Assembly: GCA_041670385.1 (NCBI GenBank)
Contig: JBAXZI010000001.1
Span: forward strand, 2,092 to 66,091
Source of the DNA: Clostridia bacterium
Lineage (GTDB): Bacteria > Bacillota > Clostridia > Christensenellales > DTU072
DNA: 64,000 nt
Reading direction: 5' to 3'
Part shown: piece after piece, positions 1 through 64,000 of the stretch
How positions within the stretch are numbered: position 1 is the stretch's first letter
Layout of the letters: the number at the start of each line of letters is the position of its first letter
The notes under the pieces: model-generated
Told to the model about the DNA's origin: nothing
The model's database searches: none
The model's input: only the letters and a program-made list of their open reading frames with translations
Position numbers and translations under genes: made by a program

Positions 1-180
1 ATGGCTACTTTGGGTAGACCACTATCAAAAAGTAAAGAAAATTATGATAAATTGCTAATCGAAAGAACGCCAATTTATGGTAAATTTGCGGATATAATAA
101 TAGAAAATAATTCAAATATAGATTCTACAATAGAAAAAATAATGGAGGCATTACAAAATTATGGAAATATTAGTAATTAA
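1..180 (+). CDS. aroK: shikimate kinase, C-terminal fragment (5' end off-window)
   Basis: Frame 1 is open from base 1 to TAA 178-180 (59 codons, below the ORF-track cutoff). ..GRPLSKSKENYDKLLIERTPIYGKFADIIIENN.. resembles the AroK C-terminus (RPLL...R.P.Y...AD). Overlaps the aroQ start by 20 nt. Confidence 0.5.
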   Translation: MATLGRPLSKSKENYDKLLIERTPIYGKFADIIIENNSNIDSTIEKIMEALQNYGNISN

Positions 181-595
181 CGGTGTAAACCTTAATATGC
201 TTGGAATTAGACAACCCGAAATTTATGGTAAAGAATCTTATGGCGATTTAGTACATTTTATAACAAAAAGTGCCTTAGAATTAGATATATTTGTCGATTG
301 CTACCAAAGTAATTTAGAGGGTGAAATTGTTACAAAAATTCAAAAAGCATATAAAAACTATGATGGTATTATTATTAATGCGGGAGCTTATACTCACACT
401 AGTATAGCTATTCTCGATGCCCTAAAAGCAGTCAATTTGCCTTGCGTAGAGGTTCATCTTAGCGACATAAATAACAGAGAAGATTTCCGTAAATTTAGCT
501 ATATAAGTCTTTATGCAAATAAAATAATTGTCGGCAAAGGTTTTGCTGGATATAGAGATGGCTTGATTTTCCTTAAAAATTTGCTGAATAATTAG
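161..595 (+). CDS. aroQ: 3-dehydroquinate dehydratase, type II
   Basis: 144 aa. INGVNLNMLGIRQPEIYG, QSNLEGEIV, NAGAYTHTSIAILDA and VEVHLSDINNREDFR match type II dehydroquinase signature strings. Confidence 0.9.
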   Translation: MEILVINGVNLNMLGIRQPEIYGKESYGDLVHFITKSALELDIFVDCYQSNLEGEIVTKIQKAYKNYDGIIINAGAYTHTSIAILDALKAVNLPCVEVHLSDINNREDFRKFSYISLYANKIIVGKGFAGYRDGLIFLKNLLNN

Positions 596-603
596 GAATT
601 TAT

Positions 604-634
604 AATATTTTATTCTAAAAATATTGGTTTTTTT
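604..634 (+). terminator. weak candidate terminator after aroQ
   Basis: AT-only 8-bp inverted repeat AATATTTT (604-611) / AAAATATT (618-625) followed by GGTTTTTTT (626-634). The stem has no G:C pairs, so it is weak. Confidence 0.25.
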
Positions 635-692
635 CACTTTTTTTAATGTGATTTACTGGATTTTAATAGCTCCGTACAAATGCAACTTCATA

Positions 693-730
693 TTGACAAA
701 TTGCCACATATATAGTATTATATATATAAT
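693..730 (+). promoter_or_regulatory. two overlapping sigma-A-type promoter candidates for the giant LRR gene
   Basis: Candidate 1: TTGACA (693-698), 17 nt, TATTAT (716-721). Candidate 2: TTGCCA (701-706), 18 nt, TATAAT (725-730). Confidence 0.5.
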
Positions 731-738
731 TATATATT

Positions 739-761
739 TATACGCGCGTTGCGTGCGTATA
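739..761 (+). promoter_or_regulatory. GC-rich stem-loop at the predicted 5' end of the LRR-gene mRNA
   Basis: TATACGCGCG (739-748) pairs with CGTGCGTATA (752-761) as 10 bp including one G.U, with loop TTG. It is the only GC-rich patch in an AT-rich intergenic region and starts about 2-9 nt after the predicted TSS. Confidence 0.35.
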
Positions 762-798
762 CGCATAGGTACTAGTTTATATCTTAGGAGCATATTTC

Positions 799-3700
799 GT
801 GTTGAATAAATTAAGTAAGAAGCATATTATTTTATTAATACTTGTTATCAGTTTGATAGCACTTATTTTTGTAGGTTGTATTCCAAATGGGACAACAACT
901 ACCGCCACCGATGTAGTAATTTCTTTTGACACTGTCGGCGGTTCTGCAATTGCCCCCCGTTCTATAAAAACTAATATATCACAACTTAATTTACCTACTC
1001 CCTCAAAAATTGGATATGATTTTGTAGGCTGGTATAATGATGCAGCATATTCCGATATGGTAAGAACTGCTGTTATACCTACCGAAAATTGCACTTTTTA
1101 CGCAAGATGGGAAAAAAGGTCTATTACCGTTACTTTTGTTGGCGACAATAACTCTACTTTTGTTGATGTGCTTTTTGGTGATAATCTTGAAATTGCAGAT
1201 ATGCCCGAAGTGCCTGCCAAAACAGGATATTCTGGCGTTTGGGATACAACTGCTCTAGCTGACATAACCGAAAATATTACTATTCACGCTATATATACCA
1301 TGCTCGATGGCAATATTTATTATCTTGTCGATGAAGATGATGCTGATGCAAATTATACTTACTCTAATATTACAGGCACTAGCTTTGATGGTCATTTAAT
1401 TTATAATAATCAAACAGGTGTTCCTAACACCTCGGCAACTTTTCCTTCTGTAAGACCTATAAAAACTAATTATTATTTTGCCGGTTGGTATTATGACATT
1501 TATCATAATTATCCTTGTCAACAATTACCTAGCGTAATTCCTTTAGGTTCTACTATTTTGTATGCATATTTTATTGATGTAAATGATATGCCTAAGTATT
1601 TTACTTACACGCAAACCACTACTGATATATGTATAACAGGACTTACAAATGAAGGTAAACTTAAAAGCACTTTAGTCGTTCCTGAAATAATAAACGGCAA
1701 ACCCGTAACTAGTATAGGGACAATAGCTACTAGTGGCAAATCCGCTAGTGAACTTAATGTTTTTGATAGTCGTTATCTTGCATCGATTATCATTCCTAAT
1801 TCGGTAAAAACTATAGGTAGCTTTGCTTTTTCCAAATGTACCTCGCTTACTAATGTAACTATAGATGGAAATGCCCTAACGACAATAGGCACTGGTGCTT
1901 TTGCTGGTTGTACAAACATTATTAACTTTGTTTTACCCGATAGTGTAATGACAATAAATGATTATGCCTTTGCGGGAATAACTTTAGAAGCTAACGATAA
2001 TCCAATTATTCTTGATTTATCCGCTAACGATTGGCGGACACTAGAAACTTGGTACCTTGTTGATATGAAGCTTAATTCTTTTGTTATTAATAATACAAGT
2101 TCTCTAAACAACTTAAGTAACCGTTTCTTATATAACACGCCTAATTTAAGTATTTTGAATATTCCAAACACAATTAGTATAATTAATAATCAAATTTTTG
2201 ATGGAACAAGTCTAAACGAAATTTACATATATGCAGGCAATGCCGAATTGCAAAATATAAATTCAGCTGTATATTCTAGTGATGGCAAGACACTTTTGTA
2301 TTATCCCAGTAAAGGTAATTCTTCAATTACTCTAGCAACAACCACTGAAAATATAGCACCTTTTGCATTCTATAACACAACAACACTTACTAATGTAATA
2401 ACAAATTCTTTACTAAAAACTATAGGAACCTATGCTTTTAGCAATAGTACAAGCCTATCAACTATAAATCTTGAAAACTCGGCTTTAGTTTCAATAGATG
2501 AATATGCCTTTAGCAATTTGAATAATCTAGTTAGTGTAACATTCCCTGCTTCCTTGCGTACAATAGCTAATCATTCTTTTGAAAATTGCACGGGACTTAC
2601 TTCTGTAATTTTTAATGGCAATCAGATAAATTCGATAAACCCTTATTCTTTCTATAATTGTACTAGTTTACAGAGTATAGCTATACCACAATATGTATCC
2701 ACAATAGGCAATAATGCCTTTAATAATTGTAACTCACTAGAAAATGTGACTTTTAATATGAATTCTACATTGCAATATATTAATAGCTACGCATTTACAA
2801 ACTGTACAAGTCTAAATCCACTAACTTTGCCATCGACATTATTGTCTATAGGCGATTATGCTTTTGCTAGCGTTGCGGATAAAGATGGAACGATTACGCC
2901 TAATAATGCTGGTGTTAGCTTTGAAGATACCCCAAGTCTTACTTCAATAGGTAACTACGCTTTCCAATATAATCAAGGAATTACTACAGTTAAGTTGCCT
3001 TCATCGCTTAATTTTATGGGAATAGGAATATTTTATAATTGTAGTAAAATTAATAATTTATTACTTATCAATATTCTTACTATACCTACAATTCCTGCAT
3101 ATACTTTTTATGGTTGCAATTCGATTAACAAAAATGTAATATTCCCTACCACAATTACTGAAATCGGCAACTACGCTTTTTATAATTGCGAAAAAATTCC
3201 TACAATAAAATTTAGTAATATCCAAACTATTGGGACACACGCTTTTGAAAATTGTATTATGCTTAATGAGGGCCCTACCAATGAAATATTGCCACAAAGC
3301 ATTACATCTTTAGGCGAATATGCTTTTGCTAATTGTCAAAATATAACTACTGTTGATATTCCTAACGGTCTTGTATCTATTAGTGAAAATGCCTTTAATT
3401 CTTGCAAATTGCTTGCTTTGGTTAGATTTAATTCAGGTTGCATAATAGAAACAATTAAAGAAAATGCGTTTGCTAATTGTACTAGTTTGACAACTTTTGA
3501 TATACCTGCTACTTTACTTGCCCGCAGCGAAAATACTGGGTTTGTAAAAAATCCTTTCATTGGCTGTACAAATTTAGTTGAATTTACTGCTGTAAATAGC
3601 AATAACAATAATATCGTTGCAATTAATGGAGTGCTTTATACAATAGGAGACATAATAAATAGCGACCAAACTTATTCTATTTATGCTTATCCTACCGGAC

Positions 3701-6700
3701 TTGGCGGAAGTCTAGAAATAGCAACTAACATAACCAGCATAGAGAATTATGCTTTCTATGGAAGTGCTATAGACCAACTTACTTTCGCTATTAATACAAT
3801 TTCAGATAATAAAATGTCTTTATTCCTTACTTCTATCGGTGATTATGCATTCAGCAAATCTAGCGACTTGGCAAGTGTAATCTTATCATCAAAAATCATA
3901 AATGTAGGCGATTATGCTTTTGCTGAAAACCCTAAATTGCAAACTTTAATAATATCCAATACAGAAATAACTAATGGTGCAACTATTGCAGCAACACCTA
4001 CAGCAACTTATGAAATACTTAATAATTCTGTTGCTGAAAACAACAAATTAGCTTTAGGTCATAATAGTTTTGATAGTTGTGCAATAACATCTCTATTTAT
4101 ACCATCAAGGGTTACTGCCATAGGCAATAATGCTTTTTCCAACTGCTATAACATGTTATCAGCTAATTTTGCTACTTCGGATTTTAATGATGACCTAACT
4201 ATAGGAGATTATGCTTTCTACCGTGACAACGGTCTTACTTCACTTATATTGCCATCAACACTAAGTGCTATCGGCAATTACTCATTTGCTTGGTGCGTTA
4301 ATATTATTAATATTAGGTTTACTTATAAAGTAGGAAAAACTCTTACAATTGGTCAATATGCGTTTAACAATTGCAATTATTTGTACGAAATTGAATTCCC
4401 TGCTTCGCTAATTTCTCTTGGAAAAGGTGTGTTTAGTCAAAATACTAGATTAAAATATGTAACATTCCCTAATACAATCACAACAACAATAGATAATAAT
4501 GGACAAATGATAATTCCTGAAGATGCATTTTTAGATGCTACTAGTTTAGAGAGTATTACCATACCTAAGTATGTATCAGAAATTGGTAAATCTAGCTTTG
4601 CTAATCTAAAAATCCACGAATTAATAATAGAAAATGATTCTACATCGCTAAAAATAGGCGATTATGCGTTAAGTGGTCTAACAAATCTTTCTAGTATAAC
4701 CACTACCCGCACATTAGAACTTTATAAATATGCACTATACAATACACCAATAACTCAATTAAATGCTACAATATTACGACTTGATAATTATGCATTGAGC
4801 CGTACAAATTTAAGTACTTTTACTATTGATTCTACTTGCTTTATAGATAGTATGGACGTAATTGGTGAAGGTTGTTTCGCTGATACCTTATATCTAAATA
4901 ATATTACTATTAACTTAATAGGCAATAATATCCAAATTCCTGCTTATTGTTTTGAAAATAGTATTATTTCTACTATAACTTTTACTGCTGTTCCTCAAAC
5001 TTTAATTTTAGGTGATTATTGTTTTGCAAACACACCTAATCTTGTTAATATTTTATTCCTTAATACAAGCGGTGCTAATTTATCCGCAACAAACGAAATA
5101 AATATTGGGGATAGTAGTTTTAAAAACAACGCAATAACTAATATTAATATTAATTCTGATAATTTATTAACAATTAATGAAAATGCTTTCAGCTATATGC
5201 CTAAAATCCAAAGCATAATTGCTAATGCTGATACAATAATTGATATTGGGAAATTCGCTTTTAGTAATTCGCCTAAGTTGAATTGTTTAGAAATAACAGC
5301 AACCACACAAATTTCTAATTTAAGCGATGGCTTTATCAGCTTTACCAGTAATTTACAAGAAATTACTTTATTAGATACTAGCAGCAAATATATAGTAGAA
5401 GATAATGTAGTTTACAATGCCCATAATAACAGTTTAGTGGCTTATCCTTCAGGGAAAAAGGGGTCTACTTATCAAATTAAGCTAGACACTACCACTTTAA
5501 ATGATTATGCTTTTGCGGGCAATACCAACCTTAGTAATTTAATTTTAGTCGGGGATACTGTAATAACCAAAAATGAAAACACTTTCAAATCTACTGGTAC
5601 AATCAAGATATTTGTGCCTAGTGATTTAATCGATAGCTATATTAATCAATGGCAAACTACTAATGTATCATATATAAATGTTGATTTTGACAATATGCTA
5701 CTTAGATTAATTTCTGGAAACAATTATGCTGTAGAAAAATATACTGGTGTTGATGTGAATTTAACTATAAACAATATTATAGTTGTTGGAGAAGTAACCT
5801 ATAAGATTGTATCAATAGATGATAATGCATTCAAAAATAACGCTATTTTACAAACAGTGCTAATTAAAAATGGTATAAATGAATTGGGTACCTATTCCTT
5901 TGCAAATTGCGTCAACCTAACTAGTGTAACTATGGAAAGTGTATTTTACATAAATAGATACGCATTTAACAATTGTACCAAATTATCGACGGTAACCTTT
6001 GCACAAGGACTTACAGATATTAATGCCTTTGCTTTTAACAATTGCAGCAAACTTGATAATTTGATATTCCCTGATTCGCTTATCTCTATAAGTAATTCTT
6101 CATTTGCAAATTGTACTAGTCTTATTAATATAGAACTACCATCAAGCCTAACTACTATCGGTGCAAACGGCTTTGCTAATTGTTCTAATTTAGTCAAGAT
6201 TACTATTCCTCAAAAAGTAAATTATATAGGGAATTATGCGTTTGCCAACTGCAGCAATCTTACCTTTGTTTATATGCAAACCGAAATGGTTCCTAAAATT
6301 AGTATAGAAACTTTTTCTAAAACTCAAGAAAGTATGACTATTTTGGTACCAGAAAGATTAAAAGTAGATTTCCAAAGCACGCTATATTGGAGAAATTTTG
6401 CAAAAACAATTCTTATTAATGAAAATATTTATTTAGGAAGTTATGTACTACAAAAAATATCTGATACGAATAACTATCAATTAGCTTGTATCTTAGATGA
6501 GTCTTATAGTAATTTACCACATATAATTGATGGAAAAACAGTAACTGTTATTGGAAAAAATGCAATAAGTAGATTCGCAACAACATTAACAATTGAAGAA
6601 GGCTATCAAATTATTAATGATTACGCTTTTGCATGCAGCAAAAATATATCTACGGTAAATTTACCTTCTACCATAACATCTATTGGTAATCATGCATTCT

Positions 6701-8982
6701 ATAATTGCAATGCTTTATCCGAATTATCAATATCTAACTCGCCAAGTATTTCTGCACTAACGACTATCGGCGACTATGCCTTTTATAATACCAATCTAAA
6801 TCATATATCTATACCAAGTAAAGTAAACTACATAGGCAAATATGCACTAAGTGCGGATTTGTCCACTTCTTTATCAACCATTACTTTTAATTTATTACCA
6901 AATAGTAGTGTTTCTCTAACAATAGACGACTATGCTTTCAAAAATAATCAACTATTACGAGAAATTGTTTTTAATGGATATGTTATGCAACTTGGTATTG
7001 GTGCATTCGATAATTGTTTATCCCTAAACAAAATAGAATTTAATTCTATAAGCGATGCACCTGCAACAAAAGACGACACTACTTTGTTTGCTAATTGTAC
7101 ATCTCTTAGCGTGTTTGTCCCTAATATCGAAATGAGTTACAAATTCAAAGGTGCTTTTACAAATAGTAATGATAAGACCAAAATAGTTGTTATTTCTAAT
7201 ATGATTAGAGATACAACTAATTCAATTAAATACGAAAAACAAAACGGAATGCGTGTCGTTGTGGATACCTATAATTATTTTGTTTATAATATGTTATCAA
7301 GTACAAATTGTGTAGAAATTATTAATTATATAGGCGAATATACAGGTGATTTTATTGATTATCAAAATACTGCCGATGATGCGCCTAGAGATAGCGATAT
7401 AATAATCCCTAGCACTATTTTAGTTGGTGGTACTACATATTTTGTGACCAAAATAGGGAGTTATGCTTTCAATAATGTAATAACCTCTGTTTCTATCCCT
7501 GATTCCATATCAGAAATTAGCAGTTTTGCTTTTTATAAAGCAACTTCCCTAAGACAAATATCCATTGGTTCACAAAGTCAATTAAAAACAATTGGTGCAA
7601 AAGCCTTTGCTTATTGTACTTCCCTAACAAATATTTATTTCCCTAAATCAATCACTTCCATAGGTGATAGTGCATTCTATTATTGTGAAAACTTAAGTAG
7701 TGTAACCTTTGAAAACCTACTTGCTAGTGATGTAGAGACAAAACTTGTATTGAATGATTATATCTTTTCTTATTGCACTTTACTAACAACAATCAGTTTG
7801 CCAAAGCATTTGGAATCGTTAGGTGGTTATGCCTTTAGTAATTGCACATTACTTAGCAATATTGATTTCCAATTTGATGAAGATGGTGCTGACCAAATAA
7901 TAAAAGATTATTGTTTTGAAAATACGGCTTTAAAAACAATTACTCTCCCTTCTACTATAAGATCAGTGGGTGATTATGCTTTTAAGGATTGCAGCGACTT
8001 AAAATCTGTTTATATTTGTAGAATAAACGACACGCACAATTCTCTTACTAGTACTAGGTCTCATGTGTTTAATGGTATTAGCAATCCATTTATTAGAGTA
8101 TATGTACCTCTAAGTGTACTTACTAACTATGCCGCTATTGAAGGCTGGAATACTAAGTCAGTACTTGCTAATCAAGCAGATAATAGCAATATGTTTAATT
8201 ACCAAATTGCTTATGGTGCTGCAATAATTACCAACTTTATTTCTGACAATACAATTATTAACATTCCTAAATCTATAGAAATAACTGCTTTTGGAGAAAC
8301 AAATAACTATAATATTTCCACTATCGCAGCATTGGCCGGTAACGCTAATATAGAAGAAATTAGGTTTTCTCTAGATTCTGAAATAAATGCCATCGCTGAA
8401 AATGCTTTTGCTTATTGTACAAGCCTAATAAAAATAGTTCTACCTAACAGCCTAAACATTATCGGGAAAAATGCTTTTACACATTGTAGCAGTCTTACGG
8501 ATATTGTATTGCCGAATAGCATTGATACCTTAATAAATCGTACATTTACCTATTGTAGTTCGCTAAAAGAAATAACTATACCAAGTAATATAACTACTAT
8601 TTCCGAGGCTTGCTTTAGTAATTGCCCATCACTTAATCGTGTAATCGTAGAAAGTACAACGATACATTCTTTAGGAAGTGGTGTTTTCGATAACACAAAT
8701 TCTCATTTGGTTGTTATTGTGCCTACTGCCTTAAAAGCTAGTTATAAAAATGAATGGACAAAATACGCTAATAAAATTTATGCAAGAAGTGAAATGTATG
8801 GAGACTATGTTTATACTGATACTGCTGAAGGTATTGTTATTAAACAATATAATGGCGATAAATTATTAATAGATAATGCTACCATTGATTCTATAGAAAT
8901 TTTAGGTAAAAAAATAATAAACTTTGAACAAGCAACTTGCGTTAATCCTAACACAATAATAGATTGGAGAATAAATGGATAA
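799..8982 (+). CDS. giant BspA-type leucine-rich-repeat surface lipoprotein (2,727 aa)
   Basis: GTG start 8 nt after AGGAG (786-790). Signal peptide with lipobox IFVG|C (Cys27). N-terminal GY.F.GWY units resemble the Listeria-Bacteroides / InlB B-repeat. The rest is dozens of ~23-25-aa units of the BspA/LRR_5 type (IP.SV..IG..AF..C.SL..V.I). Confidence 0.85.
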   Translation: MLNKLSKKHIILLILVISLIALIFVGCIPNGTTTTATDVVISFDTVGGSAIAPRSIKTNISQLNLPTPSKIGYDFVGWYNDAAYSDMVRTAVIPTENCTFYARWEKRSITVTFVGDNNSTFVDVLFGDNLEIADMPEVPAKTGYSGVWDTTALADITENITIHAIYTMLDGNIYYLVDEDDADANYTYSNITGTSFDGHLIYNNQTGVPNTSATFPSVRPIKTNYYFAGWYYDIYHNYPCQQLPSVIPLGSTILYAYFIDVNDMPKYFTYTQTTTDICITGLTNEGKLKSTLVVPEIINGKPVTSIGTIATSGKSASELNVFDSRYLASIIIPNSVKTIGSFAFSKCTSLTNVTIDGNALTTIGTGAFAGCTNIINFVLPDSVMTINDYAFAGITLEANDNPIILDLSANDWRTLETWYLVDMKLNSFVINNTSSLNNLSNRFLYNTPNLSILNIPNTISIINNQIFDGTSLNEIYIYAGNAELQNINSAVYSSDGKTLLYYPSKGNSSITLATTTENIAPFAFYNTTTLTNVITNSLLKTIGTYAFSNSTSLSTINLENSALVSIDEYAFSNLNNLVSVTFPASLRTIANHSFENCTGLTSVIFNGNQINSINPYSFYNCTSLQSIAIPQYVSTIGNNAFNNCNSLENVTFNMNSTLQYINSYAFTNCTSLNPLTLPSTLLSIGDYAFASVADKDGTITPNNAGVSFEDTPSLTSIGNYAFQYNQGITTVKLPSSLNFMGIGIFYNCSKINNLLLINILTIPTIPAYTFYGCNSINKNVIFPTTITEIGNYAFYNCEKIPTIKFSNIQTIGTHAFENCIMLNEGPTNEILPQSITSLGEYAFANCQNITTVDIPNGLVSISENAFNSCKLLALVRFNSGCIIETIKENAFANCTSLTTFDIPATLLARSENTGFVKNPFIGCTNLVEFTAVNSNNNNIVAINGVLYTIGDIINSDQTYSIYAYPTGLGGSLEIATNITSIENYAFYGSAIDQLTFAINTISDNKMSLFLTSIGDYAFSKSSDLASVILSSKIINVGDYAFAENPKLQTLIISNTEITNGATIAATPTATYEILNNSVAENNKLALGHNSFDSCAITSLFIPSRVTAIGNNAFSNCYNMLSANFATSDFNDDLTIGDYAFYRDNGLTSLILPSTLSAIGNYSFAWCVNIINIRFTYKVGKTLTIGQYAFNNCNYLYEIEFPASLISLGKGVFSQNTRLKYVTFPNTITTTIDNNGQMIIPEDAFLDATSLESITIPKYVSEIGKSSFANLKIHELIIENDSTSLKIGDYALSGLTNLSSITTTRTLELYKYALYNTPITQLNATILRLDNYALSRTNLSTFTIDSTCFIDSMDVIGEGCFADTLYLNNITINLIGNNIQIPAYCFENSIISTITFTAVPQTLILGDYCFANTPNLVNILFLNTSGANLSATNEINIGDSSFKNNAITNININSDNLLTINENAFSYMPKIQSIIANADTIIDIGKFAFSNSPKLNCLEITATTQISNLSDGFISFTSNLQEITLLDTSSKYIVEDNVVYNAHNNSLVAYPSGKKGSTYQIKLDTTTLNDYAFAGNTNLSNLILVGDTVITKNENTFKSTGTIKIFVPSDLIDSYINQWQTTNVSYINVDFDNMLLRLISGNNYAVEKYTGVDVNLTINNIIVVGEVTYKIVSIDDNAFKNNAILQTVLIKNGINELGTYSFANCVNLTSVTMESVFYINRYAFNNCTKLSTVTFAQGLTDINAFAFNNCSKLDNLIFPDSLISISNSSFANCTSLINIELPSSLTTIGANGFANCSNLVKITIPQKVNYIGNYAFANCSNLTFVYMQTEMVPKISIETFSKTQESMTILVPERLKVDFQSTLYWRNFAKTILINENIYLGSYVLQKISDTNNYQLACILDESYSNLPHIIDGKTVTVIGKNAISRFATTLTIEEGYQIINDYAFACSKNISTVNLPSTITSIGNHAFYNCNALSELSISNSPSISALTTIGDYAFYNTNLNHISIPSKVNYIGKYALSADLSTSLSTITFNLLPNSSVSLTIDDYAFKNNQLLREIVFNGYVMQLGIGAFDNCLSLNKIEFNSISDAPATKDDTTLFANCTSLSVFVPNIEMSYKFKGAFTNSNDKTKIVVISNMIRDTTNSIKYEKQNGMRVVVDTYNYFVYNMLSSTNCVEIINYIGEYTGDFIDYQNTADDAPRDSDIIIPSTILVGGTTYFVTKIGSYAFNNVITSVSIPDSISEISSFAFYKATSLRQISIGSQSQLKTIGAKAFAYCTSLTNIYFPKSITSIGDSAFYYCENLSSVTFENLLASDVETKLVLNDYIFSYCTLLTTISLPKHLESLGGYAFSNCTLLSNIDFQFDEDGADQIIKDYCFENTALKTITLPSTIRSVGDYAFKDCSDLKSVYICRINDTHNSLTSTRSHVFNGISNPFIRVYVPLSVLTNYAAIEGWNTKSVLANQADNSNMFNYQIAYGAAIITNFISDNTIINIPKSIEITAFGETNNYNISTIAALAGNANIEEIRFSLDSEINAIAENAFAYCTSLIKIVLPNSLNIIGKNAFTHCSSLTDIVLPNSIDTLINRTFTYCSSLKEITIPSNITTISEACFSNCPSLNRVIVESTTIHSLGSGVFDNTNSHLVVIVPTALKASYKNEWTKYANKIYARSEMYGDYVYTDTAEGIVIKQYNGDKLLIDNATIDSIEILGKKIINFEQATCVNPNTIIDWRING

Positions 8983-9517
8983 TTTTTATAAAGTTAATAT
9001 TTGCGGAAGAGAAGAAACTTTGCCAATACTTCCGATAAGCCCGACCTTATCAATTGCTTTTTTTAATTTACATGGGGCACAAGAACTAACCGAATTTTGT
9101 GCAAGCGAATTAGCAAAAAAACTAGAAGGGTGTGAAGTGGTTATTACAGCCGAAAGTAAAGGCTTACAACTAGCACACTGCATAGCCCGTAATTTAGGGC
9201 AGAAATACTATGCCGTGGCTCGTAAAACGAAAAAATTATATATGCAAGACGGTATAACTTCTAATGTAAATTCTATTACCACTGATGGAGAACAAACCCT
9301 TTATTTAAGCAATGCCGACGCAGCACTTATTAAAGACAAAAAAGTAGCAATCGTAGATGATGTTATTTCTACTGGTGGCAGTTTATTAGGTTTAGAAAAC
9401 TTGGTTCGTATTGCGGGTGGAATAATTGAAAAGAAAGCATTTGTGCTTGCAGAAGGCGATGCACAATATAGAAAAGATGTGGTTTTTCTTTCTACAATAC
9501 CACTAATAACAAAATAA
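8975..9517 (+). CDS. type I phosphoribosyltransferase (adenine/xanthine PRT-like)
   Basis: 180 aa with PRPP-binding loop VAIVDDVISTGGS and upstream AESKG...ARK. The ATG overlaps the LRR-gene stop by 8 nt. Confidence 0.75.
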   Translation: MDNFYKVNICGREETLPILPISPTLSIAFFNLHGAQELTEFCASELAKKLEGCEVVITAESKGLQLAHCIARNLGQKYYAVARKTKKLYMQDGITSNVNSITTDGEQTLYLSNADAALIKDKKVAIVDDVISTGGSLLGLENLVRIAGGIIEKKAFVLAEGDAQYRKDVVFLSTIPLITK

Positions 9518-9596
9518 ATAAATGTTATCAAAAAAATCTACTAAAATTAAGTTTTGTTTATAGTTTTGGTATGATAATTATATAAATAGGAGAAAT

Positions 9597-10364
9597 ATGT
9601 TACAACTAACTTCCTTTGGCTCTGGTTCTAAAGGTAATTGCGTATTAATAAGTAATGGCAAAAACAACATTTTAATTGATGCTGGATTAAGCCCTAACGT
9701 AATTAATAAGTGCCTTACCCAATTTTCTCTCACTTTATATGATATAGACGGCTTATTAATTACTCACGAACATAACGACCACATAAAATCACTTGGCGTA
9801 CTAAGTCAATACATTCCTGTTTATTCTCACCCCGACACATTAGCTGTTGCGGGACATAAAGTGGAAATACCACTTAAACAAAGAATGGAAATAGAACCAA
9901 AAACTTTTGGAATAGGAACTCTTGATATTACCCCTTTCAAAACTTGTCACGACGCGGCTTTCCCTTATGGTTATGTAATAAAGGATTGCGATAGTTCTAT
10001 TGCATTTCTTACTGACACTGGTTTTGTTAGCAAAGGTGCTATGTCCGTAATTAGTGGTTGTGATATGGCTTTTATTGAGAGCAATCACGATAAGACAATG
10101 CTTATGCAAGGAGAATATCCGCAGTTTTTGAAACAAAGAATACTTTCTGACAAAGGTCACTTAAGCAATGAAGAATGTGCACTTACCGTATCTAAGTTAA
10201 TAGAGAATGGTACACAAAAAATTATGCTTGCACATTTGTCTGAAAAAAATAATTTGCCCGAATTAGCATTTTGGACTACGGCTAAATATTTGCAAAAACT
10301 AGGAATCGATAAAGATAGTTATACCCTAAAAATAGCATCACAATATAATATGGTTGCTATATAA
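9597..10364 (+). CDS. MBL-fold metallo-hydrolase (YycJ/WalJ-like)
   Basis: 255 aa with the H.H.DH motif (ITHEHNDHIKSL), later conserved H/D positions, and SD AGGAG upstream of the ATG. Confidence 0.8.
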   Translation: MLQLTSFGSGSKGNCVLISNGKNNILIDAGLSPNVINKCLTQFSLTLYDIDGLLITHEHNDHIKSLGVLSQYIPVYSHPDTLAVAGHKVEIPLKQRMEIEPKTFGIGTLDITPFKTCHDAAFPYGYVIKDCDSSIAFLTDTGFVSKGAMSVISGCDMAFIESNHDKTMLMQGEYPQFLKQRILSDKGHLSNEECALTVSKLIENGTQKIMLAHLSEKNNLPELAFWTTAKYLQKLGIDKDSYTLKIASQYNMVAI

Positions 10365-10434
10365 AATATAAATACATAAAAAATATTAAAATAATTTAGA
10401 AATTAAATTGTTTGTTTTTTTGATAAGGAACTAA

Positions 10435-11307
10435 ATGAATAAAAAAGAAAAACTACTACCCAACCAGAAAGATAGTTCAATAATTATTATACTTATGCTC
10501 GTTGTTATGACAATCGCAAGTATGATAGCTCAAGCATTTTTGAAAAAAGGAACAAATATCTATTTGTATTTTGGTTTTGCAATACCACAAGTAGTATATA
10601 TTTTTGGTGTACTCATTTATTTTAATGCCAGAAACATTCCTTTTAATCTTAATATTAAAGAAAACGCACCAAAAAATTGGAAGTTATATCTCTTAGCAAT
10701 TTTATTAGGTTCGGGGTTATTCTTCTTTGCACTACCTATAAATAACTTTGTAGTTAAATTTTTTACTAGTATAGGAATAAATAGCGGTGTATCCGTACCA
10801 ATACCTAGTAGTTTGTTTGATTACATATTATGTTGTGTAATACTAGGTATAATGCCCGCAATTGGGGAAGAATTATTATATCGCAAAGCCTTAGGTGATG
10901 GAATAGAAAAATTAGGGACATTAAGTGCCGTAATTATTATGGGACTTTTATTCTCATTAGGTCATCTAAACATATCACAAACAATTTACCAATTCTTTAT
11001 GGGGTGTATCTTTGCCGTAATTTATCTAACGACAAAAGATATAATAATAACTATGTTAGCTCACGCCACCAACAATATCCTTGTCATATTGCTATCATTC
11101 TTAACTCCAGAAGCCATTTGGTCATTACCTGCAGTAATGATATTGTGTGGCATTTGTGGATTATTTGCTTGGGTATTAAGCCTAACACTTATTCTTCGCA
11201 AACGCTTCGTTAATCATAAAAAACAAGAAAAAATTAATATTTATCTAATTATTTTAATATTAATAATGGTAATACTTTGGGTGATTGTTGCAATTACCTC
11301 ATTCTAA
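10435..11307 (+). CDS. CPBP-family intramembrane glutamic endopeptidase
   Basis: Polytopic membrane protein carrying EELLYR (EExxxR), FSLGH (FxxxH) and HATNN (HxxxN). Confidence 0.8.
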   Translation: MNKKEKLLPNQKDSSIIIILMLVVMTIASMIAQAFLKKGTNIYLYFGFAIPQVVYIFGVLIYFNARNIPFNLNIKENAPKNWKLYLLAILLGSGLFFFALPINNFVVKFFTSIGINSGVSVPIPSSLFDYILCCVILGIMPAIGEELLYRKALGDGIEKLGTLSAVIIMGLLFSLGHLNISQTIYQFFMGCIFAVIYLTTKDIIITMLAHATNNILVILLSFLTPEAIWSLPAVMILCGICGLFAWVLSLTLILRKRFVNHKKQEKINIYLIILILIMVILWVIVAITSF

Positions 11308-11329
11308 CAATAGGAGACATAAAAGAATT

Positions 11330-12373
11330 ATGAGTAAAACTTTTAAATTTTGTACTATATATTTTATAGCAGCTGTTTGGGTAGTGGTTGTCCGGATTAT
11401 ATTTAGTTCACTAAATTTATCCGATAACATATCTAATTGGCTATTTTCTTTCATAGTACAAATTATTGGTCTAGGTATTATACCAATGCTGTTATATAAG
11501 TTTTGGGCAAAAGAAAAGGTAAGTTGCTTGATAAGGTCAAAAGCCAAAATAAGCCCTCAAATTATTTTGCTTGCAATACTTATAGGTCTATTTTCTAGAC
11601 AACTTACGATAGCAATTGCCGTATTATGGCAAAATTTTATTATGCTTTTAGGCTTTACTCAAATAAATTCTGCAGGAACTATTTTTTCTTCACACGAGGT
11701 TATTTGGTTAGAACTTATTTGTACCGCACTACTTCCTGCTATATTTGAGGAAATAACACATCGTGGTTTGCTTCAAGATGCACTTTCAGATGTAAAAACC
11801 GACCGTTCAAAAATTATAATAATGGCAATTATGTTTGGTCTTATGCACCAAAATGTAAATCAAGTTTGTTATACTATTGTTGGCGGTATGATAATGGCAT
11901 ATCTAGCAGTAAAAACTGGAAGTTTACTTCCTGGAATGATAGTCCATTTTATGAATAATGCTTTTAGCGTTCTTAGTAGTTATTCACAACAAACAAATGG
12001 TTTATTTAATTATTATGGAGAGATGTTTAACAATTTTCTATATGGAAATGCAATAATTTTACTTTTAGTTTGGGTATTTTCAGGAGTATTGGTTTACTTC
12101 TTACTAGTAAAAGTAAAAGATATAAGCTTGAAAAATAAACTACAAGACAGAAATTCTTGCAATAATTACTATAATCAAGAAAATGTTTATAACTACAATT
12201 ACAATAATAATAGTAATAATGTACAACAAATGGATAATGTCTTTGGGTATTCTTCATCTACTAATATAATAAAATCTAAAGCCAAATGGTATGAATACGC
12301 ATTTTTATATGGTACTATAGCCTTGTGTCTTGCCACTACTATATTTTCATTTTATTGGGGACTACTTAGATGA
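11330..12373 (+). CDS. CPBP-family intramembrane glutamic endopeptidase, second tandem copy
   Basis: EEITHR, FGLMH and HFMNN motifs. I prefer ATG 11330 (MSKTFKF.., GGAG at 11313-11316) over the track start 11285. It has an Asn/Tyr-rich segment (NNYYNQENVYNYNYNNNSNN) before the last TM. Confidence 0.75.
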   Translation: MSKTFKFCTIYFIAAVWVVVVRIIFSSLNLSDNISNWLFSFIVQIIGLGIIPMLLYKFWAKEKVSCLIRSKAKISPQIILLAILIGLFSRQLTIAIAVLWQNFIMLLGFTQINSAGTIFSSHEVIWLELICTALLPAIFEEITHRGLLQDALSDVKTDRSKIIIMAIMFGLMHQNVNQVCYTIVGGMIMAYLAVKTGSLLPGMIVHFMNNAFSVLSSYSQQTNGLFNYYGEMFNNFLYGNAIILLLVWVFSGVLVYFLLVKVKDISLKNKLQDRNSCNNYYNQENVYNYNYNNNSNNVQQMDNVFGYSSSTNIIKSKAKWYEYAFLYGTIALCLATTIFSFYWGLLR

Positions 12374-12810
12374 TGAAAATCAATATAATTGCTGTCGGCA
12401 AACTAAAAGAAAAATATCTTACCGATGCAATAAAAGAATACACTAAAAGAATAAGTAGATTTGCAAAAATAGAAATTATCGAACTTAACGAAGAAAAAAC
12501 TTTGGAAATCGAGGGCGATAATATATTAAATAAAGCTAAAGGTTGTCTTATTGTTTTTGACTTAAAAGGAAAATTAGTAACTAGCTTAGAATATGCAGAT
12601 ATATTTGAAAGCAGAATGGTTCAGGGACAAAGTGAATTTAGTTTGGTTATTGGAAGTAGCGAAGGTTTGGCAAAAAAAGTTGTTGATAAAGCGGATATTG
12701 CACTATGTTTTGGCTTAGTTACCTATCCACATCAACTAATGCGTGTTATTGTTGCCGAACAAACCTATCGTGCTATGACAATAAATAATCATATTACTTA
12801 TCACAAATAA
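12370..12810 (+). CDS. rlmH: 23S rRNA (pseudouridine1915-N3)-methyltransferase
   Basis: 146 aa. MKINIIAVGKLKEKYL..EY.KRI at the N-terminus and ..YPHQLMRVIVAEQTYRAMTINNHITYHK at the C-terminus match the SPOUT RlmH pattern. 4-nt overlap with the upstream gene. Confidence 0.85.
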   Translation: MMKINIIAVGKLKEKYLTDAIKEYTKRISRFAKIEIIELNEEKTLEIEGDNILNKAKGCLIVFDLKGKLVTSLEYADIFESRMVQGQSEFSLVIGSSEGLAKKVVDKADIALCFGLVTYPHQLMRVIVAEQTYRAMTINNHITYHK

Positions 12811-12856
12811 TAAAAAATAGGTATACTAAAGGTCATTTTAGAATAAAATACTATCT

Positions 12857-13711
12857 ATGACCTATAATGAAATAATAAAAGAAATTGAAACACTAGGCGA
12901 AATTAAATATTTCGCAATAACACCACTAGGATACAAAATTCCTATGGTAACTCTCGGTAGTGGAAAAGCACATACCTTGATTGTATCTTCCATTCACGCA
13001 AGGGAGCATATAACTTACGACCTAACGAAGTTATTAGCTAGTAATTATCCACCTAATTTAGGGGCTATAGATTATGTCCCTATACTAAATATAGATGGCG
13101 TATTGCTTGCCAAAAATGGTTATAGTTTTATAAGTAATACCGCCCTAAAAAAAGATTTGCTACAGCAAAATGACTATAATAACGATTTTAGCGACTGGAA
13201 ATCAAATATAAATGGTGTCGACTTAAATGTAAACTTTGATGCCGACTGGGGCGAGGGCGAACAAAACATAACCTACCCCTATAAACAAAATTATATAGGA
13301 CCACAAGCGAATAGCGAAACTGAAACTCAGGGAATTGTTAATTTATTAAAAAACAATGATTATTCTTTGGTTATTAGCTATCACTCTAAAGGTGAAGTTG
13401 TTTATTGGGGCTATGAATATAATTTTAGACATTATAAATATGCTAAAATGGTAACCGATAATTTAGGATATTCACTTCAAAGAAGTTTGAATTCTTGCGG
13501 TGGACTTAAAGATTATTATTCACTTAACTATAAAGGTTTGGGACTAACAATTGAAGTTGGAGAAAATAAATATGAACACCCATATCCGATAGAACAATTA
13601 CCAAATCTATATGAAAAACATAAGACAAGCTGGTTACTTTACAGTAAAATAGGAGGAGAAATTGCAAAACTTAATGTCCCTAGCCTTAAAAGAGGCATCG
13701 ATAGCTTTTGA
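12857..13711 (+). CDS. M14-family zinc peptidase (gamma-D-glutamyl-diamino-acid peptidase-like), no signal peptide
   Basis: H..E zinc motif SIHAREHIT and distal SYHSKGEVVYWGY, as in the M14 gamma-D-Glu-DAP peptidases. No obvious SD. Confidence 0.7.
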   Translation: MTYNEIIKEIETLGEIKYFAITPLGYKIPMVTLGSGKAHTLIVSSIHAREHITYDLTKLLASNYPPNLGAIDYVPILNIDGVLLAKNGYSFISNTALKKDLLQQNDYNNDFSDWKSNINGVDLNVNFDADWGEGEQNITYPYKQNYIGPQANSETETQGIVNLLKNNDYSLVISYHSKGEVVYWGYEYNFRHYKYAKMVTDNLGYSLQRSLNSCGGLKDYYSLNYKGLGLTIEVGENKYEHPYPIEQLPNLYEKHKTSWLLYSKIGGEIAKLNVPSLKRGIDSF

Positions 13712-14105
13712 AGAGCAAGAGATACCGATAGGCTGTATTATTGTCTATGAAGACAAAGTTATTGCAAGTGCTCATAATACAAAACAACAAAGTAATAATT
13801 CTATAAACCACGCTGAAATGCTTGCACTAAATCAAGCTATGGCATATCTGAATTCTAAATACCTTTATGGTTGTACAATGTATCTTACTATAGAACCGTG
13901 TGCAATGTGCAGCGGAGCAATGCTAAATTGCCGTTTGGAAAAACTTGTCTATGGTGCTAAAGAACCACGGTATGGGTGCGGAGGCAGTGTTTATAACTTA
14001 TTTGAGGATAAGCGTTTTCCCTACCGTACTAAGGTGGAAAGTGGTATTATGGAAGAAGAATGTGCTAAATTAATGCAAGATTTTTTTGCACTTAGGAGGA
14101 AATAA
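13662..14105 (+). CDS. tadA: tRNA-specific adenosine deaminase
   Basis: HAEMLAL and PCAMCSGAM deaminase zinc motifs. TTG 13662 sits 5 nt after GGAGG (13652-13656). The alternative ATG 13674 cannot be excluded. Confidence 0.85.
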   Translation: MQNLMSLALKEASIAFEEQEIPIGCIIVYEDKVIASAHNTKQQSNNSINHAEMLALNQAMAYLNSKYLYGCTMYLTIEPCAMCSGAMLNCRLEKLVYGAKEPRYGCGGSVYNLFEDKRFPYRTKVESGIMEEECAKLMQDFFALRRK

Positions 14106-14665
14106 TGATAATTGTAGGTTTAGGGAACCCCACCGAAAAATACAAAAATACCTATCATAATATGGGATTTATGACAATAGATACTTTAGCAAAAAATTTA
14201 AATAAACGGATTATTAAAAAAGAATGTGATGCACAAACTTCAGTTTTTGATAAAAATGGACAAAAAATTATTTTAGCAAAACCTCTTACCTTTATGAATA
14301 ACAGTGGATTTGCGGTCAAACAGCTAATGAACAAATATAATCAAACCGAAAGTGACTTAATAATCATTTATGATGATATAGATATTCCTAGATTTTCGGT
14401 GCGTACTCGTTTTAGCGGAAGTGCAGGCACGCATAATGGTATGAAAAGCATAGTAACCTCAATAAATTCTACACAATTTGCAAGAATACGAATAGGAATT
14501 GGACTCAATGACTTCGACCTTGTCGATTATGTACTTAGTAATATACCCAAAGAAGATAAAGATAACTTTGACACTACATTTGAAAAAGTAGCAAAACTGC
14601 TTGAAGAATACATAAATTCAAATGATTTCGATAAATTAATGAGAGAATCAAATATAATAAAATGA
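14105..14665 (+). CDS. pth: peptidyl-tRNA hydrolase
   Basis: MIIVGLGNPTEKYKNTYHNMGF matches the Pth N-terminal signature. The start overlaps the tadA stop by 1 nt. Confidence 0.9.
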   Translation: MIIVGLGNPTEKYKNTYHNMGFMTIDTLAKNLNKRIIKKECDAQTSVFDKNGQKIILAKPLTFMNNSGFAVKQLMNKYNQTESDLIIIYDDIDIPRFSVRTRFSGSAGTHNGMKSIVTSINSTQFARIRIGIGLNDFDLVDYVLSNIPKEDKDNFDTTFEKVAKLLEEYINSNDFDKLMRESNIIK

Positions 14666-17600
14666 ATCAATTTTTTCCACTAAATACAGGTAAACTATTA
14701 GAATTAAAAACTTCACTGGACAATGATGAAAATTGCGTGGTATTTTTTGCACAGCAAACAAACAGATGTCACATTGCAAGTCAACTAAACCGACCTTTTA
14801 TATATGTGGTAAGCGATTTAGTCGTAGCACAACAAACTGTAGATATTTTATCTCAATATTGCGATAAAAAAGTAGAAATTATGCCCGAAAGAGAAGATGT
14901 TTATATTGATAGACAAGTAGACAATCTTAACACCGTTTGGGATAGAGTAAATATACTAAATGAGCTTATTAATGGCGATATTTTTGGTTTGGTAGTAACT
15001 ATTGATAGCTTAGTGCAATTGTATCCGAGCAAACAAATGTTTTTATCTAATACAATTAAATTAGAAAAAAATACCGAAATTAACATAGATAATTTTATAA
15101 ATACACTAATTAATATGGGCTATGTACGCCAAAGTCTGGTAGAAAATGTATCCTCATTTAGCATAAGAGGCGATATCGTAGACATTTTTCCAATAGGAGA
15201 GGCTTCCCCTTACCGTATAGAATTTTTTGGCGATACAATAGAAAATATTAAACAACTTGACCTTGATTCTATGCTTTGTAATAATGAATTTGAATTCCTC
15301 ACAATTTTACCTAGTAGTGACATTCTAGTAAACTATGATATGGTAGAATCAATATTACGAAATGTCAATAAAGAACTAAGACTGAACAAACAAAAAGTTA
15401 ATGAACATATAGATAATTTAGTTAACAATTTTAGGAATAAACCGTCAAGTGCACTAAATACTTATTTTCTTCCTTTTATTTCAAATAATTGCGATACTAT
15501 TTATTCTTATTTAGCACCCGAAGCAATAGTTGTTTTTGATGATGTAAAGCTAATTGATGATATGTTACAGCTTTATCAAAATAGTGCTTCATCTAGACTT
15601 AAAGAACTTATAAAAGACAATAAAGCACTACCTATTCACAAGAATAGTATTTATAATAAGCAAACTTTATATGATATTTCTCATACGATTTTAGGTTTTG
15701 GCAAAATAACAAGTCAAGTACCTATATTTGAACCTCAAAAAGTATATTCTATCAAAACTCAAAACGTACCTAAATTCCATTTGGCAATTACAGAACTTTA
15801 TAATAATTTGAAAAATTACGAATTAAGCGGTTTTACCGTTAGGCTTTTTGCTAAAGATAATGAAAGGGCGTTAGTTTTCCAAAAAAACTTGCAGGAAAAT
15901 ATGATTTCTGTTCCTATTTCTGATACTAGTAGACCTATTAGCATTGAAATAGGTAATATCGATTACGGATTTATTTATCTAAATGAAAAATTGGTAAGTA
16001 TCGGTATTAAGGACTATTCTAGACCTATTATTCTTAGGAAATCCTTAGCACAAAAAAAATCGACTTTTATATTGCCTGAAAAAGGTGATTATGTAGTCCA
16101 CGATATTCACGGAATAGGTATTAGTGAAGGTATGCAAAAAGTAGAAACTACTTCTGGCGTAAAAGATTTTTATGTTATTTTGTATAGAGAAGGCGGTCGC
16201 CTTTATTTGCCGGCTAACCAACTTAATACCATAGAAAAATACAACGGTTTAGAATCCCCCGCTTTACACAAATTAGGCGGTGCGGAATTTGAAAGGGTAA
16301 AACAAAGAGTCAAATTAAGTGTTAAGAAAATGGCATTTGATTTGCTTAATTTATATCAAACTAGATTTGCTCAAAAGGGATATAAATATCCTGAAGATAC
16401 ACAATGGCAATCCGATATGGAAAACGATTTCGAATATGTCCCTACCGATGACCAACTTATCGCTATAAATGAAATAAAACAAGATATAGAACAAGGTAAA
16501 ATTATGGATAGACTACTATGCGGTGATGTAGGCTTTGGAAAAACTGAAGTCGCTATCCGTGCTATATTCAAAACCGTATTAGAAAATAAGCAAGTTGTTT
16601 TACTTGCACCGACTACAATCCTTGCCCAACAACACTACAATTTAATTCGTGCAAGGTTTAATAAATACGATTTGAACATAGCTTTACTTTCTAGGTTTGT
16701 GCACCCAAAACAGCAGAAAGAGGTGCTCAAACAGCTAGAAAGTGGAACAGTCAATATAGTAATTGCAACCCATAGGATACTATCTAAAGATGTACATTTC
16801 TTTGATTTAGGTTTACTTGTTCTTGATGAAGAACAACGATTTGGGGTAGAACAAAAAGAGAAACTTAAGGTTTTCAAAAATAAAGTTAATATCCTTAGCT
16901 TATCTGCAACACCGATTCCTCGTACTTTGCATATGGCACTTTCTGGGATTAGGGATATTTCCACATTGGAAATACCACCTAAAAATAGGCTACCTATCCA
17001 AACTTATATTACTGAATATAACGACAATTTGTTAATTAGTGCGGTACAAAAAGAAGTGAATAGAGGTGGCAAGGTTTTTATACTTTACAACCGTGTAGCT
17101 ACTATTGAAAAATGGTATGATCATATAAAAAGTATACTTCCTGAAAGTATTCGGATAATTATGATTCACGGACAAATGCAAGAAGATTTGTTATCACGAA
17201 AAATAAGTGATTTTTATGAAGGCAAAGCAGAAATTTTGCTTAGTACTACAATAATTGAAAACGGTATAGATTTACCTGATGCAAATACACTTTTTGTACT
17301 GGATGCTGATAAATTGGGACTAGGACAACTATACCAGCTTAGAGGTAGAGTGGGAAGAAGTAATGTGCTTGCTTACGCATATTTTACAATAAAAGAAAAT
17401 AAAGTGCTAAATGAAAAAGCCCGCAAACGCTTAGATGCACTTATGGACAATACCGACCTCGGTAGCGGATTTAAGATTGCTATGCGTGATTTAGAAATAA
17501 GAGGTGCCGGGAATGTGTTAGGCAAAGAACAGCACGGACAAATGGGTAAAGTTGGTTATGATATGTACCTAAAATTAGTACAAGAAGGCATTGACGAATT

Positions 17601-18069
17601 AAAAGGTCTTACTTCTACTCATCTTCAAGAAACAAGAATTATTATTGACGGAGATTATTATCTAGATGAAGATTATATAGTCACTTCTAGAGAAAGAGTA
17701 GCTTTTTATAAGAGAGTTAGCTTATTATCTAACAGAGAAGATGCTAGACAATACCAAAACAAATTGGAAGAAACTTATGGCAAACTTACACCAAATGTTT
17801 TAAATATTATAAGATTAGGTCTTATGAAAAATCTTGCAAAAAAATTGCAAATTAAAAAAATTACTATTTCTGCTAAAGATACAATTTTAGAATTTGTTGA
17901 TAATACAGCTTTTACCAATGAAGGTTTGATAGGTGCAATTTCTGACTATAATAAATATGCATTGATGGTTCCTAGCGACCCGCCTACTATTGTTTTTAGC
18001 ACTAAAAAGTTGTCACAAAAATCAATAATTAAATTGATTTTAGACTTTTTAGTCCTATCAAATGAATGA
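14662..18069 (+). CDS. mfd: transcription-repair coupling factor
   Basis: 1,135 aa with helicase motifs GDVGFGKTEVA and LLVLDEEQRFGV, plus a CarD-like segment (GDYVVHDIHGIG). ATGA overlap with pth. Confidence 0.95.
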   Translation: MNQFFPLNTGKLLELKTSLDNDENCVVFFAQQTNRCHIASQLNRPFIYVVSDLVVAQQTVDILSQYCDKKVEIMPEREDVYIDRQVDNLNTVWDRVNILNELINGDIFGLVVTIDSLVQLYPSKQMFLSNTIKLEKNTEINIDNFINTLINMGYVRQSLVENVSSFSIRGDIVDIFPIGEASPYRIEFFGDTIENIKQLDLDSMLCNNEFEFLTILPSSDILVNYDMVESILRNVNKELRLNKQKVNEHIDNLVNNFRNKPSSALNTYFLPFISNNCDTIYSYLAPEAIVVFDDVKLIDDMLQLYQNSASSRLKELIKDNKALPIHKNSIYNKQTLYDISHTILGFGKITSQVPIFEPQKVYSIKTQNVPKFHLAITELYNNLKNYELSGFTVRLFAKDNERALVFQKNLQENMISVPISDTSRPISIEIGNIDYGFIYLNEKLVSIGIKDYSRPIILRKSLAQKKSTFILPEKGDYVVHDIHGIGISEGMQKVETTSGVKDFYVILYREGGRLYLPANQLNTIEKYNGLESPALHKLGGAEFERVKQRVKLSVKKMAFDLLNLYQTRFAQKGYKYPEDTQWQSDMENDFEYVPTDDQLIAINEIKQDIEQGKIMDRLLCGDVGFGKTEVAIRAIFKTVLENKQVVLLAPTTILAQQHYNLIRARFNKYDLNIALLSRFVHPKQQKEVLKQLESGTVNIVIATHRILSKDVHFFDLGLLVLDEEQRFGVEQKEKLKVFKNKVNILSLSATPIPRTLHMALSGIRDISTLEIPPKNRLPIQTYITEYNDNLLISAVQKEVNRGGKVFILYNRVATIEKWYDHIKSILPESIRIIMIHGQMQEDLLSRKISDFYEGKAEILLSTTIIENGIDLPDANTLFVLDADKLGLGQLYQLRGRVGRSNVLAYAYFTIKENKVLNEKARKRLDALMDNTDLGSGFKIAMRDLEIRGAGNVLGKEQHGQMGKVGYDMYLKLVQEGIDELKGLTSTHLQETRIIIDGDYYLDEDYIVTSRERVAFYKRVSLLSNREDARQYQNKLEETYGKLTPNVLNIIRLGLMKNLAKKLQIKKITISAKDTILEFVDNTAFTNEGLIGAISDYNKYALMVPSDPPTIVFSTKKLSQKSIIKLILDFLVLSNE

Positions 18070-18105
18070 GAAACTTGTGGCGAATTATTTTTTACCGCAA
18101 AACCC

Positions 18106-18134
18106 TTGATTATATGTGTATAATATAGTATAAT
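18106..18134 (+). promoter_or_regulatory. sigma-A-type promoter for the 797-aa lipoprotein gene
   Basis: TTGATT (18106-18111), 17 nt, TATAAT (18129-18134). AAGGAG lies 5 nt before ATG 18181. Confidence 0.5.
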
Positions 18135-18180
18135 CTTATATAATGAAATTATAGACTTTTATTAGGTTTAAGGAGTATAT

Positions 18181-20574
18181 ATGAAGAAAAAACTTGTTGT
18201 ACTTATTCTATTTGTGGCTCTAGTTAGTAGCCTTTTGTTAAGTAGTTGTACTTTTGTAAAGGAAAATGAAGAGAGAGTGGCTGCTTCTGTAGTTAGTACC
18301 GTTTCTTGTGAATACGAAGGTAACGATAGTTTCCCTTCTCAAAATTTAACACTTGATATTACAAGAACCGAATTACTTAACTATGTAAACTATATCATTT
18401 ATCTTTATTCACAATATCAAATGGATTATGAAATAGACAAAGTTCTTGATGACGGGCTAGAAAGTTTGCGTACACAAAAATATCAAATGCTTAAAGGTAT
18501 GGAATATTTAATGAATAATGCTAGTGCTGAAAGAAAAGCCGCTATGTATTATTTTACCGATGACTACAAAAATGTTTACGGGTCAAAAATTACTTGTGAA
18601 GGTTTGCTTACTATCGCTGAAAGATATCAAGCTATTGCCGACACTAATGAACAATTTGACACAAGCATAGATGGTTACATTGATGATTACAATACTGAAA
18701 ATAGGTCATTAGATATTAGCGTAGTAAAAGAAACATTAACAGGTTTATATTATGATGGCTACACAGTAAAAGAAGAAGATGGAGTATCCGTTGCTCACTT
18801 AGTTAATGCAACTGCAAAAACTGACGCTGAAAAATATGCCGACGGTTTATACCAGACTCAATTCAGTTCGGATTTTGATGATGTTGATTATCAAGAAGTA
18901 TATGCAAAAATAATTTTAGTTAAGAAAGATAGTGATGATATTATTGTTTATTATCCTATCACTGAAGGAATGATGGCTTTAGCTGACAATGCTGATGACA
19001 CCAATAATAATCCTCGTCTAACTAATAGAACACTTACAGTAACTTATCAAGAGCCTAAAACAACTACAACCACAACAAAAGATGACGACGGCAAAGATGT
19101 TACTACTACTTCAAAAACTTATATTGCTCACGCAGTAGATGTAGAATATACAAAATTTGCTCCTCGTAATATTATACCTAAAGATAGTGATGGAAATGAT
19201 GTTGTAGAAACCATTGATTATCTTGATGGAACAGATTATAACTATCGTTACAAAACAACTTTTACCACTGATGCCGAAAAAGAATTTGCTGGTAATGGTT
19301 CAATTTTCGATATAAATCCTAGCAACTTAACAACTGCTACGAAAGATGCTTATAGACAATTCAAACAAGCAAAAAAGGCTCAATTAATTGGTTTTGATGC
19401 TACCGATACAATTTATAACGGTCTTGGTTATTTTTATCTAACATCTTTCCAATCTTCCTTAACTACTGCTGTAAAACATGAGCTTGCTTTATCTGCTTAT
19501 GCTACAAATCCAGTTACTGAAGATAATATAGAAGCACAATTTACAAATCTTGCTACAAAACAAAAAGAAGAATATGCTCTTTTAAGTCAAAAAGACCAAG
19601 TTGCAAAATTTGCTAAAACTATCGGTACTAATTTAGAAACTTGTTATTATGTACCACTTGATGCACTTAAGAATACTACTTACACTTACACTGATAGCGC
19701 TGATAATGAAGTAGAAAAGGCATATGCAGTAGAAAATGCAGATGGAACTTACACTATAGATATGTTTTATATTGCTCATATTTTATTCAAGTTTGATGCA
19801 AACTTCAAAACTATAATGGATAGAGCCACTGCTAATTTAACCGAAGATGAAGATATTAAAAATAAAAAATTGGATTTAATTGAGACAGGTTTACTTGACA
19901 CAAATACTACAAATCCTGATTATTTAGATAACTTAGGCGAAGAGCTTAAAGACGCTTTTAGTATAATGACAGATTCTGAAGGAAATGCTATTCTTAATGA
20001 TAACGGTGAACAACAACTACTATATACCAAAGTAATTGATGTATATAACCAACTTCAACTTGACTTAGCCGCAGCTACTACTTATGAGGCTAAACTTGAT
20101 ATATTCAAAGAATATATGACTAAATACAACGATGATAGTGGTTCTTTAACTAGTAATATTGGTTACTTTATCGGTATGGGAGATATAGAACATAGCTATG
20201 ATGGCGATGACTTCCCTAATGCTAGTAAAACTATTTATACAGACTTTTTAGAAGATGGCACTATTGACACATTTACACAAAGAGCCTTCACTTCTTATGG
20301 TTTACACGTAGAAGCAATTAGCTTTATGCCATTAAATAATGTTACTATAAATAACCCAAAAGCTGGTTTGTATTCACTTGATATAAATACTAATTTAGAT
20401 ATATCTGGAGAAAAAACTATCAAGGATACAATTCAAGCAAGTCTTATTTCAACTCAAAAAGATGATGCATATAGTGCTTGGACAGATCAATACGATAAAG
20501 ATGAAGCAGAAGCAAATAGCACATTAAATAAAAGTGTATTAAAAAAGATAAAGAAAGACTTAAATATTGATTAA
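18181..20574 (+). CDS. large lipoprotein, possible PrsA/parvulin-like foldase
   Basis: Lipobox LLLSS|C (Cys23). The C-terminal third has strings reminiscent of a PpiC/parvulin domain (..AHILFKF.. at ~19760-19800; FKEYMTKYNDDSGS..IGYFIGMGD; FTSYGLHVEAI at ~20290-20330), split by a long insertion. It sits directly after mfd. Confidence 0.45.
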   Translation: MKKKLVVLILFVALVSSLLLSSCTFVKENEERVAASVVSTVSCEYEGNDSFPSQNLTLDITRTELLNYVNYIIYLYSQYQMDYEIDKVLDDGLESLRTQKYQMLKGMEYLMNNASAERKAAMYYFTDDYKNVYGSKITCEGLLTIAERYQAIADTNEQFDTSIDGYIDDYNTENRSLDISVVKETLTGLYYDGYTVKEEDGVSVAHLVNATAKTDAEKYADGLYQTQFSSDFDDVDYQEVYAKIILVKKDSDDIIVYYPITEGMMALADNADDTNNNPRLTNRTLTVTYQEPKTTTTTTKDDDGKDVTTTSKTYIAHAVDVEYTKFAPRNIIPKDSDGNDVVETIDYLDGTDYNYRYKTTFTTDAEKEFAGNGSIFDINPSNLTTATKDAYRQFKQAKKAQLIGFDATDTIYNGLGYFYLTSFQSSLTTAVKHELALSAYATNPVTEDNIEAQFTNLATKQKEEYALLSQKDQVAKFAKTIGTNLETCYYVPLDALKNTTYTYTDSADNEVEKAYAVENADGTYTIDMFYIAHILFKFDANFKTIMDRATANLTEDEDIKNKKLDLIETGLLDTNTTNPDYLDNLGEELKDAFSIMTDSEGNAILNDNGEQQLLYTKVIDVYNQLQLDLAAATTYEAKLDIFKEYMTKYNDDSGSLTSNIGYFIGMGDIEHSYDGDDFPNASKTIYTDFLEDGTIDTFTQRAFTSYGLHVEAISFMPLNNVTINNPKAGLYSLDINTNLDISGEKTIKDTIQASLISTQKDDAYSAWTDQYDKDEAEANSTLNKSVLKKIKKDLNID

Positions 20575-20590
20575 TTAATTATTAATATAA

Positions 20591-20640
20591 ATTGACAACA
20601 AAAAAGCGGTATTATAAAATACCGCTTTTTTGTTGTCAAT
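20591..20640. terminator. bidirectional terminator, perfect 22-bp-arm palindrome
   Basis: ATTGACAACAAAAAAGCGGTAT (20591-20612), loop TATAAA, then ATACCGCTTTTTTGTTGTCAAT (20619-20640). GC core is flanked by A6/T6. It lies between convergent genes. Confidence 0.7.
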
Positions 20641-20660
20641 TTTTATACATTAGATATATA

Positions 20661-20698
20661 AAAAAAGAAGTGAATAATTATAATTATCCGCTTCTTTT
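20661..20698 (-). terminator. terminator of the minus-strand kinase-like gene
   Basis: 36-nt near-palindrome AAAAGAAGTGAATAATTA/TAATTATCCGCTTCTTTT (20663-20698; one mismatch, one G.U). A U-tract follows on the minus strand. Confidence 0.5.
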
Positions 20699-20740
20699 AT
20701 ATTATTTTAATATCGTTTTGACTTAAAACTATATCTTAAT

Positions 20741-21577
20741 TTATTTTGTAAATATTTTTGTACTTGGCGCTTTACCCTCTATTATATCTTTCATATAATA
20801 TTTGCTGTTTGCAATAAATACTATAGTACCATTTTTTAACGGTTCTTTTATATATTCCAATTTTGCCTTTGCCCCATTAGCACCCTTCCTTGAAGCTCCA
20901 TTGCAATAATTTTGTATTTGTTCTACATTTTCAATTAGTTCGTATATATCTTTACCATTTATTTCTCTAATTAATGTATTAGATTTGTCTTTATCTTCAT
21001 ATATACCATCTGTACTTGTCATAATAAGCAAATACTTAGGTTTTACCAAACAAGATATCTGACTGGCAATTTCATCATTATCCACGCACTCAACAACCTT
21101 TTTGTTCTTTTCTCTAAGTGCTTTGATTTCCATCTTTCTTATTTCTTCATCGCTTACAGGGTCATTGTAATTAATAATAGGCACTGCCCCTTGTTTTGGA
21201 CAACGAATAAGCATATTTTTCAAATGATTCTTTTTATCCTCATCATTAAAATGATAATGTTCTACTAGTAATTGCCTTAGAGAGTATTTAGAGTCCATAA
21301 ATTGGCGATAGTTCTGCATTAGAAGGGATTGCCCCTGCGCTGCATAATCTGCCTTTATTTCTTGTATATCGCCCTCAATACCCTTGGCATTTCTGCTTAA
21401 ATAATCAAGTCTGCCAATTTCGGCTGCACCACTTGTTATCCAAATCATACCAGGAACTAATTGCTTAGAAATTCTAGCAATTATATTGTAATCTAAATCA
21501 TCGTGTTCTTTGTTGACTAGTGCCATAGAGCCTACTTTGCCAACTAATTCTATATCAAAATTTGTCATAAATTGCAT
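20741..21577 (-). CDS. amino-acid-kinase-family protein, divergent glutamate 5-kinase (ProB) catalytic domain without PUA
   Basis: Collinear by eye with ProB: GKVGSMAL, ITSGAAEIGR, AAQGQSLLMQNY..F, VPIINYNDPV, VDNDEIAS, LLIMTSTDGIY, GANGAKAKL. The start could be ATG 21577 or ATG 21568. Confidence 0.6.
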   Translation of the reverse strand: MQFMTNFDIELVGKVGSMALVNKEHDDLDYNIIARISKQLVPGMIWITSGAAEIGRLDYLSRNAKGIEGDIQEIKADYAAQGQSLLMQNYRQFMDSKYSLRQLLVEHYHFNDEDKKNHLKNMLIRCPKQGAVPIINYNDPVSDEEIRKMEIKALREKNKKVVECVDNDEIASQISCLVKPKYLLIMTSTDGIYEDKDKSNTLIREINGKDIYELIENVEQIQNYCNGASRKGANGAKAKLEYIKEPLKNGTIVFIANSKYYMKDIIEGKAPSTKIFTK

Positions 21578-21601
21578 TTTCCTTATTGTATTTATGTAAT
21601 T

Positions 21602-21630
21602 ATTATATTGATTAATTTATAAATTGTCAA
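21602..21630 (-). promoter_or_regulatory. consensus sigma-A promoter for the ProB-like gene
   Basis: On the minus strand: TTGACA (21630-21625), exactly 17 nt, TATAAT (21607-21602). Confidence 0.65.
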
Positions 21631-21659
21631 ACATTCTATATCAAACCATATTTTTTTCA

Positions 21660-21691
21660 TAAAAAAAGGACAACCTTTAATAGGTTATCCT
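21660..21691 (-). terminator. rho-independent terminator of rny
   Basis: Minus strand AGGATAACCT-ATTAA-AGGTTGTCCT (one mismatch) followed by TTTTTTT (complement of 21661-21667). Confidence 0.6.
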
Positions 21692-21713
21692 TAATTTTAT
21701 TTTTTAATTTTTC

Positions 21714-23312
21714 TTATTTAGCATATTCAACACTTCGTGTTTCTCTAATAACATTGACTTTAATTTGTCCTGGATATTCGAGTTCGGATTCTAGCTTTTT
21801 GGCTATTTCCTTTGCTAAAAATACTGTTTTCGCATCATCTACTTGTTCAGGTTTTACAATGACTCTAATTTCTCTACCTGCTTGTATTGCATACGATTGT
21901 TCTACTCCTGCGAACGAGTTTGCGAGACTTTCTATATTCTCTAGACGTTTAACATAATTCTCTACTGATTCTCTTCTTGCACCTGGTCTAGCTCCGCTAA
22001 TAGCGTCAGCTGCCTGTACAATAATTGCTTCCAATGTTTTTGCTTCTATATCACCGTGATGAGCTGCAATTGCATGGATTACATCTTCTTTTTCATTATA
22101 CTTCTTTGCAAGATCTACACCTATTTGAACGTGAGTACCTTCATATTCATGGTCTACCGCTTTTCCCAAATCGTGTAATAAACCGGCACGCTTACAAACT
22201 TTTACATTTGCACCTAATTCTTGTGCCATTAATCCTGCTAAATAGCAAACTTCTAAGCTATGTTTTAATACATTTTGACCATAACTTGTACGATATTTCA
22301 TACGTCCTAGTAATTTAACTATTTCTGGGTGAATACCAAACAAACCTGCTTCATAAACTGCATCTTCTCCAGCTTCTTTCATTTGAATGCCGATGTCTTT
22401 TTTAACTCTTTCAGCAACCTCTTCAATTCTACCTGGATGAATTCTGCCATCGCTTATTAATTTTTGTAAGGTTATTTTTGCTATTTCTCTTCTAACTGGG
22501 TCAAACCCTGTTAGTGTAACTACATCTGGGGTATCATCAATAATAATATCAACACCAGTAACACTTTCCAATGCCTTAATGTTACGTCCTACTCTACCAA
22601 TTATACGACCTTTCATTTCTTCGCTTGGTATTTCTACGACGCTAATTGTAGTTTCGGCAGCATGGTCTACTGCACATCTTTGAATAGCTAATCCTACTAT
22701 ATTCTTAGCACGCTTTTCTGCATCTTCTTTTGCTCTTGCTTCAATTTCTTTTACCATTACTGCTGCATCTTTTTGTGCATCATCAGTAATTTGAACTATC
22801 AATTGTTCTTTTGCTTCAGCAACAGTTAGATTTGCCACTTTTTCCAATTCGGAAAGCATTTTTTCATTTTGAGTTAGGAGTTCTGCCTCCATTTTATCTA
22901 ATTCTTCTTGCTTGCCCGTAATTGCCAATTTAGTTTGTTCAATTGATGCCAATTTGTCTTCAATAATACTATCTTTTTTATCAATTGAATCTTCTTTCTG
23001 AATAAGCCTTGACTCTTGTTTTTGAATTTCTAATCGTCTTTGTTTAATTTCTCTTTCAAACTCATTACGCAATCTTAGTTGTTCTTCTCTTGCCTCTATC
23101 TTTGCCTCTTTACGCATAGATTTCGCTTCAATTCTTGCATCTTCCAATATCTTCGCTGCTTCGTTTTTGGATTCCCCGACCTTTTTTTGTTCGGACTTCC
23201 TATATACTAATAGTGCGATAATCGCACCTAATACCAACGCGACAATGGGTAATACAATTATTAAAGCAATCGCTGCTTCAGCCGATAAGGCCATCATAAG
23301 ATTGCTTAACAT
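21714..23312 (-). CDS. rny: ribonuclease Y
   Basis: 532 aa with an N-terminal TM helix, a long charged coiled region, a KH domain ([13 protein letters not shown]) and an HD domain (LLHDLGKA). Confidence 0.95.
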
Positions 23313-23393
23313 ATTTACCTCCTGTATATATATTTATTTATTAAGTTTCATTTGGATAATTTTTGCGTTCGCCCCAAAAACTATCGCTTTTTA

Positions 23394-23422
23394 ATTATAC
23401 TATTTTTAATAAGTAAAGTCAA
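23394..23422 (-). promoter_or_regulatory. sigma-A promoter for rny
   Basis: On the minus strand: TTGACT (23422-23417), 17 nt, TATAAT (23399-23394). About 75-nt leader ending in AGGAGG before the ATG. Confidence 0.65.
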
Positions 23423-23660
23423 TAATAATATTATCTACAAAATTCCATTTTTTTAAAATAATTTGTTTTAATTAAAGTTTTTTGTTTTCAATCAAATTAC
23501 GCAATATTTTAATTAAAAAGGCTATTTATGTAGTAAAATTTATTAATTTGTGGAATAATTCCATTTTATTTATAAAGAACTCAGATAATTATGTCTTATT
23601 TCTTTATTTATTTTTTGTTTATTTCTTAGACTTTTGCAAGCTATTACTTTTCTAAATATC

Positions 23661-24653
23661 TTACTTAATCCCTAATTTTTCACGCACAATTTTTTCTACT
23701 GTTTCTGCTATTTCTTGATTATCTTTTAGGAATGCTACTGCCTTATCTCTACCTTGTCCGATTCTCTCTCCGTTATAACTAAACCAGCTTCCTGTCTTCT
23801 GTATTATTTCATTTTGCGTAGCAAGATCTAATATACAACCATATTTAGATATACCTTGTCCATATATCATATCAAATTCACAAAGTTTGAAAGGTGGTGC
23901 AAGTTTATTTTTTACGATTTTTACTCTAGTTTTGTTACCTATTATTTCAGTTCCATTTTTTATAGCTTCGCCTCTTCTTACATCAAAACGCATACTTGCA
24001 TAAAATTTTAGAGCTTTTCCTCCCGCTGTTACTTCAGGACTTCCAAACATTATACCTACTTTTTCTCGAAGTTGGTTTATAAATACAACACAAGTATTGC
24101 TTTTTTTAATAATTCCTGCCAATTTCCTTAATGCTTGACTCATAAGTCTTGCTTGCAAACCAACGTGAGAATCACCCATTTCTCCATCTATTTCTGCTTT
24201 TGGAGTAAGTGCGGCTACACTATCAATTACAATAATATCTATACTACCACTTTTTACAAGTTCTTCAGTAATATTTAATGCTTGTTCACCATTATCAGGT
24301 TGTGCAATATATAAAGTTTTTAAGTCAACACCTAAATTCTCTGCATATACAGGGTCAAGTGCGTGTTCTGCATCGATAAATGCGGCAATACCTTCTTTCT
24401 TTTGTGCTTCAGCTATCATATGTAAAGCAAGGGTAGTTTTACCACTTGATTCAGGTCCGTAGATTTCAATAATTCTTCCTCTAGGAACGCCGCCTATACC
24501 AGTCCCTAAATCTATTGTTAGACAACCCGTAGGTATTATATCAACTTCAACTTTAGCACCATCTTCTAGTGTCATAATAGAGCCTTTGCCAAATTCTTTT
24601 TCTATTTGAGCAATTGCTATATCTAATGCTTTCTTCTTATCTTCGATTTTCAT
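23661..24653 (-). CDS. recA: recombinase A
   Basis: 330 aa with Walker [10 protein letters not shown] and highly canonical RecA sequence throughout. Confidence 0.97.
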
Positions 24654-24692
24654 TTTTTTCTCCTTTTTTTATTTTGTTTACCGTTTATTATT

Positions 24693-25358
24693 TTAATAGT
24701 TTTCTTTTAAGCAACATAATGCATAAAAAATCGCTGCATTTTTTGCACTTCTTCTAATTTGTTGTCTAGTCCCTTCAAAATTACACTTTATAGCAATTGG
24801 TTCACTTCTGCTGCTAGCTACTCCGATATATACCAATCCAACTGGTTTTTCTTCTGTACCGCCATCAGGACCCGCTATACCTGTAGTTGCAAAACCAATA
24901 TCCACTTCATTATCTAGTAAGCCATAAGCCATTTCCTTAGCTGTTTGTTCGGATACCGCACCATAACTTTCTAAAGTAAATTCTGACACGCCTAATCTTT
25001 TTATCTTAGCTTCATTACTATAGGTAATAATTCCCTCATAGAATACTTTACTTACTCCGCTAATAGCTACTAAGTCCGAAGCTATCATACCACCTGTACA
25101 GCTTTCAGCAATTGCAAATTTGACATCGTTTGCCAAAGTAAAGTTGACAAAAGTTTGTTCTAAAGAAATATCTTCATCGTTATAAACAATATCATCAATT
25201 TCTTCTATTAAATCATCAAATTCATCATCAGTTATGCTACTAACCTTAATTAAATTGTCATAACAAGAAGAATACAAATCAAACTCAAATTTATATTTGT
25301 ACGCATTTAAGCGTTCGAGTATCTCTACTTTATTGCCAAAACATCGAAAAACTTTCAT
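24693..25358 (-). CDS. cinA: CinA-family protein, short form (KH-like linker plus PncC nicotinamide-nucleotide amidase domain; no MoCF N-domain)
   Basis: AIAESCTGGMIAS.. and GIAGPDGG strings of the CinA C-terminal domain. It sits immediately upstream of recA, as in many Bacillota. Confidence 0.8.
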   Translation of the reverse strand: MKVFRCFGNKVEILERLNAYKYKFEFDLYSSCYDNLIKVSSITDDEFDDLIEEIDDIVYNDEDISLEQTFVNFTLANDVKFAIAESCTGGMIASDLVAISGVSKVFYEGIITYSNEAKIKRLGVSEFTLESYGAVSEQTAKEMAYGLLDNEVDIGFATTGIAGPDGGTEEKPVGLVYIGVASSRSEPIAIKCNFEGTRQQIRRSAKNAAIFYALCCLKENY

Positions 25359-25382
25359 AATTTTGTGTCCTCCTGGTTTTTT

Positions 25383-26678
25383 CTACAAAACCGTATTGCC
25401 ATACATATTAAAATCGGTTTTTGTAATAAGTACTTTGTATATTTGCCCAATTTCCAAAGGAAATGCTGAAGTAAAAAATACATTTGTATCTATTTCTGGT
25501 GCATTTTGCTCGGTTCTTCCTACAAACATTTGTTTGTCATAATCAATATCTTCGTAAATAACTTCCACAACCTTATTTATGTATTTTTGATGGTGTTCTA
25601 TTGTAGAATTACATTGTGCTTCTTCGCATTCTATTCGCCATAATTCACAAGTTTTTTTATCTATTCCATCAGGAAAATTATAAGCAGGCGTCCCTTCTTC
25701 TTTACTAAATTCAAAAAATCCTGCATAGTCTAATTTGTCAGTTACAAAATCAACTAATTGCGTATGTTCTAAATGTGTTTCATAAGGAAATCCTACTATA
25801 AAAGTACTCCTAATTGCAATATCGCTATTAGTGTTCCTTATTTTACTTATAATATTTTCTATTTTTTCTCTACTACTTTTCCTATTCATTTTGGTAAGTA
25901 TACTATCATTTATGTGTTGCAATGGCATATCAAAATATTTAGCCATTTTTTCTTCTTTTCCTACAAAATCGATAAGTCTATCACTTATTTCTTCTGGATA
26001 CACATATAATAATCTAATTTTCCAAACATCAAGTAGAACTAATTCTTCTAGTAATTCTACTAGTTTATTTTTACCGTATAAATCTTTGCCGTAGCTACTT
26101 GTATCTTGTGCAACTAATATTATTTCTTTAACGCCTTGTCCTATCAAATACTTTGCTTCTTCAATAATAACCGCCATTGGTCTTGAAATATATTTACCTC
26201 TAATATTAGGAATTGCACAATAAGAACAACGCTTATCACACCCGTCGGATATTTTTAGGTACGCATAATGATTAGGCGTAGTAAGTATCCTACCAGTAAA
26301 TTCATATTCATTTTCTTCTTGCTTTTCATATTGGGTATTCGTAAGATTATGCAATAATTTGACTACATCTTTTTCATTATCAATACTTATCCACAAATCG
26401 ACTTCCGGCAATTCTATATTACTCCCGTATCTATTTGCAAAACAGCCTGTAACCACTAAATATTTTAAATTATTTTCTTTTAGTTTTGCCATTTCAAAAA
26501 TGGTGTCTATAGTTTCTATTTTTGCCAATTCTATAAAAGCACAAGTATTTATAATAATTATTTCAGCTTCATTTTTATCTTGTACTATTTCAAAACCTGC
26601 ATTAGCCAAAGTAAATAACATATTTTCACTATCAATACGATTTTTATCACAACCTAGTGATATCATACCTACTTTCAT
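25383..26678 (-). CDS. rimO: ribosomal protein S12 methylthiotransferase
   Basis: N-terminal LGCDKNRIDSENM, radical-SAM CDKRCSYCAIP, and a C-terminal TRAM-like domain. Confidence 0.8.
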   Translation of the reverse strand: MKVGMISLGCDKNRIDSENMLFTLANAGFEIVQDKNEAEIIIINTCAFIELAKIETIDTIFEMAKLKENNLKYLVVTGCFANRYGSNIELPEVDLWISIDNEKDVVKLLHNLTNTQYEKQEENEYEFTGRILTTPNHYAYLKISDGCDKRCSYCAIPNIRGKYISRPMAVIIEEAKYLIGQGVKEIILVAQDTSSYGKDLYGKNKLVELLEELVLLDVWKIRLLYVYPEEISDRLIDFVGKEEKMAKYFDMPLQHINDSILTKMNRKSSREKIENIISKIRNTNSDIAIRSTFIVGFPYETHLEHTQLVDFVTDKLDYAGFFEFSKEEGTPAYNFPDGIDKKTCELWRIECEEAQCNSTIEHHQKYINKVVEVIYEDIDYDKQMFVGRTEQNAPEIDTNVFFTSAFPLEIGQIYKVLITKTDFNMYGNTVL

Positions 26679-29509
26679 ATTCTATCGTCTCCTAAATTAT
26701 CTTCTTCATATTCTGGGTACTCTTTATAAAATTCTTCAGCGGTGCGTAGAAAGGTTCGTTTGTTATTCTTTACTTCACTTACCCAACCTCTTTTTTCTAG
26801 AGTTTCCATTATATTGGTGGTAGTATTGCTACCTTTATTTAATTTTCTTTGCACTAAAGAACCGCTAGCTTTATTATGTTTATAACATAATGCCAAAGCC
26901 TCTTTTAATGTATCTTCCCATTTGTCATTAATTATTTCATTTTTATCTATACTAATGCCACTTACGCTCCCATCACTATAGGTATTTGATTTAATTTCTT
27001 CCTTACTCCCATGCAAAATTCTTTCAATAGCATCATAATCGAAATCAACATCATTGTTTTCTCTTATTTCTGCAACTAAAGCATCTATTTCTTCACCGCT
27101 GATATAAGCACATTGTGCCCTTACCATAGACTTTCCACCTTTTCTTATAAACATATCGCCTTTGCCGAGCAATTTTTCAGCACCTTTCGTTTTGAAAATT
27201 ACCATACTATGGTTATAATCGCCTACCGCAAAAGCAATTTTTGTATTAAGATTGTTCTGAATTTCGTTCGTAATTACTTCCTTTACTGGATTTTGTGTTG
27301 CAAAAATAAGATGTATTCCTGCCGCTCTAGCAACTCTTGCCAAACTGCTCAAACTTGCCTCAACCGGTTTTCTAGCTATAGGATTAGTAATAAGTTCACT
27401 TGCCTCATCAATTATTACCACTATTCTTGGTAATTTGTTATTAGGCTCTACTTTGCTGTTATATTCAGACAATTTTTTTACGTGTAAACTTTCAAAAGCT
27501 GTGTATCTTCTGTCACTTTCTTTTTCTAACCATTTTAATGTATTAATTATTTCATCAATTTCATATAGAGGTTTTTCCACAAGCATATGTGGCAAACCAC
27601 TAAAAAGCGCCATTTCTACTTTTTTAAGGTCCACAAGTACTAATTTTAATTCATCAGGAGAATAACGGAAAAGTAAACTTGCTAAAATACAATTTAGACA
27701 AACCGATTTACCACTACCTGTACTGCCCGCAACTAATGCGTGGGGCATTTCGGCTAAGTCATCTATCAAATTTTTACCATCTGTAGTTTTTCCCATAGCA
27801 ATTACTAAATCGCCTTTGTAATTCATATATTCTTTGCTACAAATTATTTCCTTAAAACTTATCATACCTCTTATTTTGTTAGGAATTTCAATGGCAAAAT
27901 AAGGACTGCCTTCTATTTGGGGTAAAATATTAATTTCTTTATTTGTCCGTAATAATCTATTTATATCCTGCTTAGCACTCATAACTCTAGAAATACTACA
28001 AGTATCACTCAAACTAGCTAAACAAGTAGTAATTGTCGGCCCTTTAATTGCATCAATATATTTAGCATCAATATTATAATTTTTTAATTTTACTTCTATT
28101 AATTCTCTTAATTCTTCTACATTATCCACATAAGGCACAAAATTAGGGTTTGAATGGTCTTTTAACATATCTTTATTAGGGAAAACATAAGGTTTACTTT
28201 GTTTTACTTCCAATATTTCCTTAATATTTTTTGGTTTTGGTTTTTTTATAACCTTATTGCTACTCGTATCATCATACATTTTATCTTCATCAAATTTTTC
28301 AATATCATAAAAATCATTTGAATTTTTTTCTACATCTTCCGTATCATTTTTATATTCAACTTCTTTTTCTTCATCTTCAATTATTGTATTTATGCCTATA
28401 TCATAAAACCCTTTATTACTGTTTTTATATTCCTCTTTTTCCACCACCGTTTCATCATCATAAATAGTGGTTTGCGTAGGTTTATAATCATTGATTTTTA
28501 GGTCTTGTTTTATAGCTTCTTCTTTAGTAAAAGATGCATCATTATTCCCAAAAGCTTCTTCTCTGGCTATTTTTTGTTGCAATTCTACATCGTGCAAGCC
28601 TAACTTCTTAGATGCTTCCTCTCTGCGTTGTTGTTGATTATAAATACGAGCATTATCACTATAAACATCATCAACAGGTTTGATTTTGTATGCGTGATAT
28701 CCACCAATTAACGAATAATCATCTTCTTTCGTGATTTTTGGCATATCATCGACTATTACTGTGTCTCTTTGCGTCAAATTACTGCTTTTAGAAACATAGT
28801 TATCCCCATATAGTTTCTTTAGTGCTTCTTTTTTGCGGTCAATTTCTTCAACCACTTTATTATTTTCTTTTTCTCTTTCTAAGCTTTTTTGTTTTTCCAA
28901 TTCTATATCATTAGCTAACTTATCATTTTTACTTGGAATAACTTTTGGCAAACTTTGAAGTTTTTCTAAATCAATATCTTTTGAATTATTTTCTTTTTTG
29001 ATTAATTTAGCATTTTTTGATTTTTTACTAACAAAAATATATGGATAAATACATAAAAAACCCGTTATCATAGCGCCAAAAAAGAAAATCAACGAACTTA
29101 CTAAATATTTGCAAGGCAAAACTATCGGTGCACTTATTAATGACAAAATCACTCCGCCAACACTTGTTTTGTAGTAAACATCGGCTATGTATGTAGCAAA
29201 TCCGCTATTTACAATTTCCTTTCCTAACACTGTAATATGTATAGTTATCATTGAGAATAACGCCCAAACCCAAAAAATAACTATTCTTTTTGTTTCTATT
29301 TTTTTCCATTTGCCTTTAACAATCAAATCGGCTATAAAGAAAACGACTAAAATTCCAAAATATGCGTAAAACAAATAACCAAAAACACCAATAAGTGCAT
29401 TTCTGGTCGGTGTAATAACCGACACAATTATTAGTGCCACCAAAACAATAGCTTTTATTAAAAGAATTTTTTTTCTATCTAATTTGATTCTATTGCCACC
29501 ATTTGCCAT
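26675..29509 (-). CDS. ftsK: DNA translocase FtsK/SpoIIIE
   Basis: 944 aa with N-terminal TM helices, a long charged linker, a motor domain with Walker A GSTGSGKS, and a C-terminal winged-helix-like gamma domain. Confidence 0.9.
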   Translation of the reverse strand: MANGGNRIKLDRKKILLIKAIVLVALIIVSVITPTRNALIGVFGYLFYAYFGILVVFFIADLIVKGKWKKIETKRIVIFWVWALFSMITIHITVLGKEIVNSGFATYIADVYYKTSVGGVILSLISAPIVLPCKYLVSSLIFFFGAMITGFLCIYPYIFVSKKSKNAKLIKKENNSKDIDLEKLQSLPKVIPSKNDKLANDIELEKQKSLEREKENNKVVEEIDRKKEALKKLYGDNYVSKSSNLTQRDTVIVDDMPKITKEDDYSLIGGYHAYKIKPVDDVYSDNARIYNQQQRREEASKKLGLHDVELQQKIAREEAFGNNDASFTKEEAIKQDLKINDYKPTQTTIYDDETVVEKEEYKNSNKGFYDIGINTIIEDEEKEVEYKNDTEDVEKNSNDFYDIEKFDEDKMYDDTSSNKVIKKPKPKNIKEILEVKQSKPYVFPNKDMLKDHSNPNFVPYVDNVEELRELIEVKLKNYNIDAKYIDAIKGPTITTCLASLSDTCSISRVMSAKQDINRLLRTNKEINILPQIEGSPYFAIEIPNKIRGMISFKEIICSKEYMNYKGDLVIAMGKTTDGKNLIDDLAEMPHALVAGSTGSGKSVCLNCILASLLFRYSPDELKLVLVDLKKVEMALFSGLPHMLVEKPLYEIDEIINTLKWLEKESDRRYTAFESLHVKKLSEYNSKVEPNNKLPRIVVIIDEASELITNPIARKPVEASLSSLARVARAAGIHLIFATQNPVKEVITNEIQNNLNTKIAFAVGDYNHSMVIFKTKGAEKLLGKGDMFIRKGGKSMVRAQCAYISGEEIDALVAEIRENNDVDFDYDAIERILHGSKEEIKSNTYSDGSVSGISIDKNEIINDKWEDTLKEALALCYKHNKASGSLVQRKLNKGSNTTTNIMETLEKRGWVSEVKNNKRTFLRTAEEFYKEYPEYEEDNLGDDRI

Positions 29510-29510
29510 T

Positions 29511-30782
29511 TTATTTTTCTCCCATAAATAAATTATAGATGTTTTCTTCTTGTTTTTTGCCTACATAGCTAATACTTGCATTATCATAGTCAAAATAGAA
29601 TTTCAAATATTTGTCAACTGTAGGTTTGTCTAATTTATCCAATTTCGCTATAATGCTGTTTAAATTAAACTTTTTGTCAAGTAAAATTGCACTTTTTGCA
29701 TTAGCACGCATAACCGACATAGATACTTCCGTGCCCAATGTCATTGCTGTTTTTATTTGTATAATTGTTTTATTTAATTCACTTTCCTCTACTCCGCTAA
29801 CTAATATATTATCTAACACCTTGCGTACTGCGGTAATAGCTTGTGTAACCTTAGTTGGGTCTGTTGCTAAATAAATAAACATATATCCCGATTTTTCGTA
29901 AGAAATAGTAGATGCATATATAGTATATACAAGTCCCATTTCTTCTCTTATCGCTTGAAATAAACGACTACTCATACTTCCGCCTATTATATTGCTAACA
30001 ACTGAATTAACGACATTATCGGATTTAGCTAAACCAATTGCAGGAAAGCCAATCGTAATATGTGCTTGTGCATTTTCATTCTTTGTTTCGATAATCAATT
30101 TTGATAAATATTTTTCTTTTACAAATTTAGGTTTTACATAATCACTTTTTATAGTCGTTGTGTCAAAGTATTTATCTACTAAAGCTGTTGCTTCTTCTTC
30201 ACTTATATTGCCTGTAATGCTAATTACTGTGTTTTGTGGCACATAATGTTTGGACATAAACTTTACTATATCGTCTTTATTAAATTTAGCCACATTCTCT
30301 TTGCTTCCTAAAATTGGGTAAGCCACCGACTTTTTTTCTCCAAAAAGAACCTTGCATAAATTTTCCAAACATAGGTCTTCGTAATCATCAGTACTCATTT
30401 TTATTTCTTCTAAAACTACTTCTCTTTCTTTATCCAAATTTTCTTGTGTGTAAGTCGAGTTGTAGTATATATCCGCTAAGATTTCCATACACTTATCGCC
30501 ATATTCACCCAAACCTGTTGTGTAAAAAGCGGTAAGATTTTTTGAGGTATATGCATTTACATTTACACCAATACTTTCTAATTCGTTAGCTATATCATAA
30601 GCAGAACGGGTAGGTGTGCCCTTGAATGTCATATGTTCGATAAAATGTGAAATACCATTATTTGATTTATCTTCATACATACTGCCCACTCCGACATATA
30701 TACCTATAGAAAGCGCTTTTGTGCTTCTCATCTTTTGCCATACCAAACGCAAACCATTTTTAAAAACTATAATTTTCTCCAT
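29511..30782 (-). CDS. M16-family (pitrilysin-like) zinc peptidase
   Basis: Inverted zinc motif HFIEHMTFKG (HxxEH) near the N-terminus. 423 aa. Confidence 0.85.
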   Translation of the reverse strand: MEKIIVFKNGLRLVWQKMRSTKALSIGIYVGVGSMYEDKSNNGISHFIEHMTFKGTPTRSAYDIANELESIGVNVNAYTSKNLTAFYTTGLGEYGDKCMEILADIYYNSTYTQENLDKEREVVLEEIKMSTDDYEDLCLENLCKVLFGEKKSVAYPILGSKENVAKFNKDDIVKFMSKHYVPQNTVISITGNISEEEATALVDKYFDTTTIKSDYVKPKFVKEKYLSKLIIETKNENAQAHITIGFPAIGLAKSDNVVNSVVSNIIGGSMSSRLFQAIREEMGLVYTIYASTISYEKSGYMFIYLATDPTKVTQAITAVRKVLDNILVSGVEESELNKTIIQIKTAMTLGTEVSMSVMRANAKSAILLDKKFNLNSIIAKLDKLDKPTVDKYLKFYFDYDNASISYVGKKQEENIYNLFMGEK

Positions 30783-30888
30783 TAATACTCCTATCTCTTT
30801 AATTTGAATTCTTTGGGTAATTACTATATATTTTGCTCATATTTTATGAACAATAACCCGATTTTAATTATTTATTATATTAACAATG

Positions 30889-30917
30889 ATTATACACTAA
30901 CAAACAAGATTTTACAA
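30889..30917 (-). promoter_or_regulatory. candidate promoter of the M16-ftsK-rimO-cinA-recA block
   Basis: On the minus strand: TTGTAA (30917-30912), 17 nt, TATAAT (30894-30889). Confidence 0.3.
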
Positions 30918-30941
30918 TATAAATAGTAATTTTTCTTTGTA

Positions 30942-30977
30942 CAAAAAAAGTTATGTCCCATTTTTAGAACATAACTT
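30942..30977 (-). terminator. terminator of the IOR/PaaK operon
   Basis: AAGTTATGT (30948-30956) pairs with ACATAACTT (30969-30977). A T-run follows on the minus strand (complement of the A-run at 30943-30949). Confidence 0.6.
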
Positions 30978-31007
30978 TATTTTTTAATCTATTTTTATTA
31001 TAAACTA

Positions 31008-31814
31008 TTAAATTTGCAATAACTCTTTAGCATTTTTATAAAGGATTTTTTCTTTATCATCTTTGCTAAAATCGTAAGTGTCAAATATTTCTAAAGCTTT
31101 TGACTGTCCGCACCAAGGACTATCTGTGCCAAATAAAATTTTATCGCTTCCGTGATTATAAATAATTTCCCTTGCCATATCTTTTTTTATTATTCCAAAA
31201 ATAACTCCCATATCAAAATAACAATCGGCATCTATAAGATATTTTTCTACATCTTCCCATAGTGAAAGTCCGCCTAAATGTGCCAAAACTATCTTGCCAC
31301 CACCGACTCTTTCAATTACCGCTTTAGCCCGTTTGGGTGTGCAATGTACCATATCAGGGAACCCGACATCGAGTCCTGCGTGAACTACTGCTATCATATC
31401 CAAATCTTTACACGCTGATAATATTTTGTAATATCTTTCATCATCAATAAAGGTTTGTTGATAATCCGGGTGTATTTTTATTCCTAAAAAACCTCGGTTT
31501 TTAAGTTCAGTAAGATGAGCTTTTGGATTAGGGGTGTCTGGGTGAATTGCGCCAAAGCTAATTATTTTTTGCTCAAAATTATTAGCTATTTCATTTAGAT
31601 TCTGTGCAAAATTATTTATGCCCTCAAACTGTTTTACACTTGTTTGAACTGGCAAATTTATAGACATTGATATCCCTGCTTTTTTCATTGAAGCACGCAA
31701 GCAATTTTGCGTACCATCAGTAAAGCTAGGAATACCGCCCATTTTTTCTAATTTTACTATTGTTGTTGTCGCTATTTTTTCTGGAAAAATATGCGTGTGA
31801 AAATCTATTATCAT
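31008..31814 (-). CDS. amidohydrolase-2-family metal-dependent hydrolase/decarboxylase-like protein
   Basis: IDFHTHIFP start, then GIKIHP, VVHAG, LAHLGG and LFGTDSPW, the TIM-barrel amidohydrolase_2 pattern. Confidence 0.7.
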   Translation of the reverse strand: MIIDFHTHIFPEKIATTTIVKLEKMGGIPSFTDGTQNCLRASMKKAGISMSINLPVQTSVKQFEGINNFAQNLNEIANNFEQKIISFGAIHPDTPNPKAHLTELKNRGFLGIKIHPDYQQTFIDDERYYKILSACKDLDMIAVVHAGLDVGFPDMVHCTPKRAKAVIERVGGGKIVLAHLGGLSLWEDVEKYLIDADCYFDMGVIFGIIKKDMAREIIYNHGSDKILFGTDSPWCGQSKALEIFDTYDFSKDDKEKILYKNAKELLQI

Positions 31815-31856
31815 ATGTTTATTATTTCTATTTTTCCTAATTTAGATACACATTAT

Positions 31857-32285
31857 TTACATTTTTTCTATGTCACTAGCGGTTACTATTTGTACTCCAT
31901 TTTTTATTAATATTTCTCTTGCTTTGTTTATATCTGAAGTTTTTAATACTAATGACGCATCTTTATTCTCTACATTTAGCCCGTACATATATTCTAAGTT
32001 AATATTGTTTTTGCTAAGTTTGTATACCAATTCGTGCAATTGACCTACTTTGTGGTCAATTCTAATAACTAGCACATCAGTTAGCATTGTAGAAAACCCT
32101 TTTTCTTGTAAAGCATTTTTGCCCACTTCAGGATTATTAACAATCAAACGCAAAAGTCCATATTCGCTTGTATCTGCTAAACTTAATGACAAAATATTAA
32201 TGTTATTATCTTTTAATACTTTCAAAACATCTTCTAGACGCCCTTCACGATTTTCAATAAATACTGATAACTGTTTTGCTTCCAT
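31857..32285 (-). CDS. ACT-domain protein
   Basis: 142 aa, two short beta-alpha-beta-beta-alpha-beta-like halves. Small ACT proteins commonly follow PaaK-type ligases. Confidence 0.65.
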   Translation of the reverse strand: MEAKQLSVFIENREGRLEDVLKVLKDNNINILSLSLADTSEYGLLRLIVNNPEVGKNALQEKGFSTMLTDVLVIRIDHKVGQLHELVYKLSKNNINLEYMYGLNVENKDASLVLKTSDINKAREILIKNGVQIVTASDIEKM

Positions 32286-32321
32286 AATAGTTGCTCCTCC
32301 ATCAATTTTATTTTTTATATA

Positions 32322-33614
32322 TTATAACTTTCTTTTATCAATAACGTGTACCGCTTTACCCATACTTCTTTCTAAAGTTTTTGGTTCTACCAATTTTATT
32401 TTAGCGGATAGTCCCAATGCTTGTTGGATAGTATGTCCTATTTTTTTAGTTAGTGCCTCAAGACTTTTTATTTCATCTGAGAAAAATCTTTCATCAACTT
32501 CTACTTGAATTTCTAAAGTATCCAAAGTTCCTACTCTATCTACTATCATCATATAATGCATACTAACTTCTTCCAATTTAGCTAAAGCATCTTCCACTTG
32601 TCCTGGGAATACATTTACGCCTCTAATAATAAGCATATCATCACTACGCCCTACAAACTTACTTAATCTAGCTTGAGTTCTTCCACATTTGCATTTGTCA
32701 TAACAAATACTGGTTAGGTCTCTAGTACGATATCTAATAAGTGGCAAGCCCTCTTTAGTAATTGTAGTAAACACTAATTCGCCGATTTCGCCTTCTTTTG
32801 CCGGTTTTAATGTTTTTGGGTCGATTATTTCCGGTATGAAGTGGTCTTCATTTACGTGCAAACCTAAATGGTATTCGCAATCACAAGCAACCCCCGGTCC
32901 CATTATTTCTGATAGACCGTATATATCATAAGCCTTTATATTTAGAGTTTTTTCCATTTTCATTCGCATTTGTTCTGTCCAAGGTTCTGCACCGCAAATT
33001 GCTATTTTTAATTTAATTTTATCTAAATCGCCATTGCCTTCCAAAATTTCTGCTATGTGTAACAAATAACTAGGTGTACAAGCCAATGCTGTAGCGTTAA
33101 AATCCTTCATCATATTTATTAGCTTAGTAGTATTTCCTGTGCTCATAGGGACAACAGTTGCTCCCAATTTTTCAGCACCGTTATGCGCACCAAGTCCGCC
33201 TGTAAACAATCCATAACCATAGGCTATTTGAATAATATCCTCATCAGTCACTCCTGCCATAGCAAAACATCTTGCTACACATTCGCTCCAGGTATCTATA
33301 TCTTTTTTCGTATATCCTACTACTGTAGCTTTTCCTGTAGTACCGCTACTAGCGTGTATTCTAACAATTTTTTTTTGAGGCACAGCAAACAAACCGAATG
33401 GATAAGTTTCTCTTAAATCTGCCTTAGTTGTATAAGGTAATTTTACTAAGTCATCTACGCTTTTTATATCACTTGGTTTTAGTCCAATTGCGTCCATTTT
33501 TTTACGATAATGTTCTACATTATTATAAACTCGTTCTACGGTCGCTATTAGTCTTTCACTTTGCAATTTTTTTAAGTCTTCTCTTGACATACATTCTACT
33601 AATTCATTCCACAT
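32322..33614 (-). CDS. paaK: phenylacetate-CoA ligase family (PaaK-type), copy 2
   Basis: 430 aa with AMP-binding SSGTTGK, YGLSE and RYRTRD strings. Roughly half identical by eye to copy 1. Confidence 0.85.
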
Positions 33615-33651
33615 ATTCCTTGTTTACCTCCGCCACAATTTAATTTAGTTA

Positions 33652-34212
33652 TTATTTTAGGTTTAGTCCCGTAAGAAATGCTTTTTTATTTATTTCTATA
33701 GTTTTTGCTGGAACGGTTTTTTCAATAACTTCTAGCCATTTTTCTTTACTACATTCCATAAATTGTGCACATACTCCAAGTACTATTAGGTTAAATACTC
33801 TCGCATTACCCAAATCATTAGCAATTTTCATAGCATCAAATGCCACTACTTTATGATTTTTCTTTAATTTCTCAACTATATTTTCAGGATATTTGTCCAC
33901 ACCTGTAAGAACAGTAATTGGGTCAATCCTAATATCATTAAGTATAAGCACTCCATCTGCTTTTAGAAAGTTTATGTATCTCATAGCTTCTAATCTCTCA
34001 AAAGCAATTAGTACATCCGCTTGTCCTTCTTCCACAATAGGTTCTCTTACATTTTCGCCATATCTTACAAAAGTTACTACGCTACCGCCTCTTTGTGCCA
34101 TACCGTGTACTTCGGATAGTTTTACATCATTGTCACCAATTCCGCCTAGTATCCTACTAGTTAGCAATGTTCCTTGTCCGCCAACTCCTACTATCATAAT
34201 GTTTTTTTCCAT
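33652..34212 (-). CDS. iorB: indolepyruvate ferredoxin oxidoreductase, beta subunit
   Basis: 186 aa. MIVGVGGQGTLL.. matches the 2-oxoacid:ferredoxin oxidoreductase gamma-type domain. 1-nt overlap with iorA. Confidence 0.85.
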   Translation of the reverse strand: MEKNIMIVGVGGQGTLLTSRILGGIGDNDVKLSEVHGMAQRGGSVVTFVRYGENVREPIVEEGQADVLIAFERLEAMRYINFLKADGVLILNDIRIDPITVLTGVDKYPENIVEKLKKNHKVVAFDAMKIANDLGNARVFNLIVLGVCAQFMECSKEKWLEVIEKTVPAKTIEINKKAFLTGLNLK

Positions 34213-35951
34213 TAGGCTTTAACCTCCGTGATTGCTCCAAATTTACATAAACTCATACATAATCCGCATCCATTACACATATTCGGGTCTATTTTTATAG
34301 TACCATCATCATTTTTGCTTAGTGCAGGACAACCTGGTTTTAAGCAAGCACCACATTTAACACATTTAGTTGTGTCAACTATACATTTTGTTGTAAAATG
34401 ATTGGATTTCAACAATACGCAAGGTGATTTTGTGATAATTACTGTAATAGTATCTCTCTTTTGTGCTTCTTTTATAGCTGTTTTTAATGCTGGAATATCA
34501 AAAGCATTTATCTCTTCAACATATTTTACACCAATTGCACGACATAAAGTTTGCAAATTAATTGCATTTGTTACTTCTCCATTAAGTGTTTTTCCGGTAG
34601 CTGCGTGGTCTTGATGTCCCGTCATTCCCGTAGTTGAATTATCCAATATCATTACAATTCCTACACCCTTATTATAAACCATACCAATTAGAGAATTAAC
34701 TCCAGTATGTAAGAAAGTAGAATCGCCAATTACGGCTACCCAATCTCTAATAAATTCAGTGCCTTTTGCCTTTTGCATACCGTGTAATGTAGATATACTT
34801 GCACCCATACAAATAGTGGTATCAAGTGTTGCTAGCGGTTCTAAAGCACCAAGTGTGTAACAACCGATATCGCCACAAGCGTGCATTTTTAGTTGCTTTA
34901 GGGCAGTGTATACGCTTCTATGAGGGCAACCCGGACAAAGAACAGGAGGTCTTCCAGGAATGTTTCCTAAATCTTCTCTTATTATTTCTTGTCCTAAAAA
35001 TTCTTTTCTTAGCATATTAGCTGAATATTCGCCTTGTTTGGTAAATATTTCTTTACCAATTGCTTTTATTCCCCAAGACTTAACTTGTTCTTCAATAACT
35101 GGTTCTAATTCTTCAAAAATGTATAATTTATCTACTTTACTAGCAAATTCCATTATAAGATTTTTAGGAAGTGGATTAACCATACCTATTTTTAATACAG
35201 ACGCATTAGGTAATACTTCTTTAATGTATTGATAAGCAATACCGTCGGTTATAAACCCTATCTTCGTGTCATTATATTCGGCTCTATTAAGTACAGGCAT
35301 ATTACAGCTATCAATAGCTAATTTGTCCATTCTTGCTTCTACTATTGGATGACGCTTTTTAGCTTTTGCTGGCATCATAACATATTTTTCGGTATTTTTT
35401 ACATAAGGTATGTCTTCTCTTTCTTCTCTATCAATAAGCTCAACCATACATTGAGAATGGCTAAGTCTTGTTGTTGTCCTTAAAATAACCGGTGTGTCAT
35501 ATTCTTCACTTATTTTATAAGCAATTTTAACAAATTCTTTAGCCTCTGCACTATCTGCTGGTTCTATAACTGGTACTAAAGCACTTCTACCAACCATTCT
35601 TGTATCTTGTTCATTTTGTGAACTATACAAACCTGGGTCATCAGCCGCCACCAATACAAGTCCACCGTTAACACCCGTATATGATGCCGTAAATAGTGGG
35701 TCAGCTGCTACATTTACACCTACGTGCTTCATTGAAGCCATTGCTCTAACGCCACTAATCGATGCTCCAAGAGCTACTTCCATAGCTACTTTTTCATTTG
35801 GTGCCCATTCTGAATAGATTTCTTTATATTTTACAATATTTTCACTTATTTCAGTACTAGGTGTACCCGGATAAGCTGAAGATAATTTTACTCCTGCTTC
35901 GTAAGCACCTCTAGCGATAGCTTCGTTGCCTAACATTAATTTCTTGGCCAT
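34212..35951 (-). CDS. iorA: indolepyruvate ferredoxin oxidoreductase, alpha subunit
   Basis: 579 aa with a TPP-binding region (GDSTFLHTG) and two C-terminal ferredoxin motifs (CVKCGACLKPGCPA; CNGCGLCMSLC). Confidence 0.9.
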   Translation of the reverse strand: MAKKLMLGNEAIARGAYEAGVKLSSAYPGTPSTEISENIVKYKEIYSEWAPNEKVAMEVALGASISGVRAMASMKHVGVNVAADPLFTASYTGVNGGLVLVAADDPGLYSSQNEQDTRMVGRSALVPVIEPADSAEAKEFVKIAYKISEEYDTPVILRTTTRLSHSQCMVELIDREEREDIPYVKNTEKYVMMPAKAKKRHPIVEARMDKLAIDSCNMPVLNRAEYNDTKIGFITDGIAYQYIKEVLPNASVLKIGMVNPLPKNLIMEFASKVDKLYIFEELEPVIEEQVKSWGIKAIGKEIFTKQGEYSANMLRKEFLGQEIIREDLGNIPGRPPVLCPGCPHRSVYTALKQLKMHACGDIGCYTLGALEPLATLDTTICMGASISTLHGMQKAKGTEFIRDWVAVIGDSTFLHTGVNSLIGMVYNKGVGIVMILDNSTTGMTGHQDHAATGKTLNGEVTNAINLQTLCRAIGVKYVEEINAFDIPALKTAIKEAQKRDTITVIITKSPCVLLKSNHFTTKCIVDTTKCVKCGACLKPGCPALSKNDDGTIKIDPNMCNGCGLCMSLCKFGAITEVKA

Positions 35952-35968
35952 AGCATCCTCCGTTTTAA

Positions 35969-37276
35969 TTAATTATTTTTATTTGTTCGTAAGTCCGTAA
36001 CTCTCTTTGCCTTTCCCTCAAATCTTTTTAATGTATTTGGTGATTCAAGTTTTATTATGGCATCAAGTCCTAATACTACACGCAATTTCGATTTTATATT
36101 TTTTTCGATTGCTTGCAACTCCTTAAATGTATCAGTAGGCTTAGTAAGCTCTACCTTAATTTCTAATTTGTCACAATGATTATCTCTACTTACTATTATT
36201 TCATAATGAGGTCCAATTTCATCTACTGACAAAATTACTTCTTCTATTTGGCTTGGGAATACATTTACGCCTCTGATTTTTAACATATCGTCGGTTCTTC
36301 CCATCAAATTATCCATTCTACAAAAAGTACGACCGCATTTACATATATCATAATTAAGTCTTGTAATATCTTTAGTGCGATAACGAATAAGTGGTAATGC
36401 CTCTTTGCTTATACAAGTAACTACTAACTCACCCTTTTGTCCAATTGGCAAAACCTCTTGCGTTATTGGGTCAATAATTTCTGGTATAAAATAATCTTCA
36501 TTAATGTGCATACCGTCTAAATACTCACATTCTCCAGATACTCCTGGTCCAATAAGTTCGCTCATTCCATAATTACTAGTAACTAAAATATCTTTACCCC
36601 ACATTTTGTGCATTTCCTCACGCATTGCATCGGTAAGCAATTCGCTACCTACTAAACCTATTTTTACATTTAGGTCGGTTTTTACATCTATTCCCATACT
36701 TTTAGCAACTTCAGCAAGCCTTAAAGCATAAGAAGGTGTTGCTACTAATAATGTTGTGCCAAAGTCACGCATATACATAATTTGTTTTTCCGAATTACCC
36801 GTACTTGATGGAACAATAGTAGCTCCTATTTTTTCAAGTCCATAATGTAAACCTAAAGCACCGGTAAACATTCCGTAACCAAAACATATTTGTGCTACAT
36901 CTTTTTTTGTAGCTCCGCCCATTGTGGCAATTCTTGCAACGCATTCCGTCCACATATCTAGGTCATTTTTGGTATAACCTACTACTGTAGGTTTGCCCGT
37001 AGTTCCACTACTTGCGTGTATCCTAACTAAATCATCTTTATCTACAGCAAATAATCCGAATGGATAATTATCACGCAAATCTTCTTTAGTAGTTAGTGGC
37101 AATTTTGATAAATCTGCCAAACATTTAATATCAGAAGGTTTGATTCCTGCTTCATCAAATTTCTTTTTGTAAGCTGGTACTTTATCATAGACAAGTGCAA
37201 CAGTTTTTTGCAATCTTTTTAGCTGAATTTCTTCAATTTCTTTTCTAGATAATGTTTCTTCCTTTGACCAAATCAT
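35969..37276 (-). CDS. paaK: phenylacetate-CoA ligase family (PaaK-type), copy 1
   Basis: 435 aa with SSGTTGK, YGMSE and RYRTKD. An in-frame TAA four codons upstream of ATG 37276 fixes the start. Confidence 0.85.
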   Translation of the reverse strand: MIWSKEETLSRKEIEEIQLKRLQKTVALVYDKVPAYKKKFDEAGIKPSDIKCLADLSKLPLTTKEDLRDNYPFGLFAVDKDDLVRIHASSGTTGKPTVVGYTKNDLDMWTECVARIATMGGATKKDVAQICFGYGMFTGALGLHYGLEKIGATIVPSSTGNSEKQIMYMRDFGTTLLVATPSYALRLAEVAKSMGIDVKTDLNVKIGLVGSELLTDAMREEMHKMWGKDILVTSNYGMSELIGPGVSGECEYLDGMHINEDYFIPEIIDPITQEVLPIGQKGELVVTCISKEALPLIRYRTKDITRLNYDICKCGRTFCRMDNLMGRTDDMLKIRGVNVFPSQIEEVILSVDEIGPHYEIIVSRDNHCDKLEIKVELTKPTDTFKELQAIEKNIKSKLRVVLGLDAIIKLESPNTLKRFEGKAKRVTDLRTNKNN

Positions 37277-37287
37277 TTTTGTTGTTT

Positions 37288-37317
37288 AGTGCTTTCTTTT
37301 ATAAAAGCACTCCTCCT
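37288..37317 (-). promoter_or_regulatory. SD sequence separated from the paaK-1 AUG by an 8-bp hairpin
   Basis: The minus-strand mRNA reads AGGAGG-AGUGCUUU-UAUAAAAG-AAAGCACU-AAACAACAAAA-AUG. There is no SD next to the AUG. Confidence 0.4.
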
Positions 37318-37336
37318 TTTATATAATATTTTATTA

Positions 37337-38896
37337 TTATTTTATTTCATTTTCTAGTGGCTTTTCGAAAGCCTCATATATTGTTTCTTTGCAAGATGGC
37401 TTTGTGAATAAACTAACTACAAAGGTAGATATCATTGAATAAATCATACAAACAACTCCAATAAATGGAGAACAAGTCATTCCTGCTTGTAATGCTTTAC
37501 CAAATCCGCCTTGCCAGCCACACTTGCCATAACCTAACACAACTATTAATATTGCTGTTATTACTAAACTTCCTATTATACTTGCCCAAACGCCTTTATT
37601 TGTAGTCTTTTTCCAACTAACGCCCAATACAAACGGTCCAATAAAGCAACCTGCAAGTACGCCCCAGCTTAAACTCATTAGATAAGCTATTGCTGTAAGA
37701 TGGAATTTTGCATTTATAAATGCAATAACGGTTGAGAACAAAACAAAAGCCATACTTAATATTCTTAGTAGTAATGTTATTTTTTTATCTTCCGCTTTCT
37801 TTTTAGAACAACCTTGATAAATATCTATAGCTACTACCGATGCACTAGATAGTGAAACCGATGCAAGCGTACTCATACTCGCTGCTAGTACTAATACCGC
37901 AATAAGACCTATAAGTCCGTTTGGAATTACTGCATTCAGCATATACGGTATTAAATTGTCTGTAGTTCCGCCAACTGCACTTAAATTACTATAAAATAAT
38001 GTTGCAAAAGCACCTACAAGATAAGCACCTACACCAATAATTAATGCAAAAACAGTACTTACTATTTGTCCTTGCTTGATTGCCTTCTTATCTCTAATTG
38101 CATAATATTTGTGAATAGTTTGTGGCAAAGCCCAAACCGCAAAAGATGTAAGTAAGACAAGTGATATTATTGTCATTGGTCTATCAAATAGCCAATATGT
38201 ATTTTCATTGGGCGAATTAAAGAAACCTAAATCATTATTGATTAGCGTTCTTACGCCCTCTCCCCAACTGACTTGTGGGGATTTGCAAAAGAATAGAACC
38301 ATCAATACAACACCGATTAACATAATTATACCTTGAATAAAATCAGTAAGTGATGTTGCTATGTATCCACCGAAGAATATATATAAAGCGGTTACACCAG
38401 CCAAAACTAGCATAATAACCCAACCTTCTATCCCAAAAACAATTCCAAATAAATTGCCTAATCCGTTATAAACAGAAGCCGAATAAGGTATTAAAAAAAT
38501 AAATATTATTATTGCACTTGTTATTTTTAGTTTTTTACTTTCGTACCTTTTGCCAAAAAAATCTGGCATAGTTTTGGCATCTAATCTCTGCGTAATGTTC
38601 CTTGTGCGTTTAGCAAGAATTCCCCAGGCAAGATATGCACCAATAAGGGCATTACCTATTCCTATCCAAATTCCGCCTAAGCCAAAAGCCCAACCAAATT
38701 TACCTGCATATCCTATAAATATTACTGCTGAAAAATAAGCAGTTCCATAAGAAAATGCACTCATCCAACCATTTATACCTTTTTTTCCTGCAAATAAAAA
38801 ATCTTTTACAGACTTAGCTTTATTTCTAGTAAATACCGCAACACCTATCATCATTGCTAAATATAACCCTAAAATTACATAATTTAACCACTCCAA
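37337..38896 (-). CDS. sodium:solute symporter (SSS) family transporter
   Basis: 519 aa, about 13 TM helices, with an SSS-like N-terminal region. TTG start 10 nt after GGAG. First gene of the IOR/PaaK operon. Confidence 0.75.
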   Translation of the reverse strand: MEWLNYVILGLYLAMMIGVAVFTRNKAKSVKDFLFAGKKGINGWMSAFSYGTAYFSAVIFIGYAGKFGWAFGLGGIWIGIGNALIGAYLAWGILAKRTRNITQRLDAKTMPDFFGKRYESKKLKITSAIIIFIFLIPYSASVYNGLGNLFGIVFGIEGWVIMLVLAGVTALYIFFGGYIATSLTDFIQGIIMLIGVVLMVLFFCKSPQVSWGEGVRTLINNDLGFFNSPNENTYWLFDRPMTIISLVLLTSFAVWALPQTIHKYYAIRDKKAIKQGQIVSTVFALIIGVGAYLVGAFATLFYSNLSAVGGTTDNLIPYMLNAVIPNGLIGLIAVLVLAASMSTLASVSLSSASVVAIDIYQGCSKKKAEDKKITLLLRILSMAFVLFSTVIAFINAKFHLTAIAYLMSLSWGVLAGCFIGPFVLGVSWKKTTNKGVWASIIGSLVITAILIVVLGYGKCGWQGGFGKALQAGMTCSPFIGVVCMIYSMISTFVVSLFTKPSCKETIYEAFEKPLENEIK

Positions 38897-38992
38897 AATA
38901 ATTACTCTCCTTTGTGTATCTAATAATTTTGTTGTTTAGTTCATTAAAAACATAATATTATTATGTTATATAATAATATATATATAAATAGC

Positions 38993-39022
38993 ATTATACA
39001 CTATAATAAGGCACCTTGTAAA
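38993..39022 (-). promoter_or_regulatory. candidate promoter of the SSS-PaaK-IOR operon
   Basis: On the minus strand: TTTACA (39022-39017), 18 nt, TATAAT (38998-38993). Confidence 0.4.
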
Positions 39023-39182
39023 GTAAATACAAGGTTGTAATAAGTTATACATAATTGCGTTCAAAATAAGCATTTTGTATATAATTAAAACTAATTTTTG
39101 TAATACGCTGTTTTCATTTGGAAAAATTTGTTTATAAAAATTTAAATTATATTTATGTAACTATTAAGCTAAAAAGGTGACA

Positions 39183-39209
39183 ATAAGGGGCAATTATATT
39201 GCCCCTTAT
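39183..39209 (-). terminator. candidate terminator hairpin after the small zinc-ribbon gene
   Basis: ATAAGGGGCAAT / ATTGCCCCTTAT, a 12-bp stem with a 3-nt loop. The T-run on the minus strand is not immediately adjacent. Confidence 0.4.
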
Positions 39210-39306
39210 CTTTGCTAATTATAGTTAGCTTTATTGCTAAATTATTATATTAACATTATTGCTAAACTTTTGTATTAGCATTGTCACCAATTAAGGTTTC
39301 TTTCTT

Positions 39307-39450
39307 CTACTGACGTGTAAATCCATTATTATGGCAATTTGGGCATGGAGGCATCTTGTCATCACCGTTTAATTCTACTTTTTGATTACAATTAGTACAG
39401 CTATAAGTGCCTTGTCCTGGTTTTTCTCCTGTTTTCACAACATTATTCAT
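39307..39450 (-). CDS. small zinc-ribbon protein (47 aa)
   Basis: MNNVVKTGEKPGQGTYSCTNCNQKVELNGDDKMPPCPNCHNNGFTRQ carries CxxC-14-CxxC. GGAGGA lies 8 nt upstream of ATG 39450. The track start 39492 lacks an SD. Confidence 0.6.
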   Translation of the reverse strand: MNNVVKTGEKPGQGTYSCTNCNQKVELNGDDKMPPCPNCHNNGFTRQ

Positions 39451-39596
39451 AGTTAATTTCCTCCTTAACTTAATAATTATAGTTTTAATCAAATTTGTGT
39501 TTTTTATTCATAATCTATATAAATTTATTGACTTGTACTTGTTTTGGGCTTATCCTTTTAATAATAGGTATTAATAGGGGGATATTTGCAAATTTT

Positions 39597-39884
39597 ATGA
39601 ATAAATTTATTAATTTAATTACTATTAAGTATAATATGTATGCTTATAGATTATTAAAATTGGCTATAAATTTAGAACTTAGCTATGATGTCATACTTGA
39701 TATAATATATCAATATACTTACTGCACTAAAGATTCTTTTGTAAGTAAAGATGATATAGAGATGACATTAAAAATTAAAGGCATATCTTTTGTTGATGTA
39801 ATGCTTTTATTGATTAGTTCGCAACTTACAACAGATGAAAATATGGAATTAGCAAACCAAATATACGAAGAATATATCAAATAA
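39597..39884 (+). CDS. hypothetical 95-aa protein
   Basis: ORF only. I prefer ATG 39597 because the upstream part of the track ORF overlaps a candidate promoter (TTGACT 39528-39533). No recognisable motif. Confidence 0.35.
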   Translation: MNKFINLITIKYNMYAYRLLKLAINLELSYDVILDIIYQYTYCTKDSFVSKDDIEMTLKIKGISFVDVMLLLISSQLTTDENMELANQIYEEYIK

Positions 39885-39924
39885 ACAATTATTACCAAAA
39901 TAATAAACAAAGGAGTTAGTTTTT

Positions 39925-40785
39925 ATGAATAATGCAATTATCATAGGGTCAGGCCCTGCTGGAATTTCTGCCTCTTTATATCTTGCAAGAGCAGGAATAG
40001 ACACAATTGTTATCGCAAAAGATATAGGCGCTCTTAAAAAAGCAGAAAAAATAGAAAACTATTATGGCTTTACCGAACCTATTTCAGGCAAACAACTTCA
40101 CGAAAATGGCATAAATCAAGCAAAAAGACTTGGTGTAAAATTTGTTGATGAAGAAGTTTTTAATATAGAATATGGCGAAGAATTTAAGGTTATTACCAAT
40201 AAATCGACTTTGTCCGCTAAAGGAATAATAATTGCTACTGGTAGTGCAAGAAATACTCCAAAAATTAAAAATATAAAAGAATTAGACGGTAATGGCGTAA
40301 GTTATTGTGCAATTTGTGATGCTTTCTTTTACCGCAATAAAAATGTAGCTGTCTTAGGCAATAGCGAATATGCCTTGCACGAAGCTAATGTTTTGCTTCC
40401 CTTGGTAAATTCCCTAACTTTACTAACAGATGGTAATGATTTTAGCCTTGAATTACCTGAAAAAATAAAACTAAACACCGAAAAAATAAAATCATTGCTA
40501 GGAACGGATAGAATAAGCGGTGTAGAGTTTGTTAATGACACAAAACTTTACATTGATGGTTTATTTATTGCTCTCGGTACAGCAGATAGCACAGCCTTAG
40601 CAAGAAAATTAGGTATTCTTACTGAAAATAATAAAATTGTTATTGATGAAAATTTTGCTACTAATATTCCTAATATTTATGCAGTAGGCGATTGTACTGG
40701 TGGACTTTTACAAGTTTCAAAAGCTGTTTGGGAAGGCGCAAAAGCAGGTACGGAATTATCCAAAAATTTAAGAAAATTACAATAA
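39925..40785 (+). CDS. thioredoxin-reductase-like flavoprotein lacking NADPH-binding motifs (FFTR-like)
   Basis: GSGPAG FAD motif, redox CAICDA, and C-terminal AVGDCTGG. The TrxR GGGxxA and HRRxxxR positions read VLGNSEYA and LTDGNDFS. Confidence 0.75.
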   Translation: MNNAIIIGSGPAGISASLYLARAGIDTIVIAKDIGALKKAEKIENYYGFTEPISGKQLHENGINQAKRLGVKFVDEEVFNIEYGEEFKVITNKSTLSAKGIIIATGSARNTPKIKNIKELDGNGVSYCAICDAFFYRNKNVAVLGNSEYALHEANVLLPLVNSLTLLTDGNDFSLELPEKIKLNTEKIKSLLGTDRISGVEFVNDTKLYIDGLFIALGTADSTALARKLGILTENNKIVIDENFATNIPNIYAVGDCTGGLLQVSKAVWEGAKAGTELSKNLRKLQ

Positions 40786-40810
40786 TTATATAAATAAAAT
40801 ATAACATTAT

Positions 40811-40849
40811 AAAACAAAAAAGCAAAGAAATTATTCTTTGCTTTTTTTT
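40811..40849. terminator. bidirectional terminator (TrxR-like gene / tRNA cluster)
   Basis: AGCAAAGAA (40821-40829), loop ATTA, TTCTTTGCT (40834-40842), flanked by an A-run on the left and a T-run on the right. Confidence 0.7.
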
Positions 40850-40924
40850 GGTGGGAACAATAGGGCTCGAACCTATGACATCTTGCTTGTAAGGCAAGCG
40901 CTCTCCCAACTGAGCTATGCTCCC
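40849..40924 (-). tRNA. tRNA-Val (UAC)
   Basis: Hand-folded 76-nt cloverleaf GGGAGCA..TGTTCCCACCA with anticodon loop CTTACAA. CCA is encoded. Confidence 0.9.
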
Positions 40925-40933
40925 GAACTTTTT

Positions 40934-41008
40934 TGGTGACCCCACCGAGGTTCGAACTCGGGTTACCGCCGTGAAAGGGCGATGTCTTAACCGCTTGACC
41001 ATGGGGCC
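40934..41008 (-). tRNA. tRNA-Glu (UUC)
   Basis: 75-nt cloverleaf GGCCCCA..TGGGGTCACCA with anticodon loop CTTTCAC. Confidence 0.9.
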
Positions 41009-41021
41009 TTGTATTTTTACT

Positions 41022-41098
41022 TGGTAGCGGCGGTTAGATTCGAACTAACGACCTGCCGGGTATGAACCGGCCGCTCTAACCAACTAAGCCACGCCGCC
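41022..41098 (-). tRNA. tRNA-Met (CAU), elongator type
   Basis: 77-nt cloverleaf GGCGGCG..CGCCGCTACCA with anticodon loop TTCATAC. It resembles the Bacillus elongator Met tRNA. Ile2 (lysidine) identity is not formally excluded. Confidence 0.8.
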
Positions 41099-41131
41099 AC
41101 ATTGTATAATAGTCACACAGCTTAAAAAAAG

Positions 41132-41209
<78 letters not shown>

Positions 41210-41229
41210 TCAATTTTTAATGCTAGTTT

Positions 41230-41258
41230 AGGATAATACATAAAAAGTAATTTGTCAA
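41230..41258 (-). promoter_or_regulatory. candidate promoter of the tRNA cluster
   Basis: On the minus strand: TTGACA (41258-41253), 17 nt, TATCCT (41235-41230). The predicted TSS is about 14 nt before tRNA-fMet. Confidence 0.35.
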
Positions 41259-41276
41259 CTATATTTTGGCATTTTT

Positions 41277-42191
41277 CTAAACTTTGTTTTTTACAGAATT
41301 TATTATTGCATTTGCAACCACTTCGCTTGCCCCAACTTCAAGCAACATAAAATTTAAAACTTTCTTTTTTCCTGTCGCCATTACGAACATTGTATCACCG
41401 TCATAATCAGTATGGACTGGGCTAATAGTCCTTGCAAGTCCATTATGCGCTATACTTGCTAATTTATTTGCCTCTACTTTTGTTAGCTTAGCATCGGTAA
41501 TTAAACAACCTATAGTCGTATTTGTGCCCATAACTAACCTTAAATATTCTCCATCTAAAATACATTTTTTTGTATTTAACCAATTACCTTTATTGTCTTT
41601 TGCTCCCGCAATTATTTTATTTGTATCGGGGTCTATAATATCGCCTAAAGCATTTACTACCATAACAGCAGTTAGGGTAATACCCTGAACTTTAATTGTT
41701 GCTATACCCAAACCTGATTTACTAGAATTTTTAATGCCCCGAACCTTTCCACAAGTTGCACCAGTACCCGCACCTATATTTCCTGACACTGTATTTTCAT
41801 TATTTGCGTTTTTGCACGCTTCCATTCCCATTTGTTTGTCTGGGTAATGATAGTTAGTATCGTTCAAATCATAAATTACAGCACCCGAAACAATAGGAAC
41901 AATTTTATTTTGGATTTTGAACCCTATTCCGTTTTCTTTAAGATATTCCATTACTCCCGCTATAGCACCTAAACCATATGCACTTCCTCCGCAAAGAGCA
42001 ATTGCATTTATTTTTTGCATAGCTTTTTCATTGTGCAAAAGGTCAGTCTCGTGAGTGCCTGGTCCGCCACCACGGACATCGACACCGCCTATACAGCCTT
42101 CTTCACTAATAATTACACTTATTCCCGTGTATTCATCTTGAAAATGACCTATCTTAATCCCTTTTGGTATTATCACTGTTTCCATTATCAC
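41277..42191 (-). CDS. P1/S58-family (DmpA-like) aminopeptidase
   Basis: GVDVRGGGPGTHETDLL and GTNTTIGCLITDAKL (self-processing nucleophile region) match the DmpA/BapA Ntn-hydrolase pattern. The start is GTG 42191 or ATG 42185. Confidence 0.8.
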   Translation of the reverse strand: MIMETVIIPKGIKIGHFQDEYTGISVIISEEGCIGGVDVRGGGPGTHETDLLHNEKAMQKINAIALCGGSAYGLGAIAGVMEYLKENGIGFKIQNKIVPIVSGAVIYDLNDTNYHYPDKQMGMEACKNANNENTVSGNIGAGTGATCGKVRGIKNSSKSGLGIATIKVQGITLTAVMVVNALGDIIDPDTNKIIAGAKDNKGNWLNTKKCILDGEYLRLVMGTNTTIGCLITDAKLTKVEANKLASIAHNGLARTISPVHTDYDGDTMFVMATGKKKVLNFMLLEVGASEVVANAIINSVKNKV

Positions 42192-43584
42192 TATTATCCC
42201 TTTTTATTTTTTTCTTTCTTGTCGCAATTATTATTATGCAAACTATAATTCCTATTACTATTATACTACCAATCACAATTGCTACAATGAAAATAAATAA
42301 ATTTGTGTTAAATTTATTATTAATATTTTCGTTATATATAGGATTTTCACTTTCACAAAGTTCGAAAGATATATTGTTTTCTGGCACGCCATCTACTACG
42401 CTAGTAAAAGTATTATCCCCGTTATTTTTGAATTCTAGACTAGAATTAATTACATAAGGATTGTTCTCATTTGTTATTATGTTTATTGTCATTGTGCCAA
42501 ATTCTGCCCAATTTTTTGCTGGTGATGATATATATTTATATTGATATACGGTAGGTATATAATGTGCATCATATCCACCTTCATAATCATAACTAACACT
42601 TAGCATATTGCTGCCTTCATTTAATAAATTTACTTCATAGACCATCACAAATATGTAATTTTTATTATTTATAGTGAGGACTAATTCACTTAAATCTATA
42701 CAGCCTACTTCTTGCACTTCTCTATGGTCTAAATAAACATTTCTGTATTCCTCTGCAATAAAATTATTGATATTTTCTTCAAAGTCAAAATCAAGATTCA
42801 TTATATCTTGCAAAGTTGCATCTTCTTCAGTTAACCAAACATTATCTATTTTATTATCATCCAAATCATATATATTAACATTTTTTATACTTTCACCTAC
42901 TACAAACATCATAAAATCATCAGTTGCACTCAAAATGATATGCCCTTTTTCTTCGGATTCTTTTTGACTTGTATCCTTATAGGAATAATGATAACAATTT
43001 TCATAATAAAGCACCGTTTTTCGGAAATCTATATCAAACTCAATTTTGAAATTTTCATTTATATCTCTATTTAAGCTACAAATTTCGCCTGCCATTTCAT
43101 CTAAAGTATTTTCTCTTTGCATTTGATTTAAGCCATCTAGTAATACTTCAAAAGTTATACCGTTAATCCCAGATAAATCAAAATCCTCTACAAATGTTTG
43201 ATAATCTAAATTTATATCGTTACTTTTGATTGTGGGTCTATTTTCTTTATATGAATCCAAATTAGTAACCATAGGAAAACCCATATTTACAGTTTTATCA
43301 TCACCACTATTTCTAAAATCGTAAATTGCTGACACTTTACCTTTGTTATAATTACTTTCATTATAAATTGAAAAATCAAAGTTAAGAACTTCACTCGCTA
43401 CTGTTATATCTTCATCTGAAAGTGGTATCATTTCACTTGATTCTTGATTTGCAGGAAGATATAGCAATGCACTATTTGCAAAAGCTGAACTATTATTTTT
43501 AGTTAAAATTATAAAACTTGAAAACAATAAAATTGCCACAATGCTAAAAATCAATAATTTTCTTGTAAATTTCTTTATATTCAT
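42154..43584 (-). CDS. hypothetical single-pass membrane protein with a large extracytoplasmic domain
   Basis: N-terminal signal/anchor (LLIFSIVAILLFSSFIIL), a ~400-aa Asn/Asp/Tyr-rich domain, a C-terminal TM (LFIFIVAIVIGSIIVIGIIVCIIII) and a basic tail. It overlaps the S58 gene by 32-38 nt. Confidence 0.6.
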   Translation of the reverse strand: MNIKKFTRKLLIFSIVAILLFSSFIILTKNNSSAFANSALLYLPANQESSEMIPLSDEDITVASEVLNFDFSIYNESNYNKGKVSAIYDFRNSGDDKTVNMGFPMVTNLDSYKENRPTIKSNDINLDYQTFVEDFDLSGINGITFEVLLDGLNQMQRENTLDEMAGEICSLNRDINENFKIEFDIDFRKTVLYYENCYHYSYKDTSQKESEEKGHIILSATDDFMMFVVGESIKNVNIYDLDDNKIDNVWLTEEDATLQDIMNLDFDFEENINNFIAEEYRNVYLDHREVQEVGCIDLSELVLTINNKNYIFVMVYEVNLLNEGSNMLSVSYDYEGGYDAHYIPTVYQYKYISSPAKNWAEFGTMTINIITNENNPYVINSSLEFKNNGDNTFTSVVDGVPENNISFELCESENPIYNENINNKFNTNLFIFIVAIVIGSIIVIGIIVCIIIIATRKKKIKRDNSDNGNSDNTKRD

Positions 43585-43644
43585 TATAGCCCCCTTACTT
43601 TTACATATAAATATACTATCATAAATTTATATATTTGACAATTG

Positions 43645-43674
43645 TTGGACATATATATTCATTTTATGTATAAT
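43645..43674 (+). promoter_or_regulatory. candidate promoter abutting the PP-loop gene start
   Basis: TTGGAC (43645-43650), 18 nt, TATAAT (43669-43674). ATG 43681 lies 6 nt after the -10 hexamer. Confidence 0.35.
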
Positions 43675-43680
43675 GAGTCT

Positions 43681-44517
43681 ATGGAAAATTTTAATAAATA
43701 TGAACGAAGTATTATAACCACCTACCGCAAAGAAATTTGGCGTCCGTTTGTTCAAGCCGTTAAGGAATATGAATTAATAAACGACGGGGATAAAATTGCT
43801 GTATGCGTTTCTGGTGGCAAAGATAGTATGATACTTGCTAAATGTATGCAAGAGCTTTACAAATATGGCAAGCGTAATTTTGAGCTAAAATTTATTTGTA
43901 TGAACCCCGGTTATAACCAAATTAATTATGACCAAATTGTAAATAATGCAGAGCTACTTGACATACCTATTGAAATTTTTGATAGCAACATTTTTGATGT
44001 TGTTGCTGATATAAAAGACAATCCTTGCTATCTTTGTGCAAGAATGCGTAGAGGTTGCCTTTATTCCAAAGCACAGAGTTTGGGGTGCAATAAGATAGCA
44101 CTTGGGCACCATTTTAACGATGTTGTGGAAACTGTACTTCTTGGAATTATGTATAACGGTCGTGTTCAGAGTATGATGCCAAAACTTCACAGCGACAATT
44201 TTGAGAATATGGAACTTATCCGCCCCCTATATAAAGTTAGAGAAAAATCAATTATTAATTGGTCAAATTATAACAAACTTAACTTTATAAAATGTGCTTG
44301 CAAATTCACTGCAAGTATGTCCCTAACAGGTGATGGAACTTTTGATGGTAAAAGACAGGAGATGAAAAAACTTGTAGAATATTTGTTGACGCTAAATAAT
44401 CAGGCTGATTATAATATTTTTAATAGTATTCATAATGTTAATTTGGACACCTTAATAGGCTGGAAAAAAGATAAATCCTCATTTTCTTTCTTGGAAAATT
44501 ATGACAAAAATAAATAA
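43681..44517 (+). CDS. TtcA-family PP-loop ATPase (tRNA 2-thiocytidine synthetase-like)
   Basis: PP-loop VCVSGGKDS, then CYLCARMRRG and ALGHHFND, collinear with TtcA. ATG 43681 is preferred, but in-frame upstream starts TTG 43642 and ATG 43666 exist. Confidence 0.75.
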   Translation: MENFNKYERSIITTYRKEIWRPFVQAVKEYELINDGDKIAVCVSGGKDSMILAKCMQELYKYGKRNFELKFICMNPGYNQINYDQIVNNAELLDIPIEIFDSNIFDVVADIKDNPCYLCARMRRGCLYSKAQSLGCNKIALGHHFNDVVETVLLGIMYNGRVQSMMPKLHSDNFENMELIRPLYKVREKSIINWSNYNKLNFIKCACKFTASMSLTGDGTFDGKRQEMKKLVEYLLTLNNQADYNIFNSIHNVNLDTLIGWKKDKSSFSFLENYDKNK

Positions 44518-44572
44518 TCCATAACCCCTTTTTATTAAGTATTTATTTAATAAAATTTCAAAAAAATTTATG

Positions 44573-44602
44573 TTTACATTGCATTTTGGTAATAAATATA
44601 GT
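44573..44602 (+). promoter_or_regulatory. candidate serS promoter
   Basis: TTTACA (44573-44578), 18 nt, TATAGT (44597-44602). AGAGGG SD lies before ATG 44643. Confidence 0.4.
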
Positions 44603-44642
44603 ATCATTATATTATTAAATAATAATTAAAGAGGGTATTAAT

Positions 44643-45905
44643 ATGTTAGACTTAAAATTCGTATGTGCAAACATTGATTTGGTTGCTACCAAATTAAAAC
44701 AAAGACATAGTAATTTGGATCTTTCTATAGTTGTTGAGCTTTCAAACAAGCGTCGTGATGCTATAACTAAAGTAGAAACACTTAAATCTGAAAGAAACAA
44801 AGCTAGTTCTTTAATTGCAGTTAAAAAACGCAACAAAGAAGATTGTGAAGATCTTATTTTATCTATGAAATCCAAAGGGGATGAAATTAAAGTTTTAGAT
44901 ACTGAGCTTAATGCAATAGAAACAGAATTACAAGAAATTATGCTTACTATCCCTAATATCATAGATGATAGTGTACCTATTGGTGCTGATGACAGTGACA
45001 ATGTCGAAGTAAGAAAATTCGGTACACCAACAAAATTCGATTTTGAACCTATTCCACATTGGGACATCGGTGATAATTTGAAAATTTTAAATACTGCTCA
45101 AGCAAGCAAAATTACTGGAGCTAGATTTACTGTTTATCACGGTTTTGGTGCAAGATTGGAAAGAGCAATAGTTAATTTTATGCTAGATACTCACTATAAA
45201 AGTGGCTATGAAGAAATTTTACCACCTTTTATGGTAAACCGTGACAGTATGATAGGCACTGGACAATTACCAAAATTTGAAGAAGATATGTATGCTATCA
45301 AAGATAGTGATTTTTATCTTGTTCCTACAGCAGAAGTACCGGTTACAAATTTACACCGTGATGATATACTTAATGCTAGTGACTTACCAATTAAGTATTG
45401 TGCTTATACCGCTTGCTTTAGAGGCGAAGCCGGTAGTGCAGGTAGGGATACTCGTGGACTTATTAGACAACATCAATTTAACAAAGTAGAATTGGTTAAA
45501 TTCGCACACCCAGATGATAGTTTTAACCAACTTGAAGAACTAACTAATGACGCAGAAAAGATTTTGAAAGAACTTAAATTGCCTTATAGGGTCGTTTGCC
45601 TATGCTCAGGTGATGTTGGTTTTGGTTCTTGCAAAACTTACGACATTGAAGTTTGGATGCCTTCTTACAATCGCTATGTAGAAATATCTTCTTGTAGCAA
45701 TTATATTGATTTCCAAGCTCGTCGTGCTAACATTAAATTCCGTGATACGGACGGTAGAATTAAGTTTGTTCATACCCTAAACGGTAGCGGACTAGCAGCC
45801 GGTCGTACCACCGCAGCAATTTTGGAAAATTATCAAAATGCCGACGGAACGGTAACTGTGCCAGATGTTTTAGTAAAATATATGGGCACAAATTTAATTA
45901 AATAA
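44643..45905 (+). CDS. serS: seryl-tRNA synthetase
   Basis: 420 aa with an N-terminal coiled-coil arm and class II motifs ([21 protein letters not shown]; GSGLAAGRT). Confidence 0.95.
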
Positions 45906-46750
45906 TGCTAAAAAAAACAAAGGGGTGTGCATTTGGTTTATTCGCAGGTACAATTCTAAAAACTGTTGTATTAGTCTTTAATGCAATTATCCATGTCTTT
46001 GCCAAAATATTGGTGTTTTTAGGACTATGGATACCCTTTGTTTATGCACTCTTTGGTCTGACTCTAAAAATATTCTTTGGGTTCGACCCGTTTGACTTTA
46101 GTTTATATTCTACACTTTATCTTTCAGGTGGTTTAGCTTGTATTATTTGCAGTTTGCTTATTGGCATACGCAATCTCATTTTACGCCCTTCAAAATCTAT
46201 TTTTGAAGGCTTTAAGCATCCTTTATGGGAAAAAAATCGTGATGAAAACATAGAAAAAGATAAGGAGAAATCCAAACTTTATCTAACAAAAAAAGAACGA
46301 AAGAAACTTTCTCCTCCTGAAATTGACGATTTTTCTACTCAAAAAAGTAAAAAGTTGCAAACTGACTTTTTGCCACCTAGACCAATTAATAATCGTCAAC
46401 GTCCTATGAATCCCGTAAATTATCAACAAAGACAAATTCCACCTATGAATTATAATCCAAATGCTAATTATCAATTTTGTAATTCTAATATGGACCACGA
46501 AGTTCATAATGCAAATATGAACCATGAAGTTCATAATATAAATGCAAATTATGAATATCATAACCCGCAACTTCCTAATTCTAACCCTGCATATTTTGAA
46601 ATACCGCAGACTATGAATTCGGTGGAAAGACCTAGAGTTTATTTTAGCAAATTACATCCGGAATTGCTTATTCACGAATATTCTAATAGATTTGAAATTT
46701 ATAAAATTATTCATAATAATTCTGTTCTAGATAGGGTAGAATACAAATAA
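45905..46750 (+). CDS. hypothetical membrane protein with a Pro/Gln/Asn/His-rich repeat tail
   Basis: Three predicted N-terminal TM helices, a KE-rich linker, then the low-complexity region PPRPINNRQRPMNPVNYQQRQIPPMNYNPNANY..NMDHEVHNANMNHEVHN. The ATG shares 1 nt with the serS stop. Confidence 0.55.
   Translation: MLKKTKGCAFGLFAGTILKTVVLVFNAIIHVFAKILVFLGLWIPFVYALFGLTLKIFFGFDPFDFSLYSTLYLSGGLACIICSLLIGIRNLILRPSKSIFEGFKHPLWEKNRDENIEKDKEKSKLYLTKKERKKLSPPEIDDFSTQKSKKLQTDFLPPRPINNRQRPMNPVNYQQRQIPPMNYNPNANYQFCNSNMDHEVHNANMNHEVHNINANYEYHNPQLPNSNPAYFEIPQTMNSVERPRVYFSKLHPELLIHEYSNRFEIYKIIHNNSVLDRVEYK
46487..46540 (+). repeat. 27-nt tandem duplication inside the CDS
   Basis: AATATGGACCACGAAGTTCATAATGCA (46487-46513) versus AATATGAACCATGAAGTTCATAATATA (46514-46540), 4 mismatches. 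It encodes NMDHEVHNA / NMNHEVHNI. Confidence 0.8.
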
Positions 46751-47658
46751 TGGAAAATTCATTAAATAAGCTAGAAGGTATAAAAAAACGCAATAAAAAT
46801 AGAATTTGGGAATTGGATATGTTGCGTGGTTTTGCAATAATTATGGTGTTTTTTGACCATTTATTTTATGATTTTGCATTCTTTTTTCAATCTTGGCAAT
46901 ACTCAAATAGCACTTTATTAAATAATTTTCACGCTTTCGGATATGATTATGTTTTAGGCGAATTGCGAGGTTTTTGGCGACCTGCTTTTTTGTTTATTTT
47001 TATATTTACTTCGGGTATTTGTACTGCTTTTAGTCGGAATAACTTTATGCGAGGATTAAAACTTGCCATACTTGCCATTCTTATTACTTTTATAACTTAT
47101 TATGTAAATATAATTTTTGGGGTTGATTCATTTATCCTTTTTGGCATCTTGCATTGTCTTGCTTTAATTATATTAATTTATGCACTAGTTGAATTTCTAA
47201 TAAAAATAATAGTTAAGTTAAGCTATAAAATTGCTAAAAAAACTTATAATAACACTGTTTATAAATATGCACTATCTATAGTTTGCTTAATTCTTAGTGT
47301 GGTTTTTTTAATTATTAATGAAAAATATAATGTGAAAATATATGATGCGACCGTATATTTTGACACTGTAGCAACTGATTCTAAATTATTAGGGTTGCTA
47401 TTCTATACGAATAATTGGTGGACTGCTGATTACTTCCCACTATTTCCTTTTATATTTTTCTTTTTCTTCGGTGCTGGTTTATCACAATTTATTTATCCTA
47501 AGAAAAAGTCCTTATTACCTTGTTTGGATACTAAATGGCATTTACCATTTAGCTTACCTGGTAGATACTCAATTTTCTTCTATTTAGGTGCTCAAATTAT
47601 TGCGCTTGCTTTTTGCTTTATTTTGTCTTTAATTTTCGGCGAACCTATATCTATATAA
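46750..47658 (+). CDS. DUF1624 / HGSNAT-like acyltransferase-family membrane protein
   Basis: N-terminal R..ELDMLRGFAIIMVFFDH signature and polytopic membrane topology. 1-nt start/stop overlap with the upstream gene. Confidence 0.65.
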   Translation: MENSLNKLEGIKKRNKNRIWELDMLRGFAIIMVFFDHLFYDFAFFFQSWQYSNSTLLNNFHAFGYDYVLGELRGFWRPAFLFIFIFTSGICTAFSRNNFMRGLKLAILAILITFITYYVNIIFGVDSFILFGILHCLALIILIYALVEFLIKIIVKLSYKIAKKTYNNTVYKYALSIVCLILSVVFLIINEKYNVKIYDATVYFDTVATDSKLLGLLFYTNNWWTADYFPLFPFIFFFFFGAGLSQFIYPKKKSLLPCLDTKWHLPFSLPGRYSIFFYLGAQIIALAFCFILSLIFGEPISI

Positions 47659-47673
47659 GCCCGTAAAATTAAA

Positions 47674-47697
47674 AGACTAGGACATTTGCCCTAGTCT
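47674..47697. terminator. bidirectional terminator between convergent genes
   Basis: AGACTAGG (47674-47681), 8-nt loop, CCTAGTCT (47690-47697), with A-rich left and T-rich right flanks. Confidence 0.6.
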
Positions 47698-47724
47698 ATT
47701 TATTTTAATAAATTTTTTATGTTC

Positions 47725-48906
47725 TTATTTTAGTTTTAAGGTTATTACTGGTACTACACCGCCTTGTTTTTTGTTGGCTGGAATGAATGTATCACTAACA
47801 CCAAATTGATGAATTCTGCTCACAGAACTAGCCGAATTTGTGTGAGGTGAACGCAAATACCACCAACCATTATTAATGAAATTAGCATAAATTAATTTAT
47901 CTTTATTTAAGTATACAAAAGCACCCGCACTTATTGCGTATTCGGTAACTTTCTTTCTTCTTGCTAAATCAAATTCATATTCATCATTCAAAAATCCAAA
48001 GCTTGGTTTTAACACATTGTTATAACTTAACAAGCCTATTTTGTCTGATGTATTATTTTGTTCCATTGCATAAACATTTTGATCTTCGCTTATTGCTGTT
48101 TGTTTATTTTCAAAAGTGGTTGGCATAATAATCATTTTTTCCATATCCTTAAATGCTTTATTATATAAATCATTATTTAACCATTTTCTCATTTCACTAT
48201 ATTCCCAATTGTTTGCAAATATTTTGTTGCCACCAATTTTTTTAGTTCTTTTAGTGTTGTTATAAGCGTGGTTATCTATGATAGATTCAGCTAAAAGCAA
48301 TGCTTTATTGTTTTCTTCGGATAAAATACGCCAAATAATTGCTTCAACTTTGAAATAATATGTGGTTTTTTTCTTTATTTTTCTACCATCAGCAAATTTA
48401 TTTTTGCGACTAGCTGGTGTTGCTATAAATGCCATATATTCGCAATCATCAGAGCCTAAATAATAGCCATTTGAATTAGCAGATAAACTTACTATTTCTA
48501 CATCTTTATCTTTCAACGCATTTGGATAATGTCCAAATGTAATGTATTTACCATCTTTACATTCGTCTCCATATTCGTTTATTCTAACAAATAATCTATC
48601 ATCCACTTTCTTTTCTTCTTTTACTGCTTCTACCGTTACTTTTTCTTTCGCAATTTCAGCTTCTTCTTTTACTGCTTCAATAGTTGCTTCTTCTTTTGCA
48701 ATTTTGCCTTTCTCTTTTGCAATTTTAGCTTCTACTTTTTCTTCGATTTCAGCTGTTTCTATATCGCCATTTTCTTCTACTATGGTTTCTACATTAGCAA
48801 CTTCGTCTTTGCTTTTTTCTGTTTCTTCTGTTTGAATTCCAGTTACTTTTTCTATTTCTTTTTCATCAATAACTTTCTTTTCATTTACATCTTTTTTCGT
48901 TTCCAT
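47725..48906 (-). CDS. DUF6273-type protein with an acidic repeat N-terminus and no signal peptide
   Basis: The C-terminal 270 aa show the DUF6273 pattern (IIWRIL.., NNWEYSEMRKWLN.., DKIGLLS.., GWWYLRSP.., GGVVPVITL). The N-terminal 120 aa are Glu/Lys-rich repeats. AGGAG lies 7 nt before the ATG, 40 nt after the giant-gene stop. Confidence 0.65.
   Translation of the reverse strand: METKKDVNEKKVIDEKEIEKVTGIQTEETEKSKDEVANVETIVEENGDIETAEIEEKVEAKIAKEKGKIAKEEATIEAVKEEAEIAKEKVTVEAVKEEKKVDDRLFVRINEYGDECKDGKYITFGHYPNALKDKDVEIVSLSANSNGYYLGSDDCEYMAFIATPASRKNKFADGRKIKKKTTYYFKVEAIIWRILSEENNKALLLAESIIDNHAYNNTKRTKKIGGNKIFANNWEYSEMRKWLNNDLYNKAFKDMEKMIIMPTTFENKQTAISEDQNVYAMEQNNTSDKIGLLSYNNVLKPSFGFLNDEYEFDLARRKKVTEYAISAGAFVYLNKDKLIYANFINNGWWYLRSPHTNSASSVSRIHQFGVSDTFIPANKKQGGVVPVITLKLK
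48613..48735 (-). repeat. about 2.5 copies of a 48-nt (16-aa) tandem repeat in the DUF6273 gene
   Basis: TTCTTCTTTTACTGCTTC recurs at 48613 and 48661 (plus strand) with related sequence following. It encodes ..IAKE(K/E)..(T/I)(V/I)EAVKEE.. units. Confidence 0.6.
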
Positions 48907-48946
48907 TATAATCTCCTACTTATTATATATTTTGTTGTATTTATTT

Positions 48947-51900
48947 TTATATATATATTATTTCTTCAAAATCTGTTGCATTATTCTTAAATGTATTTTG
49001 GATAAATGCATTATCCTTATAGCTTGCTTTTCCTTTAATACCGACAATATTCTTTTCAAAGTTATTTTCCATAAGAATAATATCTTTTTCACCATCTATT
49101 TCTACGGCTACTTCTTTATTGCTTATAAATTCGCACCCTCTTATATATGTATTTTCTGAGGTATATACGCTTATACCGTATTTATTAGAATTATATGCAC
49201 AATAAGTGATTTCGGCACTACCGCCCATTAATTCTATCGCTTTGATATAATTTTTGAATATAGTACGGGTTACCATTAATTCCCCAGTATATGTGCCGCT
49301 AGCGAGTATCGCTTTATTACCTATATTTAGTCCATCAAAATAACAATCAACTATTCCTATCAATCCTGCTTTTGCCCCAATAACTATATTATTCGAATTT
49401 TCTAATCCTTCCATTTTAAGGATTTTCATAACTACTTCGCCTTTAGTTATTTCTACGCCATTAATTATACTTATTATTTCTTTATTCTCATTATAACAAC
49501 CAATTAAAGTTATGCTGGCATTTTTATTTATATATAATTTTGAATATTTACCATAAGTACCATCTGCATTTTTAATCGCGTTTAGGTATATAGTAACTTT
49601 TTCGTTAACTTCTACATTATTTATAGCCGTTTGCAATTCCGAATCATTATTTACTATTATAGCATCTTCTTCCGCATAAATCGTATAATTATTGTGATCT
49701 ATTACAAAAACATTATAATTAGTAAACAATTCTATTGTACTAGCAAACTCGTAATTGCCTTCCTCATTAATATATTGATACAAATTTCCATCTTCTATAG
49801 CACTTTTTAAAATAAATCTATAATATTCCTTTCCATCAACTCCCGCAATTTTGTCATCACTATATCTCTTTGTATAACTTACATCACTATTTCCGCTTGC
49901 AATAAAACCATCAATATATATAGGATATGCGCCTAATACAAAATAATCTTTTACTTCACTGCTTGTTTTTGGCGTATAGAAATAATTTTTATTGTCCGTT
50001 GTCTGCAAACCATCAAAATTTAGAAAACTATCATAATCTTTGATTTCGCTTAGATATTCGCCTTGTGCCTTTATTTCATCAATATTTATGTATAAATTTT
50101 TAGCTACTATCCTAATAGGTATATTTTCCAATAAACCATCTGGATAATTTTGTCCACCATCAATTTCTATAGTCATAACATAGTTGCCTACATTTTTGAT
50201 TTTAGTAGCAGTGCAATTAACCATATTCTTAACATATTTATATGTATAGGTAAGCGTAACGCCTTGTGGCAAATTGCCATTTTCATCGTTAAGTCCGCTT
50301 ACATATGGACTTTGATAATCCCCATTATAAGTTAATTCATCATCTTGAATATTATAAATAACTACCGGTTGATTAATAACTATTTTTGCACTTACATCAG
50401 TAGTTCTTATATCAAATTCATAATTTCCATTGTTATCTGCCGCTTTAATGCTATATACCACAATATAATCGCCTGCATTTAATGGCAATTCTGTCAAAAT
50501 TTCATCATTTAGATTCTTATATGTTATATTTGGTACTACTTCACTTATATATAAATTATATTCTAAAGCATCAAATACTTCCGCATTAAGTTCTGTATCA
50601 TTTATAATATTTAGAGTTTTCTTTATATAAGCTTTTTTGTTATCCATATATACTCTAGTTGCCGAACTTACTCTATCGTATAAATCATTATATGCACGAC
50701 TCTTTGCTAATAAAATATCGTCATTATTATGTATTGGAGATAGGTATTGGGTATACAATATTTCTTTTTCTTGCGCCGTTTGTGGCCAAAATTCTACGTG
50801 AACCATTGGAAGTCCACTCGCTACACTAATCGCTCTATATTCTCCGTTATAAGTGTATGTTATGATATTGTTTACATTCGCGCCTTCAAATACTATATCG
50901 CTAATAAGCGTACCCGAACCCATACCACCTTGTTTTTCTTCACCAAGTATTTTGAATGCGTTTACTTTTAGATTCATTATAAATTGTCCTTCACAATTAT
51001 AATCACTAATAGTTATTCTCATAGTATATTCGCCTTTATTGTGAGGTCTGAATGTTGTTGTATAAGTATCAACACTTGCCGAAGCTAATTTGTATTCTAT
51101 TACATAATTGCTTTCTGGCAATACTTCAAGTTCTCCATTTTCACGCAAAACAACTACTTTATCGTATTCTAACTCTAAATTAAAGTTATTACCATCATAA
51201 ACCTTTTCTAAATTTCTATTTTCGCCTTCTTCTACTACCAAATTTGAAATATCAAGTTTATTTATGTAAACTCTTATTTCTTTATACAACCATTGTGCAG
51301 TTGATGAATAATAATATCCTTTAATGGTATAGTAAGAATAGCTACCTGTAGCTTTATTTATATTTACATCTTTAAGGTCCCACAAAAATTCAAATGTTCT
51401 TCCATCATCAAGTTTGCCTCTAGGCAACAAACAAGATGACATTGGTTCTCCAAGTTGCCAAATTAGAGCATCTTCTTCATCTAACATATTTACATATTTC
51501 CAAGTATATTTGCTTACACCCGCAGTTAGGTTTTCATTGATTTTTACTTTGTCTATACTACTATAATTATAATAAACCAATGGCAATTCTACTTCAAATA
51601 GCATAGCCTTAGACCCTTCTTCATCTCCTGCTAAATAAGACGAACTATCATCAATAAAGTATCTACAAGTATAAACTACTGTTTGTGCTACTACATCGTA
51701 TTTTTTAGAGATTATTTGGAAATCAACTTCATCTCCGTTATTTGCAATATGTACAAACTTGTTATCAAAAATTTGTGGCATATCCGCACTACTAGAAATA
51801 ACTCGACCATTTGAATCTATTGGCATACTAATTTTATCGTATTTAACAAATTTATTTTCCATATCATCTAATTTTGCATACAAATTAGGTGAAATAACTT

Positions 51901-54900
51901 CTATAGTAAATTCTATATTGTATTCCAAATCACTACCTATGCAAGCATAAACATTGTTATAAATATTTCCTTTTGTCAATACAATATCTCTTATTGTTTC
52001 ATTCTTAAATGTTAATGGAACTTTACGCCAATCCGTAGTTTCTGCTGTTACTGCAAAGTTATAATAAATGAATGAATAGAATTTTTCAAGTTGTTCTTCT
52101 TTTGTTATGTTTGCAACATCGTTAGATATCAAATATATCGTGCCACCATCAACAAATCCGTTGGTAACACCACCCATTCCATCGCTTACTTGTGGTCTTT
52201 CCAATTTTACATCGTCTACCATTATTTTTAGCCAAATAGTCTCGCAAATGTAATTAAAGCCCACAACTATATATCTGTTGTTATCTTCAATAACTGTTCC
52301 TGCGACAATAGCAGCTAAATGGTCTTCACCATTTATTGAATTATAAGTCCATTCCACACCTTCAGGTATATTAATTTCTTCTCCGCCATTTACTTCAATA
52401 GAAAGATTATCAAATAATTCTACATAATATGGATTAACGCTAAATTGGTCCAAAGCCACCAACCATCTTTGCGAATTGTCAACACCACTAATATTGTCAC
52501 CTAAAAATTCGCCTAATAGTTTTTTCTCGCCATTATCACTTATTACATAAAGCTTTTCTACTGCTTTGTCCTTAACTTCAAAATCTATATTCCAAATTTC
52601 ATTTGTTGGTGTACCTACAAATGTATTTTCGGAAATTTTTGAGTTGTCCACTTTGCTAAATATAGCGATTGTTGTAACATTACTTTCATAATTAAATGAT
52701 ACTCTATTATAAGTATTATTTTCATTGGCTACGCAATAACTTAATATTCTTATTGCGGTTGCATCATTACCTTTTAGTGAATATTCTATATCCCCTAAAT
52801 CCCAAACTACATCATAGTAGTACATACAACTGCTATAGCCTTTTCTAAATTCATCACTTGCATAGGACTCATAATTGCCGACAAAAGAATCTGGTAAATT
52901 ATATTTTTTACTTGACACATCTACCATACTTTCTTGAGTTGGATTAATACAAATCTTATTCGTGCCTAATAAAGAATTGTGCAAATCATAATAATTGATA
53001 TAAAGTCCACTTTCATCTTGATTTCCGACTAAATTATTATTTTCAGCATAATTGCCCCAAGCAACCCAATATTTTTGTAATGTACGGTCTAAATAATATA
53101 CTGTCAAACCAATATTAAAGCATTCGCCTTTATCATTAATTGCGGTTACTGCATAACTTCCAGTATCTCCATTTAGTGCATTTCCACCAAATTCATCAGT
53201 TAAAATGTTAAATATTTCATCATAACTAATATTAACGTAACCCGCATCAACTAATCTTGATATTCCATTCTTATCTTCATAAGCACCATAAGCCTTAACG
53301 TGTGAAGGCAAATCAGGATTAAGTGGGTCAATCGTAATTTTATTAATAAATTTACTATTTACTGTTGGTGTACCACCACTTGTTATACTAGCAACATCAT
53401 CTATCGTCGTAATATCATAAAAATCTAAATAACGCAATTCTATTTGTGGATAAATATAACGATATCCGTCCTTAACAAATACTGTATTTGCTTGATTTCT
53501 CTTGCTATAATTGGTTAGTTCAACTTTATTTATTGTTTGAGTAACAGCCGAACCTTCTTCTTGTAATGACTGTACATCAAATATCAAATAATGCTTTTTC
53601 TTCAAAGAATTATTAGCTTCATTTTCACTAACGTGATCACTTGCATAGAAAGTATAATATATATTACTATTAGCCAACATTCTATCAAAAACTAATTGGT
53701 AGCTTGAATCTGAAGTATCTACAATTCCACTTAAATAATTATCAGTAAATTCTTGATTTATTTGTGTATTATAGATAGTTTTTATAGTTGCGAGCATATC
53801 GGCAGTAGCTATATTTCCTTCATAACTTTTTACAAATTCTTTTTTACTAGTTAGTAATAACTCATCATATATTTTTTGTAAAAAGTCAACATATTTTTGC
53901 TTGTTTACATTATAATATGCTAACTGTAATTCTGTCATAGATTCAGTATTTTGAATAGTAAAACTTATTTCACTATAATTTTTCTGTATTTCTAATTCTA
54001 AATATTTACTCGCTATATGTAGATTTGTTTCTTCTAATAATTCTATAAACATACTATCATAAGCTTGTTTCGTTTTATCGGTAAATGTTTCCACCTTACC
54101 TAATAACATATCATCTAATTCTAATAAGTTTTTATCTAGTTTTTCTGTTGCCATATTCTGCGCATCATAAATTAAATTATTATAAAGTACATATGTTCTT
54201 AATTTACACATTTCTGTTTCATAATAATCAAGTTGTGCCATATTTTTTTGTGGTATACCTAATTGTGCTTCTAAATACAATGCATCTAAAAATCCTTTTT
54301 TAGTTTCATTGCTACTATTATACAAATTACTATATTTGATTGAATATCCATAATAAATAGCAATAAGACCATCTACTTTTTCACTTGCTTGTAGATAATT
54401 ATTTTTATTTTTTATTAGATATTCCATTATTTCCATCATTTTAGAAACATCAGTAAATGCAACGCTCAATTGTGATATATAACTATCATTAATTAAAATT
54501 TGATAATCAGGGTTATTCGCTATTTCATTAGCCCAATAATTCGACAATGCTACACTATCTTCAGCAATAAATCCATATTTATCTAGATTTTCAAAGCTTA
54601 AATTCAAATTAAGATTGTCAAAAACAGTAACATATCCTTCTCTTATTCTTATTAAGTCTTCTGCATCATTAATTATTGTCATTTCCTTACTTAATAATTG
54701 GTCTTTAATATATATGTAAGCATTATAATTTCTTTTCTTACTTGTTTCCATCAAATTCTGATAACTATCATCTAATATTTCTTCAAAAGTATCGTCTTCA
54801 GTTTGTTTTAACTGGTTATATTGGTATATATGCGAATCAGTCAACAAATCGCCGTGCTCTAAATTATATACTTTTTGACTATAACTATTGGTAAGTTCAT

Positions 54901-57900
54901 TGTATCTATCTTCTTTATATTCTTCATAAGCATAACTATCTGCCATTGTTACTAGGTAATCAGGGACAACTGTAGACCAATTTTTTATCATTAGTTTAAA
55001 CTTGTCATAATATCTATTATAGATGGTCATATATGTATCAATTGAATGTAAATTACTATGGTCTCCCGAATTATCAGGATTTTTTAAGTCTTCTTCTAAA
55101 GCAATGGCAATATCATTTTGTGCTTTACTAAGTTTCTTATCATAATAAATAGAACTTAAGTTATTTATAAAGTCTTCTCCTAAATCACATCTTTGTATAA
55201 GATGGTCATAAACTCCTCTAAGTCCTACAAAATTACCAGCTACGATACATTCACCATAAGAGGCACTTGCCCCTACTATTTTTGCTTTTTCTGCGTCGCT
55301 TGCCACATTATTGTAATAAAATTCTACAGCTTGCATACCTATTTGTTCGTTTTCTTCTTCGGATAATGATAAATAATTAGTAATGTTTCCGTTATCATCA
55401 AAAACAAAACCATCATTTAATACGCTATTATAAATTTCTTCCGAATATCTATACAAATTATTATTTAGATAATTGTTTATTTCACTTTGTAATTGTACTT
55501 GTGCAGCATTAGCCTCAAATGTTTTTTCTTCAAATATCAAATCAAATGCCATTGCTTTTTCGTTATAATTATCTCTTACTTCATTAACTCTTTCGACATC
55601 TGATGTATCCATATTACTGATATAATTTGCATAACCGTCAGATTTTATTTCTAATAACGCATTGTCATAAATTTCTACTAGTAACTCTTTAGCATTAGAA
55701 ATATCACTCTTATGACATAGATACATATTATAAAAAACTTTAGCTTTCTTCAATGTTTCAAATTCTTCATCTGTAAGTGAACTTGCATAATCAGCTTTTT
55801 CTATATCTATATTATTATAATAATCATTTACCATTTGAACGGTTTCTACGCCATTAAATTCATCTATTCTATCAAGTACTTCATAATAAGCACTATCTAA
55901 TCCTACTTTCATATTAAATATATCAGTTACTACTGTTCTAATTTTTACACTAGCACCTGAATCATACATAAAGTAATAAATAGCATCAAGGTATTTATTT
56001 GCTGCTGTAGAACTGTTCTTTTTATCCACAAGAGTAGCCACTTGGTCAGGATAAACATTTTGTAATGTTTCCAATGTAAGTCCATAAAGAGTACCTGCTA
56101 CACCATTTATACCAACTAATCCACCATAAACATCTTGGAAAACTTGACTTTGTTCTTTAGGATACAAACCAGTATCTTCCATAAATATCTTTATTAACAA
56201 TGCATCAATTTGTTTGTCAGCAATAGCTATTTTTTCATCAAAATAAGAGGACGCTATATCTTGCAAATAAATTTTGAACTCCTCAGTAGCTAAAGTATAA
56301 TCATTACTATTTGATAGTAAAATAGAATCCATTTTATTAACTAACTCAGTTTTACCTTGTATTACATAAGCCCCTCTAATTTGTGGCCATTCTACCATAT
56401 ATTCAAATGTTTCATCGGCAGTAAAATGAATAATTGCCTGCTCTCTTAAATAATTTCTATAAGCTGTTATTACTGCATCTCTTTTGTTTACTTCACTAAT
56501 ATTTCCATCTGTATCATAATCATAAATCCATTGGCTTGCCTCGTAAGTAAATGGTATTCTATCACCACTGCTATCAGTAGGTACAAAACTATTCATAATT
56601 TGAGAAAATACAAAATTATAATATGTTTGCAAAGTATTGCTTATCTCGCTTATTTCAAAATCTTGCTTTATTTTTGCCAAACCTTCATTTATTAATGAAT
56701 CATACATTTCCTCTTTGTTTTCAATAAATTTTGCATCAACATTATCAATTAATGAATCAGAATTATATATATTAAAGTAGAAAGTATCCAATTCTTCTCT
56801 AAATTCATCACTGCTAACTAGCATATCAAATGTAACTTTCGGTGCACTTATTGTTGCTTTTGTTTCTTCTCCATAACTACCCAAACAAGCTAAATTTTCA
56901 TTTATAAATATTTTAAGTGCACTAGAACGAGCTACTGCTCCTTCTTTAGTACCTAATAATTCAGTCATTCTACTAGCTTCATTTACATTTACTCTATCAA
57001 ATACTTTATACCAAATTGCACTATTAATGAAATTTGATAAATTATTTTGTATTTCTACATAATAGGAATTGTTAACATTTATTTCTTCCAAAGTAAATAC
57101 ATTATTATCGCTACAATAATCATACATTTCTTTCTTAATTATTTGATATGCAGAAATATTATCAATATCGACATTTTCAGAAAATCCGTCATAATTACCA
57201 ATAAACTTGTTTCTTTCTATTAGCCAATTTTCATAAATTTCTTTATCTCCTTGTGAAAGTTCGTCATTTGCATAATCAGTTTTCATTTGATTATATAAAT
57301 ACGACTTAAACTCGGTATTATTAACATTTTGCTCATTATCAAATTCAGGATGTTCGTTTATTACTGTTCGCAACAAGGTGTTTTCAAAATAATTTGCATT
57401 TACTCTGTTTACCACATAATATTTGCTAAGTAAGCTATCAAAACTCTGTGCATTTACAAGCTTGCTTACCTTCGCTTGAATACTTGTCAAACTATTTTTT
57501 GTGTTGGTAGAATAATTGCTTTTTGGAATATAGTTATCACCTGATTTCATAAAGAATTTATCATAAGTCATTGATTTTATTAAATCTGAATAACTTAAAT
57601 CAACTTCTTTCTTGAACATAGAATATAAATACCCTATATTTGTATTTTGATAATATATATAACCAGTTATTTCTTTATCGGAAAAACCTTCATAGCTGAT
57701 TATAGAATCACTATTATATCTATCCCACGAAATTGTCTGTACTATTTCATCAGAATTTATATTAGAGTAAAAATCACTACTTGAATAACCTAAATTTTTA
57801 AGTGCTTGTGCATAATATTTGGAACTATCAACAAACATATTACTATCTAGGCTGCAGCCTATATCAGACAATAAGCCCGCTACAGGGTCAGAATATTTGT

Positions 57901-60900
57901 AGCTAGTAACATAATCAATTTGAAGTGATCTATTTAGTACTACTAAATTTACATCAAACGGTTGGATACCGACATCCACGCCTAAATCGTTTTTTCCCAT
58001 AGAAATATAACCGACAAGTTTGTATATTCCGCCAACACAGCTTTCTTTTGTGTTTTTAAAGTATGCATATTTACACCCTTCATTTAAGGTACTATCTTTT
58101 GTGTAAAAATAACTATGTTCATTTATATCTATCAACTCATTATTGCTATTATAAATATCCCATCTAACTACAGGCAAATTAACAATATCATCTTCATTGT
58201 GGAAATTAATCTCTACATTGGTAGGCAATAGTTGCGTACGACTATTATAAGGGTCTACATAATATAAACTTGTTAGTAGATGATCAACTAAATTACCACT
58301 ATTTAGTACTACATTATTCAATTGTACTTTATCAATAGCTCGGTTAAGAATCCTTACAAACAAATCGAATACTTGCCCAGAATAAAGTGTTAGCCTAATA
58401 TTAACGCCATCACTTGATAAATCTGTATAAGTTTCGATTAAGCTATGTCCTGCATAACTATATGGAATATGGGTAATATTGCCTAATAATACCGTAGTTT
58501 TGTCTTGATTCAATAAAGCATAGCTTTCGATATCACTTTCGCTTGCTATTACATATCTTTCATTATTTGCAAAATTAATAGCCATATTAACTTTTGGCAA
58601 TACAAAGTCACCCTCATATCCCATTTCGTCATTATATGGGTCAATTACGATAATATTTTCTATATCATTTCCATTTTTAATTGTCGGTAATTTGTTTCCA
58701 TCGACCGAATAATCTATGCCAATAAATGAAAGTGCTTCCATTTCTACATAAACTTTAACTTCTTGATATACGTGTATTTTATATTCATCATAATAGCTGT
58801 TGATTTTAGCCGTAGCAAGCAAACGATTTGCATCTCTACTAATTCCACTATTAAAATCTTCTTTTCTTATTGCGTTTTCAATAGGTTCCCAGCTTACTAC
58901 AAAGCTATTAATATCTGTCGCTTCAAACTTTCCTGTTTTGATTTCGGCTAATATATTGGTAGGCAATTTTGTATAATCAAAGCCCGTTTTATAAATATTA
59001 TTATTCCCATCTGTATATTGTGCAGTTGCAGAATAGAACATATACGCATTATCTACAGTAATAAATCCTTCGTTTATATTATAAACAAATTCATTAGCCT
59101 CTGCATTATAATTTATTTCTTGTATATTTTTTCTTGGTATGTTTACATTTAAATAATAATATTTATCATCTTCTATGCCACCTTTTAATGGTTGAAGAGG
59201 CAATTTCATATAAAACGCATAATTAACTGGATTATTAGACAATACATTTATAAGGTCTACATTAATATTGGTTGTTTTGTCCAAATTGTTAAACATTGGT
59301 TTATAATTATCGCCGATAAACCAACCTTCACTATCTATGTAATATCTTATCTTTCCTGATTTTTTATAGCTTATTTCTACATACTTAGGTAGTATATAGC
59401 CATTAATTCCACAACTTTCTCCATCTTCATCAAATATTTCCGCAGTTAAGTTCCTATTTATTGATATTCTTTCATCGACTTCAGCAGTGATTATTATTGG
59501 GATATTAAATACTGCACTACCTACATTTGATAATTTTAACATATTAAGAATTGTCAAACTTGTATTTTCTACACCTAAATTGTCATTTATTCCAAATATG
59601 TTCTTGTTGATATTTTCAAAAGTTAGATATATACCATTATCAATTTGAGGTATATATTCATTATGTACACCACTTGTATAAGTTATAGCAATACCATTAT
59701 TAAATATATATTGCAAATAGCTCATTGGGTCTGCATAAGATTCCATTATATTTCCACTAACACTGTCTACTTTCGGAGTGGTTAGAGCAAAAGCTCTATC
59801 TATATTAATATAGAAAGCATTATCGCTAAGTATTTGAGCTATACTTATTCTGCCATCGCTACCCTTTTGTGGCAATTCTATTGCATTTGAATTTTCACAA
59901 GTATAGGCAAGTGGAATAGTAATATATGATAAATCTAAAGAGCTAAAATTAAACTCTATACTTAAATTTTGCTCATTAATTGTACCCTTACAAATAATAC
60001 CCTCTAATATTAATGTAATACCTGGTTCGGGATTTTTTAATAAATTTATAAGTCTTACTAAACTATGTTCATATCCGTCTGTACCTTCAATAGATTTGTT
60101 CCACTCTACATATAGATTATATCTATCTATTATCATATTAGTACGGGCTTCATCAAAACCAACACCTATAGTATAGCCTTTAGTTGTGTCATCTAAAAAT
60201 ACTTTTAATCTATTATATAGTGTCAAACTGTCAGAATCCAAACAATTTATTTCAAAATAACCATTTACTAAATTACCTGTTTCAAACACATTTATCTTGT
60301 CTTCTACTATTGTTCTTGCAGGTACATTTACATTAATTATTAATGCTTGTTTTAGCACAGAATTTGTAGCCTGTAATATATATCTAATTACATAAGTGCC
60401 ACCATTCCTGTCAAAAATATAATTACCGTTTTTGTCATACATTGTAGTGTCATATGGCAAACTTGTACTTACATTTATAGGCAAATATGATTCTTCATTA
60501 CCCTTGCTTACTTCCCAGCTAATATTTTCTCTACTAACCAATTCACCACTTTCTAATACCGCCACAAAACTTCCCGGCAAGCTATAAGCCTTATACGGGT
60601 CAATGGTTATTTCTGTACTTCCCGCATTCATTCCTTCGTAAGTAATTGATTGTAATTGGCTATCTAAATTGTGTATTCTTACTCTTATGGTTTCATAGAA
60701 ATTGCCATCTCCAATTTTACCAAATACATAAAAATATGTCTCTTCGGTGTTTGGATGGGCTAAGTTATATTTGCCATTTTCATTTATCTTAATTATATTG
60801 GTTTCAATATCATTATTGTTTGTAGTTTGCCATACTATAGGATACTCAATAAATATCTTAGTAGCACTACTGTTATAATGTTTTACTTCCAAAAATATAC

Positions 60901-63900
60901 TACTAGGTAAATAACTTTGCGTTTCATAAGGATTTACATCAAATGCCTCATATTTATCGCCATTAATACTAAACTTTACTGGAGATAAAACATAACTTTG
61001 AGGAGTTGAATAAGTAACTGTACCATCGCCATTATCAGTTACATTGCCGACAGCTACAGCGGTAGAATTGTTATCCTCACTATTTAAAAGTATCTTTCTT
61101 TCTGGTACTTCAACAGTTAAATTAACTCTATTCCCACCTAAAGTACCAAAATTGATTATTGCCCAAGTATTATTGCCTTGACTTTTACCAAACAATGCAC
61201 GTGAACCTTCTTCTAAATTGACATTATTCATATAATTGTCTATAAGATTCCAATTTAATGTGGTAGCTATATATTCATTATAGAAAGTATTATCACTAAT
61301 TTCTATAGGTTTTGTTTGTTTTATTTTTCTTGAAGTGCCATCAGTAAAAGTAACCTTAACTACTATATCTGTAGTACATTGAGTAGGTATTACATAACTG
61401 CTTTTTATCAAACTATCAATAACATATCTACCGTTTTCTTCTGTACCTATATTAATATGGTCAATGTTTTTTGCTTTTACAATAACTTTAATCGCAATCT
61501 TTATACCATCACCAATAAATTTACCGCTAATATCATATTTTATGTCGCCATAATAAGCATAAGCATATTGTTGTGCTCCGCCAAAACTAATTTTACTCTC
61601 ATCAAATTGCCAATTTAAGTTAAGCTTACTCAAAATAAAATAATTATATCCTTCTACATTGTAAGTTAAAGGCGTATTATTTTCATCTAAAGCGTACAAG
61701 TTATCAAAATATATCTTCATTTCTTGCTCGCTAATTGCTTCGGTTATTGGGTTATAATTATTTATATTGGCTTTTTTCATAGCATAGGTATATGGGTCTA
61801 TTACTATCATACCCACGCAAGGTGTGCCTACAGTATCATAAATCTCGTCAATTGTTCCATCGCCATCATCATCAGCTTTATAAGTTATCAAAGTACGGTT
61901 TTGTACAGCAAAATATACCTGAAATTCTTTTTCTAAAATGCTGTTATTCCCAATTCTTAATGTATAAGTAATAACTTTTTCATTCGCAAATACTTCTCTA
62001 TTCAATCCCGCATAACTTATTGTATCATCTGTTAGCCCTTCAATAACACAAGGTAAATAACCTGTTTTCCCATTCATAAACAATACTTCTATTTCTGTCG
62101 GTACTTTTCTACTAAATGCCGGGTCAACAATAATTGTATCATTTATTAGGTTTTTCAACTCATAAGAACCTATTTCTGAGGTTATGCTAAGCAAATAATC
62201 TGAATTTACCCCGAAAATTGAGCATTGTGGATTGTATTGTTTTTTATCATCAGCAACTAAAATGCTAGATGCTATATAATTTGGTGTAAGTTCAATTTCA
62301 TTTGTACCAATATTAACGGTAATTGAATCTTTCCAATTACTGTTGCTTTCATAAAGGCTTTCTATTTGAACTGCATCTTTAAATTCGTCATCTAATTCTG
62401 GTATATTATAATTACCTACACTTATATCATTTAATAAAACTGCTGAGAATAAAAATCTTACTTTTGTAGTAGCAGATAAGCCACTTATCCCTATTAAATC
62501 ATAAAGTGGATCAGTATAAACGCCATTCTTTGGTGTGGACTGTAAAACAAAATTGTAAAACCCATCGGTATTAATTACTTGTACATTATTAGAATCTTCT
62601 TTTATGATTTTTTTCAACATATCAACAAGACCTTGCTCATTGTTAAAATCATTGCTTTGCCCTACTATTTTATTAAGTGCAATACTTACTATACTTCTAT
62701 CTATTTGATATTTATATCCACCTGCAATAGTCGTTTTGTTTTTTCCTAACGGCATCATATATTCAACAATCATTTTTGCATTATTAACAGGATTTGTATA
62801 AATATTTAATATTGGCGATTGAACATTGCTAATTATAGAAGAAAATTCCATTCTTAGTTTATATTCGCTATTCATATCTCCATTGGACACAGAAAGGAAG
62901 CTTTCGCTAATTTCTCCTTCTATATGAATACGGTCGTTCCTCCCTAATAAATAAGGCGTGTTTTTCCCGCTTTCGTCCCCAATAAATGTTCCAAAGAAAG
63001 CACTAAAATCTGTTGTTACTTTTCCACTCCCTACTGCTATATCAGCAATGAATTCTGTCTTTGCATCTAATGGCATTTTGAACTCTTTGTAAATATAACT
63101 GTCTTGTCTAATTTCATCAGGGAATTTTATATCTTTAAAAGGCATTCTTAAGACTTCCATATCAGCCTCTAATTCTTCATTATGATAATATTTTAGACCA
63201 ATTTCGTTAGTTTCTGTATTATAACAAATTCTTAATGTGCTATTCTCAAAAAAGTCTTCGCCAAGCATAGAGTCGATTAATTTAACATTTATATTTAATG
63301 TCCTCGCTAAAATATCAGCTACACCTTCATCATTTTGACGCAACTTCGTAATAAGGTCTTCTGTAATATCATAATAAACGACATCACCTTCATACCCAAA
63401 ATTGTTCATAACAATATCATACAAATTTTCATTATCGGAACTAGGCAAATCCCCAACATTATTTAAGATTTCCATAATCATTCTTGTACCACTATTATAG
63501 ATAGTGTTAATAAGATTGGTTATTGAAATTCCTTCAAAATAAACTTTAGGTAAGTTAAAAGCACTAATATCGATTGCTCCTTGCCCACTTCCTCCACTTT
63601 TAATATAATTATCCTCCATCCCGCTAATATCAAGATAAGCTATCTGGTCACGATAGTATGCACTTAATAAATTGTTATCAAGAGCATCTGACATATTAAT
63701 CATTATTTCATTATTTTCATTATTATTCGTATCGAATAAAGTAGAAATATTTATATCAAAAGGTTCCTCACTTAATTTCGGAATTACTATTGTTCCTTTA
63801 TAAAGGTTTTTGCCTAAATTTATTGTGGTGTATTCTACTTCTTTTATGTTTTCGCCTTGCAATACATCAATGGCTTCGTCTATCTTATAAGAGATATCAG

Positions 63901-64000
63901 CATTAATTATGTACTTTTCATTTCCTTTTAATCTACCATTTAATTCTAGTATAACATTGTCAACGACATTACTTTCTCTTTGTAAATTAAGTTCTTCTAG
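48947..64000 (-). CDS. giant mosaic protein, more than 5,017 aa visible (N-terminus off-window)
   Basis: Continuous minus-strand ORF from the window edge to TAA 48947-48949. I hand-translated 63863-64000 and found no stop, so the TTG at 63862 in the track is not the real start. It has a C-terminal parallel beta-helix (PbH1-like) repeat region, MBG-like YDG/YNG modules, many 'LP..V...W' Ig-like modules and a central helical block. Confidence 0.9.
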   Translation of the reverse strand, partial: LEELNLQRESNVVDNVILELNGRLKGNEKYIINADISYKIDEAIDVLQGENIKEVEYTTINLGKNLYKGTIVIPKLSEEPFDINISTLFDTNNNENNEIMINMSDALDNNLLSAYYRDQIAYLDISGMEDNYIKSGGSGQGAIDISAFNLPKVYFEGISITNLINTIYNSGTRMIMEILNNVGDLPSSDNENLYDIVMNNFGYEGDVVYYDITEDLITKLRQNDEGVADILARTLNINVKLIDSMLGEDFFENSTLRICYNTETNEIGLKYYHNEELEADMEVLRMPFKDIKFPDEIRQDSYIYKEFKMPLDAKTEFIADIAVGSGKVTTDFSAFFGTFIGDESGKNTPYLLGRNDRIHIEGEISESFLSVSNGDMNSEYKLRMEFSSIISNVQSPILNIYTNPVNNAKMIVEYMMPLGKNKTTIAGGYKYQIDRSIVSIALNKIVGQSNDFNNEQGLVDMLKKIIKEDSNNVQVINTDGFYNFVLQSTPKNGVYTDPLYDLIGISGLSATTKVRFLFSAVLLNDISVGNYNIPELDDEFKDAVQIESLYESNSNWKDSITVNIGTNEIELTPNYIASSILVADDKKQYNPQCSIFGVNSDYLLSITSEIGSYELKNLINDTIIVDPAFSRKVPTEIEVLFMNGKTGYLPCVIEGLTDDTISYAGLNREVFANEKVITYTLRIGNNSILEKEFQVYFAVQNRTLITYKADDDGDGTIDEIYDTVGTPCVGMIVIDPYTYAMKKANINNYNPITEAISEQEMKIYFDNLYALDENNTPLTYNVEGYNYFILSKLNLNWQFDESKISFGGAQQYAYAYYGDIKYDISGKFIGDGIKIAIKVIVKAKNIDHINIGTEENGRYVIDSLIKSSYVIPTQCTTDIVVKVTFTDGTSRKIKQTKPIEISDNTFYNEYIATTLNWNLIDNYMNNVNLEEGSRALFGKSQGNNTWAIINFGTLGGNRVNLTVEVPERKILLNSEDNNSTAVAVGNVTDNGDGTVTYSTPQSYVLSPVKFSINGDKYEAFDVNPYETQSYLPSSIFLEVKHYNSSATKIFIEYPIVWQTTNNNDIETNIIKINENGKYNLAHPNTEETYFYVFGKIGDGNFYETIRVRIHNLDSQLQSITYEGMNAGSTEITIDPYKAYSLPGSFVAVLESGELVSRENISWEVSKGNEESYLPINVSTSLPYDTTMYDKNGNYIFDRNGGTYVIRYILQATNSVLKQALIINVNVPARTIVEDKINVFETGNLVNGYFEINCLDSDSLTLYNRLKVFLDDTTKGYTIGVGFDEARTNMIIDRYNLYVEWNKSIEGTDGYEHSLVRLINLLKNPEPGITLILEGIICKGTINEQNLSIEFNFSSLDLSYITIPLAYTCENSNAIELPQKGSDGRISIAQILSDNAFYINIDRAFALTTPKVDSVSGNIMESYADPMSYLQYIFNNGIAITYTSGVHNEYIPQIDNGIYLTFENINKNIFGINDNLGVENTSLTILNMLKLSNVGSAVFNIPIIITAEVDERISINRNLTAEIFDEDGESCGINGYILPKYVEISYKKSGKIRYYIDSEGWFIGDNYKPMFNNLDKTTNINVDLINVLSNNPVNYAFYMKLPLQPLKGGIEDDKYYYLNVNIPRKNIQEINYNAEANEFVYNINEGFITVDNAYMFYSATAQYTDGNNNIYKTGFDYTKLPTNILAEIKTGKFEATDINSFVVSWEPIENAIRKEDFNSGISRDANRLLATAKINSYYDEYKIHVYQEVKVYVEMEALSFIGIDYSVDGNKLPTIKNGNDIENIIVIDPYNDEMGYEGDFVLPKVNMAINFANNERYVIASESDIESYALLNQDKTTVLLGNITHIPYSYAGHSLIETYTDLSSDGVNIRLTLYSGQVFDLFVRILNRAIDKVQLNNVVLNSGNLVDHLLTSLYYVDPYNSRTQLLPTNVEINFHNEDDIVNLPVVRWDIYNSNNELIDINEHSYFYTKDSTLNEGCKYAYFKNTKESCVGGIYKLVGYISMGKNDLGVDVGIQPFDVNLVVLNRSLQIDYVTSYKYSDPVAGLLSDIGCSLDSNMFVDSSKYYAQALKNLGYSSSDFYSNINSDEIVQTISWDRYNSDSIISYEGFSDKEITGYIYYQNTNIGYLYSMFKKEVDLSYSDLIKSMTYDKFFMKSGDNYIPKSNYSTNTKNSLTSIQAKVSKLVNAQSFDSLLSKYYVVNRVNANYFENTLLRTVINEHPEFDNEQNVNNTEFKSYLYNQMKTDYANDELSQGDKEIYENWLIERNKFIGNYDGFSENVDIDNISAYQIIKKEMYDYCSDNNVFTLEEINVNNSYYVEIQNNLSNFINSAIWYKVFDRVNVNEASRMTELLGTKEGAVARSSALKIFINENLACLGSYGEETKATISAPKVTFDMLVSSDEFREELDTFYFNIYNSDSLIDNVDAKFIENKEEMYDSLINEGLAKIKQDFEISEISNTLQTYYNFVFSQIMNSFVPTDSSGDRIPFTYEASQWIYDYDTDGNISEVNKRDAVITAYRNYLREQAIIHFTADETFEYMVEWPQIRGAYVIQGKTELVNKMDSILLSNSNDYTLATEEFKIYLQDIASSYFDEKIAIADKQIDALLIKIFMEDTGLYPKEQSQVFQDVYGGLVGINGVAGTLYGLTLETLQNVYPDQVATLVDKKNSSTAANKYLDAIYYFMYDSGASVKIRTVVTDIFNMKVGLDSAYYEVLDRIDEFNGVETVQMVNDYYNNIDIEKADYASSLTDEEFETLKKAKVFYNMYLCHKSDISNAKELLVEIYDNALLEIKSDGYANYISNMDTSDVERVNEVRDNYNEKAMAFDLIFEEKTFEANAAQVQLQSEINNYLNNNLYRYSEEIYNSVLNDGFVFDDNGNITNYLSLSEEENEQIGMQAVEFYYNNVASDAEKAKIVGASASYGECIVAGNFVGLRGVYDHLIQRCDLGEDFINNLSSIYYDKKLSKAQNDIAIALEEDLKNPDNSGDHSNLHSIDTYMTIYNRYYDKFKLMIKNWSTVVPDYLVTMADSYAYEEYKEDRYNELTNSYSQKVYNLEHGDLLTDSHIYQYNQLKQTEDDTFEEILDDSYQNLMETSKKRNYNAYIYIKDQLLSKEMTIINDAEDLIRIREGYVTVFDNLNLNLSFENLDKYGFIAEDSVALSNYWANEIANNPDYQILINDSYISQLSVAFTDVSKMMEIMEYLIKNKNNYLQASEKVDGLIAIYYGYSIKYSNLYNSSNETKKGFLDALYLEAQLGIPQKNMAQLDYYETEMCKLRTYVLYNNLIYDAQNMATEKLDKNLLELDDMLLGKVETFTDKTKQAYDSMFIELLEETNLHIASKYLELEIQKNYSEISFTIQNTESMTELQLAYYNVNKQKYVDFLQKIYDELLLTSKKEFVKSYEGNIATADMLATIKTIYNTQINQEFTDNYLSGIVDTSDSSYQLVFDRMLANSNIYYTFYASDHVSENEANNSLKKKHYLIFDVQSLQEEGSAVTQTINKVELTNYSKRNQANTVFVKDGYRYIYPQIELRYLDFYDITTIDDVASITSGGTPTVNSKFINKITIDPLNPDLPSHVKAYGAYEDKNGISRLVDAGYVNISYDEIFNILTDEFGGNALNGDTGSYAVTAINDKGECFNIGLTVYYLDRTLQKYWVAWGNYAENNNLVGNQDESGLYINYYDLHNSLLGTNKICINPTQESMVDVSSKKYNLPDSFVGNYESYASDEFRKGYSSCMYYYDVVWDLGDIEYSLKGNDATAIRILSYCVANENNTYNRVSFNYESNVTTIAIFSKVDNSKISENTFVGTPTNEIWNIDFEVKDKAVEKLYVISDNGEKKLLGEFLGDNISGVDNSQRWLVALDQFSVNPYYVELFDNLSIEVNGGEEINIPEGVEWTYNSINGEDHLAAIVAGTVIEDNNRYIVVGFNYICETIWLKIMVDDVKLERPQVSDGMGGVTNGFVDGGTIYLISNDVANITKEEQLEKFYSFIYYNFAVTAETTDWRKVPLTFKNETIRDIVLTKGNIYNNVYACIGSDLEYNIEFTIEVISPNLYAKLDDMENKFVKYDKISMPIDSNGRVISSSADMPQIFDNKFVHIANNGDEVDFQIISKKYDVVAQTVVYTCRYFIDDSSSYLAGDEEGSKAMLFEVELPLVYYNYSSIDKVKINENLTAGVSKYTWKYVNMLDEEDALIWQLGEPMSSCLLPRGKLDDGRTFEFLWDLKDVNINKATGSYSYYTIKGYYYSSTAQWLYKEIRVYINKLDISNLVVEEGENRNLEKVYDGNNFNLELEYDKVVVLRENGELEVLPESNYVIEYKLASASVDTYTTTFRPHNKGEYTMRITISDYNCEGQFIMNLKVNAFKILGEEKQGGMGSGTLISDIVFEGANVNNIITYTYNGEYRAISVASGLPMVHVEFWPQTAQEKEILYTQYLSPIHNNDDILLAKSRAYNDLYDRVSSATRVYMDNKKAYIKKTLNIINDTELNAEVFDALEYNLYISEVVPNITYKNLNDEILTELPLNAGDYIVVYSIKAADNNGNYEFDIRTTDVSAKIVINQPVVIYNIQDDELTYNGDYQSPYVSGLNDENGNLPQGVTLTYTYKYVKNMVNCTATKIKNVGNYVMTIEIDGGQNYPDGLLENIPIRIVAKNLYINIDEIKAQGEYLSEIKDYDSFLNFDGLQTTDNKNYFYTPKTSSEVKDYFVLGAYPIYIDGFIASGNSDVSYTKRYSDDKIAGVDGKEYYRFILKSAIEDGNLYQYINEEGNYEFASTIELFTNYNVFVIDHNNYTIYAEEDAIIVNNDSELQTAINNVEVNEKVTIYLNAIKNADGTYGKYSKLYINKNASITLIGCYNENKEIISIINGVEITKGEVVMKILKMEGLENSNNIVIGAKAGLIGIVDCYFDGLNIGNKAILASGTYTGELMVTRTIFKNYIKAIELMGGSAEITYCAYNSNKYGISVYTSENTYIRGCEFISNKEVAVEIDGEKDIILMENNFEKNIVGIKGKASYKDNAFIQNTFKNNATDFEEIIYI

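What the first reader, a model, noticed from the sequence alone, without database searches (positions are those of the whole stretch)
799..8982. The 2,727-aa BspA-type LRR lipoprotein looks like about six stand-alone BspA cassettes fused head to tail
After the lipobox (Cys27) and the GY.F.GWY B-repeat units, the protein is almost entirely LRR_5-type units. At intervals, however, the sequence restarts with the N-terminal signature typical of independent BspA-like proteins ('name-like' beta strand, then ..I.GY.G.., then 'IP..I.G..VTSIG..AF'). These restarts are at ~1597 (YFTYTQTTTDICITGLTNEGKLKSTLVVPEIINGKPVTSIG), ~5694 (LLRLISGNNYAVEKYTGVDVNLTINNIIVVGEVTYKIVSIDDNAF), ~6442 (YVLQKISDTNNYQLACILDES..IIDGKTVTVIGKNAI), ~7270 (YNYFVYNMLSSTNCVEIINYIGEY..), ~8191 (MFNYQIAYGAAIITNFISDNTIINIP) and ~8797 (YGDYVYTDTAEGIVIKQYNGDK..). 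Three segments also carry the 'dGvLY...L..YP.g' motif that usually closes such cassettes (~2231-2330, ~3601-3710, ~5381-5465). So this is a concatemer rather than one uniformly expanded solenoid. A multi-headed surface binder of that kind is unusual in size for the family.
Basis: partly seen in the sequence, partly recalled or inferred. Interest (0 to 1): 0.55.

Follow-up and report, generated by a model that had tools for sequence, protein, structure and literature searches.

The report
Giant modular BspA-type LRR lipoprotein
This 2,727-residue gene encodes a real, conserved surface lipoprotein of an uncultured Clostridia bacterium, built from one very long and four short capped leucine-rich-repeat modules.

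Summary
ORF 799-8982 (+) is intact. It has a lipobox (Cys27), Flg_new-type repeats and about 2,450 aa of BspA/TpLRR-type (Pfam LRR_5) repeats.

The repeat run is not uniform.
- AlphaFold2 models (pLDDT 88-90) show these caps.
- Single modules superpose on stand-alone solved BspA-type proteins.
- The N-cap aligns to the N-terminus of 4GT6, and the C-cap to the last residues of 4FD0 and 4FDW.

Three points need correcting.
- The modules are very unequal: one is about 1,360 aa, four are 200-300 aa, and one is a 60-aa stub.
- The 'dGvLY' hairpins lie inside repeat runs; they do not close cassettes.
- Neither the size nor the multi-cassette build is unusual. More than 100 homologues are 1,800-4,700 aa, and many carry 3-15 internal N-caps.

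The fusion is not recent. Eleven full-length orthologues (28-50% identity, two of the three loci examined in shared gene order) keep every junction, while sister modules are only about 30% identical.

Verdict: a new member of a known kind. An adhesin role is inferred, not shown.

The parts
693..730 (+). Sigma-70-like promoter candidates (TTGACA-17-TATTAT at 693-721; TTGCCA-18-TATAAT at 701-730).
   Evidence: each matches 11 of 12 consensus positions. This is a consensus match only, not shown to function.
786..790 (+). Ribosome-binding site AGGAG, 8 nt before the GTG start.
   Evidence: read directly from the sequence.
799..8982 (+). Whole ORF: 2,727-aa BspA/TpLRR-type lipoprotein, stop codon included.
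   Evidence: The exact protein is on a 126-kb ENA contig.
799..879 (+). Signal peptide with lipobox F-V-G-C (Cys27).
   Evidence: The lipobox Cys is kept in orthologues. Pattern-based; no SignalP or LipoP run.
910..1578 (+). About three Flg_new (Listeria-Bacteroides repeat) units, aa 38-260; probable stalk next to the lipid anchor.
   Evidence: Flg_new at 41-102, 49.5 bits; TIGR02543. Units 2 and 3 were identified by motif only.
1594..5682 (+). Module A, aa 266-1628: N-cap hairpin (266-312), about 50 LRR units including degenerate stretches, C-cap (1596-1628).
   Evidence: N-cap 21.3 bits with the external HMM; C-cap strand plus helix at aa 1603-1618.
2230..2334 (+). Internal 'dGvLY..YP' beta-hairpin insertion 1 (aa 478-512).
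   Evidence: 15.6 bits, null maximum 3.7.
3601..3714 (+). Internal beta-hairpin insertion 2 (aa 935-972).
   Evidence: 12.1 bits.
5374..5478 (+). Internal beta-hairpin insertion 3 (aa 1526-1560).
   Evidence: 32.9 bits. One search shows three short strands at aa 1531-1548, with LRR strands continuing afterwards.
5686..6414 (+). Module B, aa 1630-1872: N-cap hairpin, about 8 LRR strands, C-cap helices.
   Evidence: 6mlx_C: 201 columns, rmsd 2.4 Å, TMt 0.80; N-cap aligns to 4gt6 residues 20-60.
6433..7191 (+). Module C, aa 1879-2131: divergent N-cap, about 8 LRR strands, C-cap.
   Evidence: The N-cap is weak by sequence (10.5 bits, second half only).
7192..7260 (+). The only sizeable low-confidence linker, aa 2132-2154.
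   Evidence: pLDDT about 40 for local residues 1-22 (aa 2136-2157).
7261..8166 (+). Module D, aa 2155-2456: N-cap carrying a roughly 20-aa disordered insert, about 9 LRR strands, C-cap.
   Evidence: (21.9 bits).
8188..8796 (+). Module E, aa 2464-2666: N-cap, about 6 LRR strands, canonical C-cap HLVVIVPTALKASYKNEWTKYANKIYA.
   Evidence: the C-cap aligns to the C-termini of 4fd0_A and 4fdw_A.
8797..8979 (+). Terminal stub F, aa 2667-2727: N-cap-like beta-hairpin plus one helix and one strand, with no LRR run after it. Kept in all orthologues.
   Evidence: conserved in 9 of 9; pLDDT 86-95 except the last 10 aa; only 6.0 bits with the external HMM.
8975..9517 (+). Downstream adenine phosphoribosyltransferase gene, overlapping the LRR gene by 8 nt. 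A neighbour, probably not part of the system.
   Evidence: PRK07322, 185 bits against a cut-off of 143. The adjacency is kept in orthologue loci.

Best explanation
**What it is.** A genuine, vertically inherited gene for a giant cell-surface lipoprotein of an uncultured low-GC Clostridia bacterium.

**How it is built (shown).**
- A lipobox Cys27 at the N-terminus.
- About three Flg_new beta-domains.
- About 2,450 aa of 23-residue TpLRR/BspA-type repeats, consensus LTSVTLPSSLTTIGNYAFANCTS.
- These repeats form five capped solenoid modules.
- Module A is about 1,360 aa and is interrupted by three beta-hairpin insertions. Modules B-E are 200-300 aa each.
- A conserved 60-aa N-cap-like stub ends the chain.
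- Each short module is the structural equivalent of one stand-alone BspA-type protein.
- The arrangement is old and stable, not a recent fusion.

**How it most likely works (inferred).**
- Cys27 is lipid-modified and holds the N-terminus at the membrane.
- The Flg_new units act as a stalk.
- The modules are joined by linkers of 10 aa or less (one of about 25 aa). They are probably packed cap-to-cap into a segmented, fairly rigid rod tens of nanometres long.
- The rod displays several distinct concave LRR faces, so the protein would act as a multivalent adhesin or ligand binder, by analogy with BspA, LrrA, PcpA and LrrG.
For: **The gene is real**
- The ORF is intact with an RBS and promoter-like sites.
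- Inside the gene there are no DNA repeats longer than 67 nt, and none more than about 60-90% alike, so an assembly collapse is unlikely.
- The exact protein is on a 126-kb ENA contig and is also listed from a JGI source.

**The architecture is conserved**
- There are 11 full-length orthologues, 2,642-2,894 aa, at 28-50% identity over 97-100% of the length.
- Several were recovered repeatedly from separate assemblies.
- In the two orthologue loci examined the adenine PRTase gene follows directly, as in the window; one of the two also shares further downstream genes with the window.
- All five junctions, the three hairpins and the terminal stub are aligned and conserved in all nine aligned orthologues. 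Orthologue L006 shows the same layout of 6 N-caps, 3 hairpins and 5 C-caps.

**Structure predictions**
- AlphaFold2: aa 1520-2135 gives pLDDT 90.1, pTM 0.81; aa 2136-2727 gives pLDDT 88.2, pTM 0.82. The hairpin - LRR strands - helix pattern repeats in each module.
- Foldseek returns BspA-type structures covering about one module each: 6mlx with 201 columns, rmsd 2.4 Å, TMt 0.80; 4oju with TMt 0.84. TMq is only about 0.3.

**Caps match the termini of stand-alone proteins**
- The N-cap aligns to 4gt6 residues 20-60.
- The C-cap aligns to 4fd0 residues 329-403 of 404 and 4fdw residues 299-398 of 401.

**Family and age**
- LRR_5 scores 997 bits.
- Modules match their positional orthologues at 227-485 bits, but sister modules at only 37-99 bits.
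Against: - No experiment bears on ligand, localisation or lipidation.
- The lipobox call rests on a pattern only.
- Three of the six N-caps (C, E, F) and, in leave-one-out tests, three of the five C-caps are not recovered by sequence profiles. They rest on AlphaFold2 and on conservation among orthologues.
- The models used shallow alignments (7 and 9 sequences). I could see neither coordinates nor PAE, so 'rigid cap-to-cap packing' is inferred from pTM of about 0.8 alone.
- Module A (aa 266-1519) was not modelled.
- The best named NCBIfam adhesin model (HupY/LrrG) scores far below its cut-off (286 against 1,250 bits).
Confidence: 0.75

Rival explanations
1. A recent concatemer: several stand-alone BspA-like genes, or one cassette, were fused or tandemly duplicated recently in this genome.
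For: Cap-to-cap junctions exist. Unrelated LRR_5 proteins match each module better (88-197 bits) than its sister modules do (37-99 bits). That pattern would fit assembly from different sources at some time in the past.
Against: - Sister modules are only 28-43% identical.
- No DNA repeats are longer than 67 nt.
- Every junction is present in the nine aligned orthologues down to 29% identity; the layout was also checked by HMM in L006, which has all of it, and in L015, which shows part of it. The adenine PRTase gene follows the LRR gene in both orthologue loci examined.
- Any fusion therefore predates the divergence of this whole lineage.
- The higher outside scores may simply reflect the far larger number of outside modules sampled.
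Confidence: 0.04
2. One uniformly expanded LRR solenoid; the 'restarts' are chance variation among degenerate repeats.
For: Half of the protein (module A, about 1,360 aa) is indeed one long run with no internal cap-cap junction. Three N-caps score at noise level with the external HMM.
Against: - Self-similarity collapses at each junction.
- AlphaFold2 places helices (C-caps) and hairpins (N-caps) only at the junctions.
- The caps align to the termini of solved stand-alone proteins.
- The junctions are conserved in all orthologues.
- Foldseek aligns crystal structures well to single modules only.
Confidence: 0.03
3. An assembly artefact: a short-read metagenome assembler (k141 contig) joined several LRR genes into a chimeric ORF.
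For: The contig comes from a short-read metagenome assembly, and the gene is rich in repeats.
Against: - The repeats are too diverged at the DNA level to mislead a k=141 assembler.
- The same-length gene is recovered in many independent assemblies and MAGs from different projects (P0006 cluster: 2,701-2,719 aa, ten near-full-length members listed, each with its own contig; P0004 cluster; L006; L015). In the two orthologue loci examined the same adenine PRTase gene follows it.
Confidence: 0.02
4. The architecture is as described, but the protein is not an adhesin. It could be a structural surface-layer or spacer fibre, or a scaffold that docks other secreted proteins.
For: - It is conserved as a single-copy syntenic gene among housekeeping genes.
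- All modules are about equally conserved (47-54% to P0002).
- High pTM suggests a rigid rod.
- This pattern differs from the fast-evolving, multi-copy adhesin families.
Against: Every characterised LRR_5 protein I know of (BspA, LrrA, PcpA, LrrG/HupY, TvBspA) is reported as a binding or adhesion protein (my own knowledge, and PMC2843621). LRR concave faces are classic ligand-binding surfaces.
Confidence: 0.15

Closest known systems
Stand-alone BspA-type LRR cell-surface proteins with solved structures (PDB 4GT6 from Faecalibacterium prausnitzii; 4FS7, 4FDW from Bacteroides ovatus; 4FD0 from B. caccae; 4H09 from Eubacterium ventriosum; 4OJU)
   Same: - Same 23-residue LRR_5 unit.
- The same N-cap hairpin at the N-terminus (4GT6 residues 20-60).
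- The same internal 'dnvLY' hairpin (4GT6 around residue 224).
- The same C-cap '..[20 protein letters not shown]' at the very C-terminus (4FD0, 4FDW).
- These are the best Foldseek hits.
   Different: They are single cassettes of about 380-400 aa. The window protein chains five such units plus a stub behind a lipid anchor and Flg_new repeats. Its first unit is expanded to about 1,360 aa.
TpLRR (Treponema pallidum, PDB 6MLX), the founding TpLRR-class protein
   Same: One module superposes on it (201 columns, rmsd 2.4 Å, TMt 0.80). It has the same repeat class.
   Different: TpLRR is a single domain of about 215 aa. Sequence identity is only about 20-24%.
BspA of Tannerella forsythia and LrrA of Treponema denticola (the name-giving adhesins)
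   Same: The same LRR_5/TpLRR repeat class. They are surface-exposed, and reported to bind host proteins and mediate coaggregation (PMC2843621 and my own knowledge).
   Different: From my own knowledge, not tested here: BspA is about 1,100 aa, from a diderm, and combines the LRRs with Ig-like domains and a C-terminal sorting domain. No direct comparison was run.
HupY/LrrG (Streptococcus agalactiae) and PcpA (S. pneumoniae, PDB 4CP6)
   Same: Gram-positive surface LRR_5 adhesins. HupY/LrrG is the best named NCBIfam hit, and PcpA is a top-3 Foldseek hit.
   Different: The HupY model scores 286 bits against a cut-off of 1,250, so this protein is not a member. PcpA is anchored by choline-binding repeats rather than a lipobox, and has a single LRR domain.
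Other giant multi-cassette LRR_5 proteins of Clostridia, Bacteroidia, Lentisphaerota and others (for example P0015, 4,386 aa with 15 N-caps; P0118, 1,831 aa with 7; the Oligosphaera ethanolica DSM 24202 locus L010; ORFs up to 5,954 aa)
   Same: The same build: repeated N-cap restarts, often preceded by 'VP..Y..W' C-caps, and often with Flg_new repeats.
   Different: They are only 22-29% identical to the window protein, with different numbers and orders of modules and extra domains (peptidase S8, Big_2, dockerin and others). All are annotated simply as 'leucine-rich repeat protein'. I found no paper that describes the cassette grammar.
Listeria internalins
   Same: A surface protein that combines an LRR solenoid with B-repeat/Flg_new-type domains.
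   Different: A different LRR class (22-residue internalin type with its own cap and an Ig-like inter-repeat domain). The order is LRR then B-repeat, with a single LRR domain. This comparison comes from my own knowledge and was not tested here.

Membership tests
BspA-like / TpLRR proteins (Pfam LRR_5, PF13306) | A significant match to the LRR_5 profile above Pfam's gathering score. | tested here: met
   997.3 bits against a cut-off of 27.7, in 19 stretches.
BspA-like / TpLRR proteins (Pfam LRR_5, PF13306) | A tandem repeat unit of about 23 residues of the type L..I.IP.SV..IG..AF..C.. | tested here: met
   the self-derived consensus is LTSVTLPSSLTTIGNYAFANCTS, with at least 50 units above the shuffle threshold. 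One search gives the layout.
BspA-like / TpLRR proteins (Pfam LRR_5, PF13306) | The fold of the solved family members. | tested here: met
   top Foldseek hits are 4gt6, 4fs7, 4cp6 and 6mlx (probability 1.00; per-module TMt 0.72-0.84). This is a predicted model, not an experimental one.
BspA-like adhesins (functional class) | Binding to host, matrix or microbial ligands; surface exposure. | not testable with these tools
   Inference by homology only.
Bacterial lipoproteins (Lgt/Lsp substrates) | An N-terminal signal peptide ending in a lipobox [LVI..][ASTVI][GAS]C. | tested here: met
   K-rich n-region, hydrophobic core, F-V-G-C with Cys27; the Cys is conserved in 8 of 9 orthologues. Pattern reading only, with no predictor run. 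F at position -3 is atypical but allowed by the PROSITE PS51257 rule (my own knowledge).
Bacterial lipoproteins (Lgt/Lsp substrates) | Actual diacylglyceryl modification and cleavage. | not testable with these tools
   No experimental data are available.
Flg_new / Listeria-Bacteroides repeat (PF09479, TIGR02543) | A profile match above the cut-off. | tested here: met
   49.5 bits against 27 (aa 41-102). TIGR02543 at 37.5 against 20.95. Units 2 and 3 were seen by motif only.
HupY/LrrG adhesin (NCBIfam NF047961, equivalog) | A whole-protein score above the curated cut-off. | tested here: not met
   286.4 bits against 1,250. The match is to shared LRR units only.
Gli349 gliding-machinery protein (NCBIfam NF045861) | A whole-protein score above the curated cut-off. 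| tested here: not met
   102.6 bits against 1,750. The similarity is at repeat level only.
Multi-cassette (capped-module) LRR_5 architecture | Repeated C-cap/N-cap junctions inside one polypeptide, with the caps equivalent to the termini of stand-alone proteins. | tested here: met
   The same grammar appears in unrelated proteins. Three of the six N-caps are weak by sequence.

The most novel reading that the evidence does not exclude
The modules are not beads on a string. They are locked cap-to-cap (C-cap helix of one against N-cap hairpin of the next) into a rigid, kinked rod roughly 40-50 nm long. That rod would be a conserved, single-copy envelope fibre of this uncultured Clostridia lineage. 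The conserved C-terminal orphan N-cap hairpin (aa 2667-2727), which has no LRR run of its own, would be the functional tip. It could cap the rod, or dock by strand or hairpin complementation onto another LRR protein or a second copy. That would be a defined assembly mechanism for giant LRR_5 proteins that nobody has described.
Probability: 0.12. Interest if true: 0.4.

Novelty: new member of a known kind. Interest (0 to 1): 0.2.

Why it matters
The practical value is modest.
- The analysis gives a clear grammar for reading the many giant 'leucine-rich repeat proteins' of gut and anaerobe Clostridia and Bacteroidia that databases leave undescribed: N-cap hairpin, LRR run with optional 'dGvLY..YP' hairpin insertions, then a 'VP..Y..W' C-cap.
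- It shows that one such protein has kept its full five-module layout across orthologues that are only about 30% identical. All modules therefore appear to be under selection.
- This helps to choose domain boundaries for expression, structure determination and ligand screens.
- It does not reveal a new kind of system.

Tried and rejected
- **Whole-protein self-BLAST** gave only the identity hit. I replaced it with chunked self-BLAST.
- **Leave-one-position-out cap HMMs** recovered only 2 of 5 C-caps and 3 of 6 N-caps. Sequence alone therefore does not prove all the caps. I relied on an external HMM, AlphaFold2 and conservation among orthologues.
- **Is the 'dGvLY' hairpin a diverged N-cap, a restart without a C-cap?** hhalign of the N-cap profile against the hairpin profile gave E=0.39, and against the C-cap profile E=0.41. 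The idea is not supported.
- **The search for related loci with the 9-sequence alignment A2** failed because no stretch was conserved enough. With the 4-sequence alignment A3, the patterns chosen were generic LRR motifs (TIGDYAFY). Most of the 80 loci are therefore paralogous LRR_5 genes, and only L006 and L015 are orthologues. The loci were still useful for length and architecture statistics.
- **The C-cap HMM built from this family** transfers poorly to other proteins: 8 hits in 5 of 111. C-caps elsewhere were seen by eye and through the PDB alignments.
- **Literature searches** found no paper on the cassette architecture of bacterial LRR_5 giants.
- **The 5'-UTR hairpin at 739-761** is no better than shuffled sequence (z = 0.10).
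- **Rfam** found only the four tRNAs.
- **Not run:** the 1.84-billion-protein representative search, and two further homologue searches. Their rankings favour long multi-module proteins, so they could not give an unbiased length distribution.
Full report

Yes. The window holds an uninterrupted ORF at 799..8982 on the + strand: 2,727 codons, GTG start, and AGGAG 8 nt upstream. Two near-consensus sigma-70-type promoter matches lie at 693-730.

The product begins MLNKLSKKHIILLILVISLIALIFVGC. This is a basic n-region, a hydrophobic core and an F-V-G-C lipobox with Cys27. A lipobox cysteine at the same place is present in eight of nine orthologues; the ninth gene call is N-terminally truncated.

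Pfam reports LRR_5 (PF13306, 'BspA type') at 997 bits in 19 stretches, and Flg_new at residues 41-102. NCBIfam adds the Listeria-Bacteroides repeat.

The three 'dGvLY..YP' motifs are at aa 478-512, 935-972 and 1526-1560.

**2. Is it more than chance?**

Laying the sequence out on its ..IG..AF..C.. anchors gives regular 23-residue units, consensus LTSVTLPSSLTTIGNYAFANCTS. At least 50 units score above a shuffle threshold.

The off-diagonal self-similarity profile is far from uniform. Bins inside LRR runs have 30-60 significant self-hits. Bins at aa 400-500, 900-1000, 1300-1650, 1850-1900, 2100-2200, 2400-2500 and beyond 2650 have 0-9.

I then built an N-cap HMM from 73 sites in unrelated LRR_5 proteins only.
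- Sites 267, 1640 and 2156 score 21-22 bits, against a maximum of 6.3 in 200 shuffles.
- Sites 1905, 2462 and 2668 reach only 6-10.5 bits, no better than ordinary LRR units.
- The three hairpins score 15.6, 12.1 and 32.9 bits, against a null maximum of 3.7.

Leave-one-position-out profiles gave a similarly mixed picture. By sequence alone, therefore, half of the restarts are solid and half are not.

**3. Structure settles the rest.**

I ran two AlphaFold2 models on orthologue alignments.
- aa 1520-2135: pLDDT 90.1, pTM 0.81.
- aa 2136-2727: pLDDT 88.2, pTM 0.82.

Both show the same pattern four times over:
- one short strand every 23 residues or so;
- a last strand followed by one or two helices.

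That last element is a C-terminal cap with the motif 'VP....Y....W'. The five copies are IKIFVPSDLIDSYINQW, TILVPERLKVDFQSTLYW, SVFVPNIEMSYKFKGAF, RVYVPLSVLTNYAAIEGW and VVIVPTALKASYKNEW.

Foldseek against the PDB returns the BspA-type LRR structures first: 4GT6, 4FS7, PcpA (4CP6), TpLRR (6MLX) and 4OJU. The good superpositions cover one module only (6MLX: 201 columns, 2.4 Å, TMt 0.80; 4OJU: TMt 0.84). TM-scores normalised to the three-module query stay near 0.3.

**4. Are the caps those of stand-alone proteins?**

Yes, and this is the strongest support for the 'cassette' reading.
- phmmer aligns the module-B N-cap (SGNNYAVEKYTGVDVNLTINNIIVVGEVTYKIVSIDDNAF) to residues 20-60 of the 394-residue F. 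prausnitzii protein 4GT6.
- It aligns the module-E C-cap (HLVVIVPTALKASYKNEWTKYANKIYA) to '[27 protein letters not shown]'. That stretch ends at residue 403 of 404 in 4FD0 and at 398 of 401 in 4FDW.
- Among 63 complete LRR_5 ORFs taken from GTDB reference genomes, the first N-cap hit lies within the first 150 residues in 16.

**5. Corrections to the interpretation.**

*(a) The modules are very unequal.*
- Module A spans aa 266-1628 and has no internal cap-cap junction. Half the protein is therefore one greatly expanded run.
- B (1630-1872), C (1879-2131), D (2155-2456) and E (2464-2666) are the size of stand-alone proteins.
- F (2667-2727) is only a hairpin, a helix and a strand, and then the stop codon.

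*(b) The 'dGvLY..YP' element does not close cassettes.*
- In 4GT6 it sits mid-chain and more LRRs follow it.
- In model 1 it forms three short strands, after which LRR strands resume.
- In other proteins it recurs every 170-450 residues inside long runs.
- Profile-profile comparison shows no relation to the N-cap or the C-cap.

*(c) The size and the build are ordinary for the family.*
- The 120 best database hits are 1,831-4,659 aa.
- Complete LRR_5 ORFs in reference genomes range up to 5,954 aa, and 18 of 63 are at least 2,688 aa. One large example is in the cultured Oligosphaera ethanolica DSM 24202.
- In the 111 non-orthologous homologues the N-cap HMM finds 158 sites in 54 proteins, and none in shuffled or reversed controls. 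Twenty-three proteins have at least three sites, and one has 15. The sites are often preceded by visible 'VP..Y..W' caps.

**6. Age and origin.**

- Eleven full-length orthologues exist: P0002-P0008 and P0012 plus loci L006 and L015, at 2,642-2,894 aa and 28-50% identity over 97-100% of the query.
- One is annotated 'leucine-rich repeat protein [Clostridia bacterium]'. Several have been assembled repeatedly in independent projects.
- In the window and in the two orthologue loci examined, the gene is followed directly by an adenine phosphoribosyltransferase gene. One locus also shares the next downstream genes (a metallo-beta-lactamase-fold gene and two Rce1-like genes).
- Every junction, every hairpin and the terminal stub align in all nine sequences compared. 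An HMM scan of L006 gives the same 6 N-caps, 3 hairpins and 5 C-caps.
- Each module matches its positional counterpart in orthologues at 227-485 bits, and its sister modules at only 37-99 bits. Unrelated LRR_5 proteins score higher than sisters, at 88-197 bits.
- The gene has no DNA repeats beyond 67 nt at roughly 60-90% identity.

The layout therefore predates the divergence of this lineage, and there is no trace of recent fusion, duplication or assembly collapse. Whether the modules arose by ancient internal duplication or by joining different cassettes cannot be resolved from these data.

**7. How it most likely works.**

*Shown:* the lipobox, the Flg_new units, the capped TpLRR modules, the short inter-module linkers (10 aa or less, except about 25 disordered residues before module D), and roughly equal conservation of all modules (47-54% to the closest orthologue).

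*Inferred:*
- The protein is lipid-anchored by Cys27 on the outer face of the membrane of a monoderm Clostridia cell.
- The Flg_new domains act as a stalk.
- The modules project outward as a segmented rod. With roughly 75-80 units at about 0.5 nm per unit, the length would be tens of nanometres.
- The high pTM for three-module constructs suggests the modules are packed against each other rather than freely jointed. I could not inspect PAE or coordinates.
- By analogy with BspA, LrrA, PcpA, LrrG and TvBspA (PMC2843621 and my own knowledge), the concave LRR faces would bind external ligands, giving a multivalent adhesin.
- A purely structural or scaffolding role is a live alternative. The protein is single-copy, syntenic and evenly conserved.

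**8. Comparison and verdict.**

The protein is a bona fide member of the LRR_5/TpLRR (BspA-like) family. It fails the curated cut-offs for HupY/LrrG and Gli349. It is built from units equivalent to the stand-alone structures 4GT6, 4FS7, 4FD0 and 4FDW.

The multi-cassette architecture is widespread. However, I did not find it described in the searchable literature.

The finding is correct as an observation and partly correct as an interpretation. It describes a new member of a known kind, so interest is low. The only mildly unexplained feature is the conserved C-terminal orphan hairpin.

**9. Context.**

The window is a chromosomal segment of about 30% GC with housekeeping genes, including the shikimate pathway, mfd, recA, rny, ftsK and serS. 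No second LRR_5 gene lies in the window, so the suggested comparison with stand-alone BspA genes 'from the same genome' could not be made.

Noticed in passing
window 48947-63862 (-): A 4,971-aa ORF with no Pfam or NCBIfam hit at E<=0.001 and no internal repeats by self-BLAST. It is rich in Asn, Ile and Tyr. Its C-terminal sequence looks like parallel beta-helix repeats by eye, and its listed TTG start may not be the true start. It is a much less explained giant protein than the LRR gene, and lies next to a DUF6273 protein (47725-48906).
   Followed up: partly
window 18181-20574 (+): A 797-aa ORF directly after mfd with no Pfam or NCBIfam match.
   Followed up: partly
window 8975-9517 (+); L002 9669-10208; L004 11938-12477: An adenine phosphoribosyltransferase gene (PRK07322, 185 bits) overlaps the stop of the LRR gene by 8 nt. 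In orthologue loci only about 31% identical, a roughly 180-aa phosphoribosyltransferase-domain gene (presumably the same) directly follows the LRR gene. This is probably conserved gene order rather than a functional link.
   Followed up: partly
window 8797-8979 (aa 2667-2727 of the LRR protein): A conserved C-terminal N-cap-like hairpin with no LRR run after it. It is confidently folded in AlphaFold2 and present in all orthologues. Its role is unexplained.
   Followed up: partly
window 10435-12373 (+): Two tandem Rce1-like (CAAX protease / CPBP family) membrane protein genes. They are also present downstream of the orthologue in L002.
   Followed up: no
window ~20,600 and whole-window GC skew: GC skew is positive over 10-20 kb (genes on +) and strongly negative from 20 to 64 kb (genes mostly on -). 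Gene orientation converges near 20.6 kb. This could mark a replication terminus, or simply strand bias of the genes. The LRR gene itself has a slightly negative skew although it lies on the + strand.
   Followed up: no
window 739-761 (+): A GC-rich 10-bp hairpin (UAUACGCGCG...CGUGCGUAUA) in the otherwise AT-rich 5' leader of the LRR gene. Its folding energy is no better than shuffled sequence (z = 0.10), and there is no Rfam match.
   Followed up: yes
window 40849-41209 (-): A tRNA cluster Val(TAC)-Glu(TTC)-Met(CAT)-Met(CAT).
   Followed up: no
window 42154-43584 (-) and 45905-46750 (+): A 476-aa ORF with only a sub-threshold TMEM154 match, and a 281-aa ORF with no Pfam match.
   Followed up: no

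Follow-up and report, generated by a model that had tools for sequence, protein, structure and literature searches.

A 5,269-residue predicted lipoprotein, one of a pair of paralogous giants in an uncultured Clostridia lineage

A 15-kb minus-strand open frame at the edge of the window (the 64,000-nucleotide stretch of Clostridia DNA analysed here) is real and accounts for most of a 5,269-residue protein. Together with an upstream gene (A), which encodes a paralogous giant lipoprotein of ~3,600-4,400 residues, it makes up a conserved two-gene unit, in which it is the second gene (B). Proteins of this general kind are known, but we found no description of the family in the literature. We consider it probable that the B product is a surface fibre or adhesin that is tethered by an N-terminal lipid and binds glycans with its tip, forming half of an A–B lipoprotein operon. 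The features of gene B and of its downstream neighbour, in the order in which B is translated, are as follows.

Beyond base 64000: part of gene B outside the window, 252 codons for the start of the protein with its lipoprotein signal peptide and Cys24.
48947-64000, minus strand: visible part of gene B, 5,017 codons plus the TAA stop (from translation and identity to P0001).
62357-64000, minus strand: visible C-terminal part of the N-terminal region (P0001 residues 253-800), shared with A up to residue ~600.
57767-62356, minus strand: first beta-rich region (residues 801-2330), probably a chain of divergent beta-sandwich modules (from motifs, profiles and a model).
53597-57766, minus strand: B-specific central block (residues 2331-3720), probably mostly alpha-helical.
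51257-53596, minus strand: second beta-rich region (residues 3721-4500), with DP...LP modules at ~3800-3900 and 3931-4030 (from motifs, periodicity and profiles).
49640-51256, minus strand: predicted Ig-like (filamin/MBG-like) beta-sandwich modules with a helical insert of ~70 residues (residues 4501-5039).
48950-49639, minus strand: right-handed parallel beta-helix (residues ~5040-5269; from Pfam, a model and Foldseek).
47725-48906, minus strand: 393-residue DUF6273 (C-type-lectin-like) protein with no signal peptide (Pfam E 2.8e-18).

The frame runs from base 64000 to a TAA at 48947-48949 and, as originally read, holds 5,017 sense codons with no internal stop. At the ~30% GC of the window, stops would make up about 8% of random codons, and an open run of this length therefore cannot be due to chance. 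The full product is P0001 (MFA6865922.1, locus tag WCR54_00215), a protein from a Clostridia metagenome-assembled genome (MAG) that is 100% identical to the window translation over the 4,997 residues compared and extends it by 252 N-terminal residues; these were taken from the database protein, their codons lying beyond base 64000. The TTG at 63862 had rightly been dismissed as an artefact, and it is given as a start in the mechanical list of open reading frames because frames running off the window go unlisted. Peptides quoted in the original prediction sit where they were placed (for example, YSLPGSFVAVLESGELVSRENISWEV at about 60509-60586).

As the source is a MAG and the gene B protein is almost blank in Pfam, the frame could have been an assembly chimera joining several genes or a decaying pseudogene, as the original prediction had allowed. 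This explanation is effectively refuted, both by the uninterrupted run of codons and by full-length, collinear orthologues in independent assemblies. We found 13 orthologues, comprising 11 complete proteins of 5,215-5,850 residues and two partial records, which are conserved end to end at 25-60% identity and show invariant motif columns along the whole length of their alignment. For five of them, the contigs that we read came from separate samples and sequence archives, and a second contig, of 126 kb, carries an identical-length copy of the protein.

The part of the protein encoded outside the window bears directly on how it may be held at the cell surface. Residues 1-24 of P0001 form a lipoprotein signal peptide (MKKRFKIILLVIFVMLVALSLFAC, followed by Asn-Ser-Ser) with the lipobox L-F-A-C24. 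We assessed lipoprotein (Sec/SPase II) signals by regular expression and hydropathy, looking for a basic n-region, a hydrophobic h-region and a lipobox of the form [LVI][ASTVI][GAS]C within the first ~15-35 residues, and identified such a signal in P0001. All 13 orthologues carry a lipobox, each with a basic n-region, a hydrophobic h-region and [LM]-[FVI]-A-C followed by an acidic linker. Their -2 position is thus occupied by Phe, Val or Ile, which a lipobox tolerates but contains less often than Ala or Ser. The lipobox is likewise present in 66 of 68 partner (A) proteins and in 71 of 76 long members of the superfamily, and the proteins that lack it look truncated.

The h-region of the signal peptide is the sole transmembrane-like segment detected by hydropathy in the 5,269 residues, which also contain no LPXTG motif and no Pfam match to SLH, LysM or choline-binding (CW_binding) modules. 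The protein does not classify as a sortase-anchored, SLH, LysM or choline-binding wall protein, and the original prediction was correct that these modules and a C-terminal transmembrane helix are absent. It had further concluded that nothing explains export and retention; this holds for the window itself, which contains no anchor module, but not for the complete protein, as the lipobox lies within the 252 residues encoded outside. Given its conservation in 13/13 orthologues, both export and retention are explained by ordinary N-terminal lipidation, a modification that we predict from the signal peptide. Two other proteins encoded in the window, a BspA leucine-rich repeat (LRR) protein of 2,727 residues (799-8982) and one of 797 residues, carry lipoboxes too, so lipid tethering of large surface proteins appears to be routine in this organism. 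The apparently missing anchor of an edge-truncated giant frame can thus be an edge effect rather than biology.

The partner gene lies just past the window edge, outside the view of the original prediction. In all eight contigs examined (8/8), the two genes share a strand, and the end of A precedes B by 14-57 nt. In the source MAG, A is WCR54_00220 (3,979 residues), upstream of B, and its adjacency to B rests on consecutive locus tags and accessions rather than on a direct reading of the upstream DNA: since the numbering runs on directly from one to the other and B, apart from A, neighbours only the 393-residue gene, A must flank the 5' end of B. Together, the two giants span about 28 kb, in a housekeeping chromosomal context.

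Profile comparison identifies A and B as collinear remote paralogues. They have in common an N-terminal domain of ~600 residues. Of 1.84 billion representative proteins, just 102 contain it, and all of these come from relatives of one uncultured Clostridia lineage. Profiles of the B N-terminal block (residues 201-600) match 33/33 A proteins, profiles of the B module blocks match about seven sites each in the partner protein P0015, and distant downstream giants align to P0001 from residue 1 at 25-31% identity. We define the paired giant lipoprotein superfamily by a lipobox, the shared N-terminal domain, a length of more than 2,000 residues and an A gene directly upstream of B, all of which are found for gene B. 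The rarity of the domain and its confinement to one lineage make it a clean lineage marker and the pair a candidate main surface structure of these organisms. RecA places the source organism no more precisely than among MAGs of Clostridia, Clostridiales or Bacillota.

The protein beyond the signal peptide is almost entirely dark in Pfam and the PDB. Profile searches of PDB sequences with five P0001 tiles yielded no meaningful match; the best E-values were 0.0066, for 62 residues of an uncharacterised protein, 0.48 and 0.84. The sequence is also non-repetitive, with nothing at E<1 in a self-BLAST. The five-region layout proposed originally, that is, beta-rich modules, a helical block specific to B, further beta modules and a C-terminal beta-helix, was broadly reproduced, whereas the Big_4 and MBG family labels attached to the modules found little backing. 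The N-terminal region, which has no PDB or Pfam relative, contains the conserved motifs IGDxSGKNTP, NLPKVYF and YYRDQ; its seven-sequence alignment was too divergent for pattern scanning.

Outside residues ~2330-3720, P0001 is dominated by a beta-type hydrophobic periodicity. The first beta-rich region is marked by a near-invariant I-D-P-Y...L-P-x-x-V...W motif, in which the D, P, Y, L and P columns are invariant, and comprises modules at residues ~861-959, 976-1060, 1266-1359, 1380-1475, 1786-1852, 2030-2128 and 2157-2260. Module profiles cross-match one another and multiple sites in P0015, at marginal E-values and in small target sets, and an HMM built from a single module (1378-1475) did not convincingly find the others. 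An AlphaFold model of residues 801-1500, computed from a six-sequence alignment, is mostly strands at low confidence (pLDDT 55.8), and every Foldseek match to it is a tandem Ig-like array, a weak indication given the quality of the model. Taken with the motif and the profiles, the region is probably a chain of divergent Ig-like beta-sandwich modules. The assignment of residues 4501-5039 to Ig-like modules derives from the secondary structure of a second model (m53355359dd17) and from Ig arrays among its Foldseek matches. In the Ig-like parts of both tiles that were modelled, tandem Ig-like arrays are the only matches, and S-layer and adhesion proteins are among them.

The original prediction had assigned the recurring LP..V...W segments to Big_4. 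P0001 has no match to this or any other Ig-like Pfam family at E<0.1, and single orthologues reach E 0.015 and 0.062. The PF07532 gathering score of 22.1 bits, which we required for a Big_4 assignment, is passed only in the distant partner-family members P0047 (30.4 bits) and P0079 (34 bits), whose Big_4 segments share the LP..V...W motif with the B modules; the module profiles touch the P0079 segment marginally. For the MBG label (PF17883 / PF18887), P0001 has no match, but six orthologues yield three somewhere along their length, one to MBG (7.4e-5) and two to MBG_3 (1.2e-3). Three of the same six have a Filamin match.

The block between the two beta-rich regions, originally read as apparently all-alpha, is of a different character. 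Over residues ~2330-3720, Pro and Gly together make up 1-9% of each 100 residues and a 3.6-residue hydrophobic periodicity dominates, suggesting that the block is probably mostly alpha-helical. Nowhere else in the protein is conservation as low or are indels as frequent, and the block has no counterpart in the A family by profile comparison and no PDB relatives by profile search.

The C-terminal beta-helix, also anticipated originally, is borne out by two approaches. The Pfam family Beta_helix (PF13229, clan Pec_lyase-like) matches at 48977-49279 of the window with E-values of 1.9e-6 to 4.6e-7 and scores of 28-30 bits, above the gathering cutoff of 25.9, and the model adopts a beta-helix fold with pLDDT values of 80-95 over the last ~170 residues. 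Foldseek aligns it at a probability of 1.00 with RbmB, pectin lyase A/B, PL6 alginate lyase and Lam55A.

As these best confident fold matches are all enzymes (the RbmB lyase, the pectin and alginate lyases and the GH55 enzyme Lam55A), gene B could instead encode a surface-displayed polysaccharide-degrading enzyme, in which the beta-helix is a catalytic lyase or glycosidase carried on a stalk and acts in glycan depolymerisation rather than adhesion. Conserved charges among the 11 orthologues are in keeping with this idea: E5175 is invariant, the position of K5111 is invariantly basic and that of D5137 is near-invariantly acidic. Judged by such residues, catalysis by the domain is possible. Several observations nevertheless make the enzyme reading quite unlikely. 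The domain matches no lyase or hydrolase family in Pfam or NCBIfam, where only the generic Beta_helix repeat is detected, it has no sequence relative in the PDB, and its identity to the matched enzymes is 9-17%. A multi-Asp/Arg/Lys constellation, typical of PL1, PL6 or GH28, is missing, conservation falling mainly on Asn, Gly and aromatic stacking residues, and the beta-helix as a whole is one of the protein's less conserved regions. No polysaccharide lyase or glycoside hydrolase family can be assigned to it on the basis of a family-specific HMM or a conserved catalytic constellation.

We favour the lipid-tethered fibre, for which we propose the following path to the cell surface. The B protein would be exported through Sec by means of its N-terminal signal peptide, Lgt would diacylglycerylate Cys24 and signal peptidase II would cleave before it, so that the N-terminal lipid would hold the protein on the outer face of the cytoplasmic membrane; in this proposal, LPXTG, SLH and C-terminal transmembrane anchors are absent because the lipid serves as the tether. 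The window itself contains no lgt or lspA gene. An acidic linker would lead into the superfamily-specific N-terminal domain common to A and B, a membrane-proximal module at which the two proteins may associate. Beyond this base would follow the divergent Ig-like chain, the B-only helical spacer of ~1,390 residues, further beta-sandwich modules and the distal beta-helix. Such an architecture points to an extended surface fibre that would pass through and beyond the wall and present the beta-helix at its tip as a glycan-binding, adhesive module.

The strict pairing of A with B and their common N-terminal domain could also be expected if the two co-assembled into a lipid-tethered surface coat or S-layer-like lattice rather than forming individual adhesive fibres. 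The S-layer proteins Sap, EA1, SbsB and SbsC are among the top Foldseek matches of both tiles, the pair resides in a housekeeping context, and the lipid would provide an alternative tether where SLH modules are absent. However, what these matches pick up is the generic geometry of Ig arrays, at TM-scores of ~0.1 and r.m.s.d. values above 30 Å. Moreover, S-layer proteins are typically ~400-1,500 residues long and very highly expressed, and we know of no precedent for a 5,269-residue S-layer subunit. We therefore regard a coat as unlikely. A broader reading, also unlikely in our estimation, is that A and B build a previously unknown heteromeric surface organelle, anchored in the membrane by lipid, with which this lineage, possibly of small genome, would adhere to partner cells or to a glycan surface of a host, with the N-terminal domain as a new A–B assembly fold; the very long non-repetitive fibre, the B-specific helical spacer and the beta-helix tip would all be parts of it.

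Downstream of the giant, the DUF6273 gene has its ribosome-binding site 40 nt past the stop of B, no terminator was found between the two, and a hairpin follows it at 47697-47674, suggesting that it is probably co-transcribed with B. It is missing at the matching position in the P0002 and P0004 loci and is not a conserved part of the two-gene unit. We considered DUF6273 as a marker of a diversity-generating retroelement and rejected it, finding neither a template-like repeat nor a reverse transcriptase in the window. The 2,727-residue BspA frame at 799-8982 was similarly discarded as a relative of either giant, being unrelated in sequence.

Repeats and canonical anchors (LPXTG, T1SS or autotransporter) are the usual marks of a giant surface protein, and the paired giants have neither. 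They nonetheless resemble several known systems in part. With Ig-like repeat adhesins (Big_4, MBG or filamin), gene B has in common predicted beta-sandwich chains and the LP-x-x-V...W signature, but its predicted anchor is an N-terminal lipid instead of a sortase motif, T1SS or T5SS, and its modules have diverged beyond detection by self-BLAST and Ig-like Pfam families. Beta-helix lyases and glycosidases (RbmB, PL1, PL6 and GH55) share the fold of its last ~230 residues, whereas the gene B domain stands apart in its low identity, in its lack of the catalytic constellation and in its position at the tip of a 5,000-residue stalk. The BspA-type LRR giants of gut Clostridia, one of which is encoded in the same window, are also large and lipobox-tethered, yet their sequences are unrelated to gene B, very rich in repeats and well represented in Pfam; an LRR_5 giant was also seen near the A–B pair at one further locus (L008). 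In Apilactobacillus kunkeei, Giant1-5 are extracellular proteins of 3,000-8,000 residues encoded by consecutive genes on a Bacillota chromosome, with Sec/SPI signals, long internal imperfect repeats, a C-terminal DUF5776 and an N-terminal beta-solenoid (PMC12863079). Gene B differs in its SPII-type lipobox and C-terminal beta-helix and falls outside the Giant1-5 family, with no DUF5776 in Pfam, no internal sequence repeats and no detected sequence relationship. The two systems are alike in their consecutive giants with N-terminal signal peptides, in their elongated predicted structures with a beta-solenoid, in dispensing with LPXTG and in the co-evolution of neighbouring giants (PMC12863079).

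The minus-strand frame at 48947-64000 holds 5,017 sense codons followed by a TAA stop (48947-48949), and its translation contains no internal stop. Since roughly 8% of random codons are expected to be stops at the ~30% G+C of this region, such an open run is not due to chance, and a single giant gene (hereafter B) reaches base 64000, as originally predicted. A search of 5.8 billion proteins returned P0001 ('MAG: hypothetical protein WCR54_00215 [Clostridia bacterium]', accession MFA6865922.1), which counts 5,269 aa and is 100% identical across the entire 4,997-aa query. As P0001 is longer than the window frame, 252 N-terminal residues lie off-window and the TTG start at 63862, listed because the ORF lister omits ORFs running past the window edge, is an artefact; the original prediction had reached the same view, and the peptides that it quoted were recovered in place upon translation. 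The search also detected 12 further homologues (25-60% identity), nearly all of 5,215-5,850 aa, whose alignment is collinear over the entire protein and shows invariant columns throughout. Because five orthologues were read on contigs that come from different samples and sequence archives, a chimera or a pseudogene is excluded; the collinear full-length orthologues on independent contigs indicate an intact gene, and an assembly artefact is the least serious rival explanation.

P0001 and its 12 homologues all carry a lipoprotein-type signal peptide at the N-terminus (13/13): a Lys/Arg n-region and a hydrophobic core of ~15 residues precede a lipobox ([LM]-[FVI]-A-C), placed at residues ~21-27, and a linker that is acidic and rich in Asn and Pro comes next. 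The P0001 signal reads MKKRFKIILLVIFVMLVALSLFAC and its mature part begins with NSSNNDIIDTDD. This signal is the only TM-like hydrophobic segment among the 5,269 residues, across which no LPXTG-type motif occurs, and Pfam matched no SLH, LysM or choline-binding domain in B, in keeping with the original prediction. That prediction had left export and retention unexplained; as the signal peptide lies 756 nt past the window edge, both have an ordinary explanation and the missing anchor was an edge effect. In the Lgt/LspA pathway, Sec export is followed by diacylglyceryl transfer onto the lipobox Cys, cleavage by signal peptidase II and tethering by the N-terminus. B would follow the same steps, with diacylglyceryl transfer to Cys24, signal peptidase II cleavage and N-terminal tethering after Sec export, and we infer its lipidation at this residue from the sequence.

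In all five orthologue contigs, B is preceded by a second giant gene on the same strand, which encodes a Pfam-blank protein of 3,803-4,356 aa and ends 14-42 nt before B. A search with one of these partner giants returned 68 proteins, including P0015 (WCR54_00220, 3,979 aa; hereafter A), whose accession (MFA6865923.1) is directly consecutive to that of P0001 and whose contig has the same length as that of P0001 (113,423 bp). The neighbour at the 3' side of B is a 393-aa ORF, so A must flank the 5' end of B, just off-window. The start of A must lie ~12.7 kb beyond base 64000, upstream of B and outside the window, and the A-B unit spans ~28 kb, about 54% of which falls in the window. Each of three distant partners (P0047, P0067 and P0022) is likewise followed, after 17-57 nt, by a gene for another giant (4,275-5,538 aa). 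These three giants have a lipobox at their start and can be aligned to P0001 from its first residue, with 25-31% identity; the pairing thus holds in 8/8 contigs examined. A lipobox is found in 66 of the 68 partner proteins, the other two being truncated. Sequence comparisons indicate that A and B are remote paralogues: pairwise BLAST yields a collinear match (E 3e-5), profiles of B blocks 201-600 match 33/33 A proteins, and two B blocks with 'DPY...LP' modules each match about seven sites in P0015. No profile match in A was obtained with B blocks from 2,201 onward (helical block, second beta region and beta-helix).

The only Pfam/NCBIfam match in B is PF13229 Beta_helix near the C-terminus (E 1.9e-6, above the gathering score), and profiles of five tiles retrieved no sequence relative from the PDB. 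Self-BLAST gave no off-diagonal match at E<1 and TRF no real tandem repeat; B is non-repetitive at the sequence level, unlike typical giant adhesins. Its most conserved columns form a motif, I-D-P-Y...L-P-x-x-V...W, recurring at about eight places, and the module profiles match one another weakly as well as partner sites. The proposed Big_4-type label is weakly supported: this motif underlies genuine Big_4 matches in two distant members of the partner family (P0047 and P0079), and relaxed Pfam scans of six orthologues reached only E 0.015-0.06 for Big_4. The same scans gave Filamin in 3/6 and three MBG/MBG_3 matches (best E 7.4e-5); Beta_helix is the only Pfam match in B itself. In the central block (P0001 ~2331-3720), Pro and Gly are scarce, conservation is at its lowest and hydrophobic periodicity is mainly of 3.6 residues, consistent with the predicted alpha-helical region.

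In an AlphaFold model of the C-terminal 829 aa (mean pLDDT 68.9; 80-95 over the final ~170 residues), beta-sandwich modules occur together with a short helical insert and a right-handed beta-helix, in support of the C-terminal beta-helix originally proposed. The Foldseek matches of this model are Ig arrays (Sap, SbsC, contactins, LdtMt2) as well as beta-helix polysaccharide lyases and glycosidases, the latter at probability 1.00. The 801-1500 model is poor (pLDDT 55.8) and mostly strands, and its fold matches are exclusively tandem beta-sandwich arrays. Conservation in the beta-helix mainly concerns Asn, Gly and aromatic stacking residues, along with E5175, basic 5111 and acidic 5137, which do not suggest an obvious catalytic set. 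Of the other rival explanations, a surface-displayed enzyme, on which the lyase matches and these residues bear, ranks slightly below an envelope lattice, on which the Ig arrays and the lack of an SLH match bear. In the best-supported reading, B would be a very long surface fibre, tethered by a lipid at its N-terminus and built with its paralogous partner, with a terminal beta-helix that most likely binds glycans.

Housekeeping genes surround B (SerRS, a tRNA cluster, RecA, RNase Y, FtsK, Mfd and Pth), together with other genes of the window:

799-8982, plus strand: 2,727-aa leucine-rich-repeat protein of BspA type, which has 19 LRR_5 stretches, an N-terminal Listeria-Bacteroides repeat and a lipobox signal (…LIALIFVGC, then IPNG)
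10435-12373, plus strand: two neighbouring genes for Rce1-like intramembrane proteases of CAAX type (290 and 362 aa), downstream of the leucine-rich-repeat giant
18181-20574, plus strand: 797-aa uncharacterised predicted surface lipoprotein with a clear lipobox signal (MKKKLVVLILFVALVSSLLLSSC, then TF), no Pfam match
40849-41209, minus strand: tRNA cluster Met-Met-Glu-Val (5' to 3') with two tRNA-Met(CAT), ordinary housekeeping
42154-43584, minus strand: 476-aa protein that begins with a hydrophobic signal or anchor (MNIKKFTRKLLIFSIVAILLFSSFIILT…)
47725-48906, minus strand: 393-aa DUF6273 protein, immediately downstream of B

The leucine-rich-repeat protein is unrelated to A or B; at another locus (L008), the A-B pair has a comparable LRR_5 giant in its vicinity. 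The 476-aa gene adjoins a Peptidase_S58 gene, an arrangement kept at the loci of the B orthologues P0002 and P0004, and its only Pfam match, TMEM154, is sub-threshold and spurious. The DUF6273 gene, missing at the corresponding position in these two loci, has its RBS 40 nt past the stop of B with no terminator between, and a hairpin at 47697-47674; its product is rich in E/K at the N-terminus and lacks a signal peptide. DUF6273 is described as a C-type-lectin-like domain and a frequent DGR target in phages (PMC10743442); neither a template repeat nor a reverse transcriptase was found within the window.

An exhaustive HMM search of 1.84 billion representative proteins with the N-terminal 800 aa of B gave only 102 matches. 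In long matches (~1,400-6,860 aa), the domain begins no more than a few hundred residues into the protein, usually at residue 1-12; shorter ones are apparent contig-end fragments, and 71 of the 76 matches of 2,000 aa or more bear a lipobox. Only 1 of 185,579 species-representative genomes contains a relative. The window RecA is nearest (72-86% identity) to Clostridia, Clostridiales or Bacillota MAGs, among them the MAGs whose long contigs bear the A-B pair. The pair of the partner-family protein P0020 lies on a 1,562,155-bp contig; if this is a near-complete chromosome, genomes of the lineage are small and the pair would take up ~1.7% of it.

What remains of interest is thus a lineage-restricted, Pfam-dark giant lipoprotein pair, of which we found no description in the literature. 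Among described systems, the nearest analogue that we found is in Apilactobacillus kunkeei, whose Giant1-5 cluster is characterized by an SPI signal, repeats and DUF5776 domains (PMC12863079); the A-B pair differs from this cluster in signal type, repeats, DUF5776 domains and domain order.
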